A stretch of DNA of 64,000 nt from Enterobacteria phage vB_EcoM_IME339. The translations under genes were made by a program, and so were the position numbers. Position 1 is the first letter of the stretch; the number at the start of each line of letters is the position of its first letter. The stretch lies in the sequence record MH051915. One strand, written 5' to 3'. Below are positions 1 to 64,000 of the stretch, one piece after another. The notes under the pieces are model-generated. The model did not search any database. It had not been told where the DNA came from and worked only from the letters and a program-made list of their open reading frames with translations.

Positions 1-2
1 TA

Positions 3-272
3 TTTAAAGATGGCGATGTTCCTGGATTAAATACAAATAGCATGTGGAGCTTTATTGATTACTTAACTGTATCTCGTATGAAACAGTGCGGTCTTCCATG
101 CCCAATTACTGATGCTCCGGTTAAACATCCGTATCCTTGGATTCGTGAATATCTTAATTCTGATAATGTTCAATCAGCGCCACAAGAAGTAGAACTGTCA
201 TCTTACCTTGTTGCACAGATTGATAATGATGTTGATGATAAAGTTATGATGAGTTTTAAAAAATATTTTTAA
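3..272 (+). CDS. nrdB: Ribonucleotide reductase beta subunit NrdB, C-terminal fragment (5' end outside window)
   Basis: Frame open from position 3; tail ...SSYLVAQIDNDVDDKVMMSFKKYF resembles the class Ia R2 C-terminus (E. coli ...[21 protein letters not shown]); sits upstream of denA as in T4. Confidence 0.75.
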   Translation, partial: FKDGDVPGLNTNSMWSFIDYLTVSRMKQCGLPCPITDAPVKHPYPWIREYLNSDNVQSAPQEVELSSYLVAQIDNDVDDKVMMSFKKYF

Positions 273-276
273 GGAG

Positions 277-299
277 TGGGCCGCAAGGCCCATTTTATT
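277..299 (+). terminator. GC stem-loop GGGCCGCAAGGCCC followed by ATTTTATT, between nrdB stop and denA ATG
   Basis: Perfect 5-bp GC stem with GCAA loop and U-rich tail; could also act as a structured RBS element. Confidence 0.5.
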
Positions 300-1887
<1,588 letters not shown>

Positions 1888-1890
1888 GCT

Positions 1891-1944
1891 GTTTACAAGT
1901 CCCTCGTGTTGTGTTATAGTAATTTTACTGACATAACATGAGGA
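1891..1944 (+). promoter_or_regulatory. Early (sigma70-type) promoter plus leader and SD upstream of alc; copy 1 of a 54-bp perfect repeat
   Basis: GTTTAC -35, about 17-18 nt spacer, TATAGT -10-like hexamer, then leader ending in GAGGA; identical 54 bp at 17669-17722. Confidence 0.6.
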
Positions 1945-1951
1945 CTTTATG

Positions 1952-2455
1952 ATGGATTTGCAGCTTATTACTACTGAGATGGTCGTTGAAGCATACGGTG
2001 ATACTACAGATGGGATTTCTGTATTTAAAGGAAATCGTCGAGTTGGATATATCACCGATCTTAAGAAAGATTTAGCTAAGCAAGTCAAGCGGAAAACGAC
2101 CATTAAAGAATATCGAAATCGTCGTCTTGAGCAAGCCCGTGATATGCTTCCTGATGCAGTTGAGGAGATGAAAGTCTTTTTAGAAAATCAGCTTGCGAAA
2201 TATGATTGTGATGTGTTCATTAATCAGACTCAACCTAATGTTCATATCAATAATTGTAAATGCTACATCATCGTTAATCCTTTGACGGGAAAACATCGTC
2301 TTGGAATCAGTAATCCAAATCGTAGCGCATCGGATATGGCAGAAGATGTTGAGGCATGCTTTAAAATTTCTAAATCTCCTGCTGAACATCATATTTTAAT
2401 TAACGGTCTTTCTCAAGACGATATTATAGAGGTTATTAAAACTTTATGCAATTAA
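1952..2455 (+). CDS. alc: Alc, inhibitor of host transcription elongation on cytosine DNA, 167 aa
   Basis: Position between rnlA and pseT cluster and length match T4 alc; second ATG chosen for better SD spacing. Confidence 0.8.
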   Translation: MDLQLITTEMVVEAYGDTTDGISVFKGNRRVGYITDLKKDLAKQVKRKTTIKEYRNRRLEQARDMLPDAVEEMKVFLENQLAKYDCDVFINQTQPNVHINNCKCYIIVNPLTGKHRLGISNPNRSASDMAEDVEACFKISKSPAEHHILINGLSQDDIIEVIKTLCN

Positions 2456-2799
2456 ATAATACGACAGCAGGCTTGCTATTAATTGTAATTGCATTGGGCG
2501 GAACTTCTTTAATTTTAAAAAGTAAAATTGAAAGATTAGAAACGTCTGTTGTAGAAATTACAAAAACGGCCAATGAAAACGCTTTAGCATTAGATAATTT
2601 GCGAATTCAGTATAATTATATTGATGCGATGAATAATAAAAATCGTGAGGCAATTGCTGCTATTGAGCGTGAAAATGAAAAACTGCGCAAAGACGCAAAG
2701 AAGGCGGATGTGGTGGCTCATAAGCCAGGATTGGTTGAAAAACAAATCAACAACTCCTTCAACAAGTTCGCAGAAGACATCCAGGACCTTTCTAAATGA
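2446..2799 (+). CDS. Hypothetical membrane-anchored protein (N-terminal TM helix, coiled-coil rest)
   Basis: ORF with ATG overlapping alc stop; hydrophobic segment TAGLLLIVIALGGTSLIL. Confidence 0.55.
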   Translation: MQLNNTTAGLLLIVIALGGTSLILKSKIERLETSVVEITKTANENALALDNLRIQYNYIDAMNNKNREAIAAIERENEKLRKDAKKADVVAHKPGLVEKQINNSFNKFAEDIQDLSK

Positions 2800-3095
2800 T
2801 TAAACTATCAGCAGTAATATTATCTATTGGTCTTCTAGTTGGTTGTTCGACAAAGCCTCTAGAAGTAAAGAAAGAAACAGTTCATCCTAATTGGCCTGTG
2901 CAGATAAAGTCATATGATGAAGCTAAACTATCCTGGCAAGTTAAAGTTATTGATGGTAAAGCTTGGGTCGGTATGCCATTCGAAGATTCCCAGGAATTTC
3001 GTATTTGGCTTAATGATGTAAAACGATATGTACATGACCAAAAAACTATGATATGTTATTATCGCCAAGAGTTAAAAGAGGATAAATGCAAATGA
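2796..3095 (+). CDS. Hypothetical lipoprotein (signal peptide with lipobox LVGC)
   Basis: MIKLSAVILSIGLLVGCSTK...; ATGA start/stop overlap with preceding ORF. Confidence 0.6.
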   Translation: MIKLSAVILSIGLLVGCSTKPLEVKKETVHPNWPVQIKSYDEAKLSWQVKVIDGKAWVGMPFEDSQEFRIWLNDVKRYVHDQKTMICYYRQELKEDKCK

Positions 3096-3318
3096 TTTCA
3101 TGGCATCAATTTGAACATCTCAAAGGATTGATTTATGAATCCGAGATGGCTGCAATGATTTATGGACGCCAGATTCAACGATTAGAATCTTTACCTCCAA
3201 CCAATGATGTTTTATTAGCTCAATCACGTGCTAATCTTAAAAATGAATATCAAAATAAGTGGGGTAAAGCATCTAAAGACCTGCATGATTATATTCAATC
3301 ATTAGTTGAGAAAAATAA

Positions 3319-3322
<4 letters not shown>
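3086..3322 (+). CDS. Hypothetical protein, 78 aa
   Basis: ORF in tightly packed operon; ATG start overlapping neighbour. Confidence 0.5.
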
Positions 3323-4526
<1,204 letters not shown>

Positions 4527-4723
4527 TGGCGTGGCATCATGAAACTTGGTCTATTGTTATTGTAAATAGCGGTTTAGTTGGTACTAGTAATGGGCAATTT
4601 TGCGTATTCACTAGTGAAATTAGAGCTTGGGAGGAATGTCTTAAATTAAGAGAAAAGAATCCTGATGTTGAACTAACAGTAAAGAAAACTAAACTGCCTT
4701 TACCATGGAAAACTTATGAATAA
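4527..4723 (+). CDS. Hypothetical protein, 65 aa
   Basis: Track ORF starts at 4496 inside pseT; ATG at 4527 immediately after pseT TAA with GGAG 9 nt upstream. Confidence 0.5.
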
Positions 4724-4916
4724 CATAGAAAAGATTTATCGACTTTGTGATAAAATTGAAAAAGAAAAGAAATATCTATTTTGTTTATGGCCTATTGTTG
4801 ATGGAAGAGTAGGCTTAGATGTTCTTGATTATGAAACAGAAGACAAAGTAGATGGTTCAACTTTTGATAATGCGTTGGATGTTATTGATTGGCTTGAAGA
4901 AAATTATGTGAGGTAA
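4716..4916 (+). CDS. Hypothetical protein, 66 aa
   Basis: ORF, ATG start overlapping previous stop. Confidence 0.5.
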   Translation: MNNIEKIYRLCDKIEKEKKYLFCLWPIVDGRVGLDVLDYETEDKVDGSTFDNALDVIDWLEENYVR

Positions 4917-4918
4917 AT

Positions 4919-5194
4919 ATGTTTCCGACTTATTCTAAAATCGTAGAAGTAGTGTTTAGCCAAATTATTGCTAATAATATGTTTGAAAAGCTTGATAACG
5001 CAGCTGAGCTTCGAATTCATGCTCAGGTGACTCATGTATTGAACGCTTTGCTTCCAGACCAAGTGGATTCTATTGCAATTACGCTGTATCCAGGTTCCGC
5101 GCATATCATTGTCGTATTCGGTTTTGATGCTGAGCTAGTCATCAAAGGCGATATTCGCTTTGAATCACAGACATCAGAATTCAAAGCAATTTAA
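4919..5194 (+). CDS. Hypothetical protein, 91 aa
   Basis: ORF with GAGGT SD upstream of ATG. Confidence 0.5.
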   Translation: MFPTYSKIVEVVFSQIIANNMFEKLDNAAELRIHAQVTHVLNALLPDQVDSIAITLYPGSAHIIVVFGFDAELVIKGDIRFESQTSEFKAI

Positions 5195-5196
5195 TA

Positions 5197-5226
5197 GTTT
5201 ACTTTAAGGTAGAGTTGTGATATTAT
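5197..5226 (+). promoter_or_regulatory. Early promoter upstream of ORF 5257 (GTTTAC -35, TATTAT -10)
   Basis: GTTTAC...18 nt...TATTAT; inverted repeat GGTAGAG/CTCTACC spans the -10 region. Confidence 0.5.
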
Positions 5227-5256
5227 AGCTCTACCAAAACAAATGAGGAAATTGAA

Positions 5257-5784
5257 ATGAGCGAATGGTTTGAAGAAGATAAGGTTTATCGCTTTAAAGC
5301 TGGGTATAAAGATATTTTTAATGAAACCTGCGGGGCTAATAAACGAATTGCCCAGTTTATTGGGGAAAATTCATTTAAAGTAAAAATAGATCCTGCGAAA
5401 AATGTTATTAGCATTAAACGTGAAATTGATGATTGCTGGTATAAAGCTGTTGATGTAATGGGCGAATCCTATAAAGTTAGCCCGTTATTTTCAATTGCTT
5501 ATATGTTAGAATATTCTTTTTTCGAAGAAGTTCAAAAAGATGATTCTACAAGTAAATTTGAAATTAAAACTGATAAAGAAATTAAGTGGAAAGTAGTAGG
5601 TATTACTGGTTGTATGTTTTATATCTATGCTCAAACTGATACGAAGGAAGAAGCTAAAAAGAAAGCTCTAGAATATCTTGAAGAGTATGAAGAAGGCCCG
5701 GTAATGATTACCCAAGATGCCGAATTAGTTTCTGTCAAATTAGTTAAAAACGTTGAAAGTAAGGAGCTGGGATCAACATGCTAA
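5257..5784 (+). CDS. Hypothetical protein, 175 aa
   Basis: ORF with own early promoter and GAGGAA SD. Confidence 0.6.
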   Translation: MSEWFEEDKVYRFKAGYKDIFNETCGANKRIAQFIGENSFKVKIDPAKNVISIKREIDDCWYKAVDVMGESYKVSPLFSIAYMLEYSFFEEVQKDDSTSKFEIKTDKEIKWKVVGITGCMFYIYAQTDTKEEAKKKALEYLEEYEEGPVMITQDAELVSVKLVKNVESKELGSTC

Positions 5785-6014
5785 GTGAAAAACCAATTAC
5801 TACTAAAGAATTCCAAGAAAAAGTTAAACTATTTGCTCAAGAATTGGTAAATAAGGTTTCTGAACGATTTCCTGAAACGTCGGTTCGTGTTATTACCGAA
5901 ACTCCTCGTTCAGTATTAGTAATTGTGAATCCAGGTGATGGTGACCAAATAACACATCTTAAACTGGATTTTGATGGATTAGTTGAAGCACAAAGGGTGT
6001 ATGGCGTACTATGA
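5778..6014 (+). CDS. Hypothetical protein, 78 aa
   Basis: ORF, AAGGAG upstream. Confidence 0.5.
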   Translation: MLSEKPITTKEFQEKVKLFAQELVNKVSERFPETSVRVITETPRSVLVIVNPGDGDQITHLKLDFDGLVEAQRVYGVL

Positions 6015-6349
6015 TGAATTTAACTGATATAATTGATAATTGTCTTGAAAATGATACTGGCGATCATAGAGCGCTTGATTCTGAAACAGCACAGTTCATT
6101 AGAATAACTTTAATGAATGATACTCTAGTGAATAGTATTCATCCTTCTGTGTATGATGCTATTATTGTGACGAAGTATCCAGTTGAGCTTCACAAAAAGA
6201 TGGCTGGTGCAATTTTTATTGATAAGAAAAACCGCTTTAAAGATGGGCAGAATATAATTAGTTCTGTTATTAAAAGTATAACTAAACTTCGTCACGAAAT
6301 TTATCGTGTTGAAACTGCTAAATCTGCTTATCTGGTGATTATGAAATGA
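6011..6349 (+). CDS. Hypothetical protein, 112 aa
   Basis: ORF, ATGA overlap with neighbours. Confidence 0.5.
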   Translation: MMNLTDIIDNCLENDTGDHRALDSETAQFIRITLMNDTLVNSIHPSVYDAIIVTKYPVELHKKMAGAIFIDKKNRFKDGQNIISSVIKSITKLRHEIYRVETAKSAYLVIMK

Positions 6350-6927
6350 AAGCGAGTACAGTACTTCAAATTGCATATTTAGTATCACAAGAATCAAAAT
6401 GTTGCTCCTGGAAGGTAGGAGCAGTAATTGAAAAGAATGGACGTATTATTTCTACCGGATATAATGGTTCTCCGGCAGGTGGTGTGAATTGCTGCGATTA
6501 TGCTGCCGAGCAAGGTTGGTTGCTGAATAAGCCTAAACATACTATCATTCAAGGTCATAAGCCTGAATGCGTATCGTTTGGTTCAACTGACCGTTTTGTT
6601 TTGGCGAAAGAACACCGCAGCGCTCACTCTGAATGGTCGTCTAAAAATGAAATTCATGCTGAACTAAATGCGATTTTGTTTGCTGCACGAAACGGTTCTT
6701 CAATTGAAGGTGCTACTATGTATGTAACACTTTCTCCTTGCCCGGATTGTGCAAAAGCCATAGCTCAATCTGGAATTAAAAAACTGGTTTATTGCGAAAC
6801 ATACGATAAGAATAAACCTGGCTGGGATGATATTCTGCGAAATGCAGGTATTGAAGTGTTTAATGTTCCTAAGAAAAACTTGAATAAGTTAAATTGGGAA
6901 AATATCAACGAATTCTGTGGTGAATAA
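6346..6927 (+). CDS. cd: dCMP deaminase, 193 aa
   Basis: Zinc-binding deaminase motifs HAELNAI and SPCPDCAKAI; length and position match T4 cd. Confidence 0.92.
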   Translation: MKASTVLQIAYLVSQESKCCSWKVGAVIEKNGRIISTGYNGSPAGGVNCCDYAAEQGWLLNKPKHTIIQGHKPECVSFGSTDRFVLAKEHRSAHSEWSSKNEIHAELNAILFAARNGSSIEGATMYVTLSPCPDCAKAIAQSGIKKLVYCETYDKNKPGWDDILRNAGIEVFNVPKKNLNKLNWENINEFCGE

Positions 6928-7163
6928 TGAAATTTCGTTTGGTACAGCTCACAGCAATTAGTTCTTATTCTAACGAGAACATTTCATTTGCTGTAGAGTA
7001 TAAGAAGTATTTTTTCTCTAAATGGAAACAGTATTATAAGTCAGAATGGGTTTGTATTGATAGGCCGTATAGTTGGAAATCTGATTTAGAAAAATGCCAA
7101 AAGTTGCTTTCCACTCTTAAAGAACGTGGAACAACCCATATTAAAACTGTAATAGGTAAATAA
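6927..7163 (+). CDS. Hypothetical protein, 78 aa
   Basis: ORF between cd and 31. Confidence 0.5.
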   Translation: MKFRLVQLTAISSYSNENISFAVEYKKYFFSKWKQYYKSEWVCIDRPYSWKSDLEKCQKLLSTLKERGTTHIKTVIGK

Positions 7164-7472
7164 ATGAAATTGACAACTGAACAGAAAGTAGCAATTCGTG
7201 AAATTTTGAAAACTAAATTGTCCATGGGTATTTCAAACGTGGTTTTTGAAAAGTCTGATGGTACTATTCGTACTATGAAAGGCACTCGTGATGCTGACTT
7301 TATGCCAACTATGCAAACCGGTAAATTGACTGAATCTACTCGGAAAGAATCTACTGATATGATTCCAGTATTTGATGTTGAACTCGGTGCATGGCGAGGT
7401 TTTTCTATTGACAAATTGATTTCCGTTAATGGCATGAAAGTTGAGCATTTGCTCCAATTTATTGGTAAATAA
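7164..7472 (+). CDS. Hypothetical protein, 102 aa
   Basis: ORF between cd and 31. Confidence 0.55.
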   Translation: MKLTTEQKVAIREILKTKLSMGISNVVFEKSDGTIRTMKGTRDADFMPTMQTGKLTESTRKESTDMIPVFDVELGAWRGFSIDKLISVNGMKVEHLLQFIGK

Positions 7473-7473
7473 A

Positions 7474-7498
7474 TGCTTTAAGAATTATTTGTTATTAT
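7474..7498 (+). promoter_or_regulatory. Candidate MotA-dependent middle promoter for gene 31
   Basis: MotA-box-like ATGCTTTA followed 12 nt later by TATTAT. Confidence 0.45.
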
Positions 7499-7528
7499 TA
7501 ATTCATCTGTTAACAAAAAGGAAAAACG

Positions 7529-7864
7529 ATGTCTGAAGTACAACAGCTACCAATTCGTGCTGTCGGTGAATATGTGATTTTAGTTTCTGAACCTGCACAA
7601 GCCGGTGATGAAGAAGTTACAGAATCAGGACTTATTATTGGTAAACGTGTCCAAGGTGAAGTTCCTGAACTGTGTGTAGTTCACTCTGTTGGTCCTGATG
7701 TTCCTGAAGGTTTCTGCGAAGTTGGTGATTTGACTTCTCTTCCAGTTGGTCAAATTCGAAACGTTCCTCATCCTTTTGTAGCTCTGGGTCTTAAGCAGCC
7801 AAAAGAAATTAAACAAAAATTCGTAACCTGTCACTATAAAGCTATTCCGTGTTTTTATAAGTGA
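7529..7864 (+). CDS. 31: Co-chaperonin gp31 (GroES functional analogue), 111 aa
   Basis: Length, position and sequence character match T4 gp31. Confidence 0.9.
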
Positions 7865-7865
7865 T

Positions 7866-7873
7866 ATAAATAA
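7866..7873 (+). promoter_or_regulatory. Late-promoter motif TATAAATA upstream of rIII
   Basis: Exact TATAAATA octamer about 140 nt upstream of the rIII ATG. Confidence 0.4.
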
Positions 7874-8011
7874 TAATATGAATTGGGTGTCGGAATAATA
7901 AGTTAACCGAACAATTCTATGTGGTAGTCTACAACTGAGAGATCTGTCGAAAGAAGATGAAATTCAGAAGAACGTGACTACCGAGTTTTAATCTCTAACG
8001 AGAATTTTTAA

Positions 8012-8260
8012 ATGATTAAACAATTACAACACGCTCTTGAACTGCAACGAAACGCATGGAATAATGGTCACGAAAACTATGGCGCATCTATTGATGTTGA
8101 AGCCGAAGCTCTTGAAATCCTGCGTTATTTCAAACATCTGAATCCTGCTCAAACTGCATTAGCTGCTGAGCTTCAGGAAAAAGATGAACTTAAGTATGCT
8201 AAGCCTCTGGCTTCTGCTGCACGAAAAGCAGTTCGTCACTTTGTGGTAACACTGAAGTAA
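8012..8260 (+). CDS. rIII: rIII lysis-inhibition accessory protein, 82 aa
   Basis: 82-aa ORF between 31 and the 30.x cluster, as in T4. Confidence 0.8.
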   Translation: MIKQLQHALELQRNAWNNGHENYGASIDVEAEALEILRYFKHLNPAQTALAAELQEKDELKYAKPLASAARKAVRHFVVTLK

Positions 8261-8454
8261 TTTATTGGAGAGTCACTGCCTTAGTGTGAAGTTAAAACGA
8301 GGAGCCGTCGAACTTTGTTTTACGGTGTACCTCTTGAATGTTGACGAGGTTTATGGTTATCCTGTCGGTAAATATTCAAAACCTAAGTACCCCTTGAGGG
8401 CTTTCGCAGGCAATGCCAATAAGTCCTGCATTTTCATTTAAAAGAGAATTTATA

Positions 8455-8631
8455 ATGGCAAAACAAGCTAAAGCAAAGAAAGCAGTTGAAAAGAAAGTTG
8501 GTGATTCTAAACGCGCTGGTTACAAGCGTGGGTCGAACTCTCGTATCAATCAAACTGTTGAGAAGATCATGCGCCGAGCACGTGCGGTTCTTCGAGATGA
8601 TGCTTCTCGTTTTGGTAAGCAGAAAGCATAA
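8455..8631 (+). CDS. Hypothetical very basic small protein, 58 aa
   Basis: MAKQAKAKKAVEKK...; track start 8413 lacks an SD; followed by a strong terminator. Confidence 0.4.
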   Translation: MAKQAKAKKAVEKKVGDSKRAGYKRGSNSRINQTVEKIMRRARAVLRDDASRFGKQKA

Positions 8632-8636
8632 GTTGA

Positions 8637-8665
8637 GGACTCCTTCGGGAGTCCTTTTTTATTTT
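8637..8665 (+). terminator. Intrinsic terminator GGACTCCTTCGGGAGTCC plus TTTTTTATTTT
   Basis: Perfect 7-bp stem with TTCG loop followed by U-run. Confidence 0.8.
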
Positions 8666-8684
8666 CCAAAGATTGCATAAAGTT

Positions 8685-8717
8685 GTTTACAGTATAGTTC
8701 CTTTGTGATAGTATTAT
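8685..8717 (+). promoter_or_regulatory. Early promoter (GTTTAC -35, TAGTAT/TATTAT -10) upstream of ORF 8742
   Basis: Motif match at appropriate spacing. Confidence 0.5.
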
Positions 8718-8741
8718 CTTACACAAACAAAGGAGAATAAA

Positions 8742-9074
8742 ATGAAAACGATTAATCTGAACGCTACAGTTAAAACTAAATGCTTCAATGGTAAATATGA
8801 TGAAACTATGTGGTTCTTAATGGCAGTTGAAGGTGATATTATTGAAGTAGAAACAACAGAAGGTATGGGAACAGATTTCACCTTTACAATTCAAGTTCAT
8901 AATTTCTTTACTGGTTGGATTTATGAATTGAATACAGTAATCGTTGGAAAAATTGAACAAAATGAATTGGGTGAATGGTATTATGTTACAGCCCGCCAAC
9001 GTGCCGAACGCTTAATTGAGAAGATGAAAAAAGTTGGTAAACTTGACATGCAACATTGGAAAGTAGTAAAATAA
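8742..9074 (+). CDS. Hypothetical protein, 110 aa
   Basis: ORF with AAGGAG SD. Confidence 0.6.
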   Translation: MKTINLNATVKTKCFNGKYDETMWFLMAVEGDIIEVETTEGMGTDFTFTIQVHNFFTGWIYELNTVIVGKIEQNELGEWYYVTARQRAERLIEKMKKVGKLDMQHWKVVK

Positions 9075-9076
9075 TT

Positions 9077-9105
9077 GTTTACTTTGGTACAGGATATGAT
9101 ATTAT
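9077..9105 (+). promoter_or_regulatory. Early promoter (GTTTAC -35, TATTAT -10) upstream of ORF 9143
   Basis: Motif match; 17 nt spacer. Confidence 0.5.
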
Positions 9106-9142
9106 ATACCTGTACCGCAATTAAACATCTCGGAGAATAAAA

Positions 9143-9508
9143 ATGAACTACATCAACTTTGAACGTAAATATGTTTCTAATGGTATTGTAGGTTCTATTG
9201 ATACTATCTGCCTTTGGAAACATCAAAATGGATCAGTATGCGAAATTGAACAGTATATGACTCCTAACTACGTTTATATGCGATTTGAAAATGGCATCAC
9301 GGTTTCAATCACGAAAGAAGGTTCTTCTTTTAAAATCGCATTAGATGATGATTTCCGTCAACGCGATTTAGGTACTCATCCTTGCTGGAATGGCGTCAAT
9401 CGTAAGCTTCTGGTTAAAACTTGGATTCGTCATATTCTGAGTAACAGAGCTAAACCTGAGCATCTTGAAGCGATCTTTGATGTAGTTCTTAACGAATTTG
9501 ATATTTAA
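9143..9508 (+). CDS. Hypothetical protein, 121 aa
   Basis: ORF with GGAGAA SD. Confidence 0.6.
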   Translation: MNYINFERKYVSNGIVGSIDTICLWKHQNGSVCEIEQYMTPNYVYMRFENGITVSITKEGSSFKIALDDDFRQRDLGTHPCWNGVNRKLLVKTWIRHILSNRAKPEHLEAIFDVVLNEFDI

Positions 9509-9549
9509 AATAAAATGAGGGGCTTCGGCCCCTTACTGAGGAAAATACT

Positions 9550-9837
9550 ATGTTTATGACTACTTATTTTGATACCCGCAAAAATTTCTGTGAAGTGGTT
9601 TTCTCTAAGGCACCTAAAGACCTTCCTGCTCATTTGCAACCTACCAGTGAATCAATTAAAAACTACGTTAATGTAGTCTGCCCTTTAGAGTTCCGTACTG
9701 TAAATGGGCGTGATACTCTAGCTATTACTAAACTCAATCGTGAAATTGACATTGACCCTTCAATTGCGCGCGAAATTAATATTTCTGATATTGGCGGCGG
9801 TAATGTTAAATCGCACGGTTTTCAGATGAGGTTTTAA
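9550..9837 (+). CDS. Hypothetical protein, 95 aa
   Basis: ORF with GAGG SD. Confidence 0.55.
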   Translation: MFMTTYFDTRKNFCEVVFSKAPKDLPAHLQPTSESIKNYVNVVCPLEFRTVNGRDTLAITKLNREIDIDPSIAREINISDIGGGNVKSHGFQMRF

Positions 9838-10034
9838 TGAAATTCTTTTTAGGTCAAACTGTTGAATTAAAGGGAGTTGGTATACCTGGATTAATTTCTA
9901 AGGTTCTACCTCCATTTAAATGGAGTGGTATTCAAATAAAAGAGGCTTATATTGTTTCCTGGGTAGATGGAAATGAAGACCTTCGTATGGGTGATGAATT
10001 ATCTCCTATCTATGGATTAAAGGAATTAATATGA
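9837..10034 (+). CDS. Hypothetical protein, 65 aa
   Basis: ORF, ATGA overlap. Confidence 0.5.
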   Translation: MKFFLGQTVELKGVGIPGLISKVLPPFKWSGIQIKEAYIVSWVDGNEDLRMGDELSPIYGLKELI

Positions 10035-10237
10035 ATATAATTAATAAGATTTTTGGAATTCAGTACATTAAGGTCACATATAAAGTAACGTATAAAGGTC
10101 CGTATACCGATGAACATGAAGAGCCACAAGTTCAGTCTATTATATTAGAAAAGGACCCTAACTGGCCAGTTGAATTTCGTCTTCCTTGCTATGGTCATTG
10201 GGCTGATGTTGAAATTATAAGTATTGAAAATGTCTGA
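10031..10237 (+). CDS. Hypothetical protein, 68 aa
   Basis: ORF, ATGA overlap. Confidence 0.5.
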   Translation: MNIINKIFGIQYIKVTYKVTYKGPYTDEHEEPQVQSIILEKDPNWPVEFRLPCYGHWADVEIISIENV

Positions 10238-10688
10238 GTTAGAGATTAGAAGCAATTTTAGATGGCCATCATGTGCATTAAGTAATTTCGCCCAATGGCC
10301 TTTTGTTATGGATGGTATCCAATTTGGAGGTCTCGAAGGATTCCTCCAAGGATGCAAGGTGAAAAATGTTGAACAACAGCGTCGTATATTTGGGTTATCC
10401 GGGCTTGCCGCCCAACAAGCTGGAAGGTCTTATGCAAGAGCTCAGGACCGTGGCACGTTGTTCTGGCTTGGAACTCCGTTTTCAAGATATTCCGAAGCAT
10501 GGAAAGAATTATACACAAATGCATATTTTGAAGCAGCGATCCAAAACAAGGGATTTCGCAATGCATTACAAGCCTCGAAAGGAAAAGTTTTGAAGCATAG
10601 CATGGCTAGTGGTCTAACAAAAGATGATACAATACTAACCGAAGCTGAATTTATTGATGTGTTAAACCTATTAAGAGACTCTCTATGA
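10230..10688 (+). CDS. NADAR/YbiA-like (DUF1768) domain protein, about 152 aa
   Basis: LSNFAQWPFVMDGIQFGGLEGFLQGCK matches the NADAR signature (YbiA FSNFAAWPIKVDGKTWPTSEHYFQAQK); track start 10224 is TTG, ATG at 10230. Confidence 0.7.
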   Translation: MSELEIRSNFRWPSCALSNFAQWPFVMDGIQFGGLEGFLQGCKVKNVEQQRRIFGLSGLAAQQAGRSYARAQDRGTLFWLGTPFSRYSEAWKELYTNAYFEAAIQNKGFRNALQASKGKVLKHSMASGLTKDDTILTEAEFIDVLNLLRDSL

Positions 10689-11548
10689 AGCCAACTATTT
10701 TGACTGATATTGATGGAGTATGTTTAAGCTGGCAATCAGGCCTTCCTTATTTTGCTCAGAAATATAATCTTCCATTAGAACATATTTTAAAAATGATCCA
10801 AGATGAGAAATTTATTTCTCCAGGTAAACTCTTTAATTGTGACGAAGAACTTGGCGTCAAGTTAATTGAAAAATACAATCGTTCAGATTTTATTCGTTAT
10901 TTGTCTCCGTATAAAGATGCCCTGTGTGTAATTAACAAATTAAAAGAAGATTATAATTTTGTAGCTGTTACAGCATTGGGTGATTCTATTGACGCTCTGT
11001 TGAATCGTCAATTTAATTTGAATGCTCTTTTTCCTGGTGCCTTCTCAGAAGTAATGATGTGTGGTCATGATTCTTCAAAAGAAGAGTTATTCAAAAAGGC
11101 AAAAGAGAAATATAACGTAATTTGTTATATTGACGATCTCGCTCACCACTGCGACCATGCGAGTGAAATATTAAATGTTCCGGTTTATTGGATGGCTCGA
11201 GGAGAGCGTGATAAAATTCCAAAAACTGCGCAGCGAGTTTATACATGGAATGATGTAGAAAATAAGCTTTTTTCACCAAAGGAAAATAAAGAAAGTTTTG
11301 ATAGTGAAAAAGCTATAAAAGATGTAATTGAGAAGATGGTTAAAAACGATTCTTTTCGTTGGAACACTACCTGGAGAACTCCTGGATTTAATCCGTATAA
11401 TCCATATTATACACATCCATATAATCCATATTATACACACCCGTATCATATGAATCCATTCCATACGTGGAGTTATACCAAGCCTGGCGATGCAGGGTAT
11501 TTTAATAGATTTACTAGTGGTGATAATATTTTCCAAGGAGCATTCTAA
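10685..11548 (+). CDS. HAD-superfamily hydrolase-like protein with C-terminal Pro/Tyr/His-rich repeat tail, 287 aa
   Basis: N-terminal motif I ILTDIDGV (DxDG), later CYIDDLAHHCD; C-terminus NPYNPYYTHPYNPYYTHPYHMNPFHTW. Confidence 0.65.
   Translation: MKPTILTDIDGVCLSWQSGLPYFAQKYNLPLEHILKMIQDEKFISPGKLFNCDEELGVKLIEKYNRSDFIRYLSPYKDALCVINKLKEDYNFVAVTALGDSIDALLNRQFNLNALFPGAFSEVMMCGHDSSKEELFKKAKEKYNVICYIDDLAHHCDHASEILNVPVYWMARGERDKIPKTAQRVYTWNDVENKLFSPKENKESFDSEKAIKDVIEKMVKNDSFRWNTTWRTPGFNPYNPYYTHPYNPYYTHPYHMNPFHTWSYTKPGDAGYFNRFTSGDNIFQGAF
11401..11448 (+). repeat. Imperfect 24-bp tandem direct repeat (2 copies) encoding the PYNPYYTH repeat
   Basis: tccatattatacacatccatataa / tccatattatacacacccgtatca. 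Confidence 0.6.
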
Positions 11549-11817
11549 TGTTTGTCGTTCACACTATTTATGAAAATGAAGGTAATACTACGCGTGATTA
11601 CGGTCACGTAAATCAATTTTTTAGATGCAATCCAGAGTTCCGAGCTCAAAAGGATGAACGAATTTTTAAAAAATGTGTAGAGCAAGGTTTCATTTATATC
11701 AAGCACTGGATGCAAGGAAATAAAGTTAGAACTACATATCATAGGTCTTTAACTGAGCTTAATGATGAATTGATTTATAATAGAGCTGTAAATCAAACTC
11801 TGAAGGATGAACAATGA
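11548..11817 (+). CDS. Hypothetical protein, 89 aa
   Basis: ORF with AAGGAG SD immediately upstream of ligase. Confidence 0.55.
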   Translation: MFVVHTIYENEGNTTRDYGHVNQFFRCNPEFRAQKDERIFKKCVEQGFIYIKHWMQGNKVRTTYHRSLTELNDELIYNRAVNQTLKDEQ

Positions 11818-13277
11818 TTCTTAAAATTCTGAATGAAATAGCATCTATTGGATCAACTAAGCAGAAGCAAGCAATTCTTGAAAAGAATAAAGATAATGAA
11901 TTGCTTAAACGAGTATATCGTCTGACTTATTCTCGTGGGTTACAGTATTATATCAAGAAATGGCCTAAACCTGGTATTGCTACCCAGAGTTTTGGAATGC
12001 TGACTATTACCGATATGCTTGACTTCATTGAATTCACGTTAGCTACTCGGAAATTGACTGGAAATGCTGCAATTGAGGAATTAACTGGATATATCACTGA
12101 TGGTAAAAAGGATGATGTTGAAGTTTTGCGTCGAGTTATGATGCGAGACCTTGAATGTGGTGCTTCAGTATCTATTGCAAACAAAGTTTGGCCAGGTTTA
12201 ATTCCTGAACAACCTCAAATGCTAGCAAGTTCTTATGATGAAAAAGGCATTAATAAGAATATCAAGTTTCCAGCTTTTGCACAGCTAAAAGCAGATGGAG
12301 CTCGGTGTTTTGCTGAAGTTCGAGGTGATGAATTAGATGATGTTCGTCTTTTATCACGAGCTGGTAATGAATATCTAGGATTAGATCTTCTTAAGGAAGA
12401 GTTAATCAAAATGACTGCTGAAGCCCGCCAGATTCATCCAGAAGGTGTGTTAATTGATGGCGAATTGGTATACCATGAGCAAGTTAAAAAGGAACCAGAA
12501 GGCCTAGATTTTCTTTTTGATGCTTATCCTGAAATTAGTAAAGCTAAAGAATTCGCCGAAGTAGCGGAATCTCGTACTGCTTCTAATGGAATCGCCAATA
12601 AATCCTTAAAAGGAACCATTTCTGAAAAAGAAGCTCAATGCATGAAGTTTCAGGTCTGGGATTATGTCCCGTTGGTAGAAATATACGGTCTTCCGGCATT
12701 TCGTTTAAAATATGATGTACGTTTTTCTAAACTAGAACAAATGACATCAGGATATGATAAAGTAATTTTAATTGAAAACCAAGTAGTAAATAACCTAGAT
12801 GAAGCTAAGGTAATTTATAAAAAGTATATTGACCAAGGTCTCGAAGGTATTATTCTCAAAAATACCGATGGATTGTGGGAAAATGCTCGTTCAAAAAATC
12901 TCTATAAATTTAAAGAAGTAATTGATGTTGATTTAAAAATTGTAGGAATTTATCCTCACCGTAAAGACCCTACTAAAGCGGGTGGGTTTATTCTTGAATC
13001 AGAGTGTGGAAAAATTAAAGTAAATGCAGGTTCAGGCTTAAAAGATAAAGCCGGTGTAAAATCGCATGAACTTGACCGTACTCGCATTATGGAAAACCAA
13101 AATTATTATATTGGAAAAATTCTAGAGTGCGAATGCAACGGTTGGTTAAAATCTGATGGCCGCACTGATTACGTTAAATTATTTCTTCCGATTGCGATTC
13201 GTTTGCGTGAAGATAAAACTAAAGCTAATACATTCGAAGATGTATTTGGTGATTTTCATGAGGTAACTGGTCTATGA
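11814..13277 (+). CDS. 30: ATP-dependent DNA ligase (gp30), 487 aa
   Basis: Translation MILKILNEIASIGSTKQKQAILEKNKDNELLKRVYRL... recognised as T4 DNA ligase; contains adenylation-site KADGAR (motif I). Confidence 0.95.
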   Translation: MILKILNEIASIGSTKQKQAILEKNKDNELLKRVYRLTYSRGLQYYIKKWPKPGIATQSFGMLTITDMLDFIEFTLATRKLTGNAAIEELTGYITDGKKDDVEVLRRVMMRDLECGASVSIANKVWPGLIPEQPQMLASSYDEKGINKNIKFPAFAQLKADGARCFAEVRGDELDDVRLLSRAGNEYLGLDLLKEELIKMTAEARQIHPEGVLIDGELVYHEQVKKEPEGLDFLFDAYPEISKAKEFAEVAESRTASNGIANKSLKGTISEKEAQCMKFQVWDYVPLVEIYGLPAFRLKYDVRFSKLEQMTSGYDKVILIENQVVNNLDEAKVIYKKYIDQGLEGIILKNTDGLWENARSKNLYKFKEVIDVDLKIVGIYPHRKDPTKAGGFILESECGKIKVNAGSGLKDKAGVKSHELDRTRIMENQNYYIGKILECECNGWLKSDGRTDYVKLFLPIAIRLREDKTKANTFEDVFGDFHEVTGL

Positions 13278-13462
13278 AAGCTTACTTAGAAACAATTGTC
13301 GTTGCTCAAAAAGAAGGTGGAGATGTTTCTACTTCTGTATCACAAATTATGATTGAATTTATAGATGCATATGCTTATAATAAATTCACAGAAACATTTG
13401 ATGCCTATGAAAAAGGTCCAAAGTTTGAAATATACCGTACTCTCTTACCAATAGATTATTAA
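13274..13462 (+). CDS. Hypothetical protein, 62 aa
   Basis: ATG overlaps ligase stop (ATGA); followed by terminator hairpin. Confidence 0.5.
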   Translation: MKAYLETIVVAQKEGGDVSTSVSQIMIEFIDAYAYNKFTETFDAYEKGPKFEIYRTLLPIDY

Positions 13463-13482
13463 AGGCCTTCGGGCCTTTAATT
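13462..13482 (+). terminator. Stem-loop AAGGCCTTCGGGCCTT with T-rich tail
   Basis: Perfect stem with TTCG loop followed by TAATTTTAT. Confidence 0.6.
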
Positions 13483-13483
13483 T

Positions 13484-13491
13484 TATAAATA
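13484..13491 (+). promoter_or_regulatory. Late-promoter motif TATAAATA upstream of alt
   Basis: Exact octamer about 25 nt upstream of the alt ATG, consistent with late expression of a packaged protein. Confidence 0.5.
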
Positions 13492-13514
13492 GAATAAACA
13501 CTAGAGAGGATATG

Positions 13515-15608
13515 ATGGAACTCATTACAGAATTATTTGACGAAGATACTACTCTTCCGATTACAAACTTAAATCCAAAGAAGAAAATACCACAAATTTT
13601 TTCAGTTCATGTTGATGACGCAATTGAACAACCAGGCTTTCGTTTATGTACCTATACATCTGGAGGTGATACTAACCGTGATCTAAAGATGGGCGATAAA
13701 ATGATGCATATTGTTCCTTTTACATTAACTGCTAAAGGTTCAATTGCTAAATTAAAAGGTCTCGGTCCAAGCCCAATTAATTATATCAATTCAGTTTTTA
13801 CTGTTGCGATGCAGACGATGCGTCAGTATAAAATTGATGCCTGTATGCTCCGTATTCTTAAGTCTAAAACTGCTGGTCAAGCTCGTCAAATTCAACTTAT
13901 TGCTGATAGACTTATCCGTAGTCGCTCAGGCGGCAGATACGTCCTTCTTAAGGAACTTTGGGATTACGATAAAAAGTATGCATATATTCTTATACATCGC
14001 AAAAATGTATCACTAGAAGACATTCCAGGAGTTCCGGAAATTAGTACCGAGCTCTTTACTAAAGTTGAATCGAAGGTCGGTGATGTTTATATCAATAAAG
14101 ATACTGGAGCTCAAGTAACTAAAAATGAGGCAATTGCTGCATCTATTGCGCAAGAAAATGATAAACGTTCTGACCAAGCTGTAATCGTTAAAGTTAAAAT
14201 TTCCCGTAGAGCAATTGCACAAAGTCAATCATTAGAATCTTCTAGATTTGAAAGTGAATTATTCCAGAAGTATGAATCTACCGCAGCTAATTTCAATAAA
14301 CCTGCTACCGCTCCTTTAATTCCCGAAGCGGAAGAAATGAAACTTGGAATTAATTCAATAGCTTCTAAAACTAAGGCAGCAAAAATCATTGCCGAAGGAA
14401 CTGCAGATGAACTTCACTATGATTATAAATTCTTTTCAAAAAGTGAGGTTAATGAAGTTTCTGAAAAAATTAAAGATGTAATTCTTAATGCGATTAAAAA
14501 TGAACCAACTACTTCAATAAAATGTTTAGAGAAATACGCAGCAGCTGTTAATCAATTCTTTGAAGAATATAAAGATAATTGGCTTGATAAACATAATAAA
14601 ACTCGTAAAGGGCAGCCAGATGAAGTCTGGGAAGAAATAACTAAAAATTCCTGGAATGCAGCAAAAACTAAATTCCTTAAAAGAATGATTTATAGCTTTT
14701 CTGGAATTGGTGCAGGTCCAATGATTGATATTACTATTGCCCGTGATGGTTCTAAATATACTCCATCACAAAAGCGCGGCATTAGAGAGTATTGTGGTTC
14801 AGGATATACTGACATCAATAATCTTCTTTTGGGTCGTTACAATCCAGAACGATATGATGTAATGAGTGAAAAAGAAATTGAATCTGCTATAAATAACTTA
14901 GATTCAGCTTTTGAAAATGGCGACCGTATACCAGAAGGCATTACAGTTTATCGTGCTCAAAGCATGACTGCTCCTATATACGAAGCATTAGTTAAAAATA
15001 AAGTATTCTATTTCAGAAATTTTGTATCTACTTCTTTAACTCCTATCATTTTTGGACGTTTTGGAATTACGCATGCTGGTATTGGTCTTTTAGAACCAGA
15101 AGCTCGTAATGAATTGACAGTTGATAAAAATGAAGAAGGAATAACTATTAATCCAAACGAAATAAGAGCGTATAAAGAAAATCCTGAATACGTTAAAGTT
15201 CAAATAGGATGGGCAATTGATGGAGCTCATAAAGTTAATGTTGTATATCCAGGAAGTCTCGGAATAGCAACAGAAGCTGAAGTTATTCTACCACGCGGAT
15301 TGATGGTCAAAGTTAATAAAATAACTGATGCTTCTAATAACGATGGAACAACATCTAATAATACAAAACTCATTCAAGCTGAAGTTATGACTACGGAAGA
15401 ACTCACCGAATCGGTAATTTATGACGGTGACCGTCTAATGGAAACTGGTGAAGTAGTTGCAATGACAGGTGATATTGAAATAGAAGACAGAGTTGACTTT
15501 GCATCATTTGTTTCATCAAATGTTAAACAAAAAGTAGAATCATCTCTTGGAATTATTGCGTCTTGCATAGATATTACAAACATGCCTTACAAGTTCGTTC
15601 AAGGATAA
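13515..15608 (+). CDS. alt: Alt-type mono-ADP-ribosyltransferase (packaged internal head protein), 697 aa
   Basis: N-terminus MELITELFD; C-terminal R-S-E ART signature (YRAQS, FVSTSL, EAEVILPRG); located next to ligase as in T4. Confidence 0.88.
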   Translation: MELITELFDEDTTLPITNLNPKKKIPQIFSVHVDDAIEQPGFRLCTYTSGGDTNRDLKMGDKMMHIVPFTLTAKGSIAKLKGLGPSPINYINSVFTVAMQTMRQYKIDACMLRILKSKTAGQARQIQLIADRLIRSRSGGRYVLLKELWDYDKKYAYILIHRKNVSLEDIPGVPEISTELFTKVESKVGDVYINKDTGAQVTKNEAIAASIAQENDKRSDQAVIVKVKISRRAIAQSQSLESSRFESELFQKYESTAANFNKPATAPLIPEAEEMKLGINSIASKTKAAKIIAEGTADELHYDYKFFSKSEVNEVSEKIKDVILNAIKNEPTTSIKCLEKYAAAVNQFFEEYKDNWLDKHNKTRKGQPDEVWEEITKNSWNAAKTKFLKRMIYSFSGIGAGPMIDITIARDGSKYTPSQKRGIREYCGSGYTDINNLLLGRYNPERYDVMSEKEIESAINNLDSAFENGDRIPEGITVYRAQSMTAPIYEALVKNKVFYFRNFVSTSLTPIIFGRFGITHAGIGLLEPEARNELTVDKNEEGITINPNEIRAYKENPEYVKVQIGWAIDGAHKVNVVYPGSLGIATEAEVILPRGLMVKVNKITDASNNDGTTSNNTKLIQAEVMTTEELTESVIYDGDRLMETGEVVAMTGDIEIEDRVDFASFVSSNVKQKVESSLGIIASCIDITNMPYKFVQG

Positions 15609-15611
15609 ATC

Positions 15612-17669
15612 ATGGAACTTATTACAGAATTATTTGACGGCGCTTCGGCGCCGGTTGTTAACTTAAATCCTAAGCATAAAATACCTCAAATTTTTGCTAT
15701 TCAAGCTGGTGAAGAAAGCGTGCTTCCTGGATTTAGATTTTGTACATACACCTCTGGCGGTGATACAAATAAAAACGTTAAGCCAGGCGATAAAATGATG
15801 CATATCGTAATGATAGGTGTTAATGAGAAACTATCATTAGTTAAACTTAAAAACTTGGGTGGAAATCCAATTGGTGTCATTAATGCGGTTTTTGATACTG
15901 CTCTTCAAACAATGAAACAGTATAAAATTGATGCATGCTTATTCCGCGTACTAAAAAGTAAAACAAATGGCGCTGCTCGTCAAATGCAAGTTATTGCTGA
16001 CCGTTTAGTACGTACTAAAGGAGCAGGTCGATATGTTCTTTTAAAGGAAATCTGGGATTATGATAAAAAGTATGCATATATTATGGTTTACCGTAAAAAT
16101 GCCAATTTAGAAGACATTCCAGGTGTACCTCCTATTTCAACTGAGTTATTCACAAAAGTTGAATCAAAGGTTGGTGATGTTTATGTAGATGTTAAAACAG
16201 GTAATGCTGTTCCTAAAGCTGTTGCTGTTGCTGCTTCTATTGCTTTAGAAAATGATAAGCGCACGGATCAAGCTGTTATTCAGAAAACTAAAATTAGTCG
16301 TCGATTAGCAGCACAAGCTCAATATTCTACTGTCGATGCTTCACTACAGGGTGATAGCTTCGCTGCCAAGAAATATCAAGAGTTTGAATCTAAAGTTCCG
16401 GTATATAAAGCAGAAGGACCAATGAACTCTGGCGTTATTCAGATTGGTTCAAACTTCGGCAAAGGAGCTATCGGTGGTATGAGAAGTGCTTCTCGTTTTA
16501 AATCTAACGATTATGAACTAGAAAGCTTCCGAAATCATATTGCATTGGCCCATGCACGTTTACGTGATCCGTCTATCAGGCTGCAGAGCGATATAACACA
16601 TCAAGGTTCTCAAGAATATTTAAAGAATAAAGAATTCTTTGATTATAAAACCGATAAAATTTTGAGCGATCTCGCTGACATTAATATTTCTAATAGCTTT
16701 GATGTTATTAAGAAAATTATCAATGATTTAGTTAAAGGTTCTAAAGCCACGCCAGATGAAAAGGTAGCTATTATTCAATTTGTCATGAATGGCATTTATA
16801 AATTGATTAATGAATCTGCTGCTCAGGCATATGAATACGCAAGCACCGAAGTAACTCCAAAAGGACTGACTCAGGCTGAGTCTAATGTAATTGAAGATTA
16901 TTGTGCAGATTCATATGTTGAAATGAACTCGTTCCTCTTGGGTAAACCAGATTCTACCCGTGAAGAATACATGGAACGAGCTATTAAACACATCGAGACG
17001 CTGGATTCTGCATTCGCCAAAGGATCAGTTCTTCCTCCAGGAACTACGCTTTATCGTGGACAAGAAGTTACTTTTAAAACTTTACGCCATAATATTGAAA
17101 ATAAAATGTTCTATTTCAAGAACTTCGTATCAACATCGCTTAAACCAAATATCTTCGGTGAGCATGGTAAAAACTATATGGCTCTAGATGATTCCGGCGC
17201 AGTATTTTCTGGTGAAGGAGAAGGTTCTGTTGATGCTGAAGATTTAATGCATATGGGTAGTCATTCTGCATATGCTAATGAAGATGCTGAAACTAGCGTA
17301 GGTATGGTAATTAAAGGGGCTGAGCGAATCAAAGTTATCGTTCCAGGTCATTTATCAGGATTTCCATCAGAAGCTGAAGTTATTCTACCGCGTGGAATTT
17401 TGTTGAAGATTAATAAAGTAAGCACGTATATGATGAAAGAAACTGCTTATAACAAGTATCTAATCGAAGGCACAATCGTTCCTCCTTCTGAACAATTAGA
17501 AGAATCGGTATATGATGGCGATCATCTAATGGAAACTGGCGAAGTTCGTCCAATGGCTGGGTTTAATCAATTCCTTGTAGAAGAATCAAAAGAAGAGGAA
17601 AACGAAGTTTCTCAAATCTTGGCTTCTTTGGTTAACATCAACGGAATGTCTAAAAAGTTCAAGATGTAG
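15612..17669 (+). CDS. Second Alt-type ADP-ribosyltransferase paralogue, 685 aa
   Basis: Starts 3 nt after alt stop; N-terminus MELITELFD; high similarity over first ~225 aa, divergent centre, conserved ART motifs (YRGQE, FVSTSL, EAEVILPRG). Confidence 0.85.
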   Translation: MELITELFDGASAPVVNLNPKHKIPQIFAIQAGEESVLPGFRFCTYTSGGDTNKNVKPGDKMMHIVMIGVNEKLSLVKLKNLGGNPIGVINAVFDTALQTMKQYKIDACLFRVLKSKTNGAARQMQVIADRLVRTKGAGRYVLLKEIWDYDKKYAYIMVYRKNANLEDIPGVPPISTELFTKVESKVGDVYVDVKTGNAVPKAVAVAASIALENDKRTDQAVIQKTKISRRLAAQAQYSTVDASLQGDSFAAKKYQEFESKVPVYKAEGPMNSGVIQIGSNFGKGAIGGMRSASRFKSNDYELESFRNHIALAHARLRDPSIRLQSDITHQGSQEYLKNKEFFDYKTDKILSDLADINISNSFDVIKKIINDLVKGSKATPDEKVAIIQFVMNGIYKLINESAAQAYEYASTEVTPKGLTQAESNVIEDYCADSYVEMNSFLLGKPDSTREEYMERAIKHIETLDSAFAKGSVLPPGTTLYRGQEVTFKTLRHNIENKMFYFKNFVSTSLKPNIFGEHGKNYMALDDSGAVFSGEGEGSVDAEDLMHMGSHSAYANEDAETSVGMVIKGAERIKVIVPGHLSGFPSEAEVILPRGILLKINKVSTYMMKETAYNKYLIEGTIVPPSEQLEESVYDGDHLMETGEVRPMAGFNQFLVEESKEEENEVSQILASLVNINGMSKKFKM

Positions 17670-17722
17670 TTTACAAGTCCCTCGTGTTGTGTTATAGTAA
17701 TTTTACTGACATAACATGAGGA
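17669..17722 (+). promoter_or_regulatory. Early promoter plus leader and SD; copy 2 of the 54-bp perfect repeat
   Basis: Identical to 1891-1944; precedes ORF 17730. Confidence 0.6.
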
Positions 17723-17729
17723 ACACAAA

Positions 17730-18020
17730 ATGAAATCTTCTTTACGCTTTTTAGGTCAAGAACTTGTAGTTGAAGGCGTTATTCCTGCTGATAACGCTTT
17801 TAATGAAGCAGTTTATGATGAATTTATCAAAATTTTTGGAACAGATAAAAAGTTCGGAATTTTTCCTTCTGAAAATTTTTCAAAGCCAGAACAGACTGAA
17901 AGCATTTTCCAAGGTGTAGTAACAGGCAAATTTGAGTCAGAAGCTCCGGTAAAAATTGAAGTTTATATTGAAGACAGTTTAGTTGCTTCAGTTGCTGCTT
18001 TTATTTCATTCCGTAAATAA
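17730..18020 (+). CDS. Hypothetical protein, 96 aa
   Basis: ORF with GAGGAA SD from the repeated leader. Confidence 0.6.
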   Translation: MKSSLRFLGQELVVEGVIPADNAFNEAVYDEFIKIFGTDKKFGIFPSENFSKPEQTESIFQGVVTGKFESEAPVKIEVYIEDSLVASVAAFISFRK

Positions 18021-18026
18021 AAATAT

Positions 18027-18044
18027 GGGGACCTTTCGGTCCCC
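18027..18044. terminator. Bidirectional terminator hairpin GGGGACCTTTCGGTCCCC between convergent genes
   Basis: Perfect stem; T-rich tracts on both strands; sits between convergent ORF 17730 (+) and gene 54 (-). Confidence 0.7.
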
Positions 18045-18048
18045 ATTG

Positions 18049-19014
18049 TTATATTGCTCCTAATATTTTACTTTGCGAATTGACAATTCCTGTCATAGTA
18101 TTAATGTTTGAAATACTTCCAGCAGTTCCCCCTAATCTACTAAGTCGTGAAAGCGAATTAGATAATCCAGTAACACCTCCACTATTTCCGAGAACGCTTT
18201 GAATGCCATTTATAGCAGCAGATTCAAGCCACTCAAGCGCAGCTTGTCTATCAACCGACCCAGCCTGCATGACTCTATACGCAAAAGTAACATCAAATGT
18301 AGTTATTTGGTTATCTCCATCATATGATAACTCAGGAGCGCTCACTGACACTGGAATGCATCCGGTGAACATCACCGCAGTATGAGGTAATCCATTACGA
18401 GCATGAAGATTAACCTGAATATCTGCCTCGACATCTTGTGGCAAAGCACGCAGTCCAGTTACTGGGTCTTGAACAGCGTTAACCCAGTCTTGCATCGCAC
18501 GATAGTTACAAGCTTCTGAATCCATTCTAAATGAAATAACCAAAGGGTCCAATTCTCTCCCAGTTATACGAATATTAGGAGAGTTATAGTTCCAGTCAGT
18601 TTCATAGGATAATCTATTCTCTGGCATTTTTACAGAATATATCATCAATCCAGATGAATTATATGCCATATTAAAGAAATCAATTAAATATGTACCAACT
18701 GTAAATGAGCCCAATAAACTTTGAACTGTACGTTGACTCATGGCACCAATAAGATATTTACTAACCCCTGATTTTCTTATCAGTTTTTGTGTGCCAGCGG
18801 TAATTAGCGTGGTAATTCCCTGATTAATATCGCCTTGAGTCAATCCTAACCAATCTGAATTTAGGCCCAAGTTATTATAAGAAAAGTTGCTAATTGAACT
18901 TATCAACGAAGAGCTTTTAGTTGATGGAGTTGTCGCAAAAACACAGCTAAACATATTATTACGTTGGAAATCTGCGTTTATTGCTTGATTATTAAATTCC
19001 TCTAAAGAATACAT
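18049..19014 (-). CDS. 54: Baseplate tail tube initiator gp54
   Basis: Length and position in the conserved 54-48-29-28-27-51 order. Confidence 0.9.
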   Translation of the reverse strand: MYSLEEFNNQAINADFQRNNMFSCVFATTPSTKSSSLISSISNFSYNNLGLNSDWLGLTQGDINQGITTLITAGTQKLIRKSGVSKYLIGAMSQRTVQSLLGSFTVGTYLIDFFNMAYNSSGLMIYSVKMPENRLSYETDWNYNSPNIRITGRELDPLVISFRMDSEACNYRAMQDWVNAVQDPVTGLRALPQDVEADIQVNLHARNGLPHTAVMFTGCIPVSVSAPELSYDGDNQITTFDVTFAYRVMQAGSVDRQAALEWLESAAINGIQSVLGNSGGVTGLSNSLSRLSRLGGTAGSISNINTMTGIVNSQSKILGAI

Positions 19015-20108
19015 TAAAAAGTCCCCGCATATAAAGAAGCACGGTTTAACGTGATAATTTCTCTCATAGTAATCTCAAGAGTAAATGTACTAGGGAGGTT
19101 TGGAGCAATAGCTAATCCGTTAAAGTTACCATTAGGTGTTTTATCAAATCTGATGCTCTGTATTTGGCATGGGCCAAATATTTCCGTTTTTCCATCAAAC
19201 TTAGATGTTGCACCAAAGTTTTTCACCATCCAAATTGTCGGGTTTGAAACCACTAGAACGTTAGTTAAGCTCGATGTCATTTTCTCAAATAGTGTTTTAT
19301 TTTTAGCTGCATCTTCCGGAGATAAAGGTTCAATTAACGTAGAACGATACCAATCATCTAAATACCCCTTTATTTCAGCAGCATATTGAGATTTACCAGT
19401 TTCACCATAAGAAAAATAGTTAAAATATTGATAGATATTGATAATAGCCATTAAATCTTCTGTTGAACGTGGAGTCAAATCCCATGTAAACACTTTAGTT
19501 CTATTCTCAGCACCACCATACATACTTCTGGCTGTCGTATAAATCTGTTCATTATTATCAGCCATTATACCCTGTGTTATACTTTCCAGTGCCCCAAATA
19601 CTGCAGTTGAAGCAATATTACTTAACACACCAGTAGCAGTACCTCCGCCTCTGCTGATAAGACTTTCTTGAACATCATTAAATCTGTGTGATGATGTATC
19701 AACATCAGATTTAGATCTCGGTAAAAGAATGTTTGCGACAGGAGCTTTACTTATTGTTCCTGAATTGTTATTTGATATTAATCCATTTGATAGTTTTGAT
19801 ACTGTACTACTAATAGTGTTTCTAGCTGTACTTAAAATACTCGAAGATGAAGAAGAGTAGTTAGATCTCATCGATCTAAGACTTCCAGAATCCCTAGATG
19901 ACATATTGTATGCAGTAAATAATAATCCATTCTTATATAGATCTGTTACCTGGAAGTCCCCTGTAGTGTCATTACCACTAGCACGCCCAGTTGGAAACTG
20001 GGCAGTGTATGTTTTAGTTGCTACTTCTGATTTAGTACTCTGTCCGGCTGAAATTTTCTCACCAGACTTTTTAATTAAATCAGCAGTTATTTCTTTAACA
20101 ATTGCCAT
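19014..20108 (-). CDS. 48: Baseplate tail tube cap gp48
   Basis: Length 364 aa and synteny. Confidence 0.9.
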   Translation of the reverse strand: MAIVKEITADLIKKSGEKISAGQSTKSEVATKTYTAQFPTGRASGNDTTGDFQVTDLYKNGLLFTAYNMSSRDSGSLRSMRSNYSSSSSSILSTARNTISSTVSKLSNGLISNNNSGTISKAPVANILLPRSKSDVDTSSHRFNDVQESLISRGGGTATGVLSNIASTAVFGALESITQGIMADNNEQIYTTARSMYGGAENRTKVFTWDLTPRSTEDLMAIINIYQYFNYFSYGETGKSQYAAEIKGYLDDWYRSTLIEPLSPEDAAKNKTLFEKMTSSLTNVLVVSNPTIWMVKNFGATSKFDGKTEIFGPCQIQSIRFDKTPNGNFNGLAIAPNLPSTFTLEITMREIITLNRASLYAGTF

Positions 20109-20116
20109 ATTATTCC

Positions 20117-21889
20117 TTAATTAACTCCAGTCGCATCAAATACACCAGGAGCAGTCGTGCTCGTTACGGGTGTCATATTATGAACGACAGTATTTTTCTT
20201 AATAACATTATTAGTATTATTGATCGAAGGAGATGCTTGTTGAACAGGAGCTTGCTGTGCTTTGTTCTTTTCTATTACCTGGACTTGTTTTGCTTCTGGC
20301 GATTTAGCAGAAGTTTCAGGCTTGGCATTAGGCTGATTTTTCTTGAGCTCTTGATAAGTAGCATCAATTTTAGAAAATCTAGCAGCAAGTTCTTTTTTAA
20401 CTGCCGGTGAATTATTTAAATCCGGGTCATCCATTCGTTTTTTAAGGTCTTCATAGGCAGCTTCAACTGATTTAACCGTTGAGTCTTTACTCATATCAGC
20501 CGAATCAGCGTATTTTTCAAAACGAATCATCGCGGCACGGGCTTCATTAGCCTTCATTAAAGCATTTTTTCTTTCTTCTGGTGAAAGTTGCTTTAATTTT
20601 TCTTCTTCTGCTGCACGTTCTTCGTCGGTAGTTAGTGCTTCTTTATTATCAACGCCACGAATCCAGTTAGATGCACGTGTTTTCCAATTAGCAATTTTAT
20701 CTAATCCTTTTGCTATCGGACCAAGGTCTCCGTTCATTCGTTTATCTTGATAATTTGCAACTTTTTCCTGGTCTTCTTTATTGAGAGATGCTCCAGTAGA
20801 ATTTTGGAAATTTTCCAGCGCTCTTCCTTCTACTTCATCAGCAGTATCCTTCATACCAGGAATGACTCGAAGAATTGCAGCAGATAATTTAGCCATTCCA
20901 AGCTGAATAAGTTCTCCTAAATTATAAAGAACCTTTCCAAGCCCTTCTACAATAGCTACCGTCAAACCGCCCCAATCTCCCTCTTCCCAGAATTTTTTAA
21001 TTTCATCAATAGAACTAAAGATGCTCTGTAATAAAGGACCCCATGTTCCGGTTTCGCTAGAGAATTTAGTAAAGTCTGTACTAAACAAATCCCAAGCCTG
21101 CGAAAATTTATCTGACCAATATTTGAAATGAACCATCAGCAGATCTATTCCAACAACAACAGCCAATATCATTGCAGTCATTTTAGCGGCTTCAATAGCA
21201 GCACTGACGGTATACTTAAATAACATGCTTGATATTTTATCAGTAATTGAAATAGATTTCTTAAATCCGAAATCAACAGTCTTTGTTAATTTATCTAAAG
21301 CTTGAGATAATTTTAAGTTAAATGCGTCTTTTTTCTGTTTTTCTTCTGGCGATTCTTGTTTAGGTTCAACTGGCTGAGGGGTAGGGAAAAAATCAGCATC
21401 AGGATCATTATTAACTGCTTCAGGAGCTGGTAATAAAGGACCAACAGATTCAGCTGTATCGTCCTCAACAACTTTAACAGGAATAGCGCTTTCAACCGTA
21501 GCTAAACTAGTTCCAGTCTGTTGAATTCCGGCTGTCTGGATTTTTTGCTCAAGTAAACTCGTTAATTTATCTAATTTACTTCCGAGCGATTCACCGATTT
21601 CTTTATTAATATTATTGCCAATTTCGACAGTTTCAGCAATTAACTCAGAACCAGCAGTAGTATCACTCACTGCGCTTTCTACATTGTCAATTGCTCCAAT
21701 TATTTCATTCGATTTTTCTTCAACAGTTTGAGCAATTAATTCAGAAGCAGCTTGAGCATCATCCAATTTCGTAGATATATCGTTAAGTCCAGATAAAGTG
21801 TTAGAAGCGGATTTAGCCGCTTCCTGTGTTGGTTTATTATCTGAAATAACTTTTCTACGCATCGTTTGCATTTCTTGTGGCTTTTTCAT
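20117..21889 (-). CDS. 29: Tail tape measure / baseplate hub protein gp29
   Basis: Length 590 aa and synteny. Confidence 0.9.
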   Translation of the reverse strand: MKKPQEMQTMRRKVISDNKPTQEAAKSASNTLSGLNDISTKLDDAQAASELIAQTVEEKSNEIIGAIDNVESAVSDTTAGSELIAETVEIGNNINKEIGESLGSKLDKLTSLLEQKIQTAGIQQTGTSLATVESAIPVKVVEDDTAESVGPLLPAPEAVNNDPDADFFPTPQPVEPKQESPEEKQKKDAFNLKLSQALDKLTKTVDFGFKKSISITDKISSMLFKYTVSAAIEAAKMTAMILAVVVGIDLLMVHFKYWSDKFSQAWDLFSTDFTKFSSETGTWGPLLQSIFSSIDEIKKFWEEGDWGGLTVAIVEGLGKVLYNLGELIQLGMAKLSAAILRVIPGMKDTADEVEGRALENFQNSTGASLNKEDQEKVANYQDKRMNGDLGPIAKGLDKIANWKTRASNWIRGVDNKEALTTDEERAAEEEKLKQLSPEERKNALMKANEARAAMIRFEKYADSADMSKDSTVKSVEAAYEDLKKRMDDPDLNNSPAVKKELAARFSKIDATYQELKKNQPNAKPETSAKSPEAKQVQVIEKNKAQQAPVQQASPSINNTNNVIKKNTVVHNMTPVTSTTAPGVFDATGVN

Positions 21890-22419
21890 TCAAATAATCC
21901 AATAATATTGCCAATTCCGGTTATTGGACCATTAGGGCCAGGAATTGCTAAAGTTGTAAAAATATCATTTGCCCATTTTAAAACGAATGCTGGCATCTCA
22001 AGAAAATTAATTTCTTTAACTTCATCATTGACCTTAAGCAAGCATTTGGATAACATATCGCTCACCGTTAAAAATTGTTCAAATTTTCCAGGAGGTCTAA
22101 AATAAAATGTATTTCCTTGGTATTGAAATTCTAATCTTTGGCATACATAAACATCATTAATGTCATAAGTATAACCATCTATTTCTTTACGAGATTTAAT
22201 CTTTCCATTAAATTCCAATAAATGAATGGAAACGAAATCAACTTCTGCTGGTGATAAATTCGGACAAATAGAATCAATAAGAAGTTTTAAATTTTCATCA
22301 GGACCTTTAACATCTTTTAAAATGTTATAATGTTTAAGACCCATTTTAGGAATAGAAACTTCTTTATTGCTTATTGGAAGAACTACTTTCTTCAGTGGTA
22401 GTATCAGATTTAAATTCAT
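21886..22419 (-). CDS. 28: Baseplate hub distal subunit gp28
   Basis: Length 177 aa and synteny; 56-nt overlap with gene 27. Confidence 0.85.
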
Positions 22420-23539
22420 TTTTAACCTTAACTGGGTCTATTGTTTCCAGTTTCGTTGCATTAGTGAACATATATAGATGAGTTACTGAATTATTATTGG
22501 ATAATTCATGGATAACTTCATCAACGTAAAATTCTGTTTTAAATTGGTTTTTACTATCATTAAAAATAATTTTAACGCCAGGAGTCAAGTTAAAATTACC
22601 GACAGTAGAACATTTAGCATAGCCATCGTATTGTGCCATAGTTTGAAGACGAATAGCTTCTTCATATCCATTCCTATAAGTCATTTCAGAATAAGCACCT
22701 GACCTTGATACTACAATAGAGTTTTCGCCCTTTCCTGTAGTAATCATTGGCAATGAAGAATCTAAAAATGAATGAGCATAGATAGTAGCATTTTTCATTG
22801 GGTCGCGTTTATGAGGATTCGATTTAGTCAACCAAACGAAATCATATGCTAATGGATATTTTAATTCTTGGATGAATTGACCTATTAAAGATGGCTCACC
22901 GACAATCATTGGATATGGTTCTTGATTTATCATCATATCATAGTCCATCATGTTAACTCCCATGATGTCTTGCCACACAAATACAAATTTGTCACTTCCT
23001 ACAGCTAGAGCAACTTCCCTGACATACGACAAATAGTTTTCAAATGTGCTAGTCCATGGAATATCAGGAACATAGGCATTTATGGCATTTATAGCTGGAG
23101 TTAATAACGTGCGATCCTGATAAATGACACCAAGCATTTCCTTTATAGATTCACCCGCATCAGAGAAAAACGGTCTGCCAAATTTAAGATTTTCTATAGA
23201 ATGAATAGTTCCCAATTCAATAGCAATGATGTTATCACCCTTTGAATCTACTGACACGGAAAAATGCTTACATCCATAAATTCGTGTTTTAACATTATTA
23301 ATATCGTTTGCGTTAGCTACAGAAATCTGAATTATTTCATTTCCATCCATTTTTGTATGGATATTTTTAGAATCATAAAACTGCAGCATTCCTTCATTTC
23401 GGCCATAAAGAGAATCCCGCATAGTTAATGTGGTAATAGTAGCAGCTAATTCAACAAATCTATTATTACTCCAAGCGTCGTAGCTATCAAATAATTTAAC
23501 GCTGAGATTTGGATATCCTGGGCGTTGCAACATACTCAT
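22364..23539 (-). CDS. 27: Baseplate hub subunit gp27
   Basis: Length 391 aa and synteny. Confidence 0.9.
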
Positions 23540-24288
23540 TATTGTTTATCCTTCTCAATCAGTTTTAATACGAATCCGCGCTCAGCAGGAATCATTTTCA
23601 TTATTGAATTTAAGCTATAATTACTTTTTACGAGCGTGTGATTGATTTGATAAAAAGTAAATATTTCATCTGGGTTAACTAATAGCTTAAACACATCTAC
23701 TATATCAGTGTATTTTTTTACATACTTATTACAACATGACATATGCAATGTTAAATTAATAGGATTCATTGCATCGAGAATTTTTTCTAATGTTTCTATC
23801 TCGATGGCATCAACAAGTTCTATTTGACTTGATTCGCTAATTTCCTTCCAATCATACCACATTTCATCTACTTGAACGGAATGAATATTTTCAGTAATCA
23901 TCTTTGCTTTATTTTCATAAAACTCAGAAGGAAACTTTAATTTAATTTTAACATTAGCTACATCAAAAACAGGTTCCTTTAATTCTTTTTGATATATTTC
24001 AAATGGAACTGTCTTTTCTTTTTTACATTTTGGACATACAAATGTGACCGGTACTTTAGTTTTACCTATTGACCCTACAAATACCTGCAAAAATATAAAT
24101 GGTTGCCAAGTCTTCGGATAGTCTCCAAAATAATCGGCAATTAAATCAGCAATTATTTCTTTTTGTTCTTGTGGTGACCGATGTTCTATATCGTTTCGAA
24201 CTAACAAAAAATCTCGATAATCTTCTACCGTAAATGGTTTAAAACGATGAACACCATCTGGTAATTTACAACGAATAATGTTTGCCAT
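23539..24288 (-). CDS. 51: Baseplate hub assembly catalyst gp51
   Basis: Length 249 aa and synteny; AAGGAG SD. Confidence 0.88.
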
Positions 24289-24305
24289 AGATGCTCCTTT
24301 TATTC

Positions 24306-24317
24306 TATTTATAAATA
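24306..24317. promoter_or_regulatory. Divergent late promoters: palindromic TATTTATAAATA between genes 51 (-) and 26 (+)
   Basis: TATAAATA reads on the + strand at 24310-24317 and on the - strand at 24306-24313. Confidence 0.65.
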
Positions 24318-24338
24318 TGATAAATAAAGGAGCTAAAT

Positions 24339-24965
24339 ATGTATGAATACAAATTTGATGTGAGAGTTGGTTCTAAAATAATCAACTGTCGCGCATTTAC
24401 TCTTAAAGAATATCTAGAACTTATTACTGCTAAAAAGAACGGTTCAGTAGAAGAGATCGTTAAAAAGCTAATTAAAGACTGTACAAATGCAAAAGATTTA
24501 AACCGTCAAGAATCAGAACTACTGCTGATTCATTTATGGGCGCATTCTCTTGGAGAAGTTAATCACGAAAACTCCTGGAAGTGCACCTGTGGAACTGAAA
24601 TACCAACCCATATAAATCTATTACATACACAAATAGATGCACCAGAAGACCTCTGGTATACACTGGGTGACATTAAAATTAAGTTCCATTACCCTAAAAT
24701 TTTTGATGATAAAAATATAGCCCACATGATAGTATCATGTATAGAAACGATTCATGCTAACGGTGAAAGCATTCCAGTTGAAGACTTAAATGAAAAAGAA
24801 TTGGAAGATTTATATTCTATCATCACAGAGTCAGATATTGTAGCTATAAAAGATATGCTTTTAAAGCCTACTGTTTATTTGGCTGTTCCAATTAAGTGTC
24901 CAGAGTGTGGAAAAACTCACGCTCATGTAATAAGAGGACTCAAAGAATTCTTTGAGCTATTGTAA
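24339..24965 (+). CDS. 26: Baseplate hub subunit gp26
   Basis: Length 208 aa and synteny. Confidence 0.88.
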
Positions 24966-25363
24966 TGGCAAATATTAATAAGCTTTATTCTGACATTGAC
25001 CCAGAAATGAAAATGGATTGGGACAAAGACGTTTCCAGATCTCTTGGATTAAGGTCAATTAAAAATAGCCTTTTAGGAATTATTACAACCAGGAAAGGGT
25101 CAAGGCCATTTGACCCGGAATTTGGATGTGATTTATCTGACCAGCTTTTTGAGAATATGACTCCTCTTACTGCTGATACTGTTGAGCGTAACATTGAAAG
25201 CGCAGTAAGAAACTACGAGCCGCGTATTGATAAATTAGCAGTTAATGTAATACCGGTTTATGATGATTATACTCTAATAGTAGAAATACGCTTTTCAGTC
25301 ATCGATAACCCTGATGATATTGAGCAGATAAAACTGCAACTGGCTTCTAGTAACAGAGTATAA
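24965..25363 (+). CDS. 25: Baseplate wedge protein gp25
   Basis: Length 132 aa and synteny. Confidence 0.9.
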   Translation: MANINKLYSDIDPEMKMDWDKDVSRSLGLRSIKNSLLGIITTRKGSRPFDPEFGCDLSDQLFENMTPLTADTVERNIESAVRNYEPRIDKLAVNVIPVYDDYTLIVEIRFSVIDNPDDIEQIKLQLASSNRV

Positions 25364-25389
25364 TGCTTCACGTATAAACGTGGTATAAT
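25364..25389 (+). promoter_or_regulatory. Candidate MotA-dependent middle promoter for uvsY
   Basis: MotA-box-like TGCTTCA followed 13 nt later by TATAAT. Confidence 0.55.
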
Positions 25390-25429
25390 GAATCTAAGTC
25401 CATCCAATAACAATTGAATAGAGAACAAT

Positions 25430-25843
25430 ATGAAATTAGAAGATCTTCAAGAAGAATTGAAGAAAGATGTGTTTATAGATTCGACTAAATTACAGTATGA
25501 AGCAGCTAATAACGTAATGTTATATAGTAAATGGCTTAATAAGCATTCAAGTATTAAAAAGGAAATGCTTAGAATTGACGCGCAGAAAAAAGTTGCTCTT
25601 AAAGCTAAATTAGACTACTACTCGGGACGAGGAGATGGTGATGAATTTAGTATGGATCGTTATGAGAAATCAGAAATGAAGACAGTTCTATCAGCTGATA
25701 AGGATGTTTTAAAAGTTGATACTTCATTGCAATATTGGGGAATTTTATTGGATTTCTGTAGCGGAGCTCTTGATGCTATTAAATCACGCGGATTTGCTAT
25801 TAAGCATATTCAAGACATGCGAGCATTTGAGGCTGGAAAATAA
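25430..25843 (+). CDS. uvsY: Recombination mediator UvsY
   Basis: Length 137 aa and synteny. Confidence 0.9.
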   Translation: MKLEDLQEELKKDVFIDSTKLQYEAANNVMLYSKWLNKHSSIKKEMLRIDAQKKVALKAKLDYYSGRGDGDEFSMDRYEKSEMKTVLSADKDVLKVDTSLQYWGILLDFCSGALDAIKSRGFAIKHIQDMRAFEAGK

Positions 25844-26067
25844 TGAAATATAGCATTGATGATGCTTTTAATTATGAAGAAGAATTTGAAACGGAAATTC
25901 AATTCTTAATGAAAAAGTATAATCTCAAGCGTCAGGATATTCGTATCCTGGCCGACCATCCATGCGGTGAAGATGTACTTTATATTAAAGGAAAATTTGC
26001 CGGATATCTTGATGAATATTTTTATTCTAAAGATATGGGCATTGATATGCATATGAGAGTTATATAA
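25843..26067 (+). CDS. Hypothetical protein downstream of uvsY (uvsY.-1 position), 74 aa
   Basis: ORF with ATGA overlap. Confidence 0.6.
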   Translation: MKYSIDDAFNYEEEFETEIQFLMKKYNLKRQDIRILADHPCGEDVLYIKGKFAGYLDEYFYSKDMGIDMHMRVI

Positions 26068-26095
26068 ATAGATATATAATTTAGAGGAGACAATC

Positions 26096-26263
26096 ATGTC
26101 AGATAAGATTTGTGTTGTCTGTAAAACTCCAATCGATTCTGCATTGGTTGTTGAAACAGACAAAGGTCCTGTACATCCTGGGCCTTGCTATAATTACATT
26201 AAAGAACTACCAGTTTCAGAAAGTTCGGAAGAACAATTAAATGAAACACAACTTTTGCTATAG
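26096..26263 (+). CDS. Hypothetical Cys-containing small protein (uvsY.-2 position), 55 aa
   Basis: Not in the ORF track (under 60 aa); GAGGAG SD; paired CxxC-like Cys residues; TATAAATA at 26063-26070. Confidence 0.5.
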   Translation: MSDKICVVCKTPIDSALVVETDKGPVHPGPCYNYIKELPVSESSEEQLNETQLLL

Positions 26264-26286
26264 TGTGACCTTTAGTCTATAGTTTT

Positions 26287-26316
26287 GGCCCTTCCTTTTT
26301 GGTTGGGCCTTTTTTA
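26287..26316 (+). terminator. Stem-loop GGCCC...GGGCC followed by TTTTTTAATTT
   Basis: GC stem plus U-run between convergent uvsY.-2 and uvsW.1. Confidence 0.6.
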
Positions 26317-26318
26317 AT

Positions 26319-26609
26319 TTAAAAGCTTTCTTCTACTTCATCGTCTGAATCTTCTAATTCAGCTCTTTTTCCTGCCAAAGCATCTCTCACAGAGATGTCA
26401 TCAGTATCTTTTAATTCAGTTTCTTTAACTCTTTTCTTATAATAAGCTTCAAGTTCTTCTAGACCTTCTAATGTTTGACAATCTTTAACTCTTTTCTTAT
26501 AATAAGCTTCAAGTTCTTCTAGACCTTCTAATGTTTGACAAGAGGCAATTTTACCCATAAATTCATCAATAGAAGCTTCATAAAGAAATTGTTTAAATTC
26601 TAGTAACAT
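26319..26609 (-). CDS. uvsW.1: UvsW.1 carrying an internal 20-aa tandem duplication (96 aa here)
   Basis: Track start 26621 is TTG; ATG at 26609 with GGAG SD; the two 20-aa repeats sit in register as CQTLEGLEELEAYYKKRVKD / CQTLEGLEELEAYYKKRVKE, with an identical 19-residue core. Confidence 0.8.
   Translation of the reverse strand: MLLEFKQFLYEASIDEFMGKIASCQTLEGLEELEAYYKKRVKDCQTLEGLEELEAYYKKRVKETELKDTDDISVRDALAGKRAELEDSDDEVEESF
26422..26541. repeat. Perfect 60-bp tandem direct duplication (2 copies) inside uvsW.1
   Basis: 26422-26481 is identical to 26482-26541. Confidence 0.9.
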
Positions 26610-26634
26610 CTTTTTCTCCAAAGGGCCGAAGCCC

Positions 26635-28146
26635 TTATAAATTAACTGTTTTCATTACGTAATTAAATTTTTCATCTGCGTAGCGCTGAATACGATCAAT
26701 ACCGTGTTTTAAAAGATAGTTCAAATGAACATATTTCTTTTTCGTATTAGCAGATTTTGGCTTAACACCGCAATCATCAATGAGGTCCCAGACCGTTGCG
26801 ATTGTTTTAGAACCGTGCTTACGTAATACGCGACCTATTGTTTGCAATACAATAATTTTAGATTTAACACCGTGCGCTAAAACAACGTGATGTAGATTTT
26901 TAACTGAAATACCAGTAGAAAATACACCATAACTAGCTACTATAATTATTCCTTTACCGTTTTCAGCTAAGGTTTTCATTACGTTGCGTGTTTCGGTATC
27001 AACTTCCCCTGATACGTAATAAACTTTATCGTATTCATTTTTAATTAAATCGAAAATAGCTTTACCGTGCGATACGTGTTTAAACATGACAAAAGCGTTT
27101 TCATCTTTTTGTGCAAGTTTAATAGCTAATTTAGCGATCCATTTATTTCTTTTACTGAGCCCAGTAATAATTTTTATTTCTTCTTGGTAAGTTTTTCCCT
27201 TTAATTTAGTAGTGAACTCATCGGGATAGCGAAGAAAAATACTATTAATTTTTAGCTCAGTTACTTGTCCATCTTCCATTAATTTAGAAGTCGTTACTGG
27301 CTTAAATATTTCACCAAACATTCCAACATACTGCATGATATTGGCTTTGCCATCACGTAATGAACCAGACAAACCGAATTTGAACATGCAGTTATTTAAA
27401 CCTGATATGATAGATGAAATACTTTTTCCTGTAGCAAGATGGCATTCATCATTCATCATCATTCCAAACTGTGAGAACCATTCTTTTGGTTGTTTTACTA
27501 CAGTTTGCCATGTACCAACAATTACCGGTGCATCATTTTTATATTTATCATCTTTTGATGCTCCGCCGCCGATTTTCTTTATCATTGCATGACTGAATAA
27601 ACGATAATCAACAAAGTCATCAGCCATCTGAGTTGTTAAAGCAGTTGTTGGAACAATGATAAGAATTTTACCTTCATAATTTTCCAAATAATAACGTGCA
27701 AGCAAAGCTTGAATTAAAGATTTACCTGCGGATGTTGGAAGATTAAGAATTCTACGACGATTAACTAATCCTTCGAACACTGCATCTTTTTGATACCAGT
27801 GTGGTTCAATTCTTTTATTTCCTGAATAGATTTCTAACTTAGAAAGCCATTCATCAAAATCTTTTCTTGATAATTCTTCTTTTTCGTTAATTTGCGGGTC
27901 AATCCAAGCTTTATAGCCAAAGTTATCGCAGAACTTTTTAATTTGCCCGACTAAACCAAACGGAAGAAGGCGATTATAATCTAATAGACGGATTCGTCCA
28001 TCCCAGTGACCATACTTGTATTTCGGATTAAAACGATACCCATCAGCTTCGAAGCTAAAGAAATCACGGAGTTCATGAAATGTACTTTCTTCACAATCAA
28101 TTCTCACGTGACTAAAATCATAAAAATGCACTTTAATGTCAGTCAT
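26635..28146 (-). CDS. uvsW: UvsW RNA-DNA/DNA helicase (SF2)
   Basis: Walker A LPTSAGKS, DExH-type NDECH; length 503 aa and synteny. Confidence 0.93.
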   Translation of the reverse strand: MTDIKVHFYDFSHVRIDCEESTFHELRDFFSFEADGYRFNPKYKYGHWDGRIRLLDYNRLLPFGLVGQIKKFCDNFGYKAWIDPQINEKEELSRKDFDEWLSKLEIYSGNKRIEPHWYQKDAVFEGLVNRRRILNLPTSAGKSLIQALLARYYLENYEGKILIIVPTTALTTQMADDFVDYRLFSHAMIKKIGGGASKDDKYKNDAPVIVGTWQTVVKQPKEWFSQFGMMMNDECHLATGKSISSIISGLNNCMFKFGLSGSLRDGKANIMQYVGMFGEIFKPVTTSKLMEDGQVTELKINSIFLRYPDEFTTKLKGKTYQEEIKIITGLSKRNKWIAKLAIKLAQKDENAFVMFKHVSHGKAIFDLIKNEYDKVYYVSGEVDTETRNVMKTLAENGKGIIIVASYGVFSTGISVKNLHHVVLAHGVKSKIIVLQTIGRVLRKHGSKTIATVWDLIDDCGVKPKSANTKKKYVHLNYLLKHGIDRIQRYADEKFNYVMKTVNL

Positions 28147-28175
28147 GTCTAAATACCATGTAATAAATATATCTA

Positions 28176-28183
28176 TATTTATA
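28176..28183 (-). promoter_or_regulatory. Late-promoter motif (TATAAATA on - strand) upstream of uvsW
   Basis: TATTTATA on + strand about 30 nt upstream of the uvsW ATG. Confidence 0.5.
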
Positions 28184-28196
28184 CTGAGGAAATATT

Positions 28197-28877
28197 ATGA
28201 TAGATAAAGATTATATTGCAGAGCTGAAGGCTCTTGATGATAATAAAGAAGCTAAGGCTAAATTAGCTGAATATGCTGAACAGTTTGGTATAAAGGTCAA
28301 AAAGAATAAATCTTTTGATAATATCGTTATTGATATTGAAGAAGCCCTCCAGAAGCTCGCTAGTGAACCTATGCCAGAGACTGATGGGTTATCTATTAAA
28401 GACTTAATCAATGCTGCTGATGCCGCAGACGGATTAAAATATGACGATGAAGAAGTCAATCCAGAGGCAGCACTTCTGATTGATTCTCCGGTTAAATCTG
28501 ACATTAAAATTGAAGTAGTCGAAACGGATAAAATTCCCGAAAATACCGATGTTTTGATTGAAGATACTCCTTTTGTTGAAGAAAAATTCGAGAAGGCTGT
28601 AGCTGAGATTATTGAATCTGAAAAGCCGTCTGTATTTACTCTTCCGGAAAACTTTAGTCCGAATCTTCAGCTGATTGGAAAAAATCCAGGATTCTGTACT
28701 GTTCCTTGGTGGATTTACCAGTGGATTGCTGAAACTCCGGATTGGAAATCTCACCCAACTAGTTTTGAACACGCGTCGGCACATCAAACTTTATTTAGCT
28801 TAATTTACTACATTAACCGTGACGGATCAGTTCTAATTCGTGAAACACGCAACTCTTCTTTCGTAACATTAAAATAA
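28197..28877 (+). CDS. inh: Inh, inhibitor of prohead protease
   Basis: 226-aa ORF immediately upstream of hoc as in T4; GAGGAA SD. Confidence 0.75.
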   Translation: MIDKDYIAELKALDDNKEAKAKLAEYAEQFGIKVKKNKSFDNIVIDIEEALQKLASEPMPETDGLSIKDLINAADAADGLKYDDEEVNPEAALLIDSPVKSDIKIEVVETDKIPENTDVLIEDTPFVEEKFEKAVAEIIESEKPSVFTLPENFSPNLQLIGKNPGFCTVPWWIYQWIAETPDWKSHPTSFEHASAHQTLFSLIYYINRDGSVLIRETRNSSFVTLK

Positions 28878-28886
28878 GGATAACTT

Positions 28887-30017
28887 ATGGCTTTTACAGT
28901 TGATATAACTCCTAAAACACCTACTGGAGTTATAGATCAGACTCAGCAGTTTACTGCTACACCCAGTGGTGAAACTGGAGGTGGAACTATTACCTATGCT
29001 TGGACTGTAGACGATGTTCCACAGGATGGAGCTGAAGCAACTTTTAGTTATGTACTAAAAGGACCTGCCGGTCAAAAGACTATTAAAGTAGTTGCAACAA
29101 ACACAGTTCCAGATACTGATGCTGAAACAGCAGAAGCTACTACAACTATCACAGTTCAAAATAAGACACAGACAACTACCTTAGCTGTAACTCCTGATAG
29201 TCCTGCTGCTGGAGTGATTGGAACTCCTGTTGAATTTACTGCTGCTTTAGCTTCTCAACCATCAGGCGCATCTGCTACGTATCAGTGGCATGTAGATGAT
29301 TCTCCTGTTAGTGAAGCAACTTCCGCTACATTTAACTATACTCCAACTACAAGTGGAGTAAAAAGAATTAAATGCGTAGCCCAAGTAACTGCAGAAAATT
29401 ATAATGAAAAGGAAGTTACTTCCAATGAAGTATCATTGACAGTTAATAAGAAGACAATGAATCCACAGGTTACATTGACTCCTCCTTCTATTAACGTTCA
29501 GCAAGATGCTTCGGCTACATTTACTGCTAACGTTACGGATGCTCCGGAAGAAGCACAAATTACGTATTCATGGAAGAAAGATTCTTCTCCTGTAGAAGGG
29601 TCAACTAATGTATACACCGTTGATACATCATCTATTGGAAGTCAAACTATTGAAGTTACTGCAACTGTTACTGCCACTGATTATGATAGCAAAACTATTA
29701 CAGCAGAAGGTCAAGTTCAGGTAACTGATAAAGTTGCTCCGGAACCAGAAGGTGAATTACCTTATGTTCATCCTCTTCCACATCGCACTTCAGCTTATAT
29801 CTGGTGCGGTTGGTGGGTTATGGATGAAATCCAAAAAATGACTGAAGAAGGTAAAGATTGGAAAACTGAAGATCCAGACAGTAAATACTACCTGCATCGT
29901 TACACTCTTCAGAAGATGATGAAAGACTATCCAGAAGTTGATGTTCAAGAATCGCGCAATGGATACATCATTCATAAAACTGCTTTAGAAACTGGTATCA
30001 TCTATACCTATCCATAA
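28887..30017 (+). CDS. hoc: Hoc, highly immunogenic outer capsid protein (Ig-like domains)
   Basis: 376 aa; repeated Thr/Val-rich beta-sandwich-like segments; synteny. Confidence 0.9.
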   Translation: MAFTVDITPKTPTGVIDQTQQFTATPSGETGGGTITYAWTVDDVPQDGAEATFSYVLKGPAGQKTIKVVATNTVPDTDAETAEATTTITVQNKTQTTTLAVTPDSPAAGVIGTPVEFTAALASQPSGASATYQWHVDDSPVSEATSATFNYTPTTSGVKRIKCVAQVTAENYNEKEVTSNEVSLTVNKKTMNPQVTLTPPSINVQQDASATFTANVTDAPEEAQITYSWKKDSSPVEGSTNVYTVDTSSIGSQTIEVTATVTATDYDSKTITAEGQVQVTDKVAPEPEGELPYVHPLPHRTSAYIWCGWWVMDEIQKMTEEGKDWKTEDPDSKYYLHRYTLQKMMKDYPEVDVQESRNGYIIHKTALETGIIYTYP

Positions 30018-30021
30018 TCTC

Positions 30022-30048
30022 AGGGGCTTCGGCCCCTTTCTTCATTTT
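30022..30048 (+). terminator. Intrinsic terminator AGGGGCTTCGGCCCCT plus T-rich tail
   Basis: Perfect stem with TTCG loop and downstream T-tract. Confidence 0.7.
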
Positions 30049-30105
30049 GAAAGCACACAAAACACACTCAGAAAATGATGTATATAATGGCACCAACTCG
30101 ATAAC

Positions 30106-30321
30106 ATGAGATTGATTATGAGAACTGAGGTTGTGGTGTTTACACTCCATGAGTCTGGAAAGTCATTCATTGAAATTGCTCGTGAATTGAACTTACAGGC
30201 GAAAGAAGTGGCTGTATTATGGGCTCGAGCTATGACTGCTAAGAATAAATTTGAGACTCGAGAAAAAGTTGTCTATAGAAAAAGACATATTAATAAGAAG
30301 GTGAAAAATGGAACAGTATGA
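30106..30321 (+). CDS. Hypothetical small basic protein with possible helix-turn-helix, 71 aa
   Basis: ORF; segment KSFIEIARELNLQAKEVAVLW resembles an HTH; start could be ATG 30118. Confidence 0.5.
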   Translation: MRLIMRTEVVVFTLHESGKSFIEIARELNLQAKEVAVLWARAMTAKNKFETREKVVYRKRHINKKVKNGTV

Positions 30322-30586
30322 TCTTTATGAAAATGAATCTTTTGCTAATCAATTACGCGAAAAAGCACTTAAAAGTAAACAGTTTAAGCTAGAGTGTTTT
30401 ATTAAAGATTTTTCGGAACTTGCTAATAAAGCAGCTGAGCAAGGTAAAACATATTTTAGTTATTATTGCACTGCTCGCGATAAATTGATTACTGAAGAAA
30501 TTGGTGATTGGCTGAGAAAAGAAGGATTTAGCTTTAAAGTCAATAGTGATCAGCGTGATGGTGATTGGTTAGAAATTACATTTTGA
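30308..30586 (+). CDS. Hypothetical protein, 92 aa
   Basis: ORF with AAGGTG SD. Confidence 0.55.
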   Translation: MEQYDLYENESFANQLREKALKSKQFKLECFIKDFSELANKAAEQGKTYFSYYCTARDKLITEEIGDWLRKEGFSFKVNSDQRDGDWLEITF

Positions 30587-30595
30587 GGATTAATT

Positions 30596-31600
30596 ATGTT
30601 TAAAAAGTATAGCAGTCTTGAAAATCATTATAATTCTAAATTCATTGAAAAACTTTACAGCTTAGGATTGACTGGCGGCGAATGGGTAGCTCGTGAAAAG
30701 ATTCATGGCACAAATTTCTCACTGATTATTGAACGCGATAAAGCAACTTGTGCTAAACGTACTGGACCGATTCTTCCTGCTGAAGATTTCTTTGGGTATG
30801 AAATTATTCTAAAGAATTACGCTGATTCCATTAAAGCAGTACAAGATATTATGGAAACTTCGGCAGTTGTATCTTATCAAGTCTTCGGCGAATTCGCTGG
30901 ACCTGGCATTCAGAAGAATGTCGATTATGGTGATAAAGATTTTTATGTATTTGACATTATTGTTACTACAGAAAGTGGTGATGTGACTTATGTCGATGAT
31001 TATATGATGGAATCATTCTGTAATACATTCAAATTTAAAATGGCTCCACTTTTGGGTCGTGGTAAATTTGAAGAACTTATTAAATTGCCAAATGATTTAG
31101 ATTCTGTCGTCCAGGATTATAATTTTACAGTAGACCATGCTGGATTAGTTGATGCAAATAAATGCGTTTGGAATGCCGAAGCAAAAGGCGAAGTATTTAC
31201 TGCTGAAGGATATGTATTGAAACCTTGTTATCCTTCTTTGATGCCTAATGGCAATCGTGTCGCTATTAAATGCAAGAATTCTAAATTCAGTGAAAAGAAA
31301 AAGTCCGATAAGCCTATTAAAGCTAAAGTTGAGCTATCAGAAGCTGATAATAAATTGCTGGGAATTTTAGCTTGCTACGTTACACTGAACCGAGTAAATA
31401 ACGTTATTTCTAAAATTGGCGAAATTGGTCCGAAGGATTTTGGAAAGGTGATGGGACTAACTGTTCAAGATATTTTGGAAGAAACTTCTCGTGAAGGTAT
31501 TACTCTAACTCAAGCGGATAATCCTTCTCTGATTAAAAAGGAATTAGTTAAAATGGTACAAGATGTACTTCGTCCGGCTTGGATTGAATTGGTAAGTTAA
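30596..31600 (+). CDS. rnlB: RNA ligase 2, 334 aa
   Basis: Nucleotidyltransferase motif I KIHGTN (ligase lysine); length and position match T4 Rnl2. Confidence 0.93.
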
Positions 31601-31604
31601 ATAA

Positions 31605-31632
31605 AAAGGGACCGAAAGGTCCCTTTGTTTTA
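31605..31632. terminator. Bidirectional terminator AAAGGGACCGAAAGGTCCCTTT between convergent rnlB and gene 24
   Basis: Perfect stem with T-tracts on both sides. Confidence 0.75.
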
Positions 31633-32913
31633 TTCATCAACGATAATTTTTGGTAGCTTAACACCTAATAAAACAGACAAATCTGAACGACCCGCCATTT
31701 TATCCATGTCTCCACCATCAATTATTCTTGCTTCTTTTTCATCTTTTGCTACAGTGTAAGGATTTGCAGATAAAGCATATCTAACTAATAAACCGATAGA
31801 TGGCTGCAAACTTTCTGGATCAACTACAACTTTAAATGCACCTACATGTTCAGGGTCATCTAAGTCAAGACCTTCTGTATACGGAGCATAGAAAATTGAT
31901 CCAACAATTTCTTTTTCGCCAATATTTTCTACTACGCCAACGATTACATAATCTAATGGGCTGTTAGTATCGCAATAAAGCGGTAAACCATTAGCTAAGA
32001 ACCCGTAGGCATTTTGTGAAAGATATTTATCATCTTCTGGTTTATGTTTTAACCAACCTGATGCAGCAAGAATCGCAGCAGCACGAGCTGAAGCAACACA
32101 GAACGTTGCTGTATAAGTTGATTCTTTTTGGATATGTGAAACCATTTCACATACCATTCGGTATAATGAACGACCAGCTTCAGGTGCAGATGCATAACTC
32201 AAATCAATGAATCCAGTATCAGTAATTCCTGTAACTTTATAGCGTTTTGACACTGTAATCAAAGACTGTAGAATATCTTTATTGATTTCATCCGCCATTT
32301 CAGTTGCAAGCAAATCTTCCAAGAAATTAGGAGCATCGAATCCATTTGCTTCTAAATCTTGTGCTAATTCAACTGTGATGCCAGTTTTAAGTTTACGAGA
32401 TTTAACCGCGGTTTGCCATTTATTAATCTGGAATCTAGCATCAGCAATTTCGCTATCAGAGCTTTCAAATTTGCTCGTTGACGCTGCGTCAGAAAATAGA
32501 CGAACCTTTAAAAGAACAATTGCAATCTGAAGAGCTAATTCTAAATCGCTTTCTTCAATATCAGCAAATGGTGTATCTTCTAATACTTTATAAACGATAT
32601 TATTATATTTGAATAAATCGCCTTTATTGAGAGTTAATTTAGACTCTTCTGTTAATTCTGTGATTTGTTCTCGGTCTACGTACCCAGCTTCGCCAGCGTA
32701 AGTAGCACCAGTTTTAAATGTAAATTCGTTATCTGGGTTAAGGTATTTGATACCATAAAAAGCAGCAACAGGTTGATTAGTTCTTTGCGTTGCTACAATG
32801 TCAGAATATATTAATTTAGTGGTAGCGCGAGTCAAAGCAACGAGATTTGGGCGACCGATTGAGTTGCTATTCGTTGTGGTTGATTCGCGCAGAAGTTCGT
32901 TGATTTTAGCCAT
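31630..32913 (-). CDS. 24: Capsid vertex protein gp24
   Basis: 427 aa; paralogous to gp23; synteny. Confidence 0.92.
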   Translation of the reverse strand: MAKINELLRESTTTNSNSIGRPNLVALTRATTKLIYSDIVATQRTNQPVAAFYGIKYLNPDNEFTFKTGATYAGEAGYVDREQITELTEESKLTLNKGDLFKYNNIVYKVLEDTPFADIEESDLELALQIAIVLLKVRLFSDAASTSKFESSDSEIADARFQINKWQTAVKSRKLKTGITVELAQDLEANGFDAPNFLEDLLATEMADEINKDILQSLITVSKRYKVTGITDTGFIDLSYASAPEAGRSLYRMVCEMVSHIQKESTYTATFCVASARAAAILAASGWLKHKPEDDKYLSQNAYGFLANGLPLYCDTNSPLDYVIVGVVENIGEKEIVGSIFYAPYTEGLDLDDPEHVGAFKVVVDPESLQPSIGLLVRYALSANPYTVAKDEKEARIIDGGDMDKMAGRSDLSVLLGVKLPKIIVDE

Positions 32914-32940
32914 TGCGCTTTCCTTTTGGTTTATATGATT

Positions 32941-32948
32941 TATTTATA
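32941..32948 (-). promoter_or_regulatory. Late promoter (TATAAATA on - strand) for gene 24
   Basis: TATTTATA on + strand 28 nt upstream of the ATG. Confidence 0.6.
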
Positions 32949-32950
32949 CC

Positions 32951-32983
32951 ATAAAAACAACTAAAGGGACCCGAAGGTCCCTT
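32951..32983 (-). terminator. Intrinsic terminator after gene 23 (AAGGGACCCGAAGGTCCCTT plus U-run on - strand)
   Basis: Perfect stem followed on the - strand by TTGTTTTTAT. Confidence 0.75.
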
Positions 32984-32996
32984 AAATCGTCAAAGA

Positions 32997-34562
32997 TTAG
33001 ATACCTTTAACATATACACGGCGGAAGTAAGCGTTTTTACCAAGGCTATTCAGAATAGAAGGCATACCGCTTTGAATGCGAGAAGCCGGAGCCTGAGCAG
33101 CGGATTCTGCAAATGGGTTGATACCGATACCGTAACGAGTTTTGAATCCCATTACTGGTTGGAAGTTCTTCGGATCGGAACCACGCAGCGGAGTCAGAGC
33201 TACATATGGAGCATAGTAAATACCAGCATCCATTTCGTTCGGACCTTTATAACCTACAGTGAAATAATCCTGTTTAGCATACTGGTCGATATATACACGG
33301 TATTTACCACCCAGAACACCAGCAAATACTGACTTGGTAGTATCAGTGTTAAAGCCGGTAGCCAGACCTTGTGCAGCATAAGAAATGCCAGTATCAACTG
33401 AAGCCAGAACGTTAACTACGTTACGGGAAGCGATAATGAAGTTACCTTCACCACGACCGGTCTGACGAGCAATTTCAACTGCTTCTTTGTCAATCTGGAA
33501 CAACAGAGCTTTAAAGGATTCACCCGCCCAGCGAGCACCACGAATATCAATCGGATCCTGGAAGTCAAATACACCAGCTTTAGAACCCGGAGTCAGGGTC
33601 ATACCAGATTTACCAACCTGGGCTGAGTAGTTAATCCAATCAACAACTTCGCGGTTGATTTCCAGCATGATTTCGGTAGCCAGAATACCAGACAGTTCAG
33701 CATCAGCATCCATACCGTGAACAGCGCGGAGGTCTTGTGCTAATTCGATAGAGTAAGCAGCTTTCAGCTGGCGAGATTTAGCTTCGATAACTTGTTTATC
33801 GATACGGAAGCCCATTTCATTCCATGGGTTATCGGTAGAACCGTTGAAACTTTCCTGGAGTTCAGCGATAGAAGTAGCCATACCTTCAGCGATTTCTACC
33901 AGTACACCAGCTTCCATTTGTTTCTTAATTTCAGCATCTAATTTAGCTGCGTCAGTTGCACTAGTATCAATTTGCTTAACTTCTGTAGCTTGCAGATACA
34001 CAGTACCAGTGTCCTGGAAGAAGTGGGTGTAAATAGTTCCAACTTCAAGAGTATCACTTGCTTTCAAAGCAGCGAATTTCTTAGCAGCACCCTGACCAGA
34101 GAACATTGCATCTGGGCCATACATTGGGTGGAATGCTTCTTTAGCACCGGAAGCGATTGGGTCTTTACCATATACTGCGCGCAGTGCGAATACCTGGCCA
34201 GTCGGGCTGTTCATCGGCTGAACACCGCAAATATCGAAAGCAATCAGGTTAGGAATAGCACGACGTACCATACCCATAACAGCTGGGCCAATCTGAGTTA
34301 CTGCGCCAGAAGTCTGACCAGCAGCGATGTTAGTAGCATTGTAACCGTGGTCACCACCGATTTCAGCTTCTGTTAAGAAAGAACCGAACGCCTGAGCGAT
34401 TTTTTCGTCTTTGTACTCTGGAGCTGTCTGGAAATCTTTTTCCTGGTTTTCAAAGATTTTAGCGATAATCGCTTGTTTGCTATTAGCAATTTCCGGTAAA
34501 CCTTCACCTTCCAGTAATGGCTTCCATTTGTTCAAAAGTTCAGCTTTAGTTTTGATAGTCAT
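32997..34562 (-). CDS. 23: Major capsid protein gp23, 521 aa
   Basis: Translation MTIKTKAELLNKWKPLLEGEG... recognised as T4 gp23. Confidence 0.97.
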   Translation of the reverse strand: MTIKTKAELLNKWKPLLEGEGLPEIANSKQAIIAKIFENQEKDFQTAPEYKDEKIAQAFGSFLTEAEIGGDHGYNATNIAAGQTSGAVTQIGPAVMGMVRRAIPNLIAFDICGVQPMNSPTGQVFALRAVYGKDPIASGAKEAFHPMYGPDAMFSGQGAAKKFAALKASDTLEVGTIYTHFFQDTGTVYLQATEVKQIDTSATDAAKLDAEIKKQMEAGVLVEIAEGMATSIAELQESFNGSTDNPWNEMGFRIDKQVIEAKSRQLKAAYSIELAQDLRAVHGMDADAELSGILATEIMLEINREVVDWINYSAQVGKSGMTLTPGSKAGVFDFQDPIDIRGARWAGESFKALLFQIDKEAVEIARQTGRGEGNFIIASRNVVNVLASVDTGISYAAQGLATGFNTDTTKSVFAGVLGGKYRVYIDQYAKQDYFTVGYKGPNEMDAGIYYAPYVALTPLRGSDPKNFQPVMGFKTRYGIGINPFAESAAQAPASRIQSGMPSILNSLGKNAYFRRVYVKGI

Positions 34563-34580
34563 TTGTGTTAACCTTTAAAA

Positions 34581-35390
34581 TTAGAAACGAGATGCGACTT
34601 TCGCATATACACTTACAATATCTTCTGCACCAGGTGCAGTTTTATCTTCTACAGCTTCAGTGACGAAATTCAGTCCGGCTGCTTCAGTATCAGGAGTATT
34701 TATACCCTCAGTAATAGTGCTTTCATCTTTATTAGACTTCTTCACCATTTCTACGATGGCACTCAATTTACTTGAGAATTCATCTGAATAATCCATACCT
34801 TCGACCAGAGCAGAGACTTTTTCTTTTTGAGACTCAGTCAGATCTTTAGTACTTTCGCTCAATGCCACTTCACGCTGCACATAATTGATATATGCGTCAC
34901 GCTTATTGAGTTCTTCGAACAGACGAGCTGATTCTTCTTTATGTTCTTGCAGCTCTTCTTCCATTTCAGCTACAACATCAACTGATTCTTCTGGAACAAC
35001 AACGTTGTGTTCAACAAAGAGCTCTTTTAATCCACCAAGCATGGATTCAAACAGTTCGGCTTTGATGCCTTTATCAACTGCTAATTTATTTTCGGCGAGC
35101 CATTCTTTCGCAAGATGGTCGATGAATTTAGAAGCTTGCTCAGCGATTTTCTTCTCAGCTTTTTCTTCGGCTTCTTCTTTATTTTTTTCTACTTCTTCTT
35201 CTGCTTTTTCAGCAATTTTAGCGATATGAGATTCAGCTAATTTAACGGCGTGCTGCTTGACGGTAGCTTCGAATACAGTGCCGAAAGTTTCTTTTGCTTC
35301 CGGAGAAATATTAACTGATTCGAAAATACTATCAAGAGCAACGGAAGCATCAATTTTTTGCGCTTCAGCAATCAGTTGTTCTTTAAGCAT
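34581..35390 (-). CDS. 22: Prohead core scaffold protein gp22
   Basis: 269 aa, acidic coiled-coil character; synteny. Confidence 0.9.
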   Translation of the reverse strand: MLKEQLIAEAQKIDASVALDSIFESVNISPEAKETFGTVFEATVKQHAVKLAESHIAKIAEKAEEEVEKNKEEAEEKAEKKIAEQASKFIDHLAKEWLAENKLAVDKGIKAELFESMLGGLKELFVEHNVVVPEESVDVVAEMEEELQEHKEESARLFEELNKRDAYINYVQREVALSESTKDLTESQKEKVSALVEGMDYSDEFSSKLSAIVEMVKKSNKDESTITEGINTPDTEAAGLNFVTEAVEDKTAPGAEDIVSVYAKVASRF

Positions 35391-35420
35391 TTTGTAGTCC
35401 TGTTGTTTAGATAATAATAT

Positions 35421-36059
35421 TTATAACGCTTTTTTCATGGCCTCTGCGAGAGCCATATAGGCGTCATCGGCACTTGTATCGGCTTCCGCCGTCTGTGATT
35501 CGGTAATTTCCTTAGGAGTTACCCATGCATCTGGAGCACTTGGACCCCATACTGCATCAACACCTACAGTTAATTTAAATCCTTCGTTTACGATACGATA
35601 ACCTTTATTTGTGTCAGTCAATGAACCTAATCCACGAGAAGAAACTCCTGGAATCCATCCGGCACGAATATTAGCTGCTAATTTATCTCCAGGACCATGG
35701 TCACCTTCAATAACACGAGCTCGTCCGTATACGTCATTTCCTTTCCACCACATATCTTCTATAATGATAGCGGCTTGCATCGGGTCAACATTAGCGCGTG
35801 GAGGATGATTTAATTCTCCGAGAGCTTGTTTAGTTAAAACTTGCTCATTGATATAGTCTTTTACCGCTTTTTCTAATATGCGTTTTGGATAAAGACGTTT
35901 ATTTCTATTGACGACTTCCGCTTGCATGAATATTCCTTCGATGTATAAACCAGGTTTTAAACCTAGGTCTTTTCCATCATGAGATTCAAGCATTGGCACG
36001 CCATCAATAATTTCGCCAGGTTGACCCCAAGTTTCAATTAGTAATTGGGGTTCATTCAT
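35421..36059 (-). CDS. 21: Prohead core protease gp21
   Basis: 212 aa; synteny. Confidence 0.9.
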   Translation of the reverse strand: MNEPQLLIETWGQPGEIIDGVPMLESHDGKDLGLKPGLYIEGIFMQAEVVNRNKRLYPKRILEKAVKDYINEQVLTKQALGELNHPPRANVDPMQAAIIIEDMWWKGNDVYGRARVIEGDHGPGDKLAANIRAGWIPGVSSRGLGSLTDTNKGYRIVNEGFKLTVGVDAVWGPSAPDAWVTPKEITESQTAEADTSADDAYMALAEAMKKAL

Positions 36060-36484
36060 TAGCTTAATCCTAATGCTTTACGGCGTTTAAGAGCTTTTTT
36101 ACGCTTACGCTGAGCACGAGATTGACCTGCTGGATTGGCAATCTTCGTTTTGGTAGCTTTGCGAGCAATTTGTCTACGTTTTGCTTTAGACAGCCCAGTG
36201 GTTTGAAATGCATTACGTTCGCGCGTTTTGCGGTCTTTAGTACGTGTAATTTCACCACGAGCTGAAACATGCTTAACAATGAATTCATTTAACGGCATAT
36301 TTTCATTAATAGAAGCTAATGCAACTGCTAAATCAGTTTCATCATCAAGCATATTCTCGACAATTGTATTTATATCGTCTTTATTTAAAGCAGAAGACAA
36401 TTCGTCAAAGCGACCCTGTGCTTCAGGAATAAGTGCTTCGACATTCTCGAGAACTAATTCATGAGTTTCAGGGATCAGAAGCAT
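36059..36484 (-). CDS. 68: Prohead core protein gp68
   Basis: 141 aa; synteny. Confidence 0.85.
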
Positions 36485-36725
36485 TATTCATCATCCTCGT
36501 CTTCGTCATCTTCGTCAGAGTCTTTGTCTTTTTTGTCGTCTTTATCATCACTATCTTCGTCATCATCCTCGTCTTCAGGTTCTTCACCTTCGATTAAGAA
36601 ATTACGAGCGATAGCGATTTTTTCTTCTTTAATTAAATCAATCGTTCTTGCAGCCATGGCTTCAGCAAATAATTTACGAGCGGCTACGAGGTCGTTTGAT
36701 TTAATAGCTTCAATTAAACCTTCCA

Positions 36726-36726
<1 letters not shown>
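36484..36726 (-). CDS. 67: Prohead core protein gp67 (acidic C-terminal tail)
   Basis: 80 aa with Asp/Glu-rich C-terminus; synteny. Confidence 0.85.
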
Positions 36727-38351
<1,625 letters not shown>

Positions 38352-38361
38352 TTAAGCAGGA

Positions 38362-38377
38362 TGGGGATTTCTCCCCA
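38362..38377. terminator. Stem-loop TGGGGATTTCTCCCCA between genes 19 and 20
   Basis: Perfect 5-bp stem; stronger U-tract on the + strand than on the coding (-) strand. Confidence 0.5.
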
Positions 38378-38383
38378 TTCATT

Positions 38384-38875
38384 TTATTCCCAATAATCGA
38401 GAGCGAGAGTTACTTCAAAGGTTTGGATTTCATTGTTTGAATCCCAATCTAATTGAAGTTCACCCACGTTAGTAGGCCACAGGCCTTTAATTTCGACTTC
38501 TTTTGTTACAGTTTTAGCGTCACGAGCATATTGGCGTACAATAGCGCTCTTTTTATACTCTGCTGGTTTTCCACCAGTAATTTCGTTTCCTTGCCCAGCA
38601 GCAATGCTTTGCCAGTCAACAAACTTCTGACGTGCATCATGAGCCTCATCATTCATTACTGTAATAGTCCAGTCATCGAATGTACGATCGCCTGCTACGT
38701 TAATTTTACGGTTCATAAACCCGACTGGAATTTTTTCTACAATACCAGCTGGTAAAGCAGTGGCTTTACATTGAAACGTAAAATTTTGTCCAAGATAAGA
38801 AATTTCTACTTGGAACAAGTTAGGTCGAGCAAAATCACCAGATTCAAACGCTCGTGTTACATCATCTACAAACAT
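38384..38875 (-). CDS. 19: Tail tube protein gp19
   Basis: 163 aa; synteny. Confidence 0.92.
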   Translation of the reverse strand: MFVDDVTRAFESGDFARPNLFQVEISYLGQNFTFQCKATALPAGIVEKIPVGFMNRKINVAGDRTFDDWTITVMNDEAHDARQKFVDWQSIAAGQGNEITGGKPAEYKKSAIVRQYARDAKTVTKEVEIKGLWPTNVGELQLDWDSNNEIQTFEVTLALDYWE

Positions 38876-38983
38876 ATTAGCCTCTGTAGTATTTATATCC
38901 CTATGTTTAACCTAGGGCATATAGAATTAAAGATATAGTGTATTTATATGGCCTGCCGAAACAGGCCTTTAGAATGCACCGTA

Positions 38984-40963
38984 TTAACCTGCAAGACCAG
39001 TTAACTCATCGAAATCTGCACCAGTAGCAGTTGCTACGAAGTTCAAGGTAATGTAGTTAATGCTTCTAGCCGGTTGGATGTAGAATGTTGCAACAAACTC
39101 ATTTCTATCAATTACTGACGGAGTGTTATTTGTTGTATCGCAAACTACACGATATTCATAAATTCCACCGAGAGCTTTAATTCCCTGTAAGTACTGGGCA
39201 GTTTCTGTGCGGAATGATGAACGAGTAAACGCGTTGTTTAATTCGAACAAACGATATTTTGAACTACGTCCGATATTCGTTTTCAACATATTAAACAGAC
39301 GACGAACGTTAATACGATCAAATGGAGAAGGAACAGAAGTAGCTGTTTTATCACCATACAATACGTAACCATCACCACCTGTACCGGTTACCGGGTTGAT
39401 AGCTTCTTGGTATAAACGGTCGCGCTGCGCCTGGCGAGTTTCAATAGCAAGTTTAATAACGTTAAGAATCTGGCCACGATTATAACCAGCTGGAGACATC
39501 CAAGTCTGAGAAACGTTATCAGTTCTTGCGCATAAACCGGCAATATCAGCTGCTAATGGAACCCAACGATTTACATCATTATATTTGTCATACTGATATT
39601 TGTAGTTACCATCAATTGCTGCATAGGTTGAACTGATATTAAAGTTATTATCAGTGTATGAACCAGTTGCAGTTCTCCAATTGACTAAGTTATCGACAGC
39701 ACGAGTTACAGGAATTCCAACTACAGTTTCACGCGGTGGTGAGCATAATACTAAGCAATCTTGACGAGCATCCCCAATTGAAACGACATGTTTTTGGACA
39801 GTAGATGCTGTTTCTAAAGATTCACCGGCACAAGAACCCGCAATAAACAACTGAACGTCAACAGATTCACGGTCAGCAAAGAAGTCCCAAGCTTCCATCA
39901 AATCTCCTGCTGTTACTTCAGCATTTGACGATAATCCACCAGACAGAGTTAAAATTCCAGAGAAGCCTTCTGGCCAGTTTTGCGCAGTTGCGAAAATATA
40001 TTCTGAACCACCTTTTGCGAAAAAGTCATCAATATAGATGTTACTATCGTAAATATCTTTTTCACCACGCTTCGTTGAAAGAACAACGCTTTGAACAATA
40101 GCATCATTGCGACGAACTATAATAGCGTATTGTGAATCAGTTTGTGGTCCATATCCAAACACTGCCTTGGCAGTAGATGCGCGGGTTCCGCCACCTGGAT
40201 AAATTGGGAGTAATGCAGAAGCCCCTTTTGCGTAGTCAGCTTTAGATACGATTTCGATTTCGATTTTATCGCCCAACTCGCCTGGATAAAGAGCTACTAC
40301 TCCTGGAATTCCATATTTTTCGAGATTTGCTTGAAAGTCAACAGCTGTCATAGCAGCTTCGGCATTTTCAATTTCAGCTAATAAAATACCAGAATCAGTA
40401 ATAATTTTTCCAAGAGTTATTACTGCAGCTAAACCAGAGGAAGACGAAGAAATTTCCGCGGTCCAGTTAGAACCTAATTCCGGATATTCGCCTACTTCTT
40501 TCGCTTTAGCGATAATTTTTGCAGTAGGAATATTAATTTTCTTAATTTTTCCATCAGCATCCACTTCGGTAACTTTACATTCTGTTTCAATGTCTTCTGA
40601 AACATACTTAACCGTGATTTTATCTCCAACCGCGTAGTTACTACCTGGGGTAGAAATAGTGTATTCAATATTACCGGCAATCGGAGATGAGTTTTTAGCG
40701 GTATCTCTATCGACAGCACGCACAACTCGCAAATCATTTCCGTATTGTAAGAAATTCATTGCAGACATAAAATAGTCAGCAGTTTCAGCTGTAGGTTGAC
40801 CAAAAGTATTAACTAAATCTACTTCATTTGTAACCTGTTTAATTTGAAAAGCAGGACCCCACTGGAATTTACCGGCCAAAGCTGCTGTACCAGTAGAGTT
40901 ATTAACCACGGTGCTTTGAACCGTAGTTTCTTTGAGCTCAATGCCCGGAGATAATAAAGTCAT
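38984..40963 (-). CDS. 18: Tail sheath protein gp18
   Basis: 659 aa; synteny. Confidence 0.95.
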   Translation of the reverse strand: MTLLSPGIELKETTVQSTVVNNSTGTAALAGKFQWGPAFQIKQVTNEVDLVNTFGQPTAETADYFMSAMNFLQYGNDLRVVRAVDRDTAKNSSPIAGNIEYTISTPGSNYAVGDKITVKYVSEDIETECKVTEVDADGKIKKINIPTAKIIAKAKEVGEYPELGSNWTAEISSSSSGLAAVITLGKIITDSGILLAEIENAEAAMTAVDFQANLEKYGIPGVVALYPGELGDKIEIEIVSKADYAKGASALLPIYPGGGTRASTAKAVFGYGPQTDSQYAIIVRRNDAIVQSVVLSTKRGEKDIYDSNIYIDDFFAKGGSEYIFATAQNWPEGFSGILTLSGGLSSNAEVTAGDLMEAWDFFADRESVDVQLFIAGSCAGESLETASTVQKHVVSIGDARQDCLVLCSPPRETVVGIPVTRAVDNLVNWRTATGSYTDNNFNISSTYAAIDGNYKYQYDKYNDVNRWVPLAADIAGLCARTDNVSQTWMSPAGYNRGQILNVIKLAIETRQAQRDRLYQEAINPVTGTGGDGYVLYGDKTATSVPSPFDRINVRRLFNMLKTNIGRSSKYRLFELNNAFTRSSFRTETAQYLQGIKALGGIYEYRVVCDTTNNTPSVIDRNEFVATFYIQPARSINYITLNFVATATGADFDELTGLAG

Positions 40964-40991
40964 TTTTAATCCTCTTTAATATGCTTTAATA

Positions 40992-44132
<3,141 letters not shown>

Positions 44133-44173
44133 GATTTCTCCTAATCTGGGCTTTAATTAGTTTATAATATTTA

Positions 44174-45875
<1,702 letters not shown>

Positions 45876-45888
45876 TTAAAAATCCTTT

Positions 45889-45904
45889 GGGGCCTTGCGG
45901 CCCC
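45889..45904 (-). promoter_or_regulatory. Stem-loop GGGGCCGCAAGGCCCC between wac stop and the gene 13 RBS
   Basis: Perfect 6-bp GC stem with GCAA loop immediately upstream of AAGGA SD on the - strand. Confidence 0.5.
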
Positions 45905-45907
45905 ATG

Positions 45908-47371
45908 TTATGCTGGTGATAAAAAGGTAGAAAGTAATACCCATTCGCCGTCTTTACGAACGTAAGCTTGACCATCTTTTGGAGCTTCAGGAATATAACC
46001 TGCTTCTTGTAGAGCTTGAACATCACCTTGCAGAGAAGATATACTACCTTTGGCTGTATTCACTTCTTGTGTAACTGATGCAATGTTGGTTTCGTTAGCT
46101 TTTATTGAATTGGTTAATCCACGTTCTTCGACAGTTGAACCGTTTGGATTAGTTCCATTTACTAAAGTATTTAACGCTACAACTTGCCCTTTAATTCCTG
46201 CGCTGTTATTACCAATCTCTACTTGTAGGTTTTGAACATCGTTGTTCAAGCTTGAAACAGAAGTTTCAATTGTAGAAACTCGGTTTAAAAGAGACCCAGG
46301 AGGAGAAGGTTGTCCACCGCTAGAATCAGTTCCAACAATTTGGTTTAACCACGAAACATTCGCTCTTAAACCAGATGAAGTGTTTTCACCGACGATTCCA
46401 TTTAGAGCTTCGATTGAAGTTGTATTATCTTTGATTTGGCCTTTAATACTCGAAGGAATATCATCTGAACCAATAGAAGTTTCAATAACGGTTAAACGCT
46501 GTTTAATACCTCCACTTTGATTTAGCTCTAAATTAATAGATGCAATATTATCAGTGTTTGTATTAACACTCGTAATAATCGAATTATTTCCTGGATATCC
46601 TATTGAGGTCTTAATAGCACTAATGTCAGACTCAACTGTTGTCTGTTTAGTGTCAATTTCATTTAAGCGGCTGTAAACGGTTTGTGAAAACGATGGTGGT
46701 TTTGGTCCAAGCTCTTCACGGAGATTACCAACTTCAATAGTCAAAGAACCTACATCAGATTCAATAAATTTTGTTTCTAATTCGCTTAAACGTATTCCCT
46801 GTGAAGTAATGACATCAGTATTATTAATAATGCGATGCTTCATTCCTGTGCTAGGATTTCCTACAACAGGAAGACCATTAATATCTTGGCCTGTGTATTG
46901 TCCAAGTTCACGCTTTATCCACAGTAAATCATTTCTGATCGTTCTGTATACAGAGTTGGCCTCGGAGTTAAATGGACCAATATCAGCAAGAATGCTGTCA
47001 ACCGTACTATTAGTCCCATTTAATATTTCTGTATGTTCACTGGTTAGCGTTTTAAGGTCAGAAATATCCTTTTTATTGATACTTATTTGGGCCAAAGCTT
47101 CAATATCACCAGATACATCTAAGATGCCCTGAATTGTTTTAATATCACTATTTGCGGTTTCTAAAGATGTTTTAAGTATTCCGATGTTTTTATCAAGAAC
47201 TTCAACATTTCTTAGTATAGAAACTGTTGGTCTATTCATTGAGCCTTCACTTCCATACTGTGTGTCAGCTCCTAATATTTCTTCGCCGTTTTTAATCCAG
47301 GAAATGCGGCTCTGGCCCTCTGCAGGAGGGCCGTCAACGAATGGTAAGTCATTCAGTACAATATCTGTCAT
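45908..47371 (-). CDS. wac: Fibritin (whisker) Wac
   Basis: 487 aa coiled-coil protein ending in the foldon-like [27 protein letters not shown]. Confidence 0.93.
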
Positions 47372-48951
47372 TCTTTTACCTTAATTATGTAGTTTAAAGA
47401 AATGTTCCATGGACGTGTTTCATTTCCAATTAATTCAGGACGATTTAATGTATATTTGGAATTTCGTTGTGATGCTGGGTCAATTTCATATCCATCATTG
47501 GTGAAGTATGAACGGTTATCCCAGTCAAGTCCTTTACGTGTACCAACAAAATTTGATCTACGGGTATTACCGAATGCTCCAGAATCATCATGCTCACCAA
47601 ATCCGCCAGCGTGTTTATGATAAGACATCTGCTGTTTTTGTACTTCACCAACATATCCACCGGTACAACCTACACCTAATCTAGGCTTACCAAATTGGTC
47701 ATTACCATTAACGTTTGGATTTGTTAAGTGAGAGCCACGACCAGAGCCACGAACAAAAAGACCACGCATATCAGGTAATCCAGGATTTGATGAGCTTCCG
47801 CCGTATCTTGTTCCAATTCTAGAAGCGTATAACGGACAATCTGACGCAGAAACAGTTCCACCATGACAGAAGCGCCAAGCATCACTAGGAAGACTATCTG
47901 CCGCCCACATCATAATAGCTCCGACAGGAATAGTTCTATCTATTTCATTCTGTGTTACAACACGCTTACCTTGAATATAACCACCGGTCATGTTAACTGT
48001 TCCGGTAATATTTGCTCCGCCTGAAGCTATTGTGAGCGTATTATTAATGCGAAGTGTTCCATTAATCGTTTGACCACCTCTTTGGTGGATAACGTCAGCA
48101 TTCCAAGCTAATGCCGATGAAGCATCGCCTCCACTCTGTGAGCCGGCGGTTGTAGTTAATTTAACTACGCCTCTCATTGACGTTGTAGAACCACGACCAT
48201 TAAGAGTTGCACCAGTAACCGCAACAGAAGCATTATTCGAGTTAACTTCTGATTGTGTTCCTAATTTAATTACGCCCTTATATTCTTCTGTAGCAGACGA
48301 ATTCATAAACGTATAAGGAGAAATTGCATAGCCTTCTCTTAAGGTTCCTTGACGAACTTGAGCTACTGTTGCTAATTGAACAACGCCTTGGTCAGATTCA
48401 GTAGCGGTGGTTTCAGAAGGAGCAATTTGCGCAATTAATTTAATAGCTAACTGCTGTGTTTTTAATGGAGTCATTGCAGTAGTATCATCTGCTCCAGCTA
48501 ATGCTTGCGGTAGAGATGAAATTTTAATAACTCCATTTGATGATTCAGTTGAAACGCGAGTTTCAAAGGCATTATTAAGGGCAACAGTAAATTTAGCAGG
48601 AGTTATAGAAGATTCATTATTAACTCCAGCAATTGCTTCATCATCTGTAGAATATCGTGTTAATCCATAAACGGTTTCAGTTGCGTTTGGGTAAGATAAT
48701 CTTGTTGCCAATGTTGCTGGTGTAACTGCTTTGGTATTATCAGTTCCATCGATAACTTCCTGTTCAGTAGCAAGAAATAAAATTCCCTTTGTTGTTGATG
48801 ATGCGTCAGGAACTCCATTTACACCAGCAGGAGAAATGGCTGCTATAGCAGCCTGAACATCAGTAATCTCTGCTGGAAAATTTGTACCAGTTGGATCAAA
48901 TTTTACATAGCGAGATTCATTAGAAACGTGTTGGTATGTATTATTACTCAT
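47368..48951 (-). CDS. 12: Short tail fibre gp12
   Basis: 527 aa; synteny. Confidence 0.92.
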
Positions 48952-49607
48952 GCTGTTCTCTCAAAATGATAAAGTACTATTGGAGTTTGCTGATTATCTA
49001 AAGTTACAGTTTGTGCACCAAGCAAATTCCATGTGCCATACCCAGGCTTAGATTCTGAAATAATTTCTTGGGAAATAGTTATTCCATATGTAGAATATGT
49101 GCTTAATACATGTTTTTGATTATCTAAATAAGTAACTTCTAATTTACTACCATCTGTTGGATGGTCTTTATATGAATTGATAGCAGTAAATGACGCAATA
49201 GCTTCTTGCAGGGCAACACGAACTTTGGCGACAAACTCGATAGCTGTCATTCCAGTTGTTGCTGAAACTGGAAGACCGAATACTAATACAGTAACAGGAG
49301 AACCAGGAGGAAGCGAATCATCTGTTACAGTTCCCGAAAATGCCCAATAATCAGTTTGAGAAACACCCTCAGGAGAAACACCAGTTTTATTAGTAATAAT
49401 TGTACCAACGTCTTTTATAGAAAAATTATGAACATCATTAATAGCTGATTCTACGTTTGGTTCATAAAATCCTTTCGCTAATTGAGAAATTGTCACTGAC
49501 CCAACTGATTGACGATTCATTACATCGATGTCGCCAGTTTTAGGTCTAAAACCAAGAAAATCGGCTAAGCGGGAAATAACTCCCGCTTTATTATTAAGTA
49601 AACTCAT
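48948..49607 (-). CDS. 11: Baseplate wedge / short tail fibre attachment protein gp11, 219 aa
   Basis: Track start 49625 is TTG; ATG at 49607 (MSLLNNKAG...) overlapping the gene 10 stop. Confidence 0.9.
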
Positions 49608-51415
49608 TATGCAATCCTTATCCAACGATAAACTGTAATATATGGTTGAATGTTAGTTATTGATGTTGGCGGAGTATGAGTAGAGTTAGTAGATGCTTTA
49701 GCTTCACGGTATTTCGTGTAAACTGGACCGGATTCATCTGGGTCGTATTGACATCCACCAACAATGACTGATCCATTTTCATCAACTATTAGAACTTCTT
49801 CATCTGTCTCAGTTGCAGGAAGATTAGCATTTTCCAATGTAACAGAAGTAGAACCGCCTGTTCCACCCGCAGTATGTGAAGGATTTCCACCCGAATCTAA
49901 ATCGTTGTTATTTAGAGCAAAGTTAGGGTCCGAAATATCTTCATTCCATCCAACTAAAACTTTTCCTTGCCCAAATAATTTCCATGAGCCGAATCCCATA
50001 TATGTAACAGGGTTATTTGGATTAACAGCGTTTTCATATATAGTTCCAATAGGATAAATCGTATCAAAGATATTTGAAACAGCATTAAATTCGCGTTGAT
50101 AGGATTGAACTGCTTCTACATTTGGCCAACCAATTTTATCGAAGTCTGTTAAATTTACATCACCAGAAATATCTACTCCTGGTCCTTGCGATACATAGAG
50201 ATTATCAGTTTCATCGATAATCTCATCTTTTGTTAATAATGTACCTAAATCATTATTAAACCAGGTGATATTGATAATGTCACCATGCTCAAATACTCTA
50301 TCGAAATGTAAAATTTCCGGTATGCCGTTTTCGTCAGTTTCAACTGAATAGTCGGTATGAGACTGTTCCCAAGTTCCACCTAAAACAGAGCATTCTACTT
50401 CATCGTCTGAGTCGGCACCAACGCAATGAAATAATGGCATTCCAACTGTGCCAGCCAATTCCTGCAAAATTCCATTAAAACGAACCTCAAGAGAATTAGG
50501 ATTAATAGGTTCACCTGGAATTAATCCAAAAGCTGAAAATGGAATTGATTTCATTGTTGATAAATCAGTAACGTAAATGCTTCCTTCTAAAGAAGTTTTT
50601 GACGTTAATTTTGAATCTAACAGTCTAATTTGGCGTCTTGTATATGAACTTCTCCATTGTGATACACCATCCATAAATGTTTCAATTTGAACAGTGTCAC
50701 CAATATTACAAGGCTGTCTTAATCGAATATTAAATCCATCAAGAGGAACTAATTCGCCTTCATTTTCGCCCGGAGAGCCAAAATCACTGTTTTCACTAAA
50801 TACATCGCCGTAATACAATTCGTTACCACGATGTTTTACTCTGATGTTATTTACATTATAACTAGTTCCACGGAAAACATCTAAAAAGTCTGTTTGTCCT
50901 TGGACTTCGACTAAAAATTCTTTACGAGCTACATTACTAATGTCTGAACTGGTAATTTTGTCAATTTGCTTATTTTTGACATATTCCCAACGTCCTGGGG
51001 CGCAATACACTAATTCCAAATCACTGAATTGAACATTAATTTCAACCGGTACTGCAGACCCTTTAATCGTATCACCGGAAGCAGCTACTAGTGTAACTGG
51101 GTTGACGTTCCATGTAGCAAATACGTCTCTAGCTCTAATTACCTTGTTGTAATCATTGACAGTTCCCTTTGGAAGATTTATAGTTACTCTTCCAGAAGAG
51201 GTATTAATAGCGTATGATTTTCCCCATTCAGCTTTTAATGTTTGACCAGATGAAGCATCATAAGTTTTCCAGGCACCGGCTGAATATGGAACATCTCCAT
51301 CACCAAGCTCGTAATAAAGCTCATCAAAGTTTTCATTTATTTTTATACCACCTTTACGCAGGTAGTCACCGGTACCATCATCAACAACATTACCGATATT
51401 AATATTTTGTTTCAT
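49607..51415 (-). CDS. 10: Baseplate wedge protein gp10
   Basis: 602 aa; synteny. Confidence 0.92.
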
Positions 51416-52281
51416 TATTGAGCCACCCCGATTTTCTGCGTAGCGATAACTTTAACTGCTGCTCTCATACCGACAGTTGAAGAACTTATAGTCGCCGTTA
51501 CATAATTTTCTTTAATACTAAATGCAATATTAGCGATTTCGTCTTCTTCGGTTTCATTCCCAACTCGCATGACAGCATATTCAGAAGAAATGACCGCTGA
51601 ATTAACAGTATCCACAAGAATATTTATTTCTGCCGTTTTAATTTTTCTTCCATCTACCGATTGACATGTAACTAATAATTTAGCCATGTTATATTCAGTA
51701 CGATGAAATAGTGGAATATCAACTGATCCGGATGTAGAAATATTCCATGTACCTTCAGCTGGTGATTCCTTTTGTCCAAACATACTTTCAATAGAATAAT
51801 TCCAAACCGATGTAGAATTATCAGATGAAATACAGCGTAAAGTTACTTTACTATATGGGCTAGTTACTACTAAATTACCTGAAACGCCTTTAATTGAATC
51901 AATAGCTTGAATCGTTAAAGGATTAGTAACTGATATTGATCCATTTGAGTTAATAAATTCAACGCAGTCGCCAAGTTCGCCTCTTTCAATGATAACTTTA
52001 ACACCTACGGTAGAGGTATCAATATCATGTCTAGTGCCAACTTTTACTGGAGTTGCGTACTCTGCAATAGAGTGTTTTTGATAATATCCAGTAGCATGGA
52101 TAATTTGACCATCTGCTCCAGTGCCATTTGCTACTGCCATTTTACGTTGATCGCCAAACGCATTATAAATTGCGTTAAAATCACTATTAATTTTATTACC
52201 ACCGTCGAATAAGATATCACCAGTAGAAGCGTTACCAATTTCGCCGGTATCAATCAATTTCTTTGGTTCTTGAATGAACAT
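51415..52281 (-). CDS. 9: Baseplate wedge long tail fibre connector gp9
   Basis: 288 aa; synteny. Confidence 0.92.
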   Translation of the reverse strand: MFIQEPKKLIDTGEIGNASTGDILFDGGNKINSDFNAIYNAFGDQRKMAVANGTGADGQIIHATGYYQKHSIAEYATPVKVGTRHDIDTSTVGVKVIIERGELGDCVEFINSNGSISVTNPLTIQAIDSIKGVSGNLVVTSPYSKVTLRCISSDNSTSVWNYSIESMFGQKESPAEGTWNISTSGSVDIPLFHRTEYNMAKLLVTCQSVDGRKIKTAEINILVDTVNSAVISSEYAVMRVGNETEEDEIANIAFSIKENYVTATISSSTVGMRAAVKVIATQKIGVAQ

Positions 52282-52305
52282 AGCGGTTTCCTTATGAGTT
52301 TATAG

Positions 52306-52313
52306 TATTTATA
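52306..52313 (-). promoter_or_regulatory. Late promoter (TATAAATA on - strand) for gene 9
   Basis: TATTTATA on + strand about 25 nt upstream of the ATG. Confidence 0.6.
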
Positions 52314-52319
52314 AAGAAA

Positions 52320-52341
52320 AAGGGAGCCCATGGGCTCCCTT
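52320..52341 (-). terminator. Intrinsic terminator after gene 8: palindrome AAGGGAGCCCATGGGCTCCCTT plus U-run
   Basis: Perfect 9-bp stem followed on the - strand by TTTTTCTTT. Confidence 0.75.
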
Positions 52342-52344
52342 AAG

Positions 52345-53349
52345 TTAAAATGTAAACAGAATATTGATTTCTTCTGTTTGATCCATTGCCATGATAATAG
52401 GTGGCCTATTTTCCATATAAATCATTTCGCCCGAATGCCTCATTAAATCTTCCGGATCATAATAATCCTTTTCAGCTTTAACATTTGGGTCATTTGGATG
52501 AGCTTTAGCTTCAAGAGGATTCGTGATTATTGATATTTGCCTAAATCCTTTATTTCCCGGTAGTGCAGCTTCAGGAAAATAAACTGAATCTAAATATGCT
52601 TTAAAACGGATAGTATTTGCCTTAACGCGGTAAATTAATCCAAAATCATCTTGTTGCCATGTGAGATTATCTTCATATCCCCATCTAGTCGGGTCTTCTT
52701 TTAATTCCTCAGGCCAAGGAACCACGATATATTCATTCGTGCATCTATTTATAGATACATCAGGCGGAATCTCAAAAAGATATTCCCAAACATACCCGTC
52801 TCCAGGCTCGATTGTTCCTTCCGCGTCTCCTCGACCTTCAGGAGGAGTCATTGACCTAACAGAAGGAGTCCATTTTCCACCTAACTTAAGGCATTCATCC
52901 TTATTAGTTAAAGACTCAATTGAACACATTCCTGTGTCAGGAACATCTAAACAACGATATACTAACCAGCCTGCGCCTGATTCAGTAGCATTGTAAGGAG
53001 CTGAGTTACACACTACAATATCGTTAATTCTAAATGTGTATGGATCCGGATATCTAGTATCTCCCCAATCTCGACGAGGAATAACTGCATCAAGCATAGA
53101 TGGAAGAACCTTTACAGTTCCCATCATATGAGTCCACATGTCAGTTACACCTAATACAGAATCAGTTGGATAAGGTGGAGCAAAGCCCACCTCATTTTCA
53201 TTTGATGACCATGGTTCTGATCTTCCAAATGTGATAAAGATAGTGTTTTTATCCGGACCACTTCCAATTGAATTATAAAAATTCAACATTTTTTCTGTTC
53301 TAAATTTTGAAGTAACTATCGCACGATAGATAACACTTGAATCATTCAT
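52345..53349 (-). CDS. 8: Baseplate wedge protein gp8
   Basis: 334 aa; synteny. Confidence 0.92.
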   Translation of the reverse strand: MNDSSVIYRAIVTSKFRTEKMLNFYNSIGSGPDKNTIFITFGRSEPWSSNENEVGFAPPYPTDSVLGVTDMWTHMMGTVKVLPSMLDAVIPRRDWGDTRYPDPYTFRINDIVVCNSAPYNATESGAGWLVYRCLDVPDTGMCSIESLTNKDECLKLGGKWTPSVRSMTPPEGRGDAEGTIEPGDGYVWEYLFEIPPDVSINRCTNEYIVVPWPEELKEDPTRWGYEDNLTWQQDDFGLIYRVKANTIRFKAYLDSVYFPEAALPGNKGFRQISIITNPLEAKAHPNDPNVKAEKDYYDPEDLMRHSGEMIYMENRPPIIMAMDQTEEINILFTF

Positions 53350-56300
53350 CTATTTTAACCTGTGTTGGATTTTCAGGGTCTCTTGGATTTCCTATATTAT
53401 CTTTTAGACGTTTATTAACTAAATCCCTAAATTGTGCAAATGTTGTTCCAGATGCATCGAATAAAGGACTCATTAATTTACGTCGTTCAGACGGCAATTG
53501 ACCTTGAAATATTGAATTGTTATTTTCAGCATTATAGTCATCAGGAAGAGGATATTCTACACCAGCCATTGGGCCAGGCTCGTAAATTGCTTCGCCTGTT
53601 ACCGAATCATGCTCAATTTCACCAGTTGGAGTTAATTTAGCTACTCTATCAGCATATTCAGTAGGCAATCCAGAATCCCATTTGTAGTTTTTGTATTTAT
53701 TAATTATAGTCTCTGTGTGTTTAAGAGTTAAACCAACATTAATAAACATTGTTAAAAGAGTAATTGCTATAAATCCAAATCCTACTGGATGAACAAAACG
53801 AATAACGTCAGATTTCCAGCGGGAAGAAGGTAAATTGGATTTAATTTTCATTACATAATATGATCTACTTCTATTAATATAGTCTATATTATTTTGAAGC
53901 AAATCCTTTCCTTTAACCCCGCGAATAATTTCGCCTTCGAAACTAGGGAGTCTTTCTGCTTTAACTTCTTGACCGGCAATTAATCTTCCTAAAAGATTAT
54001 GAATAGTTACAGTCCATTGCAATTTACCATTAGAATAGCTTCTTTCTATATAAGTAACATTACATCTTCCTGTAGCGGTATAAATCGTTTGTCCTACTAA
54101 GTCTTCGGTCAAAGAATCAGATTGAACGATTATATCATATTCAGTACCAGCCCCAGATTCAATTTCAATTTCAACTTCTTCATTATAAAGAACTTTAAAA
54201 AGAAATTTGTATGATGCTTCAATTCCTTTAGTGGAATAAAAATCATAGCTACGTGATTCAAAAAATCTTGCAACAGCATCGCGTTTGTCAGCATTTAAAT
54301 AAATGTTTCTTTTATATATCTCTGACCACAAATATTCCCACGCATGCTCTTCTCGTGGATATTTGTTACGAATTAAATTTCGTAAATTGTTATACTGAGT
54401 TCCATATCCATCAGAGAGATACTGAATATATGCTTCACAAAATGCCTCAAAATTCGAATCCTGTAACAAATAAGAATCAGGCATCATTGTGCCAATCAAT
54501 GGTCTTAAATCAGGGTCAGCTAATCCACGCTCTTCTTCGGGCGACCAAGGAGTTTCATGCTCTTGGTTTTGTAAAAATGCTTTTAAAAATACTTCAGTTG
54601 GCTTCCAAATAATTTCGACAGTGTCTCTAACACGATAGTTAAAATCATAGTAAGAAATTATTTCACCAGAAGCTTTATAGAAAAGCATCCCAGATGCATA
54701 TTTTTTAAATCCAGTGAATTTAACATTTGGCATTACTATAGTGCAATCGCCATCGTCCCAATATTCATGAACTAATCTATCTGGTGATGTTTCCGGAATA
54801 TTTTCTATAACTTTAATGTATTTTAAATCAGCATAAACTACTACAACCCTATCAGAGTTGTTTATCCAACAACGTGTGTTAGATTTTTTAGACCAGTTAA
54901 AGAATGGTTCTGCATAGTATTTCATCGGCTGAGGAGTAAAAGTTTCCCAATCAGACTTTTCATCTGCTATAAATGCCATCATATGATAATGCTTATCAGC
55001 TAACCATTCACGAGGAAATTCATATTTAACAGCACCGATTAACTGATATTTTGCTGCAGTTTCAGGGTCATTAACAACATTATCACTTAAAAATTTAAAA
55101 TTACTCGATGATAGAGAAACTAATTTACCATCAGTTGACATATTCGCATACCCTGGTTGAATACGTCTTCTTTCTTCTTCAGTGTTGCCAAAAACTCTTT
55201 TCCATGTTTTTGTGTCATGATTTAAAACATATATTCCTTTATCAGCAGAATCAATTATTTTTGATGTTCTAGGATTAGCATTTAATGTTTCAACTTCACC
55301 AATAATAAGAGCAAAAACTTTATCACCGACAGAATCCATTTTATAGCATACTGCTTTAGGATTTCCAGTTATAGTCATAGTATCAGGTTCAAAAAGCCTT
55401 TCCGAATATGTCGGAGATAATGGATCAGAATCTATAGGTGCATTACTCGTTTTTATGTATCTAACTTTATCTCTGGCGACAACGTAAATGTAATCATCGG
55501 TGCAAGTAATAGCTTCTGCAATACGGTATACATTAGCTGGTAAAGTCGCGTAAGTGGCAAAAATTTCTACATCAAATCCTAGATGTAATTGGTCACCGAG
55601 TTTAGCGAATGTTATATCCTGAGAACTAAATCTGACATCATCAGCTGACCATCTAACATCAGTCGATTTGCGGCCATAGAAAATCTTGTCGTATCCTAGA
55701 ACGTATGTTGTGTTCGCAGATTGGTAATATACTGTCTTAGATAAAGGATATCCTACGCGGTCATTGAAGAGCTTTACAGCTTTCCAGGTTTGTCCTTTAT
55801 CATTGGATACTTTAACTACAGGTTGATAACGCTCAAAAAGATATAGAATCCCTTCTGATTCCATCAAATAAACTCGGTTAATATCCTTACATACTTGCTG
55901 AATAGAACCTTGTATTTCATGATACTCATTTTCACCAATAATAAAATTACTTATTGATGAAACGTCAACATATGATGGGCTGAACTGAAATGATTCATTC
56001 ATTAATGCAGCCATTATAGTGTCATTATTAAAATTGACATAATCAGAATTATTAAGAGTAAATTTTTCCTGAATGAATTTATTGGCTAATTGCATTTCAA
56101 TCATGTTTTGAAATGTATAAGCATTTGTAGCAAAAGTTTCAAACTCTTCGGTATAAATCCAATCAGATTGCTCAAAATCTTGCGCAGCTGTAGCTACTCT
56201 AATAACGTATGATGTCAATGGGTCAGCATCATCAAAAAAGAAGCTGTTATTTGCAGTATATCCTAAGTTAATCCATCTGTATTGATTACTCGGGAGATTT

Positions 56301-56440
56301 TCCCCCGAGTCTGTTTTTGTCTCAGCGATTTCTACAAAATAGTAGAAATTAGCACCAACGTCATCCCAGCGTACTTGCACCTGATTTGCGGATAACTTGG
56401 AAATTCTGAGACTAGTGACTGAAGGTGCTTTTACTGTCAT
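53342..56440 (-). CDS. 7: Baseplate wedge initiator gp7
   Basis: 1032 aa; synteny. Confidence 0.93.
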   Translation of the reverse strand: MTVKAPSVTSLRISKLSANQVQVRWDDVGANFYYFVEIAETKTDSGENLPSNQYRWINLGYTANNSFFFDDADPLTSYVIRVATAAQDFEQSDWIYTEEFETFATNAYTFQNMIEMQLANKFIQEKFTLNNSDYVNFNNDTIMAALMNESFQFSPSYVDVSSISNFIIGENEYHEIQGSIQQVCKDINRVYLMESEGILYLFERYQPVVKVSNDKGQTWKAVKLFNDRVGYPLSKTVYYQSANTTYVLGYDKIFYGRKSTDVRWSADDVRFSSQDITFAKLGDQLHLGFDVEIFATYATLPANVYRIAEAITCTDDYIYVVARDKVRYIKTSNAPIDSDPLSPTYSERLFEPDTMTITGNPKAVCYKMDSVGDKVFALIIGEVETLNANPRTSKIIDSADKGIYVLNHDTKTWKRVFGNTEEERRRIQPGYANMSTDGKLVSLSSSNFKFLSDNVVNDPETAAKYQLIGAVKYEFPREWLADKHYHMMAFIADEKSDWETFTPQPMKYYAEPFFNWSKKSNTRCWINNSDRVVVVYADLKYIKVIENIPETSPDRLVHEYWDDGDCTIVMPNVKFTGFKKYASGMLFYKASGEIISYYDFNYRVRDTVEIIWKPTEVFLKAFLQNQEHETPWSPEEERGLADPDLRPLIGTMMPDSYLLQDSNFEAFCEAYIQYLSDGYGTQYNNLRNLIRNKYPREEHAWEYLWSEIYKRNIYLNADKRDAVARFFESRSYDFYSTKGIEASYKFLFKVLYNEEVEIEIESGAGTEYDIIVQSDSLTEDLVGQTIYTATGRCNVTYIERSYSNGKLQWTVTIHNLLGRLIAGQEVKAERLPSFEGEIIRGVKGKDLLQNNIDYINRSRSYYVMKIKSNLPSSRWKSDVIRFVHPVGFGFIAITLLTMFINVGLTLKHTETIINKYKNYKWDSGLPTEYADRVAKLTPTGEIEHDSVTGEAIYEPGPMAGVEYPLPDDYNAENNNSIFQGQLPSERRKLMSPLFDASGTTFAQFRDLVNKRLKDNIGNPRDPENPTQVKIDE

Positions 56441-58419
56441 TGTGATATAGGCTCCAAATCGATAGTTAAGTATTGTGGACGTAAGTCATTTTCAAATACA
56501 ATCAGTGAACCATCGCGAGTAAAGATAACATCATCGGTTGGGTCAGAATATAATTCAATAGTCTGAACTTCAAATTTTTCAGATGTTAAATTAATTTTAG
56601 CGATATTCCAATAAATCACATCAGCTGGATAATTTATTTCGCCGATAACATAGTATTTGTCGCGTCCATCAGAATTTGCTAATTTGTTAAAATCGTTGCC
56701 TGTATATGGCTGAATGTTTTCATTTTCTGTAACATCGCCAGAAGCAAATGGACCAATAATAACTTTACCAATTCCTTTAGAATCTCGGTCTGTTGATACT
56801 ATACGAACGTCATATAATACATCTTCTTCTAAACCAGTATCAGGATTTACAACCTTTCGTCCAGAATTAAATGAAAACGTATTAGATTCCATAGAACGAT
56901 CTTTTATTTGATTATTGTATTTAATACCTGCTTCAGGCGTTTTATAGAAGTTTTGTACTTCACGTACTATTTGAATTGTCGCGGATGAGCCAATGATAGA
57001 ATGATCTGCATCATCTACATATGTCAACATCTTAGATTTAGCGAAAGATGAGTTAAAAATTTCTACATCTTCGGTATAATAACGATCAATTTTATCAATT
57101 ATTTGACCTTCGAGCCACTGCTCAGATTCTTGCAGCTTATTTAAAGCATATGTGACTTTTAAATTAGTCTTAATAAAAAGATAATTAGGAGAAATAATTG
57201 ATGGCGTAATAGGAGCTAAATTATAGTCTTTGAGATAATTTTTAATATCTTCGCGTTGTACAGTAGTTAAATACAGCCCTGATTTAGGTTTAGCAGCAAT
57301 AAATGCATAACCAGGTTTAGTAGAATCAGTGAAAGTCTGAACTGCTTGAATAATAGAACCAAATCTCTCTGAAACGAATGTATCATAGTCAGTTGCAGTT
57401 ACGCAGCGTTGCTGGGTTTCGCGTTTAATAGTACCCAATTCGCGAATACGTTCAATATCTTCTGGATCGCCGCCGCCATCTGCCCCAACAAAATCTGGGT
57501 CATCGTTTGGGTTTTCATTAATATTGATGACAGTTATATTTGTTAATGTATCTGCGTATGAAAATCCGACTGCGCCATTCGCATCTGCACCGTTAGTACT
57601 GATGTACTCAATAACAATCGTAGAGTTCTGAGTAGGTTTAAGACCTCCAATATAATTAGCGGTCAATGCTCCTTCTGCCGCGTTAACAGAAATCTCACCT
57701 TCACCAAAATAAAATTCAGTATTTCCATCAATAGTTTCACGCATGTAGTAAATTGTTGATGTAGAACCAGCATGAACCATTGACTTTCTTGTCCAGTTAA
57801 TCCATTCTGCTCCATCAACGTATAGTTTAACTTGGTTTCTATCTATATTTTTGTCATAAATGATAATAGGTGTTAATTTATCATAAATGATTTCAGTTCT
57901 TACTATACGTCCCTGAGCCAATTTTAAACGTGGAAAATATTGGTTATTTTTATCACGAATAGCAATAACATCTTCGGTAGATACAAAGTTATAAGGATTA
58001 ACAGAAGTATCCTTTGCATATGCTAAAAAGCGAGTACCACGAGGAATAGTAATGTAATTTCTATTCAATGCATCTGTACAAGTTAGCATAATTTCAGTTT
58101 GAGCAGCCGATTTTGAAGTAGGTAAATATCCATTGTCTTGCGCAGCTTGAACTACTGAACTACGTAAGTTAGCAGTACGCATAAAGCTTTCATACAAGGC
58201 AGCATTACCAAACTGCTGAATGTACAATGTATTATAAGCCAAAAGGTCGCATAGAACGTTTAATCTCGAGCCTTCAAAATCATAATCCAAAAATTCATTT
58301 TGACCATTAAGCCATTCAATGAGGTTTTGTTTTATTTCAGCAAATGTACCCCCGACGAATATCTCGGGAATAGCATTTGCTGTTCTTGTTAATTGATAAT
58401 TTACAGGGGTATTTGCCAT
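56437..58419 (-). CDS. 6: Baseplate wedge protein gp6
   Basis: 660 aa; synteny. Confidence 0.93.
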   Translation of the reverse strand: MANTPVNYQLTRTANAIPEIFVGGTFAEIKQNLIEWLNGQNEFLDYDFEGSRLNVLCDLLAYNTLYIQQFGNAALYESFMRTANLRSSVVQAAQDNGYLPTSKSAAQTEIMLTCTDALNRNYITIPRGTRFLAYAKDTSVNPYNFVSTEDVIAIRDKNNQYFPRLKLAQGRIVRTEIIYDKLTPIIIYDKNIDRNQVKLYVDGAEWINWTRKSMVHAGSTSTIYYMRETIDGNTEFYFGEGEISVNAAEGALTANYIGGLKPTQNSTIVIEYISTNGADANGAVGFSYADTLTNITVININENPNDDPDFVGADGGGDPEDIERIRELGTIKRETQQRCVTATDYDTFVSERFGSIIQAVQTFTDSTKPGYAFIAAKPKSGLYLTTVQREDIKNYLKDYNLAPITPSIISPNYLFIKTNLKVTYALNKLQESEQWLEGQIIDKIDRYYTEDVEIFNSSFAKSKMLTYVDDADHSIIGSSATIQIVREVQNFYKTPEAGIKYNNQIKDRSMESNTFSFNSGRKVVNPDTGLEEDVLYDVRIVSTDRDSKGIGKVIIGPFASGDVTENENIQPYTGNDFNKLANSDGRDKYYVIGEINYPADVIYWNIAKINLTSEKFEVQTIELYSDPTDDVIFTRDGSLIVFENDLRPQYLTIDLEPISQ

Positions 58420-58427
58420 TTTAAATC

Positions 58428-58721
58428 CTATTTAATGAATACTTTAGATGATGCCTGAGCCACAGTATCACCGCATGATATTGGATCAGCCATTTGAACA
58501 GCTTTCTTTCCAGTGACATATACCTTAGAAGTTCTAGGTTGTGTCACTCCGCCATGTGTTTCATATGGCTTTTTAATTTCTGTATGTTCTGTAATTGGAT
58601 CACCTGCTACGAGAACAGCAATTCCTCCAGTGAATACTTTACTTTGTGTGGCATTCACAACTGTTGGAGGCCATGCTTCATGGCCAGCAGTAACACACTT
58701 ATCGTAACTTAATCCTGACAT
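58428..58721 (-). CDS. 5.4: PAAR-repeat spike tip protein gp5.4
   Basis: 97 aa; PAAR-like [11 protein letters not shown] and GDTVAQ segments; position between genes 5 and 6. Confidence 0.88.
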
Positions 58722-59276
58722 TTATGGCCTCTCATACACATAGCTTCTCAATTTATTAGCCCAACGACTCCAATTTCCAACTATAGTTTTTGTATAATTT
58801 TTAACAAGAGTTTTTCTTATTGGAGCTGGAGGATTCGTTGGTTCAGTAGTATCAGAAGATGACCTAGAATTACTGCCAGAACCTCCAGATTCACTTTGTT
58901 CTTGGTAGTCATATATTAATGTTACTTCGTAAGTGAATGTCTTCTGGAGGTTTTGAGGAGCTTTCCATAGATATAACTGAGTATTAGAATCAGTTGGAAG
59001 GTCTTCCCATGAAGCAGCAGTTTTAAATTCATTATCTAAACGATATTTCAACGCATCATTTCCAAATCCAAATACAGATTCATACGTTCCATATAAACGA
59101 TTTTCTTCTACTAAAACCCCAGGAGTTTCTTCGTAACTAGTTATATTTATAGATACTAACGTTTCACCTGTTTCTAATTGAGCGGTAAAGGTGACGTCGA
59201 TAGAAGAACCTTCCATGGATTCTCCTAAATCAGCGCTCATTGGAAGTATATTAGCCAATGTCAATCCTCGATCCAT
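58722..59276 (-). CDS. Hypothetical protein between genes 5 and 5.4 (5.1-like), about 184 aa
   Basis: ORF; track start is TTG, next in-frame ATG at 59276; no clear SD, start uncertain. Confidence 0.6.
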
Positions 59277-60978
59277 CAATTGTGTATTGACCAGATGAAA
59301 TAGAACTCATAGATGCCATTTTTTCTGTCCAATCGCCACCAACGTCCCAATCAACTGTACCAGCAACTTTCCAAGAAAGATTTCCATTTACTGTATTAGT
59401 CTGATTTCCTTCAACTAAAGTGGTAGCATCTCCTTTAACTGTAATGTCAGCATTACCTTCAACTACAATAGTAACATTACCTTTGACTAGGATAGTTCCA
59501 TTACCTTCAACTGTCTTAGTTTCATCGCCACGCACAAATATTGTATTGCTTCCATCTATTTGGTGGAGACGATTATCCATGTTGTAATAAATTTCTGACC
59601 CACCGACGTTAGTCTTTTTATCGCCAGCTACCAAAAAATTACCATCAGCATTTGTTATATCATACAAATTATCAACAGTTTTTCTTGTTCTTCTTCCTGA
59701 TGGTGATACTTCCTCATACGTTCCAGTCGGATGAACTAATCTGTATCGTTCTTGTCCCGGGGTATCGTCAAATTCCTGAATATGACCGCTTTCAGTTTCC
59801 ATTGTGTGAACATACGGATATTCACCTTTATATGAAGAAACAGGTTCTTTAAATAAAATTCTCGAATCATTCGGAATAGGAGGGTCAGCTGGATCAGAAG
59901 ACTTTGCTACAGTAGCAGCCATTGCTGACAAAGACCTAGCCGGTGTTTTCACTTCAATACCGTATGATTCCAAATTCCCTGTAAGAATAATCATGGTAAC
60001 ACGGGATGCACGGCCTTTTGTTTGTTGATACCACAATGAATCACGACCAGCTTTATATGCTTTTTCCCAATCTCCGGCTAACATAGCAGTTAACATTGTG
60101 TTAAATTTAGCTACACCGCCAACACCCATCTGAAATGCCATATTTTCTAATGCCATTTGACGAGAACGATTAACTGCCTGCCAAACTGGGCCAACTTTAG
60201 AATGTGATTTAATGTCGCGTTGCATATCAGCCAAATCACGTTCAAATAAAGTTACCGCTTCTTCCATTGTAATAGAACCTGGATTTCCGGTAATTTCACG
60301 ACCAACTTGTTTTGATAAAACTTTATTAATTTGAGTCATATCACGAACTGGCTGCTTCATGATAAGATGACCAATACCAATTGTCGGATATCCTTCAGTA
60401 TCCCAATAAACTTTTAGTCTTAATCCTTCATCACGGCGAAGCATTTCAGCCATTGACATATTTGGATTATCATCAGTTGGAATTTCTGATAGCGGTCTAT
60501 CATCGGGATTTATCGCAGTGTCTAGATTGCTATCTTGGATAATATTAGAAGACGAATCATATCCTACTTCTCCGCCTTGGTTTAATACGTTAGTATCATT
60601 TCCTAGACGTCTAGGATACTGTCCAGTTGGGTCAGAAAATCCTTCAAGTCTATTAGGCTTTTCGCGAACTATTCCGCCATATGTGCCAAGGACAATTCCG
60701 TTAGTTTTCCATTTGTCTAAAAAATGACCATAAACTCTAGTTCCTTCTACTGGCCCTGTAACAGAACCTCCAATTCCAGACATTGCTGCAGAAGTTATAG
60801 GTTGAATAACTGACATCCATGGCAATTTATCGGTTGGAATACCCATTACGTCGCCTTGTGCTCTTTGAGGTGGATGCAGACCAACCACACGAACACGAAC
60901 ACGACCTAATTTTAATGGATCCATTCTATCTTCAACAACACCAACAAACCAATTGAGGTTATTACTTATCATTTCCAT
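59251..60978 (-). CDS. 5: Baseplate central spike with tail lysozyme domain gp5
   Basis: 575 aa; lysozyme-like middle domain and C-terminal VxGxxxxx beta-helix repeats. Confidence 0.95.
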   Translation of the reverse strand: MEMISNNLNWFVGVVEDRMDPLKLGRVRVRVVGLHPPQRAQGDVMGIPTDKLPWMSVIQPITSAAMSGIGGSVTGPVEGTRVYGHFLDKWKTNGIVLGTYGGIVREKPNRLEGFSDPTGQYPRRLGNDTNVLNQGGEVGYDSSSNIIQDSNLDTAINPDDRPLSEIPTDDNPNMSMAEMLRRDEGLRLKVYWDTEGYPTIGIGHLIMKQPVRDMTQINKVLSKQVGREITGNPGSITMEEAVTLFERDLADMQRDIKSHSKVGPVWQAVNRSRQMALENMAFQMGVGGVAKFNTMLTAMLAGDWEKAYKAGRDSLWYQQTKGRASRVTMIILTGNLESYGIEVKTPARSLSAMAATVAKSSDPADPPIPNDSRILFKEPVSSYKGEYPYVHTMETESGHIQEFDDTPGQERYRLVHPTGTYEEVSPSGRRTRKTVDNLYDITNADGNFLVAGDKKTNVGGSEIYYNMDNRLHQIDGSNTIFVRGDETKTVEGNGTILVKGNVTIVVEGNADITVKGDATTLVEGNQTNTVNGNLSWKVAGTVDWDVGGDWTEKMASMSSISSGQYTIDGSRIDIG

Positions 60979-61552
60979 AAGATTTCTCCATTATACGTAT
61001 AAGGTCGTTCATAAATGAATTGATGTCTGATTTTGCTATTATTTTTATTTGACGAAGTTTTTCATTTTCAAGAACAGCAGCTTCATACGTATCGACCGCA
61101 GCAAGTGCTCCTTCATATTGAGGATATTTTCTAGCTTTATCGCCTTTGTCATACCAAACATATGGATTATCATCATATGATACTAAATTATAAAATTTTT
61201 CACCGTTTTCATTCACATGATATACTATTTGGTCTCCACCTACGTTTTTGTATTTTTGTATAGATGCTTGATAAGCAGCTTCTTGCGAAGTAATCCATCC
61301 ATAATACGGATCATAATTATCATTACACATCAATAAAACCCAATACAACTGCGGATTTCCATATATAGCATTTGCTAATTCTTCAGGGCGTGGTGAACCT
61401 TTAATATAATAAGTACGTAAGCGGTATCCCGCAAGAGCACGTTTGAAATAGTCTTTATAGTTTCTAAAAATATCTGTCATAGGAATAGTCGGCGCGTTTT
61501 TATTCACCGTTTTGGCCGCATATTCAATCGGATCAAAAAATGTAAAGAGCAT
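60962..61552 (-). CDS. 53: Baseplate wedge protein gp53
   Basis: 196 aa; synteny. Confidence 0.9.
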   Translation of the reverse strand: MLFTFFDPIEYAAKTVNKNAPTIPMTDIFRNYKDYFKRALAGYRLRTYYIKGSPRPEELANAIYGNPQLYWVLLMCNDNYDPYYGWITSQEAAYQASIQKYKNVGGDQIVYHVNENGEKFYNLVSYDDNPYVWYDKGDKARKYPQYEGALAAVDTYEAAVLENEKLRQIKIIAKSDINSFMNDLIRIMEKSYGNDK

Positions 61553-61565
61553 GGGCCCTCCTGTT

Positions 61566-61588
61566 TATAAATATATTATCTATTTATA
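61566..61588. promoter_or_regulatory. Divergent late promoters between gene 53 (-) and gene 4 (+)
   Basis: TATAAATA on + strand at 61566-61573; TATTTATA at 61581-61588 gives TATAAATA on - strand. Confidence 0.6.
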
Positions 61589-61599
61589 AGGAGAATCCA

Positions 61600-62052
61600 A
61601 TGGCATATTCTGGAAAATGGGTTCCTAAAAATATATCAAAATATAGAGGTGACCCTAAAAAAATTACGTATAGATCAAATTGGGAAAAATTCTTTTTTGA
61701 ATGGTTAGATAAAAATCCAGAAATTATTGCATGGGGTAGTGAAACAGCAGTAATTCCTTATTTTTGTAATGCAGAAGGGAAAAAACGTAGATACTTCATG
61801 GATATTTGGATGAAAGATTCTTCTGGACAAGAATTTTTTATTGAAATAAAGCCTAAAAAAGAAACACAACCACCAGTTAAACCAGCACATCTAACAACTG
61901 CAGCGAAGAAAAGATTTATGAATGAAATTTATACATATTCCGTTAATACTGACAAATGGAAAGCAGCTCAAGCTTTAGCTGAAAAGCGTGGAATAAAATT
62001 TAGAATTCTAACAGAAGATGGATTAAGAGCTCTTGGCTTTAAGGGGGCATAA
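61600..62052 (+). CDS. 4: Head completion protein gp4
   Basis: 150 aa; synteny; AAGGAG SD. Confidence 0.9.
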
Positions 62053-62876
62053 TGGCTATTTTTCAAATAATTAATGAAAGCACTCCCCAAGTTCCAAAGG
62101 TTAAGCAATCATTAAACGAAAAGAAATGGATTCAGATAGGTCTTGAATACAGAAAGGCCAAAGCAAAAGGAATGACAGGAAAGCAATTTGCTGAAGAAAG
62201 AGGAATCAAATACTCTACGTTTACTTCGGCAATGTCAAAATATGCTTCAGGAATTAAAACGGCTGAAAAGATTCAAAAGCTTGAATCAAAACCAATGAAT
62301 AAACTCAATAAGCAAGAAAGACAACTGCTTATGATAAATTCATTCAGGCAAACATTGCGTGATAAAATTCGTAATGAAGGTGCAGCAATTAATAATAAAA
62401 CCAAAAAGTGGTTTGCTGAAACTATTAAGCAGGTAAAAGGACATAAAGTTGTTCGCCCGCAGCCGGGACGAATATATGCTTTTGCTTACGATGCTAAACA
62501 CAAAGAAACTCTTCCTTATTGGGATAAATTTCCTTTGATAATTTACCTCGGTTTAGGTAAACACAATTTAATGTACGGATTGAACTTGCACTATATTCCA
62601 CCTAAAGCTCGTCAGCAATTTCTAGAAGAGCTTTTAAAGCAATATTCAAATACACCTACTATTACTAATAAAACGAAATTAAAAATTGATTGGAGTCAAG
62701 TGAAAGGATTTAGGGGTGCAGACCAAATGATTAAGGCATATATACCTGGTAATATTATGGGTAGCCTTGTTGAAATCGCCCCGAAAGACTGGGCGAACGT
62801 TGTATTAATGCCACTTCAGCAGTTCGTTTCAAAAGGAAAACGTTTCTCTGCAAACAAAGTCTGGTCAAATATCTAA
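62052..62876 (+). CDS. 2: DNA end protector protein gp2
   Basis: 274 aa; synteny. Confidence 0.9.
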
Positions 62877-62982
62877 TTCTATTATCTTCCATTCTTTTCT
62901 ATTGTTTGTTCTAATTGGAATTGAATGGAAGGGACTTAGACCCATTATACCACCAACATTTATGAAGCATTATGAGGAATAT

Positions 62983-63513
62983 ATGTCGCAAGCACTGCAA
63001 CAAATTTTTAACCAAGCAAATACAACTAACTTTGTAGTATCAATACCGCATAGTAATACTACATCTGCTTTTACTTTAAATGCTCAGTCAGTTCCTATTC
63101 CGGGAATTAGGATACCTGTTACTGATACCGTGACTGGGCCGTTTGGACTAGGCCGAGCACAACGTCCAGGTGTTACATTTGAGTACGACCCACTCATCGT
63201 GAGATTTATAGTTGATGAAGAGCTTAAGTCATGGATAGGAATGTATGAATGGATGCTAGGAACTAGTAACTATCTTACAGGCGAAAATACTGCCCAAAAA
63301 ACAGGTCCTGAATACATTACGCTTTACATTTTAGATAATAGTAAAACTGAAATCGTGATGTCAATAAATTTTTATAAGCCCTGGGTTTCTGACCTGTCTG
63401 AAGTAGAATTTAGCTACACAGAAGATTCAGACCCAGCCTTAGTATGCACAGCAACGATTCCTTATACGTATTTTCAAGTAGAAAAAGATGGAAAAATTAT
63501 AGCAGAAGTTTAA
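62983..63513 (+). CDS. 3: Tail completion / tail tube terminator protein gp3, 176 aa
   Basis: Track start 62902 lacks an SD; ATG at 62983 preceded by GAGGAA gives the 176-aa T4 length. Confidence 0.88.
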   Translation: MSQALQQIFNQANTTNFVVSIPHSNTTSAFTLNAQSVPIPGIRIPVTDTVTGPFGLGRAQRPGVTFEYDPLIVRFIVDEELKSWIGMYEWMLGTSNYLTGENTAQKTGPEYITLYILDNSKTEIVMSINFYKPWVSDLSEVEFSYTEDSDPALVCTATIPYTYFQVEKDGKIIAEV

Positions 63514-63562
63514 TGCTTCAGTTTCATGTGTTATAATCTTAACTAAATTTGAGGAGAAACAT

Positions 63563-64000
63563 ATGAAACTAATCTTTTTAAGTGGTGTAAAGCGTAGTGG
63601 AAAAGATACTACTGCAGATTTTATTATGAATAATTATTCTGCAGTTAAATATCAACTTGCTGGTCCTATTAAGGATGCATTGGCTTATGCATGGGGTGTA
63701 TTTGCAGCAAACACTGGCTATCCTTGTTTAACTCGTAAAGAGTTTGAAGGAATTGACTATGATCGTGAAACTAATTTAAATCTGACTAAATTAGAAGTAA
63801 TTACGATTATGGAACAAGCATTTTGCTATCTTAATAGTAAAAGCCCAATTAAAGGTGTGTTTGTTTTTGATGACGCAGTTAATTTCGTAGCATTTAACAA
63901 GATTGCTGACGTTATAAATAATATTGAAGATCAATGGTCAGTCCGTCGTCTGATGCAAGCCCTAGGTACGGATTTGATTGTTAATAACTTCGACCGCATG
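63563..64000 (+). CDS. 1: Deoxynucleoside monophosphate kinase gp1, N-terminal part (3' end outside window)
   Basis: P-loop-like SGVKRSGKDT; GAGGAGAA SD; position after gene 3. Confidence 0.88.
   Translation, partial: MKLIFLSGVKRSGKDTTADFIMNNYSAVKYQLAGPIKDALAYAWGVFAANTGYPCLTRKEFEGIDYDRETNLNLTKLEVITIMEQAFCYLNSKSPIKGVFVFDDAVNFVAFNKIADVINNIEDQWSVRRLMQALGTDLIVNNFDRM

Follow-up and report, generated by a model that had tools for sequence, protein, structure and literature searches.

A duplicated early-promoter cassette with a hairpin predicted to mask the ribosome-binding sites of alc and alt.-3 in a T4-like phage

A perfect 54-nt repeat upstream of alc and alt.-3 appears to place a T4-type early promoter within an RNA hairpin that would mask the ribosome-binding site (RBS) of the gene downstream. 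In read-through RNA, the promoter spacer and the -10 element (5′ arm) would pair with the leader and the Shine-Dalgarno (SD) sequence (3′ arm), and a stem of about 22 bp would bury the SD. RNA made from the cassette's own promoter would start in the loop or in the 3′ arm, and its SD should be free because the 5′ arm is missing from that RNA. On the modelled structures, the hairpin probably, if by no means certainly, largely restricts the translation of alc and alt.-3 to own-promoter transcripts. Translation of either gene would be poor on early and middle transcripts arriving from upstream and on late ones such as those of the late promoter before alt; the alc copy would receive its read-through RNA from promoters that precede rnlA. 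Since the internal promoter is of the early type, the two genes would be expected to be expressed in the immediate-early period only.

We also advance, tentatively and at slightly under an even chance, a wider proposal. A conserved device that has gone unremarked until now, an anti-SD hairpin built into an early promoter, would limit Alc synthesis to immediate-early transcripts in at least eight genera of T4-like phages; in the ancestor of Tequatrovirus, ectopic conversion would then have carried the whole device over 13-16 kb to alt.-3 and rewired the translational control of that gene. If true, this would explain the tight schedule of alc and alt.-3 despite early, middle, and late read-through transcripts. 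The alc product shuts off host transcription, and alt.-3 is the locus of T4 escape from the CmdTAC defence system: the gene is non-essential, and mutants with a C-terminal extension evade CmdTAC (PMC11618068). The design would also bear on T4-like phage engineering and promoter reuse, as the promoter spacer itself is predicted to pair with the SD.

The repeat and its gene context

The 54-mer GTTTACAAGTCCCTCGTGTTGTGTTATAGTAATTTTACTGACATAACATGAGGA occurs twice on the + strand with 0 mismatches between the copies (exact match), at 1891-1944 in the gap between rnlA and alc (copy A) and at 17669-17722 in the gap between alt.-2 and alt.-3 (copy B). The first-pass annotation of this DNA had reported the pair and proposed a search for further copies; no third one was found in the window (the whole 64-kb stretch analysed), even with 3 mismatches allowed. 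The chance expectation was 0 matches across 100 shuffles. A GenBank search with the 54-mer hit 995 places in 498 phage records, or about two per Tequatrovirus genome; two copies were present in every one of the 60 records listed, and the total of 995 in 498 allows one exception. Chance and an assembly artefact, the latter named in the first-pass annotation as a possible refutation, are both ruled out by the exact repeat, the shuffles and the roughly 498 two-copy records. Further relatives were taken from GenBank records, and IMG/VR searches returned just 5-6 loci each.

The window belongs to Tequatrovirus (T4-like phages). It is 97-99% identical to many GenBank phages, and its + strand corresponds to the direction of early transcription in T4. 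The gene order on this strand is rnlA (gene 63, 763-1887), alc (1949-2455), the pseT/cd/31/rIII/30.x genes, gene 30 (DNA ligase, 11814-13277), alt (13512-15608), alt.-2 (15612-17669) and alt.-3 (17730-18020). The inhibitor of host transcription, alc, follows copy A, and rnlA lies upstream of that copy as a source of read-through transcripts; alt.-2, a full-length alt paralogue, lies directly upstream of copy B, and alt.-3 encodes a conserved 96-aa protein. A terminator scan placed a bidirectional terminator-like hairpin at 18025-18046 (both strands) between alt.-3 and gene 54, which closes the transcription unit, gene 54 sitting beyond it on the other strand. The gene context given in the first-pass annotation was essentially right, except that the block enclosed by the copies extends from alc to alt.-2, not from rnlA to alt; rnlA lies upstream of copy A.

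The identity between the copies breaks off sharply at the edges of the unit. Copy A is preceded by taagct and followed by ctttatgatg, and copy B is preceded by gatgta and followed by acacaaaatg. The unit starts with the G of GTTTAC, straight after the upstream stop codon, and ends with the last A of GAGGA. The rnlA stop codon is at 1885-1887, while the G closing the alt.-2 stop codon TAG is also the first base of copy B. The flanks had been taken for diverged paralogous sequence, a description that does not hold: the upstream genes are rnlA and alt.-2, and Alc and Alt.-3 share no BLASTP similarity. Paralogous flanks were therefore rejected as the source of the repeat. The tie once drawn between the second copy and the extra alt paralogue fails as well, since T4 still has both copies although its alt.-2 is reduced to remnants.

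A 32-kb record named 'Staphylococcus phage SAJK-IND' (MG010123.1) is 98.8% identical to the alt.-2/alt.-3 junction and is probably mislabelled or contaminated. Elsewhere in the window, at 26422-26541, a 60-nt segment (20 codons) is perfectly duplicated, head to tail and in frame, within a small - strand ORF at 26319-26621 (100 aa) that adjoins a helicase-like ORF (26635-28146). In the best 8 of 498 matching records, the 361-nt query was covered within 301 nt in two pieces, so those eight relatives lack the extra 60-nt copy.

Promoter elements and predicted masking of the Shine-Dalgarno sequence

A consensus scan of copy A found a candidate promoter at 1892-1920 (+ strand), made up of a -35 TTTACA at 1892-1897, a 17-nt spacer, a TG at 1912-1913 and a -10 TATAGT at 1915-1920; copy B has the same elements at 17670-17698 (+ strand). 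The match to consensus is 10/12, plus the TGn before TATAGT. From these elements we infer a transcription start about 7 nt after TATAGT, near A1927 in copy A and A17705 in copy B, which corresponds to about A37 of the unit and to the border between the loop and the 3′ arm. The leader within the unit would be about 20 nt long and is followed by GAGGA, the putative SD of alc (1940-1944, + strand) and of alt.-3 (17718-17722, + strand). The earlier description of an early promoter, a leader and a GAGGA SD before an ATG thus agrees with the predicted TTTACA-17-TGn TATAGT arrangement. In other genera, GTTTACA and a TAnnnT hexamer are kept at the corresponding position.

The GAGGA stands 7 nt before the alt.-3 ATG, where copy B ends, and 4 or 7 nt before the two ATGs of alc, which starts with a tandem ATGATG (1949-1954). 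The real alc start is probably at 1952, 7 nt past GAGGA, because the T4 annotation takes the second ATG and phage LF73P3 has ATAATG at this place. A RegB site was considered and rejected by reading the sequence, the unit having GAGGA rather than GGAG.

The late-promoter motif TATAAATA is absent from the unit. It is found just upstream of alt at 13484-13491 (+ strand), and between that motif and 18025 the terminator scan gave no terminator-like + strand site; late transcripts starting at 13484-13491 would be expected to cross alt and alt.-2 into copy B. No exact late-promoter motif was found upstream of rnlA within the window. A terminator-like hairpin (AAAGGCCTTCGGGCCTTT and a T run) at 13462-13491 abuts the late promoter TATAAATA just upstream of alt, forming a compact terminator/late-promoter junction within an otherwise early transcription unit.

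The whole unit is predicted to fold as one RNA hairpin, in which unit positions 7-31 (spacer and -10) pair with positions 36-57 (leader, SD and three more bases). In read-through RNA, hairpin A (1897-1947, + strand) has a 22-bp stem with a one-base and a two-base bulge, a 4-nt AUUU loop and a 3′ arm formed by the leader, the SD and CUU (MFE -24.4 kcal/mol, z -5.4). Hairpin B (17677-17724, + strand) has a 20-bp stem whose base carries a C.A mismatch (MFE -23.0 kcal/mol, z -4.8). The modelled own-promoter transcripts have no significant structure (z -0.7 for A and +0.8 for B). In the read-through RNA, the GAGGA of alc is predicted to pair with the UCC-CUC of the promoter spacer, its probability of being unpaired being 0.03, vs 0.67 in the own-promoter transcript. 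Similarly, opening the RBS of copy A is predicted to cost 21.3 kcal/mol in read-through RNA but only 5.4 when the transcript starts at the own promoter; for copy B, the corresponding figures are 17.1 and 4.3 kcal/mol. The sense strand folds better than the antisense strand (-24.4 vs -15.4 kcal/mol for A and -23.0 vs -17.2 for B) because several stem pairs are G.U. The G.U pairs and this asymmetry favour a sense RNA structure over a DNA cruciform in Tequatrovirus, and make a cruciform or a protein operator unlikely in this genus; outside Tequatrovirus, sense and antisense fold equally well. No Rfam family matched either copy at E values up to 1, in a search of window positions 1-20000.

A related early-promoter cassette lies upstream of gene 30.8 (8685-8744, + strand), where the spacer UUCCUUUGU is predicted to pair with the cassette's own SD ACAAAGGAG (dG -12.1); opening of this RBS would cost 11.8 kcal/mol in read-through RNA vs 1.0 in its own transcript. 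This cassette and two other T4-type early promoter cassettes, at 5197-5259 and 9077-9145, carry inverted repeats bracketing the -10. In the latter two, unlike in the gene 30.8 cassette, the hairpin lies around the -10 and does not involve the SD. Together with copies A and B, three of the five cassettes in the window show complementarity between spacer and SD. A hairpin enclosing the -10 may be common to T4-type early promoters in general.

By sequence definition, the element fits the class of promoter-early stem-loop (PeSL) cassettes of T4-type phages (Arbiol et al. 2010, PMC2839356; Comeau et al. 2014, PMC4122927), and its placement as a new example of known phage designs is well supported. 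As in PeSLs, the candidate promoter is an early one of sigma70 type, and at the sequence level TTTACA-17-TATAGT fits the PST/T4 PeSL consensus TTTACW-N17-TAYWAT. Both copies are intergenic, between an upstream stop and a downstream ATG; a stable stem-loop lies within or overlaps the promoter, here spanning spacer, -10 and leader; an SD and a start codon are found at the 3′ end; and the element is repeated in the genome, PeSL copies being implicated in recombination with one another. Unlike in PeSLs, however, the 3′ arm consists of the leader and the SD itself, and the copies lie 15.8 kb apart across essential genes rather than in a hyperplastic cluster of small ORFs. In addition, the published role of the PeSL stem-loop is that of a terminator or attenuator, whereas the 22-bp stem found here is much longer, is AU/GU-rich and has no U-run.

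The hairpin might nevertheless be the terminator/attenuator half of a PeSL, damping rnlA or alt.-2 transcription or protecting the 3′ ends of these mRNAs, with the burial of the SD only incidental. The PeSL stem-loop lowers the expression of a downstream reporter, and a terminator/attenuator role was proposed for it (Arbiol et al., PMC2839356). PeSL stem-loops are also often placed between -35 and -10 or overlapping the -10 (PMC2839356), and the early promoters at 5198 and 9078 described above have -10 hairpins that do not touch the SD. However, no U-run follows either stem (CUUUAUGAUGG, AACACAAAAUG), neither copy was flagged by the terminator scan, and the stems are AU/GU-rich where the RB49 stem-loops are G/C-rich. 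Moreover, eight genera share a feature that a plain terminator would have no need of: the SD is the exact end of the 3′ arm, and the 5′ arm opens with an anti-SD. We therefore find this explanation unlikely. An intrinsic terminator proper, which the unit resembles in having a stable stem-loop at a gene end, was rejected at both copies for the missing U-tract, the stem that is not G+C-rich and the negative scan. If RBS masking is instead the function, a second role would be suggested for at least some PeSL stem-loops that were earlier read as terminators.

The principle of masking is experimentally established for T4 e (lysozyme), soc, 49 and I-TevI, whose long transcripts bury the SD and/or the AUG (PMC3014915). 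As in these genes, a promoter in or near the 5′ arm is predicted to give shorter, translatable transcripts without that arm, and the SD is predicted to be paired in upstream-derived RNA, the helix in our case being backed by covariation. Unlike here, the internal promoters of e, soc, 49 and I-TevI are late and delay expression; the unit's candidate promoter is an early sigma70 promoter. Neither alc nor alt.-3 is among the examples of RBS-masking structures in PMC3014915 and other reviews, and an earlier mention in older T4 papers is possible.

A role in translational coupling has also to be weighed, in which a ribosome terminating at the rnlA or alt.-2 stop codon would open the stem, so that translation of the downstream gene would be tied to that of the upstream one. 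In all genera, GTTTAC follows the upstream stop at a distance of 0-3 nt, and the anti-SD arm begins 6-12 nt past the stop. Given the size of ribosome footprints, this distance is within reach of a terminating ribosome. Coupling would not need the strong promoter predicted within the cassette, however, and the tight spacing may merely reflect a compact genome; we judge it quite unlikely as the main function. As the upstream stop is 3-12 nt before the stem, terminating ribosomes could melt the anti-SD arm, and the block proposed in the masking model may be leaky or act as coupling.

Conservation and compensatory changes of the hairpin

The same design is found between rnlA and alc in Dhakavirus (VR5, QL01), Gelderlandvirus, Karamvirus, Moonvirus, Jiaodavirus, Winklervirus and Bragavirus. 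In these seven genera, GTTTACA is directly followed by the anti-SD arm, and the hairpin has the -10 close to its top and the SD at the end of its 3′ arm. The sequences of the arms vary from genus to genus (for example, UCUCCAUUUGG/CCAAAUGGAGA, UCCUCAUCAG/CUGAUGAGGA and AACCUCUCAUUUU/AAAAUGAGAGGUU), and with Tequatrovirus included the alc hairpin is kept in eight genera through many compensatory changes. Over the ten SD-proximal pairs, 95.8% of the alignment cells are paired and 8/10 pairs have changed on both sides; the observed score was reached in 0/500 shuffles, and slid controls were only 39-59% paired. This 10-bp alignment of the lower stem was anchored by hand, with bulges removed, because MAFFT alone misaligned the 3′ arms of Tequatrovirus with those of the other genera. 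For the seven non-Tequatrovirus sequences, unsupervised MAFFT followed by RNAalifold recovered the same helix, with compensatory changes in 6/13 pairs. Selection on the leader RNA, one of two causes offered earlier for the perfect identity of the copies, is supported by this compensatory variation in a hairpin that the first-pass annotation had missed.

The design is absent from both loci in Mosigvirus and partial in Kanagawavirus, in which the hairpin stops 5 nt short of the SD. It was not seen in Gaprivervirus RZ, Tulanevirus or one Acinetobacter phage. In Gaprivervirus RZ, and also in UPEC07, two CDSs 13 nt apart are both annotated 'inhibitor of host transcription'; in RZ, alc is seemingly split or partly duplicated, and the promoter cassette of the rnlA-alc gap is out of its usual place.

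Within Tequatrovirus, both copies were extracted from 11 genomes, and they differ from each other by 0-5 bases per genome. The changes sit in the loop (AUUU, GUCU, GACU, GUAU, AUCU) or in a bulge, or they preserve pairing. For example, G16.U49 has become A-U several times, and U25.G40 is U-A in T4 copy B. Pair 15/50 is found as C-G, as U.G (T6 copy B and L016) and as U-A (PV654517 copy B), the SD itself being AAGGA in PV654517 copy B. The change C11 to U is found only at copy B, where it mends the C.A mismatch made by the copy-B flank GAGGAAC and raises the predicted stability from about -23.6 to -26.3 kcal/mol; some relatives thus carry GTTCCTTATG, in which the mismatch is repaired in the copy-B context. 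A U.U mismatch in T6 copy A is a counter-example to the preservation of pairing.

The stem could also serve as a processing site for RNase III or another double-strand-specific enzyme, splitting the messages and either activating or destroying the RBS of alc and alt.-3. With its roughly 22 bp and small bulges, the stem of copy A falls in the size class of RNase III substrates. In the other genera, however, the conserved helix has just 10-17 bp, which is short for this enzyme, and what is conserved is the pairing of SD and anti-SD and not the length of the stem. This leaves processing a very slight probability. The masking model would itself account for the likeness of copies A and B: nearly every base of the unit serves the promoter or the SD and also the stem, and this dual constraint, with occasional further conversion, would keep the copies alike.

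Origin of copy B and exchange between the two loci

The alc version of the cassette, conserved across Tevenvirinae and Bragavirus, would be the ancestral one. The spacer between alt and alt.-3 in Dhaka-, Karam-, Jiaoda-, Winkler- and Mosigvirus also carries an early promoter, with a different spacer; in these five genera, the alt.-3 promoter has a free SD and a small local hairpin whose loop is of the AAGGAY type. The alc-type cassette is found at alt.-3 in Tequatrovirus only. Because the alt.-3 cassette differs in the other genera, copy B of Tequatrovirus appears to be the derived copy, and these comparisons are most simply read as an overwriting of the alt.-3 promoter, in the ancestor of Tequatrovirus, by a copy of the alc cassette extending from the -35 to the SD. 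Ectopic recombination or gene conversion would have brought about this replacement of the resident promoter. The suggestion of a portable expression cassette is borne out to this extent, an alc-type cassette having apparently been copied to the alt.-3 locus in this lineage, in agreement with the description of PeSLs in the literature as recombination linkers. If so, Tequatrovirus would provide a clear natural instance of post-transcriptional control being carried between distant loci by a PeSL-type cassette, and a dated example of such a transfer.

Similar exchanges are suggested by two other genera. In Dhakavirus VR5, an identical 32-nt leader ACCTTACACAAACATGAGGAGAACATTATGAA is found upstream of alc and alt.-3, with different promoter spacers, which points to a partial exchange between the two loci. 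In Mosigvirus PhAPEC2, both loci have a cassette of the alt.-3 type, in which the spacer forms a small hairpin and the SD is free; the two are about 70% alike. Taken together, the comparisons indicate that the alc and alt.-3 loci have exchanged sequence in three genera, Tequatrovirus, Dhakavirus (VR5) and Mosigvirus. The annotated alc start of PhAPEC2 extends back across the promoter and overlaps the rnlA stop; it is probably an over-extended ORF call.

The first-pass annotation attributed the perfect identity of the two copies, failing selection, to recent gene conversion. The exact 82-nt copy-A locus of the window is found in 5 records and the copy-B locus, again as an exact match, in 7. No record belongs to both sets, and no GenBank genome has both alleles of the window. 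The perfect identity is a rare combination of alleles that could have arisen by intragenomic conversion or by mixing between phages. Since the allele sets are disjoint, recombination between phages could explain the identity, so recent conversion, while possible, is not required.

The repeats might instead persist mainly as recombination substrates that delete or duplicate the 15.8-kb block, their identity reflecting recent intragenomic conversion. PeSL pairs recombine and form mini-circles in RB49 and phi1 (PMC2839356). The past exchanges of the alc and alt.-3 loci in Tequatrovirus, VR5 and Mosigvirus also speak for recombination, as does the distance between A and B, which is slightly lower within genomes (2.36) than between genomes (2.96), with 140/20000 permutations as low, although this low within-genome value rests on shared derived alleles of only two genomes. 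The unit is about the minimal length for homologous recombination in T4, according to the citation of Singer et al. 1982 in PMC2839356, which makes a rare exchange between A and B plausible.

Against this explanation, the block contains gene 30 (DNA ligase) and gene 31, the alleles of the window are held by disjoint sets of phages, for which mixing between phages suffices, and two copies are present nearly everywhere (995 places in 498 records). Loss of genes 30 and 31 should be lethal, as known from T4 genetics, and a 15.8-kb duplication exceeds the terminal redundancy of a T4 headful. For these reasons, a viable deletion or duplication phage is unlikely. The deletions and duplications envisaged earlier left no trace in the records: no genome rearranged between A and B was found among about 498, nor any one- or three-copy pattern suggesting such an event. 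Recombination is not the best explanation for the conservation of the sequence, and we consider it very improbable as the main role of the repeats. Finally, the alt genes next to copy B are variable in number among the relatives: Dhakavirus QL01 has three tandem full-length alt paralogues, the window has two, and T4 has one plus remnants.

Follow-up and report, generated by a model that had tools for sequence, protein, structure and literature searches.

The open reading frame (ORF) at the centre of this analysis, in a 64,000-nucleotide stretch of DNA from Enterobacteria phage vB_EcoM_IME339 (MH051915; hereafter the window), is the orthologue of phage T4 gene 30.3, or adfN (anti-DarT factor NADAR), and very probably encodes an orphan, antitoxin-like NADAR enzyme that counters DarTG1. 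The family to which the gene belongs, the NADAR fold, the catalytic residues, the in vitro activity and the anti-DarTG1 role are already known for the T4 orthologue, having been published between 2012 and 2025. The coordinates of the gene, of its functional residues and of the neighbouring features are collected in Table 1.

Table 1. Position of adfN, its predicted functional elements and surrounding features in the window
Feature	Position	Strand	Details
adfN (T4 gene 30.3) CDS, probable phage-clade NADAR ADP-ribosylglycohydrolase	10230-10688	+	152 aa plus stop
N-terminal NADAR motif LSNFAQWPFVMDGIQFGGLEGFLQGCK	10278-10358	+	residues 17-43; contains E36 and K43
E36 codon, predicted catalytic	10335-10337	+	
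K43 codon, predicted phosphate-binding	10356-10358	+	
ORF 30.3'	10366-10593	+	75 codons, +1 frame within adfN
H123 codon, last beta-strand	10596-10598	+	strand 120-123 in model
C-terminal helix	10641-10685	+	residues 138-152; helix 138-151 in model
Gene 30.2	10685-11548	+	287 aa; start overlaps adfN stop (ATGA)
T4 DNA ligase, gene 30	11814-13277		487-aa ORF
GC-rich hairpin AAAGGCCTTCGGGCCTTT followed by T's	13463-13483	+	between ligase/alt.1 region and first alt
T4 late-promoter motif TATAAATA	13484-13491	+	~20 nt 5' of first alt start
Alt-type ADP-ribosyltransferase 1	13512-15608	+	698 aa; PF03496 E=1.6e-37; 70% identical to T4 Alt
Alt-type ADP-ribosyltransferase 2	15612-17669	+	685 aa; PF03496 E=2.4e-20; 42% identical to T4 Alt

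The adfN gene and its orthology to T4 gene 30.3

Inspection of the ORFs of the window places the start of the gene at the ATG at 10230 and its TGA stop at 10686-10688. The automatic ORF list began two codons further 5', at a TTG at 10224, and the N-terminus of T4 gp30.3 is exactly reproduced when the ORF starts at the ATG. This ATG overlaps the stop codon of the upstream ORF, creating the arrangement ATGTCTGA, and the adfN stop overlaps the initiation codon of the downstream ORF 30.2. The coordinates and sequence of the ORF in the original prediction were correct, as was the motif quoted there, which corresponds to residues 17-43. A chance ORF is ruled out by a match to the entire profile of the Pfam family PF08010 (Phage_30_3; hmmscan, positions 1-138 of 138, E=5.8e-69, score 230.7 bits with the cut-off at 36), by 102 database homologues, by the 489 phage genomes that cover at least 80% of a 2.5-kb query around adfN, and by the presence of a relative on 236 viral contigs.

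The window comes from a phage of the genus Tequatrovirus; its 2.5-kb region around adfN is 99.2% identical to that of Shigella phage vb_GEC_SH_GT, the 489 covering records being nearly all T4-like phages of Escherichia, Shigella or Yersinia. In most of the phage records among the matches listed, the gene is labelled as encoding a hypothetical protein. The window protein and T4 gp30.3 (NP_049816) are of the same length and are identical at 148 of 152 positions (97%) in a gap-free alignment. The four substitutions that separate the T4 allele from that of the window are V82T, P89E, D111N and I125M, with residues 126-152 identical in both; all four fall in variable columns, and none in an invariant one, of an alignment of 60 homologues that share 35-88% identity. 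The I125M substitution lies two residues from H123, at a position where both Ile and Met occur among the homologues listed. The start and stop overlaps are likewise shared with T4, as are E36, K43, H123 and the C-terminal helix discussed below.

Synteny extends well beyond the gene itself. The order 30.8-30.7-30.6-30.5-30.4-30.3-30.2-30.1-ligase is common to the window and the annotated T4 genome, such that adfN is flanked in both by 30.4 upstream and by 30.2, 30.1 and the DNA ligase gene downstream, and ORFs near adfN match the Pfam families of T4 gp30.8, gp30.7 and gp30.1 (DUF3045).

A further ORF, 30.3', is embedded in adfN, and the T4 record describes gene 30.3' as 'internal translation in a different reading frame'. 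Its ATG is kept in T4 and in the window, but in a comparison of 13 alleles from viral contigs 8 have lost it (to ACG, ATT or ATC) and one of the 13 carries an internal stop, and the 30.3' frame diverges faster than the main frame (57-85% identity, as against 84-98% for adfN). A conserved second gene is improbable on these grounds.

NADAR fold and catalytic residues

The window protein belongs to the NADAR superfamily and, within it, to the phage gp30.3/AdfN clade. The link to NADAR came by way of family profiles and structure rather than by direct detection. When the protein itself was searched against Pfam with hmmscan, PF08010 was the only family returned and PF08719 (NADAR) gave no match at E<=1, formally the outcome that the original prediction had named as contradicting a NADAR assignment; the direct match is absent because Pfam models the gp30.3 clade separately, as PF08010. 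Searches of the protein against PDB sequences (phmmer, E<=10), NCBIfam and the PADLOC models (E<=0.1) were also without a match.

At the level of the family, the relationship is readily detected, and the NADAR/YbiA-like domain originally predicted is borne out. PF08719 is matched by 25 of the 60 gp30.3 family members, with a best E-value of 1.5e-7, and several of the homologues carry the JGI label 'YbiA (DUF1768 family)'. The gp30.3 family profile finds the PDB sequence of E. coli YbiA (2B3W) at E=0.0068, and a profile-profile comparison of the gp30.3 family with a YbiA family of 32 proteins gives a probability of 97.2% (hhalign, E=3.2e-11, 119 columns). An AlphaFold2 model built from the family alignment reaches a pLDDT of 92.9 and a pTM of 0.88.

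Neither E36 nor H123 varies among the 60 homologues, and the conservation of K43 reaches at least 90%. Both the family profile search and hhalign pair E36 with E48 of YbiA and K43 with K55 of YbiA, and hhalign pairs H123 with YbiA H126, the neighbour of E125. According to two earlier studies, the site of H123 corresponds to Glu125 of YbiA-type NADARs and to an Asp of DarG1-type NADARs, and a histidine in the last strand defines the phage gp30.3 NADAR clade (PMC11125620, PMC11543638). No conserved acid is found at or beside position 122/123 of the window protein, position 122 being variable among the sequences listed and H123 invariant. The window protein lacks the second catalytic acid that other NADARs possess and has a His instead. 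The conserved catalytic acids called for by the original prediction are present in part, since E36 is kept and the Glu or Asp of the last strand has been replaced by H123.

The relevance of these residues has been demonstrated for the T4 protein, where rescue by AdfN is impaired by E36A and by K43A, and no in vitro activity is left in the E36A protein (PMC11825919). The same study provides an example of a natural defect in the C-terminal helix: the allele of phage RB69, which is DarTG1-sensitive, has lost its last 15 residues by a frameshift, and T4 protein cut at the RB69 frameshift point has lower activity (PMC11825919). In the window allele the helix is intact, the protein having 152 residues and the T4 sequence from residue 126 to its end. 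A defective RB69-like allele is ruled out by this full length.

Comparison with characterized NADARs separates the window protein from two other groups. [quoted passage not shown] The DarG1 antitoxin NADARs (the BC4488 family, including Geobacter lovleyi 8BAT and E. coli C7) are encoded beside DarT1, whereas adfN is an orphan, with 30.4 and the HAD-like 30.2 as its neighbours and no DarT1 gene beside it. The protein works like a DarG1 antitoxin yet is none, because there is no adjoining DarT, the last strand carries His and not the Asp of DarG1-type proteins, no PADLOC model is matched, and identity to 8BAT, a longer chain of 219 residues, is 13-15%.

Probable counter-defence against DarTG1 and a possible partner

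The counter-defence role against DarTG that was originally proposed from the motif is upheld by work on the 97%-identical T4 orthologue. Purified T4 gp30.3 strips ADP-ribose from guanosine, not thymidine, in DNA, according to a 2024 study in Toxins (PMC11125620). The Methods of that study give the gp30.3 construct as 'residues 1-208', against 152 aa in RefSeq and in the window. The gene was located through recombination mapping in crosses of DarTG1-sensitive RB69 with T2 or T4, and named adfN, in a 2025 study in Nature Communications (PMC11825919). [quoted passage not shown] A 2025 transposon-sequencing preprint similarly reports that adfN is conditionally essential on a DarTG1 host, where insertions in the gene are lost.

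The following sequence of events is very probable. On infection of a DarTG1-carrying host, the DarT1 toxin would ADP-ribosylate guanines of the phage DNA and block replication; AdfN would then cut the N-glycosidic bond between guanine and ADP-ribose, restoring the DNA and allowing replication to proceed. E36 and the last-strand H123 would be expected at the distal ribose and K43 would bind the diphosphate, with the C-terminal helix needed for full activity, and we infer these roles for the corresponding residues of the window allele. As judged from its sequence, this allele can be predicted with high confidence to have the same function as T4 AdfN, because it is full length, retains the C-terminal helix, and differs from the T4 protein at four positions that all lie in variable columns.

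Such a mechanism is incomplete, in that T4 AdfN does not work without infection and is of little help to phages T5 or Bas25 (PMC11825919). Both studies report that T4 AdfN is unable to counteract DarT1 in uninfected cells, where it cannot substitute for DarG1 (PMC11125620, PMC11825919), and DarT1-poisoned E. coli are not rescued by T4 gp30.3 (PMC11125620); the original expectation that expression would relieve DarT toxicity is contradicted for T4 AdfN on both counts. DNA hydroxymethylation and glucosylation have been excluded as the cause of the T-even dependence (PMC11825919). The AdfN proteins of Bas32 and Bas60 (T5-like and Vequintavirinae phages) are also phage orphan NADARs, specific for guanine adducts and active against DarTG1, but they were independently acquired from other NADAR branches and, unlike the T4-type protein, act without T-even infection (PMC11825919).

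One explanation for this dependence would be that a co-encoded phage protein directs T4-type AdfN to replicating phage DNA, one candidate being gp30.2, whose gene is translationally coupled to adfN; together with the separate possibility that AdfN also acts on Alt or Mod adducts, we consider this improbable. A search for partner genes, in which 80 related viral loci supplied 1,340 ORFs for clustering, found DNA ligase (21 of 80 loci) and gp30.2 (18 of 80) as recurring neighbours, in T4-like genomes only, and no recurring toxin, DarT or ADP-ribosyltransferase (ART) partner of the adfN homologues in the 80 loci. In 58 of them, the adfN homologue has neither 30.2 nor ligase within 4 kb. The distant loci, on contigs of a few kb to ~380 kb, instead carry replication genes (helicase-like and primase-like) or nearby Nudix or Thg1 genes. 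For instance, a 308-kb, jumbo-phage-like ENA contig (L083) encodes at 6001-6468 a 38%-identical gp30.3-family protein that lies near a Nudix hydrolase, a Thg1-like enzyme and an AAA ATPase, unlike the ligase neighbourhood of the T4 type.

The gp30.2 protein, labelled hypothetical in most phage records, has no match in Pfam but is predicted to be a hydrolase of the HAD fold that most resembles 5'(3')-deoxyribonucleotidases. It carries a HAD motif, DxDG (D8, D10), along with invariant K132, D150 and D151, and residues 1-190 of its AlphaFold2 model have block-mean pLDDT values above 90; Foldseek returns HAD hydrolases, the most compact matches being 5'(3')-deoxyribonucleotidases (3BWV, 2JAO and 2I7D). 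The C-terminal tail is disordered (pLDDT <50) and rich in Pro, Tyr and His, with a 24-nt tandem repeat at 11391-11446 on the + strand (2.3 copies, 90% match) that encodes NPYYTHPY units. Tail length varies widely, the homologues ranging from 196 to 347 aa, and T4 is without 10 residues of the tail, such that the repeat copy number differs between close relatives. The gene stays within ~1.7 kb downstream of adfN in T4-like phages down to ~43% identity, and gp30.2 as a partner of AdfN is a weak lead. A role as the T-even cofactor is unsupported, gp30.2 being absent from most distant loci and unmentioned in the text of the transposon-sequencing preprint on DarTG1.

The alt genes and alternative roles for AdfN

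Two full-length alt paralogues lie in tandem 2.8 kb downstream of adfN and encode the nearest ARTs. By comparison, T4 has one alt gene and the fragments alt.-1 and alt.-2, which are called duplication remnants in the T4 record. In the first Alt paralogue, the central part, belonging to the catalytic domain, is far more diverged from T4 Alt than are the N- and C-terminal ends. The late-promoter motif TATAAATA that precedes this paralogue, and that with the hairpin divides late-expressed alt from the 30.x/ligase unit, is over-represented: the window contains 21 copies, where 9 would be expected. The alt genes adjoin the 30.x operon but fall outside it, because they are set apart by a hairpin and have a late-promoter motif of their own, and because the T4 record gives Alt as packaged in the capsid. 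The original prediction placed adfN in an early block also encoding Alt; the two genes are indeed downstream on the same strand, but the hairpin and TATAAATA place them outside the same early unit.

The proximity of two Alt paralogues on the same strand invites the reading that AdfN erases or regulates the ADP-ribosylation carried out by the phage itself, that is, the ADP-ribose or RNA-linked ADP-ribose that Alt, ModA and ModB place on host proteins, or that it shields phage molecules from these enzymes. NADARs of T4-like phages have been described as encoded near ARTs (Iyer et al. 2022, PMC9503650). However, the hairpin and promoter motif just described, together with the capsid packaging of T4 Alt, argue against such a role, and no adjoining ART was noticed at the 58 loci without 30.2 or ligase. 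Moreover, the NADARs assayed, T4 gp30.3 among them, cut guanosine-ADP-ribose and not thymidine-ADP-ribose (PMC11125620), and the known phenotype depends on DarTG1 (PMC11825919 and the 2025 preprint). The link between AdfN and Alt is one of position only, and the suggestion in the original prediction of a regulator of Alt-derived ADP-ribose adducts finds no support. Taken together, erasure of self-ADP-ribosylation and shielding from it are jointly very unlikely.

More doubtful still is that what AdfN degrades is not DNA adducts but soluble immune signals derived from ADP-ribose, such as the cyclic ADPR isomers of Thoeris-type systems. Such a role has been proposed from genomic context for phage NADARs (Iyer et al. 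2022, PMC9503650), and a Nudix gene does occur near a jumbo-phage homologue, but the direct experiments concern DNA de-ADP-ribosylation and a DarTG1-specific phenotype (PMC11825919, PMC11125620 and the preprint). There is next to no likelihood that AdfN serves metabolic housekeeping as a YbiA-type N-glycosidase that destroys reactive intermediates of the riboflavin pathway, given its separate clade, its His in place of the YbiA-family Glu125, its ~20% identity to YbiA, its setting among phage replication and early genes, and its known anti-defence phenotype.

Removal of guanine-linked ADP-ribose as a defence against DarTG1 is the preferred reading of the window gene, as for its T4 orthologue. 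With regard to why the T4-type enzyme needs T-even infection, the window offers no easier setting than T4 itself. A tool-free reading of raw sequence nonetheless recovered a true counter-defence gene, one only recently proven as such, and in terms of annotation the gene deserves the label adfN (DNA ADP-ribosylglycohydrolase, anti-DarTG1).

What the first reader, a model, noticed from the sequence alone, without database searches (positions are those of the whole stretch)
10685..11548. HAD-like hydrolase ORF with an unusual Pro/Tyr/His-rich C-terminal repeat encoded by a 24-bp tandem repeat
The N-terminus carries a canonical HAD motif I (ILTDIDGV) and a later DD-containing segment, suggesting a phosphatase. 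The C-terminal ~60 residues are low-complexity (NPYNPYYTHPYNPYYTHPYHMNPFHTW), encoded by two imperfect 24-bp tandem DNA copies at 11401-11448. The gene overlaps the NADAR-like ORF by 4 nt and shares its operon; HAD phosphatases and NADAR enzymes co-occur in bacterial metabolite damage-control pathways, so the two may act as a pair. Repeat copy number may vary between isolates.
Basis: partly seen in the sequence, partly recalled or inferred. Interest (0 to 1): 0.4.

Follow-up and report, generated by a model that had tools for sequence, protein, structure and literature searches.

The report
T4 gp30.2 phosphatase with variable tail
This is the T4-type phage gene 30.2: an intact but uncharacterised HAD-family phosphatase whose disordered C-terminal tail carries a real 8-amino-acid duplication that varies between isolates, so it is a catalogued gene of unknown role rather than a new kind of system.

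Summary
ORF 10685-11548 (287 aa) is the ortholog of T4 gene 30.2, in the conserved order 30.3 (AdfN/NADAR), 30.2, 30.1 (DUF3045), 30 (DNA ligase).

Residues 1-195 fold confidently as a HAD hydrolase with a helical C1 cap. All four catalytic motifs (D8/D10, T96, K132, D150/D151) are conserved in 97 homologs, and pN/pS is about 0.06. The nearest characterised relatives are 5'(3')-deoxyribonucleotidases (NT5C), a link that distant family members make significant.

The 24-bp repeat is real. In-frame units 11399-11422 and 11423-11446 encode NPYYTHPY twice, and 0 of 40 shuffles reach its score. It is not an artefact, because 55 GenBank records carry it. Phage D5505 has exactly one unit, and other isolates carry other in-frame indels.

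The repeat lies in a hypervariable, predicted-disordered tail, in the spacer between two short motifs conserved across genera. About a third of homologs lack the tail.

The proposed NADAR/HAD "metabolite damage-control pair" is not supported. The neighbour is a proven DNA ADP-ribosylglycohydrolase, and HAD-ligase adjacency is the more conserved linkage. Substrate and biological role remain untested; a nucleotide phosphatase is the best guess.

The parts
10230..10688 (+). Upstream gene 30.3 (AdfN, NADAR-family DNA ADP-ribosylglycohydrolase). This is context, and its stop codon overlaps the start of the target ORF.
   Evidence: Pfam Phage_30_3, E=5.8e-69. T4 annotation. Function from PMC11825919.
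10685..11548 (+). Target ORF, 287 aa: ortholog of T4 gene 30.2.
   Evidence: ORF list. PHROG 420, E=3e-89. 99.3% nt identity to vB_EcoM_SA20RB, with 653 phage records matching. Same gene order as T4.
10685..11269 (+). HAD catalytic domain with inserted helical C1 cap (residues 1-195).
   Evidence: AF2 pLDDT 94-98 over residues 1-190. Foldseek hits to HAD hydrolases at E 2.5e-8 and to cdN, mdN and 3bwv. pN/pS 0.05-0.08.
10697..10720 (+). HAD motif I, ILTDIDGV. D8 is the predicted nucleophile and D10 the predicted general acid/base.
   Evidence: D8 and D10 invariant in 97/97 homologs. Aligns to the DxD motif of 5'(3')-deoxyribonucleotidase 2jao.
10721..10948 (+). C1 cap: helices between strand 1 and strand 2 (residues ~13-88), carrying invariant W16, S18, Y64, S67, D78 and N84.
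   Evidence: DSSP helices H16-26, 32-40, 46-49, 54-65, 68-72 and 77-86. Invariant columns.
10958..10981 (+). HAD motif II, FVAVTALG (T96).
   Evidence: T in 94 and S in 3 of 97 homologs. Lies at the end of strand 91-96.
11072..11086 (+). HAD motif III lysine (K132, within SSKEE).
   Evidence: K132 invariant in 97/97.
11123..11140 (+). HAD motif IV, CYIDDL (D150, D151; predicted Mg2+ ligands).
   Evidence: D150 and D151 invariant in 97/97. Lies at the end of strand 145-150.
11306..11347 (+). Amphipathic helix at the start of the tail (residues 208-221).
   Evidence: Helix 207-220 in both AF2 models, with block pLDDT 83-87. A helix-like segment aligns here in other genera.
11372..11386 (+). Tail motif A, WRTPG. 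The pattern W-(R/K/V)-x-P-(G/D) is conserved across genera.
   Evidence: Tail alignments.
11390..11470 (+). Pro/Tyr/His-rich spacer NPYNPYYTHPYNPYYTHPYHMNPFHTW (residues 236-262): the length-variable hotspot.
   Evidence: Mean pairwise difference 0.59 at 11405-11446, against 0.02-0.06 over the rest of the gene. In-frame length variants. pLDDT 54 falling to 40.
11399..11422 (+). Tandem repeat unit 1 (AATCCATATTATACACATCCATAT = NPYYTHPY).
11423..11446 (+). Tandem repeat unit 2 (AATCCATATTATACACACCCGTAT = NPYYTHPY). One of the two units is absent from phage D5505; which one cannot be told, as the alignment places the gap within the first copy.
11486..11515 (+). Degenerate tail motif B, GDAGYFNRFT. 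The T4 allele reads GGIEYLYNRPT and other genera read GTGIEYLxxQPT.
11516..11548 (+). C-terminal SGDNIFQGAF plus stop. It contains the Shine-Dalgarno AAGGAG (11535-11540) for gene 30.1, whose ATG (11548) overlaps the TAA stop by 1 nt.
   Evidence: There are no synonymous differences in the last 11 codons in the four Tequatrovirus comparisons made (T4, T2, UFV05, ES21).
11548..11817 (+). Downstream gene 30.1 (DUF3045); context.
   Evidence: Pfam DUF3045, E=1.2e-64.
11814..13277 (+). Gene 30, ATP-dependent DNA ligase. This is context and the most conserved neighbour of the HAD gene.
   Evidence: Pfam DNA_ligase_A_M, E=8.4e-33. Adjacency in 7 of 9 other lineages.

Best explanation
The ORF is the ortholog of bacteriophage T4 gene 30.2, a near-universal gene of T4-like phages (Straboviridae). 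Shown here: residues 1-195 form a catalytically intact HAD-superfamily enzyme of the DxD type with a helical C1 cap. Inferred from established HAD chemistry: Asp8 attacks a phosphomonoester to form an aspartyl-phosphate intermediate, Asp10 acts as general acid/base, Thr96 and Lys132 hold the phosphate, and Asp150/Asp151 hold Mg2+. Because a C1 cap encloses the active site, the substrate should be a small molecule. The closest characterised relatives are 5'(3')-deoxyribonucleotidases, so the most likely substrate is a (deoxy)nucleoside monophosphate. This would give the phage control over the dNMP pool released by host-DNA breakdown, as T5 Dmp does. Shown here: residues about 196-287 are an accessory tail made of one helix followed by a predicted-disordered Pro/Tyr/Trp/His-rich segment. 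The 24-bp duplication sits in the variable-length spacer between two short motifs conserved across genera. It arose by slippage among NPY/HPY codons and is one of several in-frame length alleles circulating in Tequatrovirus. Inferred: the tail tethers or regulates the enzyme through a partner acting in trans, and its rapid change suggests a fast-evolving interaction.
For: Identity and context: PHROG 420, E=3e-89. The gene order 30.3/30.2/30.1/30 matches T4. 653 phage records match at the DNA level and 1437 match the N-terminal domain at the protein level.

Fold: two AF2 models give pLDDT above 90 for about residues 1-190. Foldseek against PDB returns 121 hits at E<=1e-3, all of the 50 best (those listed) being HAD-fold. 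The lowest rmsd values (4.4-5.3 A, TM 0.63-0.71) are to cdN, mdN and the 3bwv deoxyribonucleotidase-like protein.

Motifs: D8, D10, K132, D150 and D151 are invariant and T96 is T or S in all 97 homologs. pN/pS is 0.05-0.08.

Nucleotidase link: the family profile's best PDB hit is cdN 2jao (E=0.068), with W16-x-S-G-L aligned to F-E-S-G-L. Distant relatives found with the family profile (1274 clusters) are homologous at hhalign probability 100%. They hit Pfam NT5C in 37 of 73 cases (best 4.2e-10) and PDB 3bwv at 1.3e-6 over the full length, plus mdN and the Sdt1/SSM1 nucleotidases.

Tail: pLDDT is below 56 from residue 221 and below 50 from residue 250 in the window allele. It is also below 50 in the T4 allele, which has an intact motif B. 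36 of 97 homologs have tails of 25 aa or less and 58 of 97 have tails of 40 aa or more, enriched in P (10.8% against 4.3%) and W (3.4% against 1.3%). Motifs A and B align across genera.

Repeat: D5505 differs by a clean 24-bp deletion. Tail-segment lengths are 213, 222, 225, 228, 231, 240, 246, 249 and 255 bp, all multiples of 3. Diversity is 5-20 times higher at 11405-11521 than elsewhere in the gene.

Precedent: T5 Dmp, a dNMP phosphatase, counters the Kongming defence by draining dAMP (bioRxiv 10.1101/2024.12.20.629578). T-even host-DNA breakdown yields m6-dAMP, which triggers another defence (bioRxiv 10.64898/2026.01.15.699771).
Against: No biochemical or genetic data on gp30.2 were found in the searchable literature. 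The query itself matches no Pfam or NCBIfam model. The link to NT5C is therefore transitive, and the query-level PDB hit is only marginal (E=0.068). Structural matches to dehalogenases, epoxide hydrolases and sugar-phosphate phosphatases have equal or better E-values, so the substrate class is not fixed by fold. A dNMP phosphatase seems counter-productive for T4, which recycles host dNMPs. T5 Dmp is not detectably related beyond motif I (hhalign probability 1.3%). No partner for the tail is known. Motif B is degenerate in this window's allele (GDAGYFNRFT), which weakens the idea that it is an essential docking site.
Confidence: 0.6

Rival explanations
1. One reading: gp30.2 works as a pair with the upstream NADAR enzyme (AdfN). 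It would either dephosphorylate an ADP-ribose-derived product or be the unidentified T-even-specific factor that AdfN needs to work in vivo.
For: The 4-nt ATGA overlap implies co-translation. NADAR lies next to or near the HAD gene in Tequatrovirus, an RB69-like phage, Acinetobacter phage and Slopekvirus. The two genes have almost identical genus distributions in phage genomes, 1437 against 1509 records. [quoted passage not shown]
Against: AdfN alone removes ADP-ribose from DNA in vitro, and ectopic AdfN alone rescues RB69. ADP-ribose has no phosphomonoester for a HAD phosphatase to attack. No NADAR gene lies within about 4 kb (the flank held) of the HAD gene in Klebsiella VPA32, Shewanella Thanatos-like, Aeromonas AS-zj, a distant metagenomic phage, KVP40-like Vibrio phage or Pseudomonas phage Paride. 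Genome-level co-occurrence may only reflect that both are near-core Straboviridae genes.
Confidence: 0.12
2. gp30.2 is a nucleic-acid end-healing 3'-phosphatase that prepares nicks for the adjacent DNA ligase.
For: The HAD gene lies directly upstream of, or within two small ORFs of, the ligase gene in 7 of 9 other lineages examined plus the window. There are weak hits to the polynucleotide kinase PHROG 415 (E=0.0017) and to phage PNKP phosphatase domains by Foldseek.
Against: The protein has a roughly 75-residue helical C1 cap. By established HAD-superfamily rules, macromolecule-directed members such as PNKP are capless (C0). These phages already encode Pnk with its own HAD_PNKP domain, in the same gene cluster in Acinetobacter and Shewanella phages. 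Conserved gene order in T4-like replication modules can be purely historical.
Confidence: 0.08
3. The tail has no function of its own. It is a drifting, slippage-prone extension kept in frame only so that ribosomes terminate at the start codon of gene 30.1, preserving translational coupling and the embedded Shine-Dalgarno.
For: About a third of homologs have no tail. The tail is hypervariable and predicted disordered. AAGGAG lies 7 nt upstream of the 30.1 ATG, which overlaps the 30.2 stop. Both alternative frames hit stops at or before 11451, so a frameshift would uncouple 30.1. There are no synonymous changes in the last 11 codons.
Against: Motif A (W-x-x-P-G) and motif B (GTGIEYLxxQPT) are conserved at the protein level across genera whose N-terminal domains are only about 50% identical. 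This indicates selection on the peptide itself. Tails of 40 aa or more persist in 58 of 97 homologs.
Confidence: 0.2
4. The tail tethers the enzyme to the gp45 sliding clamp at the replication fork through a clamp-binding motif.
For: The T4 allele reads G-I-E-Y-L-Y near the C-terminus, a conservative variant of the T4 clamp-binding motifs. These were read from the T4 genome as gp43 SLDFLFG, gp55 SLDFLYEAND and gp33 TLDFLL. The neighbouring ligase carries an internal GLDFLF.
Against: The window allele lacks it (GDAGYF), and a regex scan did not find the motif in this ORF. Three of five core positions differ even in T4. In T4 the motif lies 15 residues from the C-terminus. The resemblance is short and untested.
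Confidence: 0.06

Closest known systems
Bacteriophage T4 gene 30.2 product (NP_049815, 'hypothetical protein'; PHROG 420; CDD PHA02597 as cited in a GenBank note)
   Same: Orthologous. The N-terminal domain is 98-99.5% identical across many Tequatrovirus isolates, identity to the T4-type cluster representative is 94% overall, and the position between 30.3 and 30.1/30 is the same. Some GenBank records already label it 'haloacid dehalogenase-like hydrolase', "5' nucleotidase" or "5'-3' deoxyribonucleotidase".
   Different: This allele is 287 aa against 278 aa in T4. It has the extra NPYYTHPY unit and a different motif-B allele (GDAGYFNRFT against GGIEYLYNRPT). No function has been published for either, as far as the searchable literature shows.
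5'(3')-deoxyribonucleotidases, Pfam NT5C PF06941 (human/mouse cdN and mdN; S. epidermidis 3bwv)
   Same: HAD fold with a helical C1 cap, a DxDGV motif I, an aromatic residue 8 positions after the nucleophile followed by x-S-G-L, and a DD motif IV. Distant members of the gp30.2 family score on the NT5C model.
   Different: The query itself does not reach any Pfam threshold, and sequence identity is about 15-20%. The family has its own invariant set (W16, S18, Y64, S67, D78, N84, R108, N111, R172) and, in many phages, a long disordered tail that NT5C enzymes lack.
Phage T5 Dmp (deoxynucleoside 5'-monophosphatase)
   Same: An early phage-encoded, Asp-dependent dNMP phosphatase with a DxDGT-like N-terminal motif. 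It shows that a phage can benefit from draining dNMPs, since it counters Kongming.
   Different: Not detectably homologous beyond motif I (hhalign probability 1.3%) and has no Pfam match. The similarity is a functional analogy only and is untested for gp30.2.
T4 polynucleotide kinase/3'-phosphatase (Pnk, HAD_PNKP domain)
   Same: A HAD DxD phosphatase encoded in the same early gene region of T4-like phages, with weak profile and structure hits.
   Different: The Pnk phosphatase is capless and acts on nucleic-acid ends (family knowledge). gp30.2 has a C1 cap, and both genes coexist in the same genomes.

Membership tests
HAD (haloacid dehalogenase-like) hydrolase superfamily, DxD phosphatase type | Rossmann-like alpha/beta core fold | tested here: met
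   AF2 pLDDT above 90 for residues 1-190. Foldseek against PDB gives 121 hits at E<=1e-3, all of the 50 best (those listed) being HAD-fold.
HAD (haloacid dehalogenase-like) hydrolase superfamily, DxD phosphatase type | Motif I DxDx(T/V) at the end of strand 1, with the second Asp marking phosphatases/mutases | tested here: met
   T-D8-I-D10-G-V; D8 and D10 are invariant in 97/97 homologs.
HAD (haloacid dehalogenase-like) hydrolase superfamily, DxD phosphatase type | Motif II Thr/Ser, motif III Lys, motif IV acidic pair | tested here: met
   T96 (94 T, 3 S); K132 in 97/97; D150 and D151 in 97/97. Their positions at strand ends are as expected.
HAD (haloacid dehalogenase-like) hydrolase superfamily, DxD phosphatase type | Match to a curated HAD profile above threshold | tested here: not met
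   The query matches 0 Pfam families at E<=1 and 0 NCBIfam families. Among close homologs, 22 of 97 give only sub-threshold hits to PF00702 (best 9.6e-5).
HAD (haloacid dehalogenase-like) hydrolase superfamily, DxD phosphatase type | Mg2+-dependent phosphoryl transfer through an aspartyl-phosphate intermediate | not testable with these tools
   Needs an enzyme assay with a D8N control.
5'(3')-deoxyribonucleotidase family (Pfam NT5C, PF06941) | Profile match to PF06941 | tested here: inconclusive
   The query has no hit. 17 of 97 close homologs hit (best 1.2e-4) and 37 of 73 distant relatives hit (best 4.2e-10). The distant set is homologous to the query family at hhalign probability 100%.
5'(3')-deoxyribonucleotidase family (Pfam NT5C, PF06941) | Helical C1 cap, and an aromatic residue 8 positions after the nucleophile that stacks on the base (role recalled from the mdN/cdN structures) | tested here: met
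   Cap helices lie between strands 4-7 and 91-96. The invariant W16 aligns with Phe of cdN 2jao in DGVLADFESGL. The stacking role is from memory and was not tested.
5'(3')-deoxyribonucleotidase family (Pfam NT5C, PF06941) | dNMP phosphatase activity | not testable with these tools
   Needs a substrate screen.
T4 gp30.2 orthologous group (PHROG 420) | Full-length profile match and conserved position upstream of 30.1 and ligase | tested here: met
   PHROG 420, E=3e-89, residues 1-276. Synteny with T4.
gp45 sliding-clamp-binding proteins of T4 | (S/T/G)-L-D-F-L-(F/Y/L) motif | tested here: not met
   The motifs were verified in T4 gp43, gp55 and gp33. A regex scan of the window finds the motif only in the ligase (nt 12501), not in this ORF.
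PNKP-type HAD 3'-phosphatases | Capless (C0) architecture that exposes the active site to polynucleotide ends | tested here: not met
   A roughly 75-residue helical cap is present. The only sequence link is a marginal PHROG 415 hit (E=0.0017).

The most novel reading that the evidence does not exclude
gp30.2 is a counter-defence enzyme whose hypervariable tail marks an arms-race interface. It would be either the missing T-even-encoded factor that AdfN (gp30.3) needs to neutralise DarT1 in vivo, or a T-even counterpart of T5 Dmp that removes dNMP-derived alarm signals such as the dAMP/dITP precursor or m6-dAMP. The repeat-driven changes in tail length would then tune binding to a variable partner.
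Probability: 0.1. Interest if true: 0.65.

Novelty: already known. Interest (0 to 1): 0.27.

Why it matters
As it stands, this is an annotation improvement. A gene labelled 'hypothetical' in most of about 1400 T4-like phage genomes can be called a catalytically intact C1-capped HAD phosphatase of the nucleotidase-like branch. Its tail is a documented length-polymorphic hotspot that could serve as a strain marker.

It would matter more if the enzyme proves to control nucleotide pools or nucleotide-derived immune signals during infection. The same holds if it is the unidentified phage factor that the adjacent anti-DarT enzyme AdfN requires. Both are open questions in current phage-defence work, and a single T4 knockout plus an enzyme screen would test them directly.

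Tried and rejected
1. Literature. Searches for gp30.2 / gene 30.2 found nothing functional. The one mention is a figure legend in the AdfN paper.

2. Homology to T5 Dmp. hhalign aligns motif I only, at probability 1.3%. Rejected as a relative and kept as an analogy.

3. Yersinia phiR1-RT-type long tail (P0066) as a fused DUF3045 domain. My reading by eye was not confirmed by BLASTP (E>=2) or Pfam. Only the metagenomic P0013 is a genuine HAD-DUF3045 fusion ORF, and its single short contig may be an artefact.

4. Promoter or terminator hidden in the repeat. The scan found 11 promoter-like sites against 9.4 expected, and 0 terminators. Rejected.

5. Intramolecular docking of the tail. A second AF2 run used the T4-type allele (intact motif B) and a cleaner tail alignment, and still gave pLDDT below 50 for the tail. 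No support.

6. NADAR about 36 kb from HAD in Slopekvirus. I first inferred this from coordinates in different records. A direct tblastn on the locus corrected it: NADAR lies about 480 bp upstream there.

7. Recurrence of tail motif B elsewhere in the window. None found.

8. A 3-copy repeat allele. None among the 60 best-matching records; one record has +9 bp.

9. AF-multimer tests of gp30.2 with AdfN, gp45 or gp30.1 could not be run with the tools available.
Full report
WHAT IS THERE

The window is a T4-like (Tequatrovirus) phage genome. ORF 10685-11548 (+ strand, 287 aa) sits in the same gene order as in T4. Upstream is 30.3 (Pfam Phage_30_3, E=5.8e-69). Downstream are 30.1 (DUF3045, E=1.2e-64) and gene 30, the ATP-dependent DNA ligase (E=8.4e-33) (T4 annotation).

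The ORF matches PHROG 420 ('unknown function') at E=3e-89 but matches no Pfam model. At the DNA level it is 99.3% identical to Escherichia phage vB_EcoM_SA20RB, and 653 phage records match it. It is therefore the ortholog of T4 gene 30.2. Most records call it 'hypothetical protein'; a few call it 'haloacid dehalogenase-like hydrolase', "5' nucleotidase" or "5'-3' deoxyribonucleotidase".

CHECK OF THE OBSERVATION

All descriptive points hold.
- The N-terminus reads MKPTILTDIDGV, and a CYIDDL segment lies at residues 147-152.
- The ATG overlaps the upstream TGA as ATGA.
- Tandem Repeats Finder reports 11391-11446, period 24, 2.3 copies, 90% matches, score 98.
- In frame, the two units are 11399-11422 and 11423-11446. 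Each encodes NPYYTHPY, and they differ by two synonymous changes.
- Only four arrays in the 64-kb window score 50 or more.
- None of 40 shuffles reached 98; the maximum was 74.
- The repeat is not an artefact. In 55 GenBank records the 161 bp across it match as one ungapped piece.

THE ENZYME DOMAIN

A 97-sequence alignment of homologs shows D8, D10, K132, D150 and D151 invariant and T96 as T or S throughout. These are the four HAD motifs.

AlphaFold2 gives pLDDT 94-98 for residues 1-190. The layout is strand 4-7, six helices (16-86), strand 91-96, then alternating helix and strand. This is a Rossmann-like core with a helical C1 cap inserted after strand 1.

Foldseek against PDB returns 121 hits at E<=1e-3, all of the 50 best (those listed) being HAD-fold proteins. 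The tightest superpositions (rmsd 4.4-5.3 A, target TM 0.63-0.71) are cytosolic and mitochondrial 5'(3')-deoxyribonucleotidases and the S. epidermidis deoxyribonucleotidase-like protein 3bwv.

The family profile's best PDB sequence hit is cdN 2jao. It is marginal (E=0.068), but motif I and the following W16-x-S-G-L segment align with F-E-S-G-L.

A profile search of 1.84 billion representatives found 1274 related clusters. Most are about 190-210 aa, meaning the domain without a tail. A set of 73 of the more distant ones is homologous to the query family at hhalign probability 100%. They hit Pfam NT5C in 37 of 73 cases (best 4.2e-10). They also hit 3bwv at E=1.3e-6 over the full length, plus mdN and the yeast pyrimidine nucleotidases.

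Across Tequatrovirus, pN/pS for codons 1-232 is 0.05-0.08.

I conclude with high confidence that this is a functional DxD-type HAD phosphatase. By the established rule that C1/C2-capped HADs act on small molecules, and by its nearest relatives, I conclude with moderate confidence that the substrate is a nucleotide monophosphate. That last step is inference; nothing here measures activity.

THE TAIL AND THE REPEAT

Residues about 196-287 form one helix (207-220, pLDDT about 85) followed by a segment with pLDDT 56 falling to 39.

A second model used the T4-type allele and a cleaner tail alignment. It was equally unconfident for the tail, so nothing suggests the tail docks back onto the enzyme.

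Across 97 homologs, 36 have tails of 25 aa or less and 58 have tails of 40 aa or more. The long tails are enriched in Pro (10.8% against 4.3%) and Trp (3.4% against 1.3%).

Aligned across genera, the long tails share one architecture:
- a helix;
- motif A, W-(R/K/V)-x-P-(G/D) followed by P-(W/Y)-(W/Y);
- a variable spacer;
- motif B, GTGIEYLxxQPT;
- a short C-terminus.

In this phage the NPY/HPY-rich repeat lies exactly in that variable spacer. Motif B is degenerate here (GDAGYFNRFT, against GGIEYLYNRPT in T4).

Among 16 Tequatrovirus sequences, mean pairwise difference is 0.02-0.06 along most of the gene. It rises to 0.59, 0.30 and 0.26 in the last three 45-column windows (11405-11521).

Phage D5505 differs from the window by a clean 24-bp deletion of one unit. 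Other isolates have tail segments of 213, 222, 225, 228, 231, 240, 246, 249 and 255 bp, all multiples of three. These include a 6-bp SG duplication and 9-bp HPY-type indels. No 3-copy allele was seen among the 60 best matches.

The repeat is one product of recurrent slippage in a codon-repeat hotspot.

One caveat applies to the last 11 codons. They contain the AAGGAG Shine-Dalgarno of gene 30.1, whose ATG overlaps the 30.2 stop, and they show no synonymous variation in the four Tequatrovirus comparisons made. Part of the in-frame constraint may therefore come from translational coupling rather than from tail function. Against a purely neutral tail, motifs A and B are conserved between genera whose N-terminal domains are only about 50% identical.

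CONTEXT AND THE NADAR IDEA

The upstream gene is T4 30.3, renamed AdfN. [quoted passage not shown] It is not a metabolite-repair enzyme, so the 'damage-control pair' rationale does not transfer.

HAD and NADAR genes have nearly identical genus distributions in phage genomes, with 1437 and 1509 records. Both are near-core Straboviridae genes, so this says little about coupling.

I examined nine other lineages.
- A NADAR gene lies beside or near the HAD gene in three: an RB69-like phage, an Acinetobacter phage and Slopekvirus.
- DNA ligase lies directly downstream, or within two small ORFs, in seven.
- The KVP40-like Vibrio phage and the Pseudomonas jumbo phage Paride have neither neighbour.

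The ligase adjacency suggests an end-healing role. However, the C1 cap argues against a polynucleotide substrate, and a separate Pnk (HAD_PNKP) is present in the same clusters.

One point keeps a modified pairing idea alive. The AdfN paper reports that AdfN cannot protect uninfected cells or the unrelated phages T5 and Bas25. It suggests that an additional T-even protein is needed. The translationally coupled gp30.2 is an obvious but untested candidate.

OTHER LEADS

The T4 allele's GIEYLY resembles the clamp-binding motifs, which I verified in T4 as gp43 SLDFLFG, gp55 SLDFLYEAND and gp33 TLDFLL. The window allele lacks it, and a regex scan finds the true motif only in the ligase.

T5 Dmp shows that a phage dNMP phosphatase can be a counter-defence, acting against Kongming. 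T-even host-DNA breakdown also creates a dNMP-derived defence trigger, m6-dAMP. Dmp is not homologous to gp30.2 beyond motif I.

VERDICT

The feature is a known, widely sequenced gene with no published function that I could find. The domain assignment already appears sporadically in GenBank annotations. What this analysis adds is the catalytic-motif and fold evidence, the transitive link to NT5C nucleotidases, the conserved tail architecture, and the placement of the repeat in a length-polymorphic spacer. Interest is modest unless the counter-defence or AdfN-cofactor reading proves true.

Noticed in passing
window 26422-26541 (- strand ORF 26319-26621, just downstream of the 503-aa UvsW-like helicase ORF 26635-28146): A perfect 60-bp tandem duplication (2.0 copies, 100% identical, TRF score 240). 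It repeats a 20-aa segment (CQTLEGLEELEAYYKKRVK-D/E) in a 100-aa ORF and looks like a very recent in-frame duplication.
   Followed up: partly
window ~12501 (gene 30 DNA ligase, residues ...EPEGLDFLFDAYPE...): The ligase carries an internal GLDFLF that matches the clamp-binding motifs read from T4 gp43 (SLDFLFG), gp55 (SLDFLYEAND) and gp33 (TLDFLL). This fits a ligase-sliding clamp contact, which I recall from the literature but did not check here.
   Followed up: partly
window 59404-59512 and 36488-36576: Two further imperfect tandem arrays: 24 bp x 4.5 at 73% matches, and 18 bp x 4.9 at 64% matches. Not examined.
   Followed up: no
protein P0013 (metagenomic contig, 1378 bp): A single ORF fuses the gp30.2 HAD domain to a DUF3045 (gp30.1) domain (Pfam E=8.3e-15). 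This could be a Rosetta-stone hint that 30.2 and 30.1 act together, or it could be a lost stop codon or an assembly artefact.
   Followed up: partly
window 11535-11548: The Shine-Dalgarno AAGGAG and the ATG of gene 30.1 are embedded in the last codons and stop of 30.2 (TAATG overlap). The last 11 codons show no synonymous differences in the four Tequatrovirus comparisons made (T4, T2, UFV05, ES21), although pS is about 0.2 elsewhere in the gene.
   Followed up: partly
window 10366-10593 (+): A 75-aa ORF in another frame lies inside gene 30.3. It corresponds in position to the internal gene 30.3' annotated in T4 and T2.
   Followed up: no
loci L022, L023, L024, L025, L027, L029: The gp30.2-type HAD gene stays immediately next to the ATP-dependent DNA ligase gene in very divergent T4-like phages (Klebsiella, Acinetobacter, Shewanella, Aeromonas, Slopekvirus and an unclassified metagenomic phage). 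The small ORFs around them are replaced.
   Followed up: partly

Follow-up and report, generated by a model that had tools for sequence, protein, structure and literature searches.

The window analyzed here, a stretch of 64,000 nucleotides from Enterobacteria phage vB_EcoM_IME339 (MH051915), carries two genes encoding Alt-type ADP-ribosyltransferases (ARTs) in tandem, located between gene 30/alt.1 and alt.-3/gene 54 and behind a late promoter. The layout given by a first-pass annotation, that is, two ORFs of 697 and 685 residues lying 3 nt apart, a TAA at 15606-15608, an ATG at 15612 with an AAGGA element, and a late-promoter motif and a terminator preceding the pair, holds in every coordinate. 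The features of the locus are as follows.

13458-13481, + strand: terminator-like hairpin downstream of alt.1, with a 10-bp stem and a UUCG loop and followed by UUUUAU
13484-13491, + strand: T4-type late promoter box TATAAATA
13515-15608, + strand: Alt copy 1 (alt), 697 aa, matching the T4 Alt start MELITELF
15600-15604, + strand: AAGGA ribosome-binding site of copy 2, within the last codons of copy 1 and 7 nt before the ATG
15606-15608: stop codon TAA of copy 1, followed by the 3-nt spacer atc
15612-17669, + strand: Alt copy 2 (alt.-2 / Alt2 / altB type), 685 aa
15951-15959, + strand: CTAAAAAGT, a 9-bp direct repeat (left copy), marking the left end of the deletion that eliminated the copy 2 body in T4
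17650-17658, + strand: right copy of the repeat, right endpoint of that deletion
17670-17698: sigma-70/early-like promoter match, upstream of alt.-3
17730-18020, + strand: alt.-3 (DUF5498, 96 aa), the downstream neighbor, 100% identical to T4 Alt.-3
18025-18046: terminator-like hairpin, bidirectional, separating the alt block from the convergently oriented gene 54

The hairpin preceding the pair folds at -13.5 kcal/mol (RNA fold, z = -3.7 relative to shuffled sequences). The late promoter box is enriched in the window (21 copies vs 9 expected), the one at 13484-13491 is the only such box placed to drive the Alt pair, and none is found between the copy 1 and copy 2 genes. The alt gene of T4 is known to be expressed late, which fits head packaging. 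Copy 1 presents a double start, ATGATG, with the alternative ATG at 13512.

When compared by BLASTP, the two proteins are 41% identical over 717 columns (E = 7e-158), and this similarity is distributed very unevenly along the following segments.

Copy 1: N-domain, aa 7-236; helical center, aa 237-415; ART Pfam match, aa 378-627; C-terminal propeptide, aa 633-697
Copy 2: N-domain, aa 7-236, then the helical center; ART Pfam match, aa 416-620; C-terminal propeptide, aa 632-685

Identity reaches 67% in the N-terminal region (residues 1-236), falls to ~18% in the center (237-415), and is ~35% in the ART domain and ~44% in the C-terminal tail. This agrees with what had been noticed by eye: a common MELITELFD start in both ORFs, most residues common over the first ~225 positions, and some 200 central residues that do not align. 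Since sequence at both the N- and C-terminal ends is common to the two genes, and some public metagenome contigs carry single chimeric alt genes, it could be argued that the pair results from faulty assembly, be it through a repeat that was collapsed or expanded or through the joining of two phage strains into a chimera. The probability of this is virtually nil. Exact matches between the copies do not exceed 22 nt, neither ORF is interrupted and each is under constraint, and mis-assembly is excluded by the finding of the same arrangement, at 94-99% identity across the whole two-gene locus, in 343 independently sequenced phage isolate genomes. As for the constraint, comparison with REP3 and RB32 gives a dN/dS of 0.04-0.05 for each copy, with 0.03-0.04 in the copy 2 ART domain; purifying selection on the two genes is strong, and the low values indicate that the function of each has been retained.

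The distribution of the second gene among phages modifies the initial view of the locus. The body of copy 2 is present in ~400 records, including T2, T6, RB3, RB32 and RB68, and its N-domain is 100% identical across many genomes. The closest counterpart is Bas37 (Escherichia phage KarlGJung, MZ501089), whose bas37_0033 "Alt" and bas37_0032 "Alt2" are 99.4% and 99.6% identical to copies 1 and 2, respectively, within an identical layout (lig, alt.1, Alt, 3-nt gap, Alt2, alt.-3, gp54), so that the two pairs are orthologues with essentially no difference between them. A second alt gene is already annotated at this position as "alt.-2" in ime09 and RB32, as "ADP-ribosyltransferase Alt2" in Bas37 and as "altb" in JS10; RefSeq labels the pair "Alt-like RNA polymerase ADP-ribosyltransferase (x2)", and the oldest annotation cited is that of the RB32 record DQ904452 ("alt.-2 ... 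similar to alt"). The Alt/Alt2 pair is therefore already known and represents no new genomic feature, and the proposal that copy 2 was a novel, lineage-specific paralogue had to be abandoned, as the nearest relatives (RB32, Bas37), and JS10 as well, carry an annotated full-length second alt there. A third alt copy in Tequatrovirus was considered and rejected, because the three places matched per record are cross-matches between the paralogues and the query. The N-domain occurs at three places per record in some other genera.

A particular case is that of T4. T4 Alt (gpAlt, NP_049811) occupies the same position as copy 1, behind the same late promoter and terminator, it belongs to the same R-S-E ART class, and it has the gp21 sites ITE-6 and LTE. 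In contrast, copy 2, full length in the window, exists in T4 only as a frameshifted remnant with a 1.7-kb deletion. As the first-pass annotation stated, the ORFs that separate alt from gene 54 in T4 are all small. Of these, alt.-1 and alt.-2 match the N-terminus of copy 2 at 95-98% identity. The T4 spacer corresponds, at 96% identity, to window positions 15603-15959 plus 17650-18048, joined at the 9-bp repeat; T4 alt.-1/alt.-2 is thus a remnant of copy 2, derived by a frameshift and a 1,699-bp deletion between the two copies of CTAAAAAGT. Only 91 of 500 records show the T4-type junction as a contiguous sequence. Because alt.-1/alt.-2 corresponds to a decayed copy 2, the comparison identifies the two-copy state as the ancestral and majority condition, with T4 as the derived exception. 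The absence of copy 2 from ~18% of relatives, T4 included, also indicates that phages can do without it in at least some circumstances.

These data bear on the notion that copy 2 arose by a recent, lineage-specific duplication of alt, a view suggested by the tandem, same-strand arrangement of two genes with start and end motifs in common, and by the lack of a full-length second copy in T4. However, the copies are only 41% identical, with essentially unalignable centers, copy 2 has orthologues in the ~400 records mentioned above, a copy-2-type altB lies at the same position in the genus Dhakavirus, and T4 itself keeps the 96%-identical remnant. A recent duplication is accordingly very improbable, and it is refuted by the phage distribution together with the T4 remnant.

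With regard to the possible activity of these proteins, PF03496 (ADPrib_exo_Tox) matches copy 1 with 129.2 bits (E = 1.6e-37) and copy 2 with 73.1 bits, both above the cut-off of 23.4, and phrog_802 covers both end to end (E = 2.6e-272 and 1.4e-255). PF26846 (Tevenvirinae_ADPRT) is assigned from the precomputed annotation of two homologues, a chimeric one (P0007) and a 99%-identical cluster (P0001). The catalytic elements can be placed as follows.

Copy 1: R480, S505-T506-S507 and E587/E589; VYRAQ at 14946-14960, FVSTSL at 15021-15038, EAEVILPRG at 15273-15299
Copy 2: R482, S507-T508-S509 and E587/E589; LYRGQ at 17049-17063, FVSTSL at 17124-17141, EAEVILPRG at 17370-17396

Across 24 homologues, the Arg, the two Ser and the two Glu do not vary, and the Thr is conserved at 90% or more. 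The R-S-E signature, FVSTSL and EAEVILPRG, all previously read in both ORFs, can therefore be located by coordinate. AF2 models (pLDDT 77 and 74) match Vis, C3, CDTa, iota Ia and VIP2, so that both copies are predicted to adopt an ART fold of the C3/iota/Vis type. The ExE form of the Q/E-x-E signature in the ARTT loop is a predictor of arginine specificity, and an Alt-type enzyme would be expected to ADP-ribosylate arginines of host proteins (RNAP alpha, MazF and others) in an NAD+-dependent manner. Identification of both copies as intact, full-length Alt-type arginine ARTs of the R-S-E (Alt/VIP2/C3) class is thus supported at the sequence level. The C3, Vis, iota-Ia, CDTa and VIP2 toxins have the same catalytic fold as the two copies, together with their R, S-T-S and E-x-E motifs, but they rely on secretion or on a binary-toxin pore, whereas the Alt proteins would rely on head packaging and injection and, unlike the toxins, have an extra N-domain of ~230 residues, a helical center and propeptides predicted to be cleaved by gp21.

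It might still be considered that copy 2 is a paralogue without catalytic function or in decay, for instance a structural component of the head or a decoy. Its Pfam ART score is below that of copy 1 (73 vs 129 bits), the gene has been lost by T4 and ~90 relatives, and no phenotype was found for it in the published literature. Loss of the catalytic Glu or Arg, the outcome named at the outset as pointing to such a paralogue, is not seen in copy 2, where R482 and E587/E589 are intact. A non-catalytic copy 2 is regarded as quite unlikely, and the preferred reading is that of two functional enzymes.

A clue about how these enzymes diversify is derived from comparison with T4 and with a second genus. 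Copy 1 and T4 Alt are 70% identical overall, but this value combines an N-domain that is 99-100% identical and a C-terminal propeptide that is 94% identical with a center at 11-35% and an ART domain at 66%; in its center and ART domain, T4 Alt thus represents a different effector allele. In Dhakavirus JS10 (EU863409), altA and altB lie in tandem, 3 nt apart and flanked by alt.1 and alt.-3, as in the window. JS10 AltA corresponds to copy 1 (66% overall), with 94% identity in the ART domain although the flanking genes are only 44-64% identical between the two genomes. AltB corresponds to copy 2 (48% overall), its ART domain being 58% identical to that of copy 2 vs 38% to that of copy 1. The JS10 N-domains are only 41-46% identical to those of the window, yet 65% identical to each other, so that the N-domain follows the genome and the effector body follows the paralogue class. 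The effector bodies behave, then, like interchangeable cassettes carried by an N-domain that is particular to the genus. Logan metagenome contigs contain single-copy chimeras in which the N-domain of copy 1 is fused with a copy 2 body; their use as proof of natural recombination was dropped, since no isolate genome with a single-copy chimeric alt was found among the best matches.

T4 Alt is a head protein, present in ~40 copies and injected with the DNA (PMC9958956, PMC9026906), and gp21 cuts it at ITE-6 and LTE-619 (PMC5694885, PMC9026906, PMC9958956), the former cleavage removing only 6 residues (PMC5694885). The equivalent motifs are found in both copies.

Copy 1: ITE-6 (13524-13532) and LTE-632 (15402-15410)
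Copy 2: ITE-6 (15621-15629) and LEE-631 (17496-17504)

The Glu of both motifs is invariant in the alignment, and the C-terminal LxE lies ~55-65 residues before the C-terminus in both copies, at a position homologous to that in T4 Alt. Copy 2 keeps the conserved YDGDxLMETGE segment after this site, and the C-terminal tails are modeled as low-confidence segments (pLDDT < 50). The first-pass annotation had likened the shared N-terminus to a prohead-protease processing or capsid-targeting segment; this stands for the gp21 site ITE-6, common to both copies, but not for the N-terminus as a whole, of which ~230 residues form a folded alpha/beta domain predicted to stay in the mature protein. The second, C-terminal gp21 site kept in both copies had been missed.

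Because both gp21 motifs mapped in T4 Alt are kept, packaging and injection of both proteins is likely. It is conceivable that only copy 1 is packaged and that copy 2 acts late inside the producing cell, in a ModA/ModB-like manner but later, given that no proteomic evidence for Alt2 in virions was found in the literature and that translation of a downstream cistron could yield less protein. Yet copy 2 has a complete N-domain (67% identical to that of copy 1), both gp21 motifs and the YDGDxLMETGE segment, elements whose purpose is not obvious in a non-head protein, and an unpackaged copy 2 is therefore considered unlikely. The table of particle-associated proteins published for fD1, a two-copy phage (PMC8309999), includes obvious non-structural proteins, so that a listing there would be weak evidence for packaging. 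The internal proteins of the phage head offer a parallel to packaged Alt proteins, as they too combine a conserved targeting and processing module, cleaved by gp21, with a highly variable injected anti-host payload (PMC9026906; preprint). They differ in that their CTS of ~10-20 residues is removed, whereas Alt loses 6 N-terminal residues, keeps a large folded N-domain and also loses a C-terminal propeptide.

All these observations can be integrated in a model, held with good confidence, in which the locus is the standard Tequatrovirus alt-alt.-2 (Alt/Alt2) operon, encoding two ancient paralogous arginine-specific mono-ADP-ribosyltransferases. In this model, both genes would be transcribed from the single late promoter, and copy 2 would be translated from its own SD, 3 nt past the stop codon of copy 1. 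Each protein would consist of a 6-residue N-terminal propeptide ending at ITE, the first gp21 site, an alpha/beta N-domain of ~230 residues (Pfam Tevenvirinae_ADPRT), particular to the genus and most likely serving for incorporation into the prohead core and delivery, a variable effector cassette formed by the helical center and the ART catalytic domain, and a C-terminal propeptide of ~55-65 residues after the conserved (L)xE gp21 site. Late in infection, both proteins would be incorporated into the prohead core, and gp21 would shorten each at its N- and C-terminus, to ~70 and 69 kDa; injected with the DNA at the next infection, they would use NAD+ to ADP-ribosylate differing sets of host proteins on arginine. 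Different target sets are proposed because the helical centers and the inserts between the STS motif and the ARTT/ExE loop are unrelated in the two copies, and the divergent centers plausibly set target choice. For copy 2, we infer packaging, cleavage, enzymatic activity and distinct targets.

The relevance of the Alt allele is suggested by a recent report that Alt(T4), but not Alt(Bas37_0033), which corresponds to copy 1, rescues phages from Mokosh type I, and that Bas37_0033 is conditionally important on a clinical E. coli isolate (preprint 10.1101/2025.11.20.689424). No functional study of Alt2, or of any characterized second Alt, was found in the published literature, and copy 2 is not among the hits reported in the text of the Bas37 transposon screen. 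A bolder proposal, which may be entertained tentatively and falls somewhat short of probable, is that Alt2 is a second packaged and injected arginine ART, directed by its unrelated helical center and STS-to-ARTT insert to targets untouched by Alt, plausibly in anti-phage defense, and that the alt locus has two slots whose effector cassettes pass from one genus to another and are joined there to the delivery domain of that genus. Almost everything known about the function of injected ADP-ribosyltransferases comes from T4, a phage that lacks Alt2 and whose Alt effector allele is unlike that of most relatives. Should the proposal be true, T4, with Alt2 deleted and a minority Alt allele, would give too small a picture of the set of effectors that its own genus injects. 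Since T4 lacks Alt2 and Alt alleles differ in counter-defense against Mokosh type I, Alt2 may be considered a candidate for a second injected host-takeover or anti-defense enzyme.

The window is a segment of a Tequatrovirus (T4-like) genome, in which the alt locus is laid out as follows, with the convergent genes 54, 48 and 29 lying downstream of alt.-3.

11814-13277, plus strand, gene 30, DNA ligase
13274-13462, plus strand, alt.1
13515 (or 13512) to 15608, plus strand, copy 1, Alt-type ORF of 697 (or 698) aa
15612-17669, plus strand, copy 2, Alt-type ORF of 685 aa
17730-18020, plus strand, alt.-3 (DUF5498, 96 aa)

The copy 1 stop codon (TAA, 15606-15608), the 3-nt spacer and the copy 2 ATG at 15612, with AAGGA at 15600-15604, were found as described in the first-pass annotation, and so were the terminator and the late-promoter motif proposed to precede the pair, namely a strong hairpin at 13458-13481 and the T4 late box TATAAATA at 13484-13491. 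The gap between the two copies contains no TATAAATA box. A second exact box is found within copy 1 (14888-14895), some 720 nt ahead of copy 2, and could be a chance occurrence or an internal late promoter for copy 2. The start of copy 1 is doubled (ATGATG, 13512-13517), and GAGG (13506-13509) precedes the first ATG by 2 nt and the second by 5 nt. The second (MELITE...) is annotated as the start in T4 and RB32, whereas the first (MMELITE...) is used in the BASEL phage Bas37; the published numbering of the ITE-6 cleavage site matches the second. Further upstream, a gene 30.2-like ORF (10685-11548) encodes 287 aa, the last of which form a short tandem peptide repeat, NPYNPYYTHPYNPYYTHPYHMNPF; T4 gp30.2 is annotated with 278 aa (837 bp).

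Copy 1 and copy 2 share 41% identity overall (E = 7e-158), which amounts to 67% over residues 1-236, about 18% over residues 237-415, about 35% in the ADP-ribosyltransferase (ART) domain and about 44% in the tail. Both score far above the cut-off of 23.4 bits for Pfam ADPrib_exo_Tox (129 bits for copy 1 and 73 for copy 2), and the PHROG family "Alt-like RNA polymerase ADP-ribosyltransferase" covers both from end to end. The ART motifs initially read from the sequence are all in place, and the proposal that both proteins keep the catalytic residues held in an alignment of 24 homologues (41-99% identity), in which the Arg, the two Ser residues of S-T-S and the two Glu residues of E-x-E are invariant and the Thr of S-T-S is at least 90% conserved. 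AlphaFold2 models (pLDDT of 77 for copy 1 and 74 for copy 2) predict one common architecture, consisting of an alpha/beta N-domain (approximately residues 12-195, with helices extending to about 236), a long helical centre, the ART domain and a C-terminal tail of low confidence. In sliding windows, the helical centre and the insert running from the STS motif to the ExE loop are the most divergent segments (2-18% identity) and, by analogy with substrate recognition in C3/iota-type ARTs, they are likely to determine substrate choice. Comparison with the orthologues in REP3 and RB32 (dS 0.15-0.27) yielded a dN/dS of 0.04-0.05 for each copy. In copy 2, this value was 0.03-0.04 in the ART domain and 0.02-0.03 in the C-terminal tail. 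The centre was the most relaxed part (about 0.1). Copy 2 is a protein-coding gene under constraint.

In T4, Alt belongs to the prohead core, is present in about 40 copies and is injected with the DNA (PMC9958956, PMC9026906), and mass spectrometry showed that the prohead protease gp21 cuts it at ITE-6 and LTE-619, with the loss of 63 C-terminal residues (PMC5694885). ITE-6 is kept in both window proteins, and the C-terminal motif appears as LTE in copy 1 (residues 630-632) and, at the homologous place, as LEE in copy 2 (629-631), followed in both by a conserved S-V-(I)-Y-D-G-D-x-L-M-E-T-G-E segment. The Glu of both gp21 motifs is invariant in the alignment. Because these sites are kept, it is reasonable to consider that both copies are packaged, with predicted mature masses of 70.2 kDa (copy 1) and 69.1 kDa (copy 2). 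The suggestion that the shared N-terminus is a processing segment agrees with the presence of ITE-6 in both, but the processed peptide would comprise only 6 residues, the 230-residue N-domain staying in the mature protein; a second, C-terminal propeptide is predicted beside it.

The notion that the second copy is a novel, lineage-specific paralogue did not stand. A megablast search with 13200-18100 returned 343 phage records in which 80% or more of the locus is covered, and in most of them the annotation reads "Alt-like RNA polymerase ADP-ribosyltransferase (x2)". About 400 records contain the part of copy 2 (15960-17650) that is absent from T4. The second copy is found in T2, T6, RB3, RB32 and RB68, and it is named alt.-2 in ime09 and RB32 (in the latter, "apparent insertion in alt.-2; similar to alt"). 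The window proteins share 99.4% and 99.6% identity with the Bas37 products annotated "ADP-ribosyltransferase Alt" and "ADP-ribosyltransferase Alt2", respectively, and Dhakavirus JS10 presents altA and altB in the same layout, including the 3-nt gap. In Nolan et al. (2006; PMC1524935), alt.-1 and alt.-2 had already been classed as paralogues that arose by duplication of alt, and phage 44RR was mentioned as having a duplicate of full length. The Alt N-domain gives three separate matches in some non-Tequatrovirus T4-like phages (e.g., PSD2002, fDHCT2 and Pseudomonas phage PspYZU05), which suggests arrays of up to three paralogues, and one match in Mosigvirus and Klebsiella phages.

The first-pass annotation was misled by the comparison with T4. 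In the T4 record, alt.-1 and alt.-2 are said to "reflect an old duplication of the first part of gene alt". In a direct comparison, the T4 DNA from alt to gene 54 corresponds to window positions 15603-15959 plus 17650-18048 (96% identity each), joined at a single copy of the 9-bp CTAAAAAGT, which occurs twice in the window (15951-15959 and 17650-17658). Moreover, T4 Alt.-1 matches residues 1-56 of copy 2 at 95% identity and T4 Alt.-2 matches residues 62-116 at 98%, against only about 60% identity to copy 1. Copy 2 therefore survives in T4 as a pseudogene, with one frameshift near codon 55 and with 1,699 bp deleted between short direct repeats. Of 500 matching records, 91 have the deletion junction in contiguous form, and the others have an intact copy 2. 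T4 is the derived state.

Copy 1 is not simply T4 Alt: the two are 99-100% identical over residues 1-245 and 85-94% in the tail, but identity falls to 66% in the ART domain and to only 11-35% in the centre. The window has the common allele of copy 1, found in 334 records that include T2, RB6 and RB68. The effector body of this allele (14240-15330) is far closer to JS10 AltA (ART domain 94% identical in amino acids and about 81% in nucleotides) than to T4 Alt, whereas the flanking genes are only 44-64% identical to those of JS10 and 97-100% to those of T4. The mosaic boundary, near codon 245, is sharp and suggests that cassettes have been exchanged between genera. Opposite to the ART pattern, N-domains are 65-67% identical between paralogues of one genome and only 41-46% between genera. 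The simplest reading is that the N-terminal module, probably the part for head incorporation or delivery, is genus-specific and co-evolves with, or is homogenised within, the phage, and that horizontally moving effector cassettes (centre plus ART) are attached to it.

Some public metagenome contigs have only one alt gene in the interval from alt.1 to alt.-3 (L005:5001-7055, a 65-kb contig from Logan SRR24155011, and L004:5001-7061). Four chimeric proteins of this form (P0003, P0004, P0005 and P0007) start with the copy 1 N-domain and have one clean switch to copy 2, which falls at residues 43-54, 102-110, about 174-180 and about 218-225. The form is found in no isolate genome among the best matches, and the longest exact match between the copies in the window is 22 nt. 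These genes may be real recombinants, in which case the body of copy 1 would be deleted, or assembly artefacts.

The gene alt.-3 is preceded by a separate sigma-70/early-like promoter match (TTTACA-17-TATAGT with TG, 17670-17698), directly 3' of the copy 2 stop, and it ends at a bidirectional terminator (18025-18046) common to gene 54. Its product is 100% identical to T4 Alt.-3, whose C-terminal extension mutants escape the CmdTAC defence by blocking CmdA degradation (PMC11618068). According to a 2025 preprint (10.1101/2025.11.20.689424), T4 Alt contributes to the evasion of Mokosh type I, and Bas37 Alt (bas37_0033, the copy 1 allele of the window), which "exhibits notable sequence differences", does not substitute for it; bas37_0033 was also among the most significant gene-disruption hits in infections of uropathogenic isolates versus the laboratory strain. 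The text of this preprint does not mention Alt2 (bas37_0032), and our literature search found no characterization of this protein. The tandem genes are real, intact and evolutionarily constrained Alt-type ARTs, and their arrangement is ordinary for the genus and has already been annotated.

Follow-up and report, generated by a model that had tools for sequence, protein, structure and literature searches.

In T4, uvsW.1 is a gene of 76 codons that is conserved across T4-like phages and whose function was given as unknown in 2006 (PMC1524935); its product was later ascribed a trihelical fold and called a 'potential DNA-binding partner' of the helicase UvsW (PMC7824862). The helicase activity of UvsW triggers Retron-Eco11, and T4 mutants that escaped this retron carried frameshift deletions in uvsW in five of five cases, which also shows that plaques can form without uvsW (PMC12746101). 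Sensitivity to hydroxyurea is the classical phenotype of uvsW (PMC3016281). The UvsW.1 chain in PDB entry 2JPN comprises 79 aa, including a 3-residue tag. A second set of precedents concerns promoters rather than proteins: hybrid promoters are known to form at DNA junctions, either where IS ends supply a -35 hexamer or by promoter capture through tandem duplication, as in the E. coli long-term Cit+ lineage. A literature search on junction-created promoters returned nothing directly relevant.

We analysed a window of 64,000 nt (64 kb) from Enterobacteria phage vB_EcoM_IME339 (record MH051915), whose numbering is used below unless another record is named. Within this window, uvsW.1 contains a perfect 60-bp tandem duplication, and the junction between the copies carries a perfect match to the sigma-70 promoter consensus on the opposite strand. 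The gene, its neighbour and the duplicated units are laid out as follows:

26319 to 26609, minus strand: uvsW.1 coding sequence of 96 codons and a stop codon (T4: 76 codons), from the open reading frame, PF11637 and the match to 2JPN

26635 to 28146, minus strand: uvsW helicase gene, 503 aa, from the open reading frame and the annotation in relatives

26422 to 26481, minus strand: copy 1 in plus-strand order; read along the gene it comes second (promoter-distal) and encodes the second CQTLEGLEELEAYYKKRVK(E); from TRF, repeat search and identity

26482 to 26541, minus strand: copy 2 in plus-strand order; read along the gene it comes first and encodes CQTLEGLEELEAYYKKRVK(D); from TRF, repeat search and identity

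26480 to 26482, minus strand: junction codon GAT (Asp43), ancestrally GAA (Glu43), from sequence, translation and alignment

The uvsW.1 gene begins with an ATG at 26609, ends with a stop codon at 26319-26321 on the minus strand and is preceded by a ribosome-binding site (GGAG, 26616-26619). It lies directly downstream of uvsW on the same strand, an arrangement common to its relatives, and PF11637.14 is recorded for the exact 96-aa sequence. Residues 1-43 of the product equal residues 1-43 of T4 UvsW.1 (2JPN) apart from E43D at the junction, and residues 44-96 equal T4 residues 24-76 with 100% identity. IME339 UvsW.1 is thus T4 UvsW.1 with residues C24-E43 present twice, giving 96 aa versus 76. 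A preliminary description of this DNA had named the gene uvsW.1 and had given 76 aa for the T4 protein against 96 aa here; the first point is confirmed by the adjoining 503-aa uvsW and by the match of both halves to 2JPN, and the second by the published codon count (PMC1524935), 2JPN and the open reading frame. It had also presented UvsW.1 as a partner of the UvsW helicase, which the literature consulted gives in the weaker form of a 'potential DNA-binding partner' (PMC7824862) or with the function listed as unknown (PMC1524935). Compared with T4 UvsW.1, the IME339 gene shares the position downstream of uvsW and its protein has the acidic tail at the C terminus and the invariant residues in common with that of T4, whereas the loop and helix 2 are present twice, a single E-to-D change marks the junction, and IME339 is alone in the family in having an insertion here (75 clusters; 33-homologue alignment). 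The gene belongs to the UvsW.1 family by sequence and synteny, yet its product departs from the single three-helix architecture of ~75 aa.

All 60 bases of 26422-26481 are identical to those of 26482-26541 (TRF: period 60, 2.0 copies, 100% match, score 240), a result obtained also by repeat search and by direct string comparison. The identity claimed in the preliminary description is therefore secure, and the in-frame repeats that it gave as CQTLEGLEELEAYYKKRVKD and CQTLEGLEELEAYYKKRVKE are likewise present in the translated 96-aa product. There is no divergence between the copies. The repeat edges are sharp, with T at 26421 versus A at 26481 and G at 26542 versus T at 26482, so the duplication is exactly 2 x 60 nt, head-to-tail, with zero microhomology at its endpoints. 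About 4e-30 identical pairs of this kind are expected by chance in 64 kb, which rules out chance identity of the copies. This repeat is the sole exact two-copy tandem duplication with a period of at least 12 in the 64-kb window and, with one copy taken out, the resulting 391-bp segment is an exact match to phage KAW1E185. The codon for Asp43 is built from the GA that ends one unit and the T that starts the next; the two protein repeats differ in D versus E because the unit runs from the third base of codon 23 to the second base of codon 43.

As sources of the duplication, replication slippage and unequal recombination had been proposed; either would predict short direct repeats at the endpoints, and these are lacking. 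Set against a slippage or microhomology origin, the locus has the head-to-tail identical copies and lacks the shared endpoint repeat. A search of the endpoints gave no direct repeats and no convincing inverted repeats or quasi-palindromes. With no bases shared there, classical slipped mispairing and unequal homologous exchange are therefore not supported, and the sequence implies a non-homologous event of some kind.

Within the databases searched, the two-copy state is private to MH051915. The exact 96-aa protein was found once in a protein database of 5.8 billion clusters, in a cluster with one member from one contig (164,366 bp) entered as 'DNA helicase [Enterobacteria phage vB_EcoM_IME339]'; its sources are NCBI-derived only, with no read-derived (Logan or ENA) source. 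Only one of 75 UvsW.1 protein clusters (that of IME339) has the insert, and the other 74 are 52-79 aa long, with full-length members at 74-79 aa. In an alignment of 33 diverse homologues the 20-residue insert again occurs only in IME339, the other 32 being single copy, and the duplicated block includes many residues that do not vary within the family (C, T, G, E-L-E, Y-Y and R). The locus is present in 498 phage records, of which the best 60 are all single copy (391 bp versus 451). A 50-nt junction probe had no match by megablast or blastn among 50,697 phage records, and scans for an exact 32-nt junction pattern came back empty for IMG/VR, for JGI metagenomes and for GTDB genomes. We therefore reject the proposal that the two-copy form is an established, conserved UvsW.1 variant of some T4-like sub-lineage, to which we assign virtually no probability: no junction occurs in the 498 records with the locus, the best 60 of these, the other 74 clusters (52-79 aa) and the 32 other aligned homologues point to a single copy, and the copies have not diverged. 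A state that is both private and without divergence is therefore either very recent or not real. The suggestion in the preliminary description of a very recent event agrees with the absence of two copies from any relative, and the opposite case, in which two copies would be the common conserved form, fails because relatives have a single copy.

At the protein level, the duplicated C24-E43 block comprises the inter-helix loop and the entire helix 2 of the three-helix fold. A model of a single-copy homologue, built with the family alignment, has helices at 5-22, 27-43 and 48-67 (pLDDT 68, pTM 0.47) and finds 2JPN in a structure search (TM 0.72, E = 7e-6). The 96-aa model has four helices, at 5-23, 27-44, 47-68 and 72-91, and is of low confidence (pLDDT 52, pTM 0.28), AlphaFold confidence being an unreliable readout of the effect of an insertion. 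This low-confidence model (pLDDT 52) did not retrieve 2JPN in the structure search. Both endpoints of the duplication fall in predicted loops, so that one complete helix is repeated. With 96 aa and four predicted helices, against 74-79 aa in full-length homologues, the product is not a single three-helix domain of ~75 aa. An additional helix in an up-down-up bundle would turn the last helix round with respect to the first, which makes an unchanged fold unlikely for the 96-aa protein; a model at pLDDT 52 can establish neither this nor how the extra helix packs.

The same duplication has a consequence on the plus strand. A promoter scan identified at the junction the sigma-70 consensus TTGACA-17 nt-TATAAT with a 12/12 match at 26475-26503, antisense to both uvsW.1 and uvsW. 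Its parts, its predicted start and an ancestral site nearby are:

26475 to 26480, plus strand: -35 hexamer TTGACA, formed by the last bases of plus-strand copy 1 (promoter scan)

26481 to 26497, plus strand: 17-nt spacer containing the junction 26481/26482 (promoter scan)

26498 to 26503, plus strand: -10 hexamer TATAAT, bases 17-22 of plus-strand copy 2 (promoter scan)

26510 to 26511, plus strand: predicted transcription start, 7-8 nt past the -10 hexamer, placed by position

26535 to 26563, plus strand: ancestral weaker promoter-like site TTGACA-17-TAAATT, 10/12, also in single-copy relatives

The weaker 10/12 site lies antisense inside uvsW.1 and belongs to the ancestral single-copy sequence. 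At the junction site, TTGACA is the reverse complement of the Cys24-Gln25 codons (TGT CAA), and TATAAT is the reverse complement of part of Tyr36-Tyr37-Lys38 (TAT TAT AAG). In the single-copy gene TATAAT precedes TTGACA, the two together spanning 43 nt, and this sequence is without the promoter because its hexamers stand in the wrong order. After a duplication of length L the spacer is L - 43, and therefore only L = 59-61 bp gives a usable promoter; with L = 60 the spacer has its optimal length of 17 nt, and 60 is the one length of the three that keeps the reading frame. The sequence contains the sigma-70 core as defined by both hexamers and a spacing within 17 +/- 1 nt; it has no extended -10 TG, and neither a UP element nor an upstream A-tract was found in it. 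No promoters are annotated in the uvsW.1 region of T4.

Compared with T4 early (sigma-70-dependent) promoters, the junction site likewise has -35 and -10 hexamers with a 17-nt spacer on the strand of early transcription (plus in the window), but it lies inside a late-gene region, is antisense and has no A-rich upstream element. It resembles the junction promoters made by IS ends or in the Cit+ lineage in that a rearrangement brings promoter parts into a new productive arrangement, and differs from them in that both hexamers come from one 60-bp coding segment and were re-ordered, giving a perfect consensus, within a gene and antisense to it. Judged by these sequence features, a perfect promoter made by re-ordering hexamers embedded in codons is a putative variant of the known junction promoters and not a new category.

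Promoter sequences of this quality are rare in such DNA. Neither strand of the 64-kb window has a 12/12 match besides the junction site, removal of one copy leaves the window with none at all, and no perfect 12/12 site was found in ~520 kb of T4-like DNA (15 other loci, including three complete genomes), so that the natural early promoters in that DNA also differ from the junction site in this respect. When random duplications of 20-300 bp were simulated in the deduplicated window, 10 of 400,000 created a 12/12 site at the junction (2.5e-5), a frequency to be read with a ten-fold penalty, the promoter observation being post hoc and one of about ten feature classes examined. Among all possible 60-bp duplications, 41 of 63,640 create such a site (6.4e-4), and 20 of these 41 are at the uvsW.1 locus; given a 60-bp duplication inside uvsW.1, about 1 in 8 placements yields the promoter (20 of ~170 starts). 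A second locus at which a 60-bp duplication would yield a perfect sigma-70 promoter lies at 29322-29340, within hoc, and there is no duplication there. Neither an assembly join nor a neutral mutation can see whether it creates a promoter. Even after the ten-fold penalty, the data favour a real duplication that was kept for what its junction makes.

Early in infection, host RNA polymerase should initiate at the junction promoter, with a start near 26510. The resulting transcript would be antisense to the first ~33 codons of uvsW.1 and its ribosome-binding site, to the GGGC-UUCG-GCCC hairpin and to all of uvsW, and would reach inh and hoc without meeting an intrinsic terminator on the way. T4 early transcription runs along what is the plus strand of the window, an orientation taken from relatives, and no plus-strand intrinsic terminator was found between the junction promoter and inh/hoc. 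The relevant elements around the two genes are:

26287 to 26315, plus strand: GGCCC...GGGCC hairpin followed by TTTTTT, between the convergent genes uvsY.-2 and uvsW.1 (fold z = -2.8)

26623 to 26634, minus strand: GGGC-UUCG-GCCC tetraloop hairpin between the uvsW stop and the uvsW.1 ribosome-binding site, from sequence and fold, also in T4

28197 to 30017, plus strand: inh and hoc, the genes that a transcript from the junction promoter would first meet in sense orientation, from open reading frames and the IME340 annotation

30022 to 30037, plus strand: first strong terminator-like hairpin, AGGGGCTTCGGCCCCT plus a T-run, just past hoc (terminator scan)

The terminator region between uvsY.-2 and uvsW.1 has been described as conserved in T4-like phages (PMC1524935). 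The gap between uvsW and inh is ~50 bp here (28146-28197) and holds no gene, as in IME340; T4 has the homing endonuclease gene segE at this place (T4 112057-112674). The replication origin oriF is under 1 kb from the locus, inside uvsY. In the T4 records NC_000866.4 and AF158101.6, uvsW is still given as a fused ORF of 587 aa that carries a note on sequence discrepancies; one may speculate that the GC hairpin near the uvsW stop is a place where an old gel compression arose, and that the fused T4 ORF is linked to it. As to the expected consequences of the transcript, T4 AsiA silences -35-dependent promoters within minutes and T4 uvsW is a late gene; with the shut-off early and the gene late, an antisense effect on uvsW is therefore not obvious. 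An untranslated antisense RNA is moreover a substrate of Rho and may be stopped. An effect of the junction promoter on UvsW output is plausible, and a host defence can select for loss of uvsW, as the Retron-Eco11 escape mutants of T4 document (PMC12746101).

Several other repeats were observed in the window and in the co-isolated phage IME340. Imperfect tandem arrays occur at 11391-11446 (period 24, 2.3 copies, 90%), 36488-36576 (period 18, 4.9 copies, 64%) and 59404-59512 (period 24, 4.5 copies, 73%); the last recurs in IME340 and lies inside a 575-aa ORF (59251-60978) that is the counterpart of the baseplate hub/tail lysozyme gene. The hoc gene of the window (28887-30017) encodes 376 aa, as in T4, and that of IME340 has 1419 nt with a 288-nt internal repeat of 78% identity (12167-12748 of the fetched locus); the number of Hoc domains therefore varies among co-isolated phages. 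In the nrdC.x region of the IME340 record (115764-124097), about twelve consecutive CDSs are labelled 'thioredoxin', which looks like annotation carry-over and not biology.

We consider it very probable that the phage DNA itself carries the duplication. The reading we prefer, and hold somewhat likelier than all others taken together, is a real and recent 60-bp duplication that persists owing to the promoter it made, with a changed UvsW.1 perhaps contributing. One event would then have repeated UvsW.1 residues 24-43 in frame on the minus strand and assembled the promoter on the plus strand, and persistence might come about through damping of UvsW/UvsW.1 output. If the duplication is real, its promoter is likely to be active; whether the duplication has been selected is, overall, a proposition that we put a little below an even chance.

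The main technical alternative is an assembly artefact, an option raised in the preliminary description; in the form considered here, a 60-bp overlap of contig ends was left untrimmed inside the record when the assembly was circularized and rotated, the reading frame and the promoter being coincidental. Untrimmed terminal overlaps are a known finishing artefact of circularized and rotated assemblies, and such an overlap would share with the IME339 locus a perfect two-copy repeat, the lack of microhomology and the restriction to one record. IME339 was sequenced by MiSeq and assembled with Newbler 3.0 (PMC6499177), and a raw Newbler contig, or two contigs, with 60 identical end bases would give exactly this pattern without microhomology. 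The rIIA.1 CDS is the exact starting point of all three sister T4-like records from the same paper (IME340, IME281 and IME341), which run in reverse-T4 orientation; so does the window, whose genes are placed as if it began near record position 32,001 (rnlA at ~763 in the window versus 32,928 in IME340; uvsW.1 at ~58.3 kb versus 58.4 kb). The laboratory thus appears to rotate its contigs, and the IME339 record was very probably rotated too, in which case the original contig ends would be joined somewhere inside it. That no other sequence in the databases searched has the two-copy state fits an artefact as well. Against it, the three sister assemblies (~508 kb) contain no perfect tandem duplication of at least 30 bp, the 120-bp structure would fall well inside single reads at 2 x 300 nt, and the large conserved genes of the window, all of canonical T4 length, give no sign of poor assembly. 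A random join would be in frame with a chance of 1/3 and would create a 12/12 promoter with a chance of only 2.5e-5 to 6.4e-4, so that an end overlap leaves both the in-frame length and the promoter unexplained. The artefact option in the preliminary description thus gains from the rotation of the sister records and loses by their freedom from duplications and by the 12/12 promoter. Evidence from the assembly side taken alone leaves a real duplication and an artefact evenly balanced; with the promoter included, we regard an artefact as unlikely. We find it rather doubtful, if a shade more credible than an assembly error, that the duplication is real and its promoter incidental, the change being neutral, slightly deleterious or acting at the level of the protein and the sigma-70 match being inactive or irrelevant. 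On this reading uvsW.1 would be dispensable or a second helix 2 accommodated; in its favour, both endpoints fall in predicted loops, and uvsW itself is dispensable (PMC12746101). Once the locus and the length are given, moreover, about 1 in 8 placements suffices to make the promoter, so that the match is no extreme coincidence. The early shut-off of -35-dependent promoters in T4 points the same way. The unconditional chance of obtaining the promoter is nevertheless very low (2.5e-5), and the block holds invariant residues; none of the other clusters among the 75 tolerates an insertion at this place, which suggests that such variants are normally purged. A real duplication retained for its promoter remains our preferred reading.

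Real or artefact, the significance of the finding is local to one phage isolate. If the duplication proves to be an artefact, the GenBank record and the derived 96-aa 'DNA helicase' protein need correction. If it is real, the locus touches UvsW, the helicase that controls the replication-mode switch of T4 and triggers retron defence (PMC12746101). A further and distinctly improbable extension of the preferred reading is that the promoter acts, by antisense or interference, as an intrinsic brake on the uvsW-uvsW.1 operon, which would turn down the helicase that serves host defences such as type III-A3 retrons as a trigger while the gene is kept, the same event also changing UvsW.1. A real duplication would be a snapshot of two processes that as a rule have to be inferred: a protein repeat at the start of its growth, with the copies still undiverged, and a strong promoter arising de novo from hexamers that lie in conserved codons (Cys-Gln and Tyr-Tyr).
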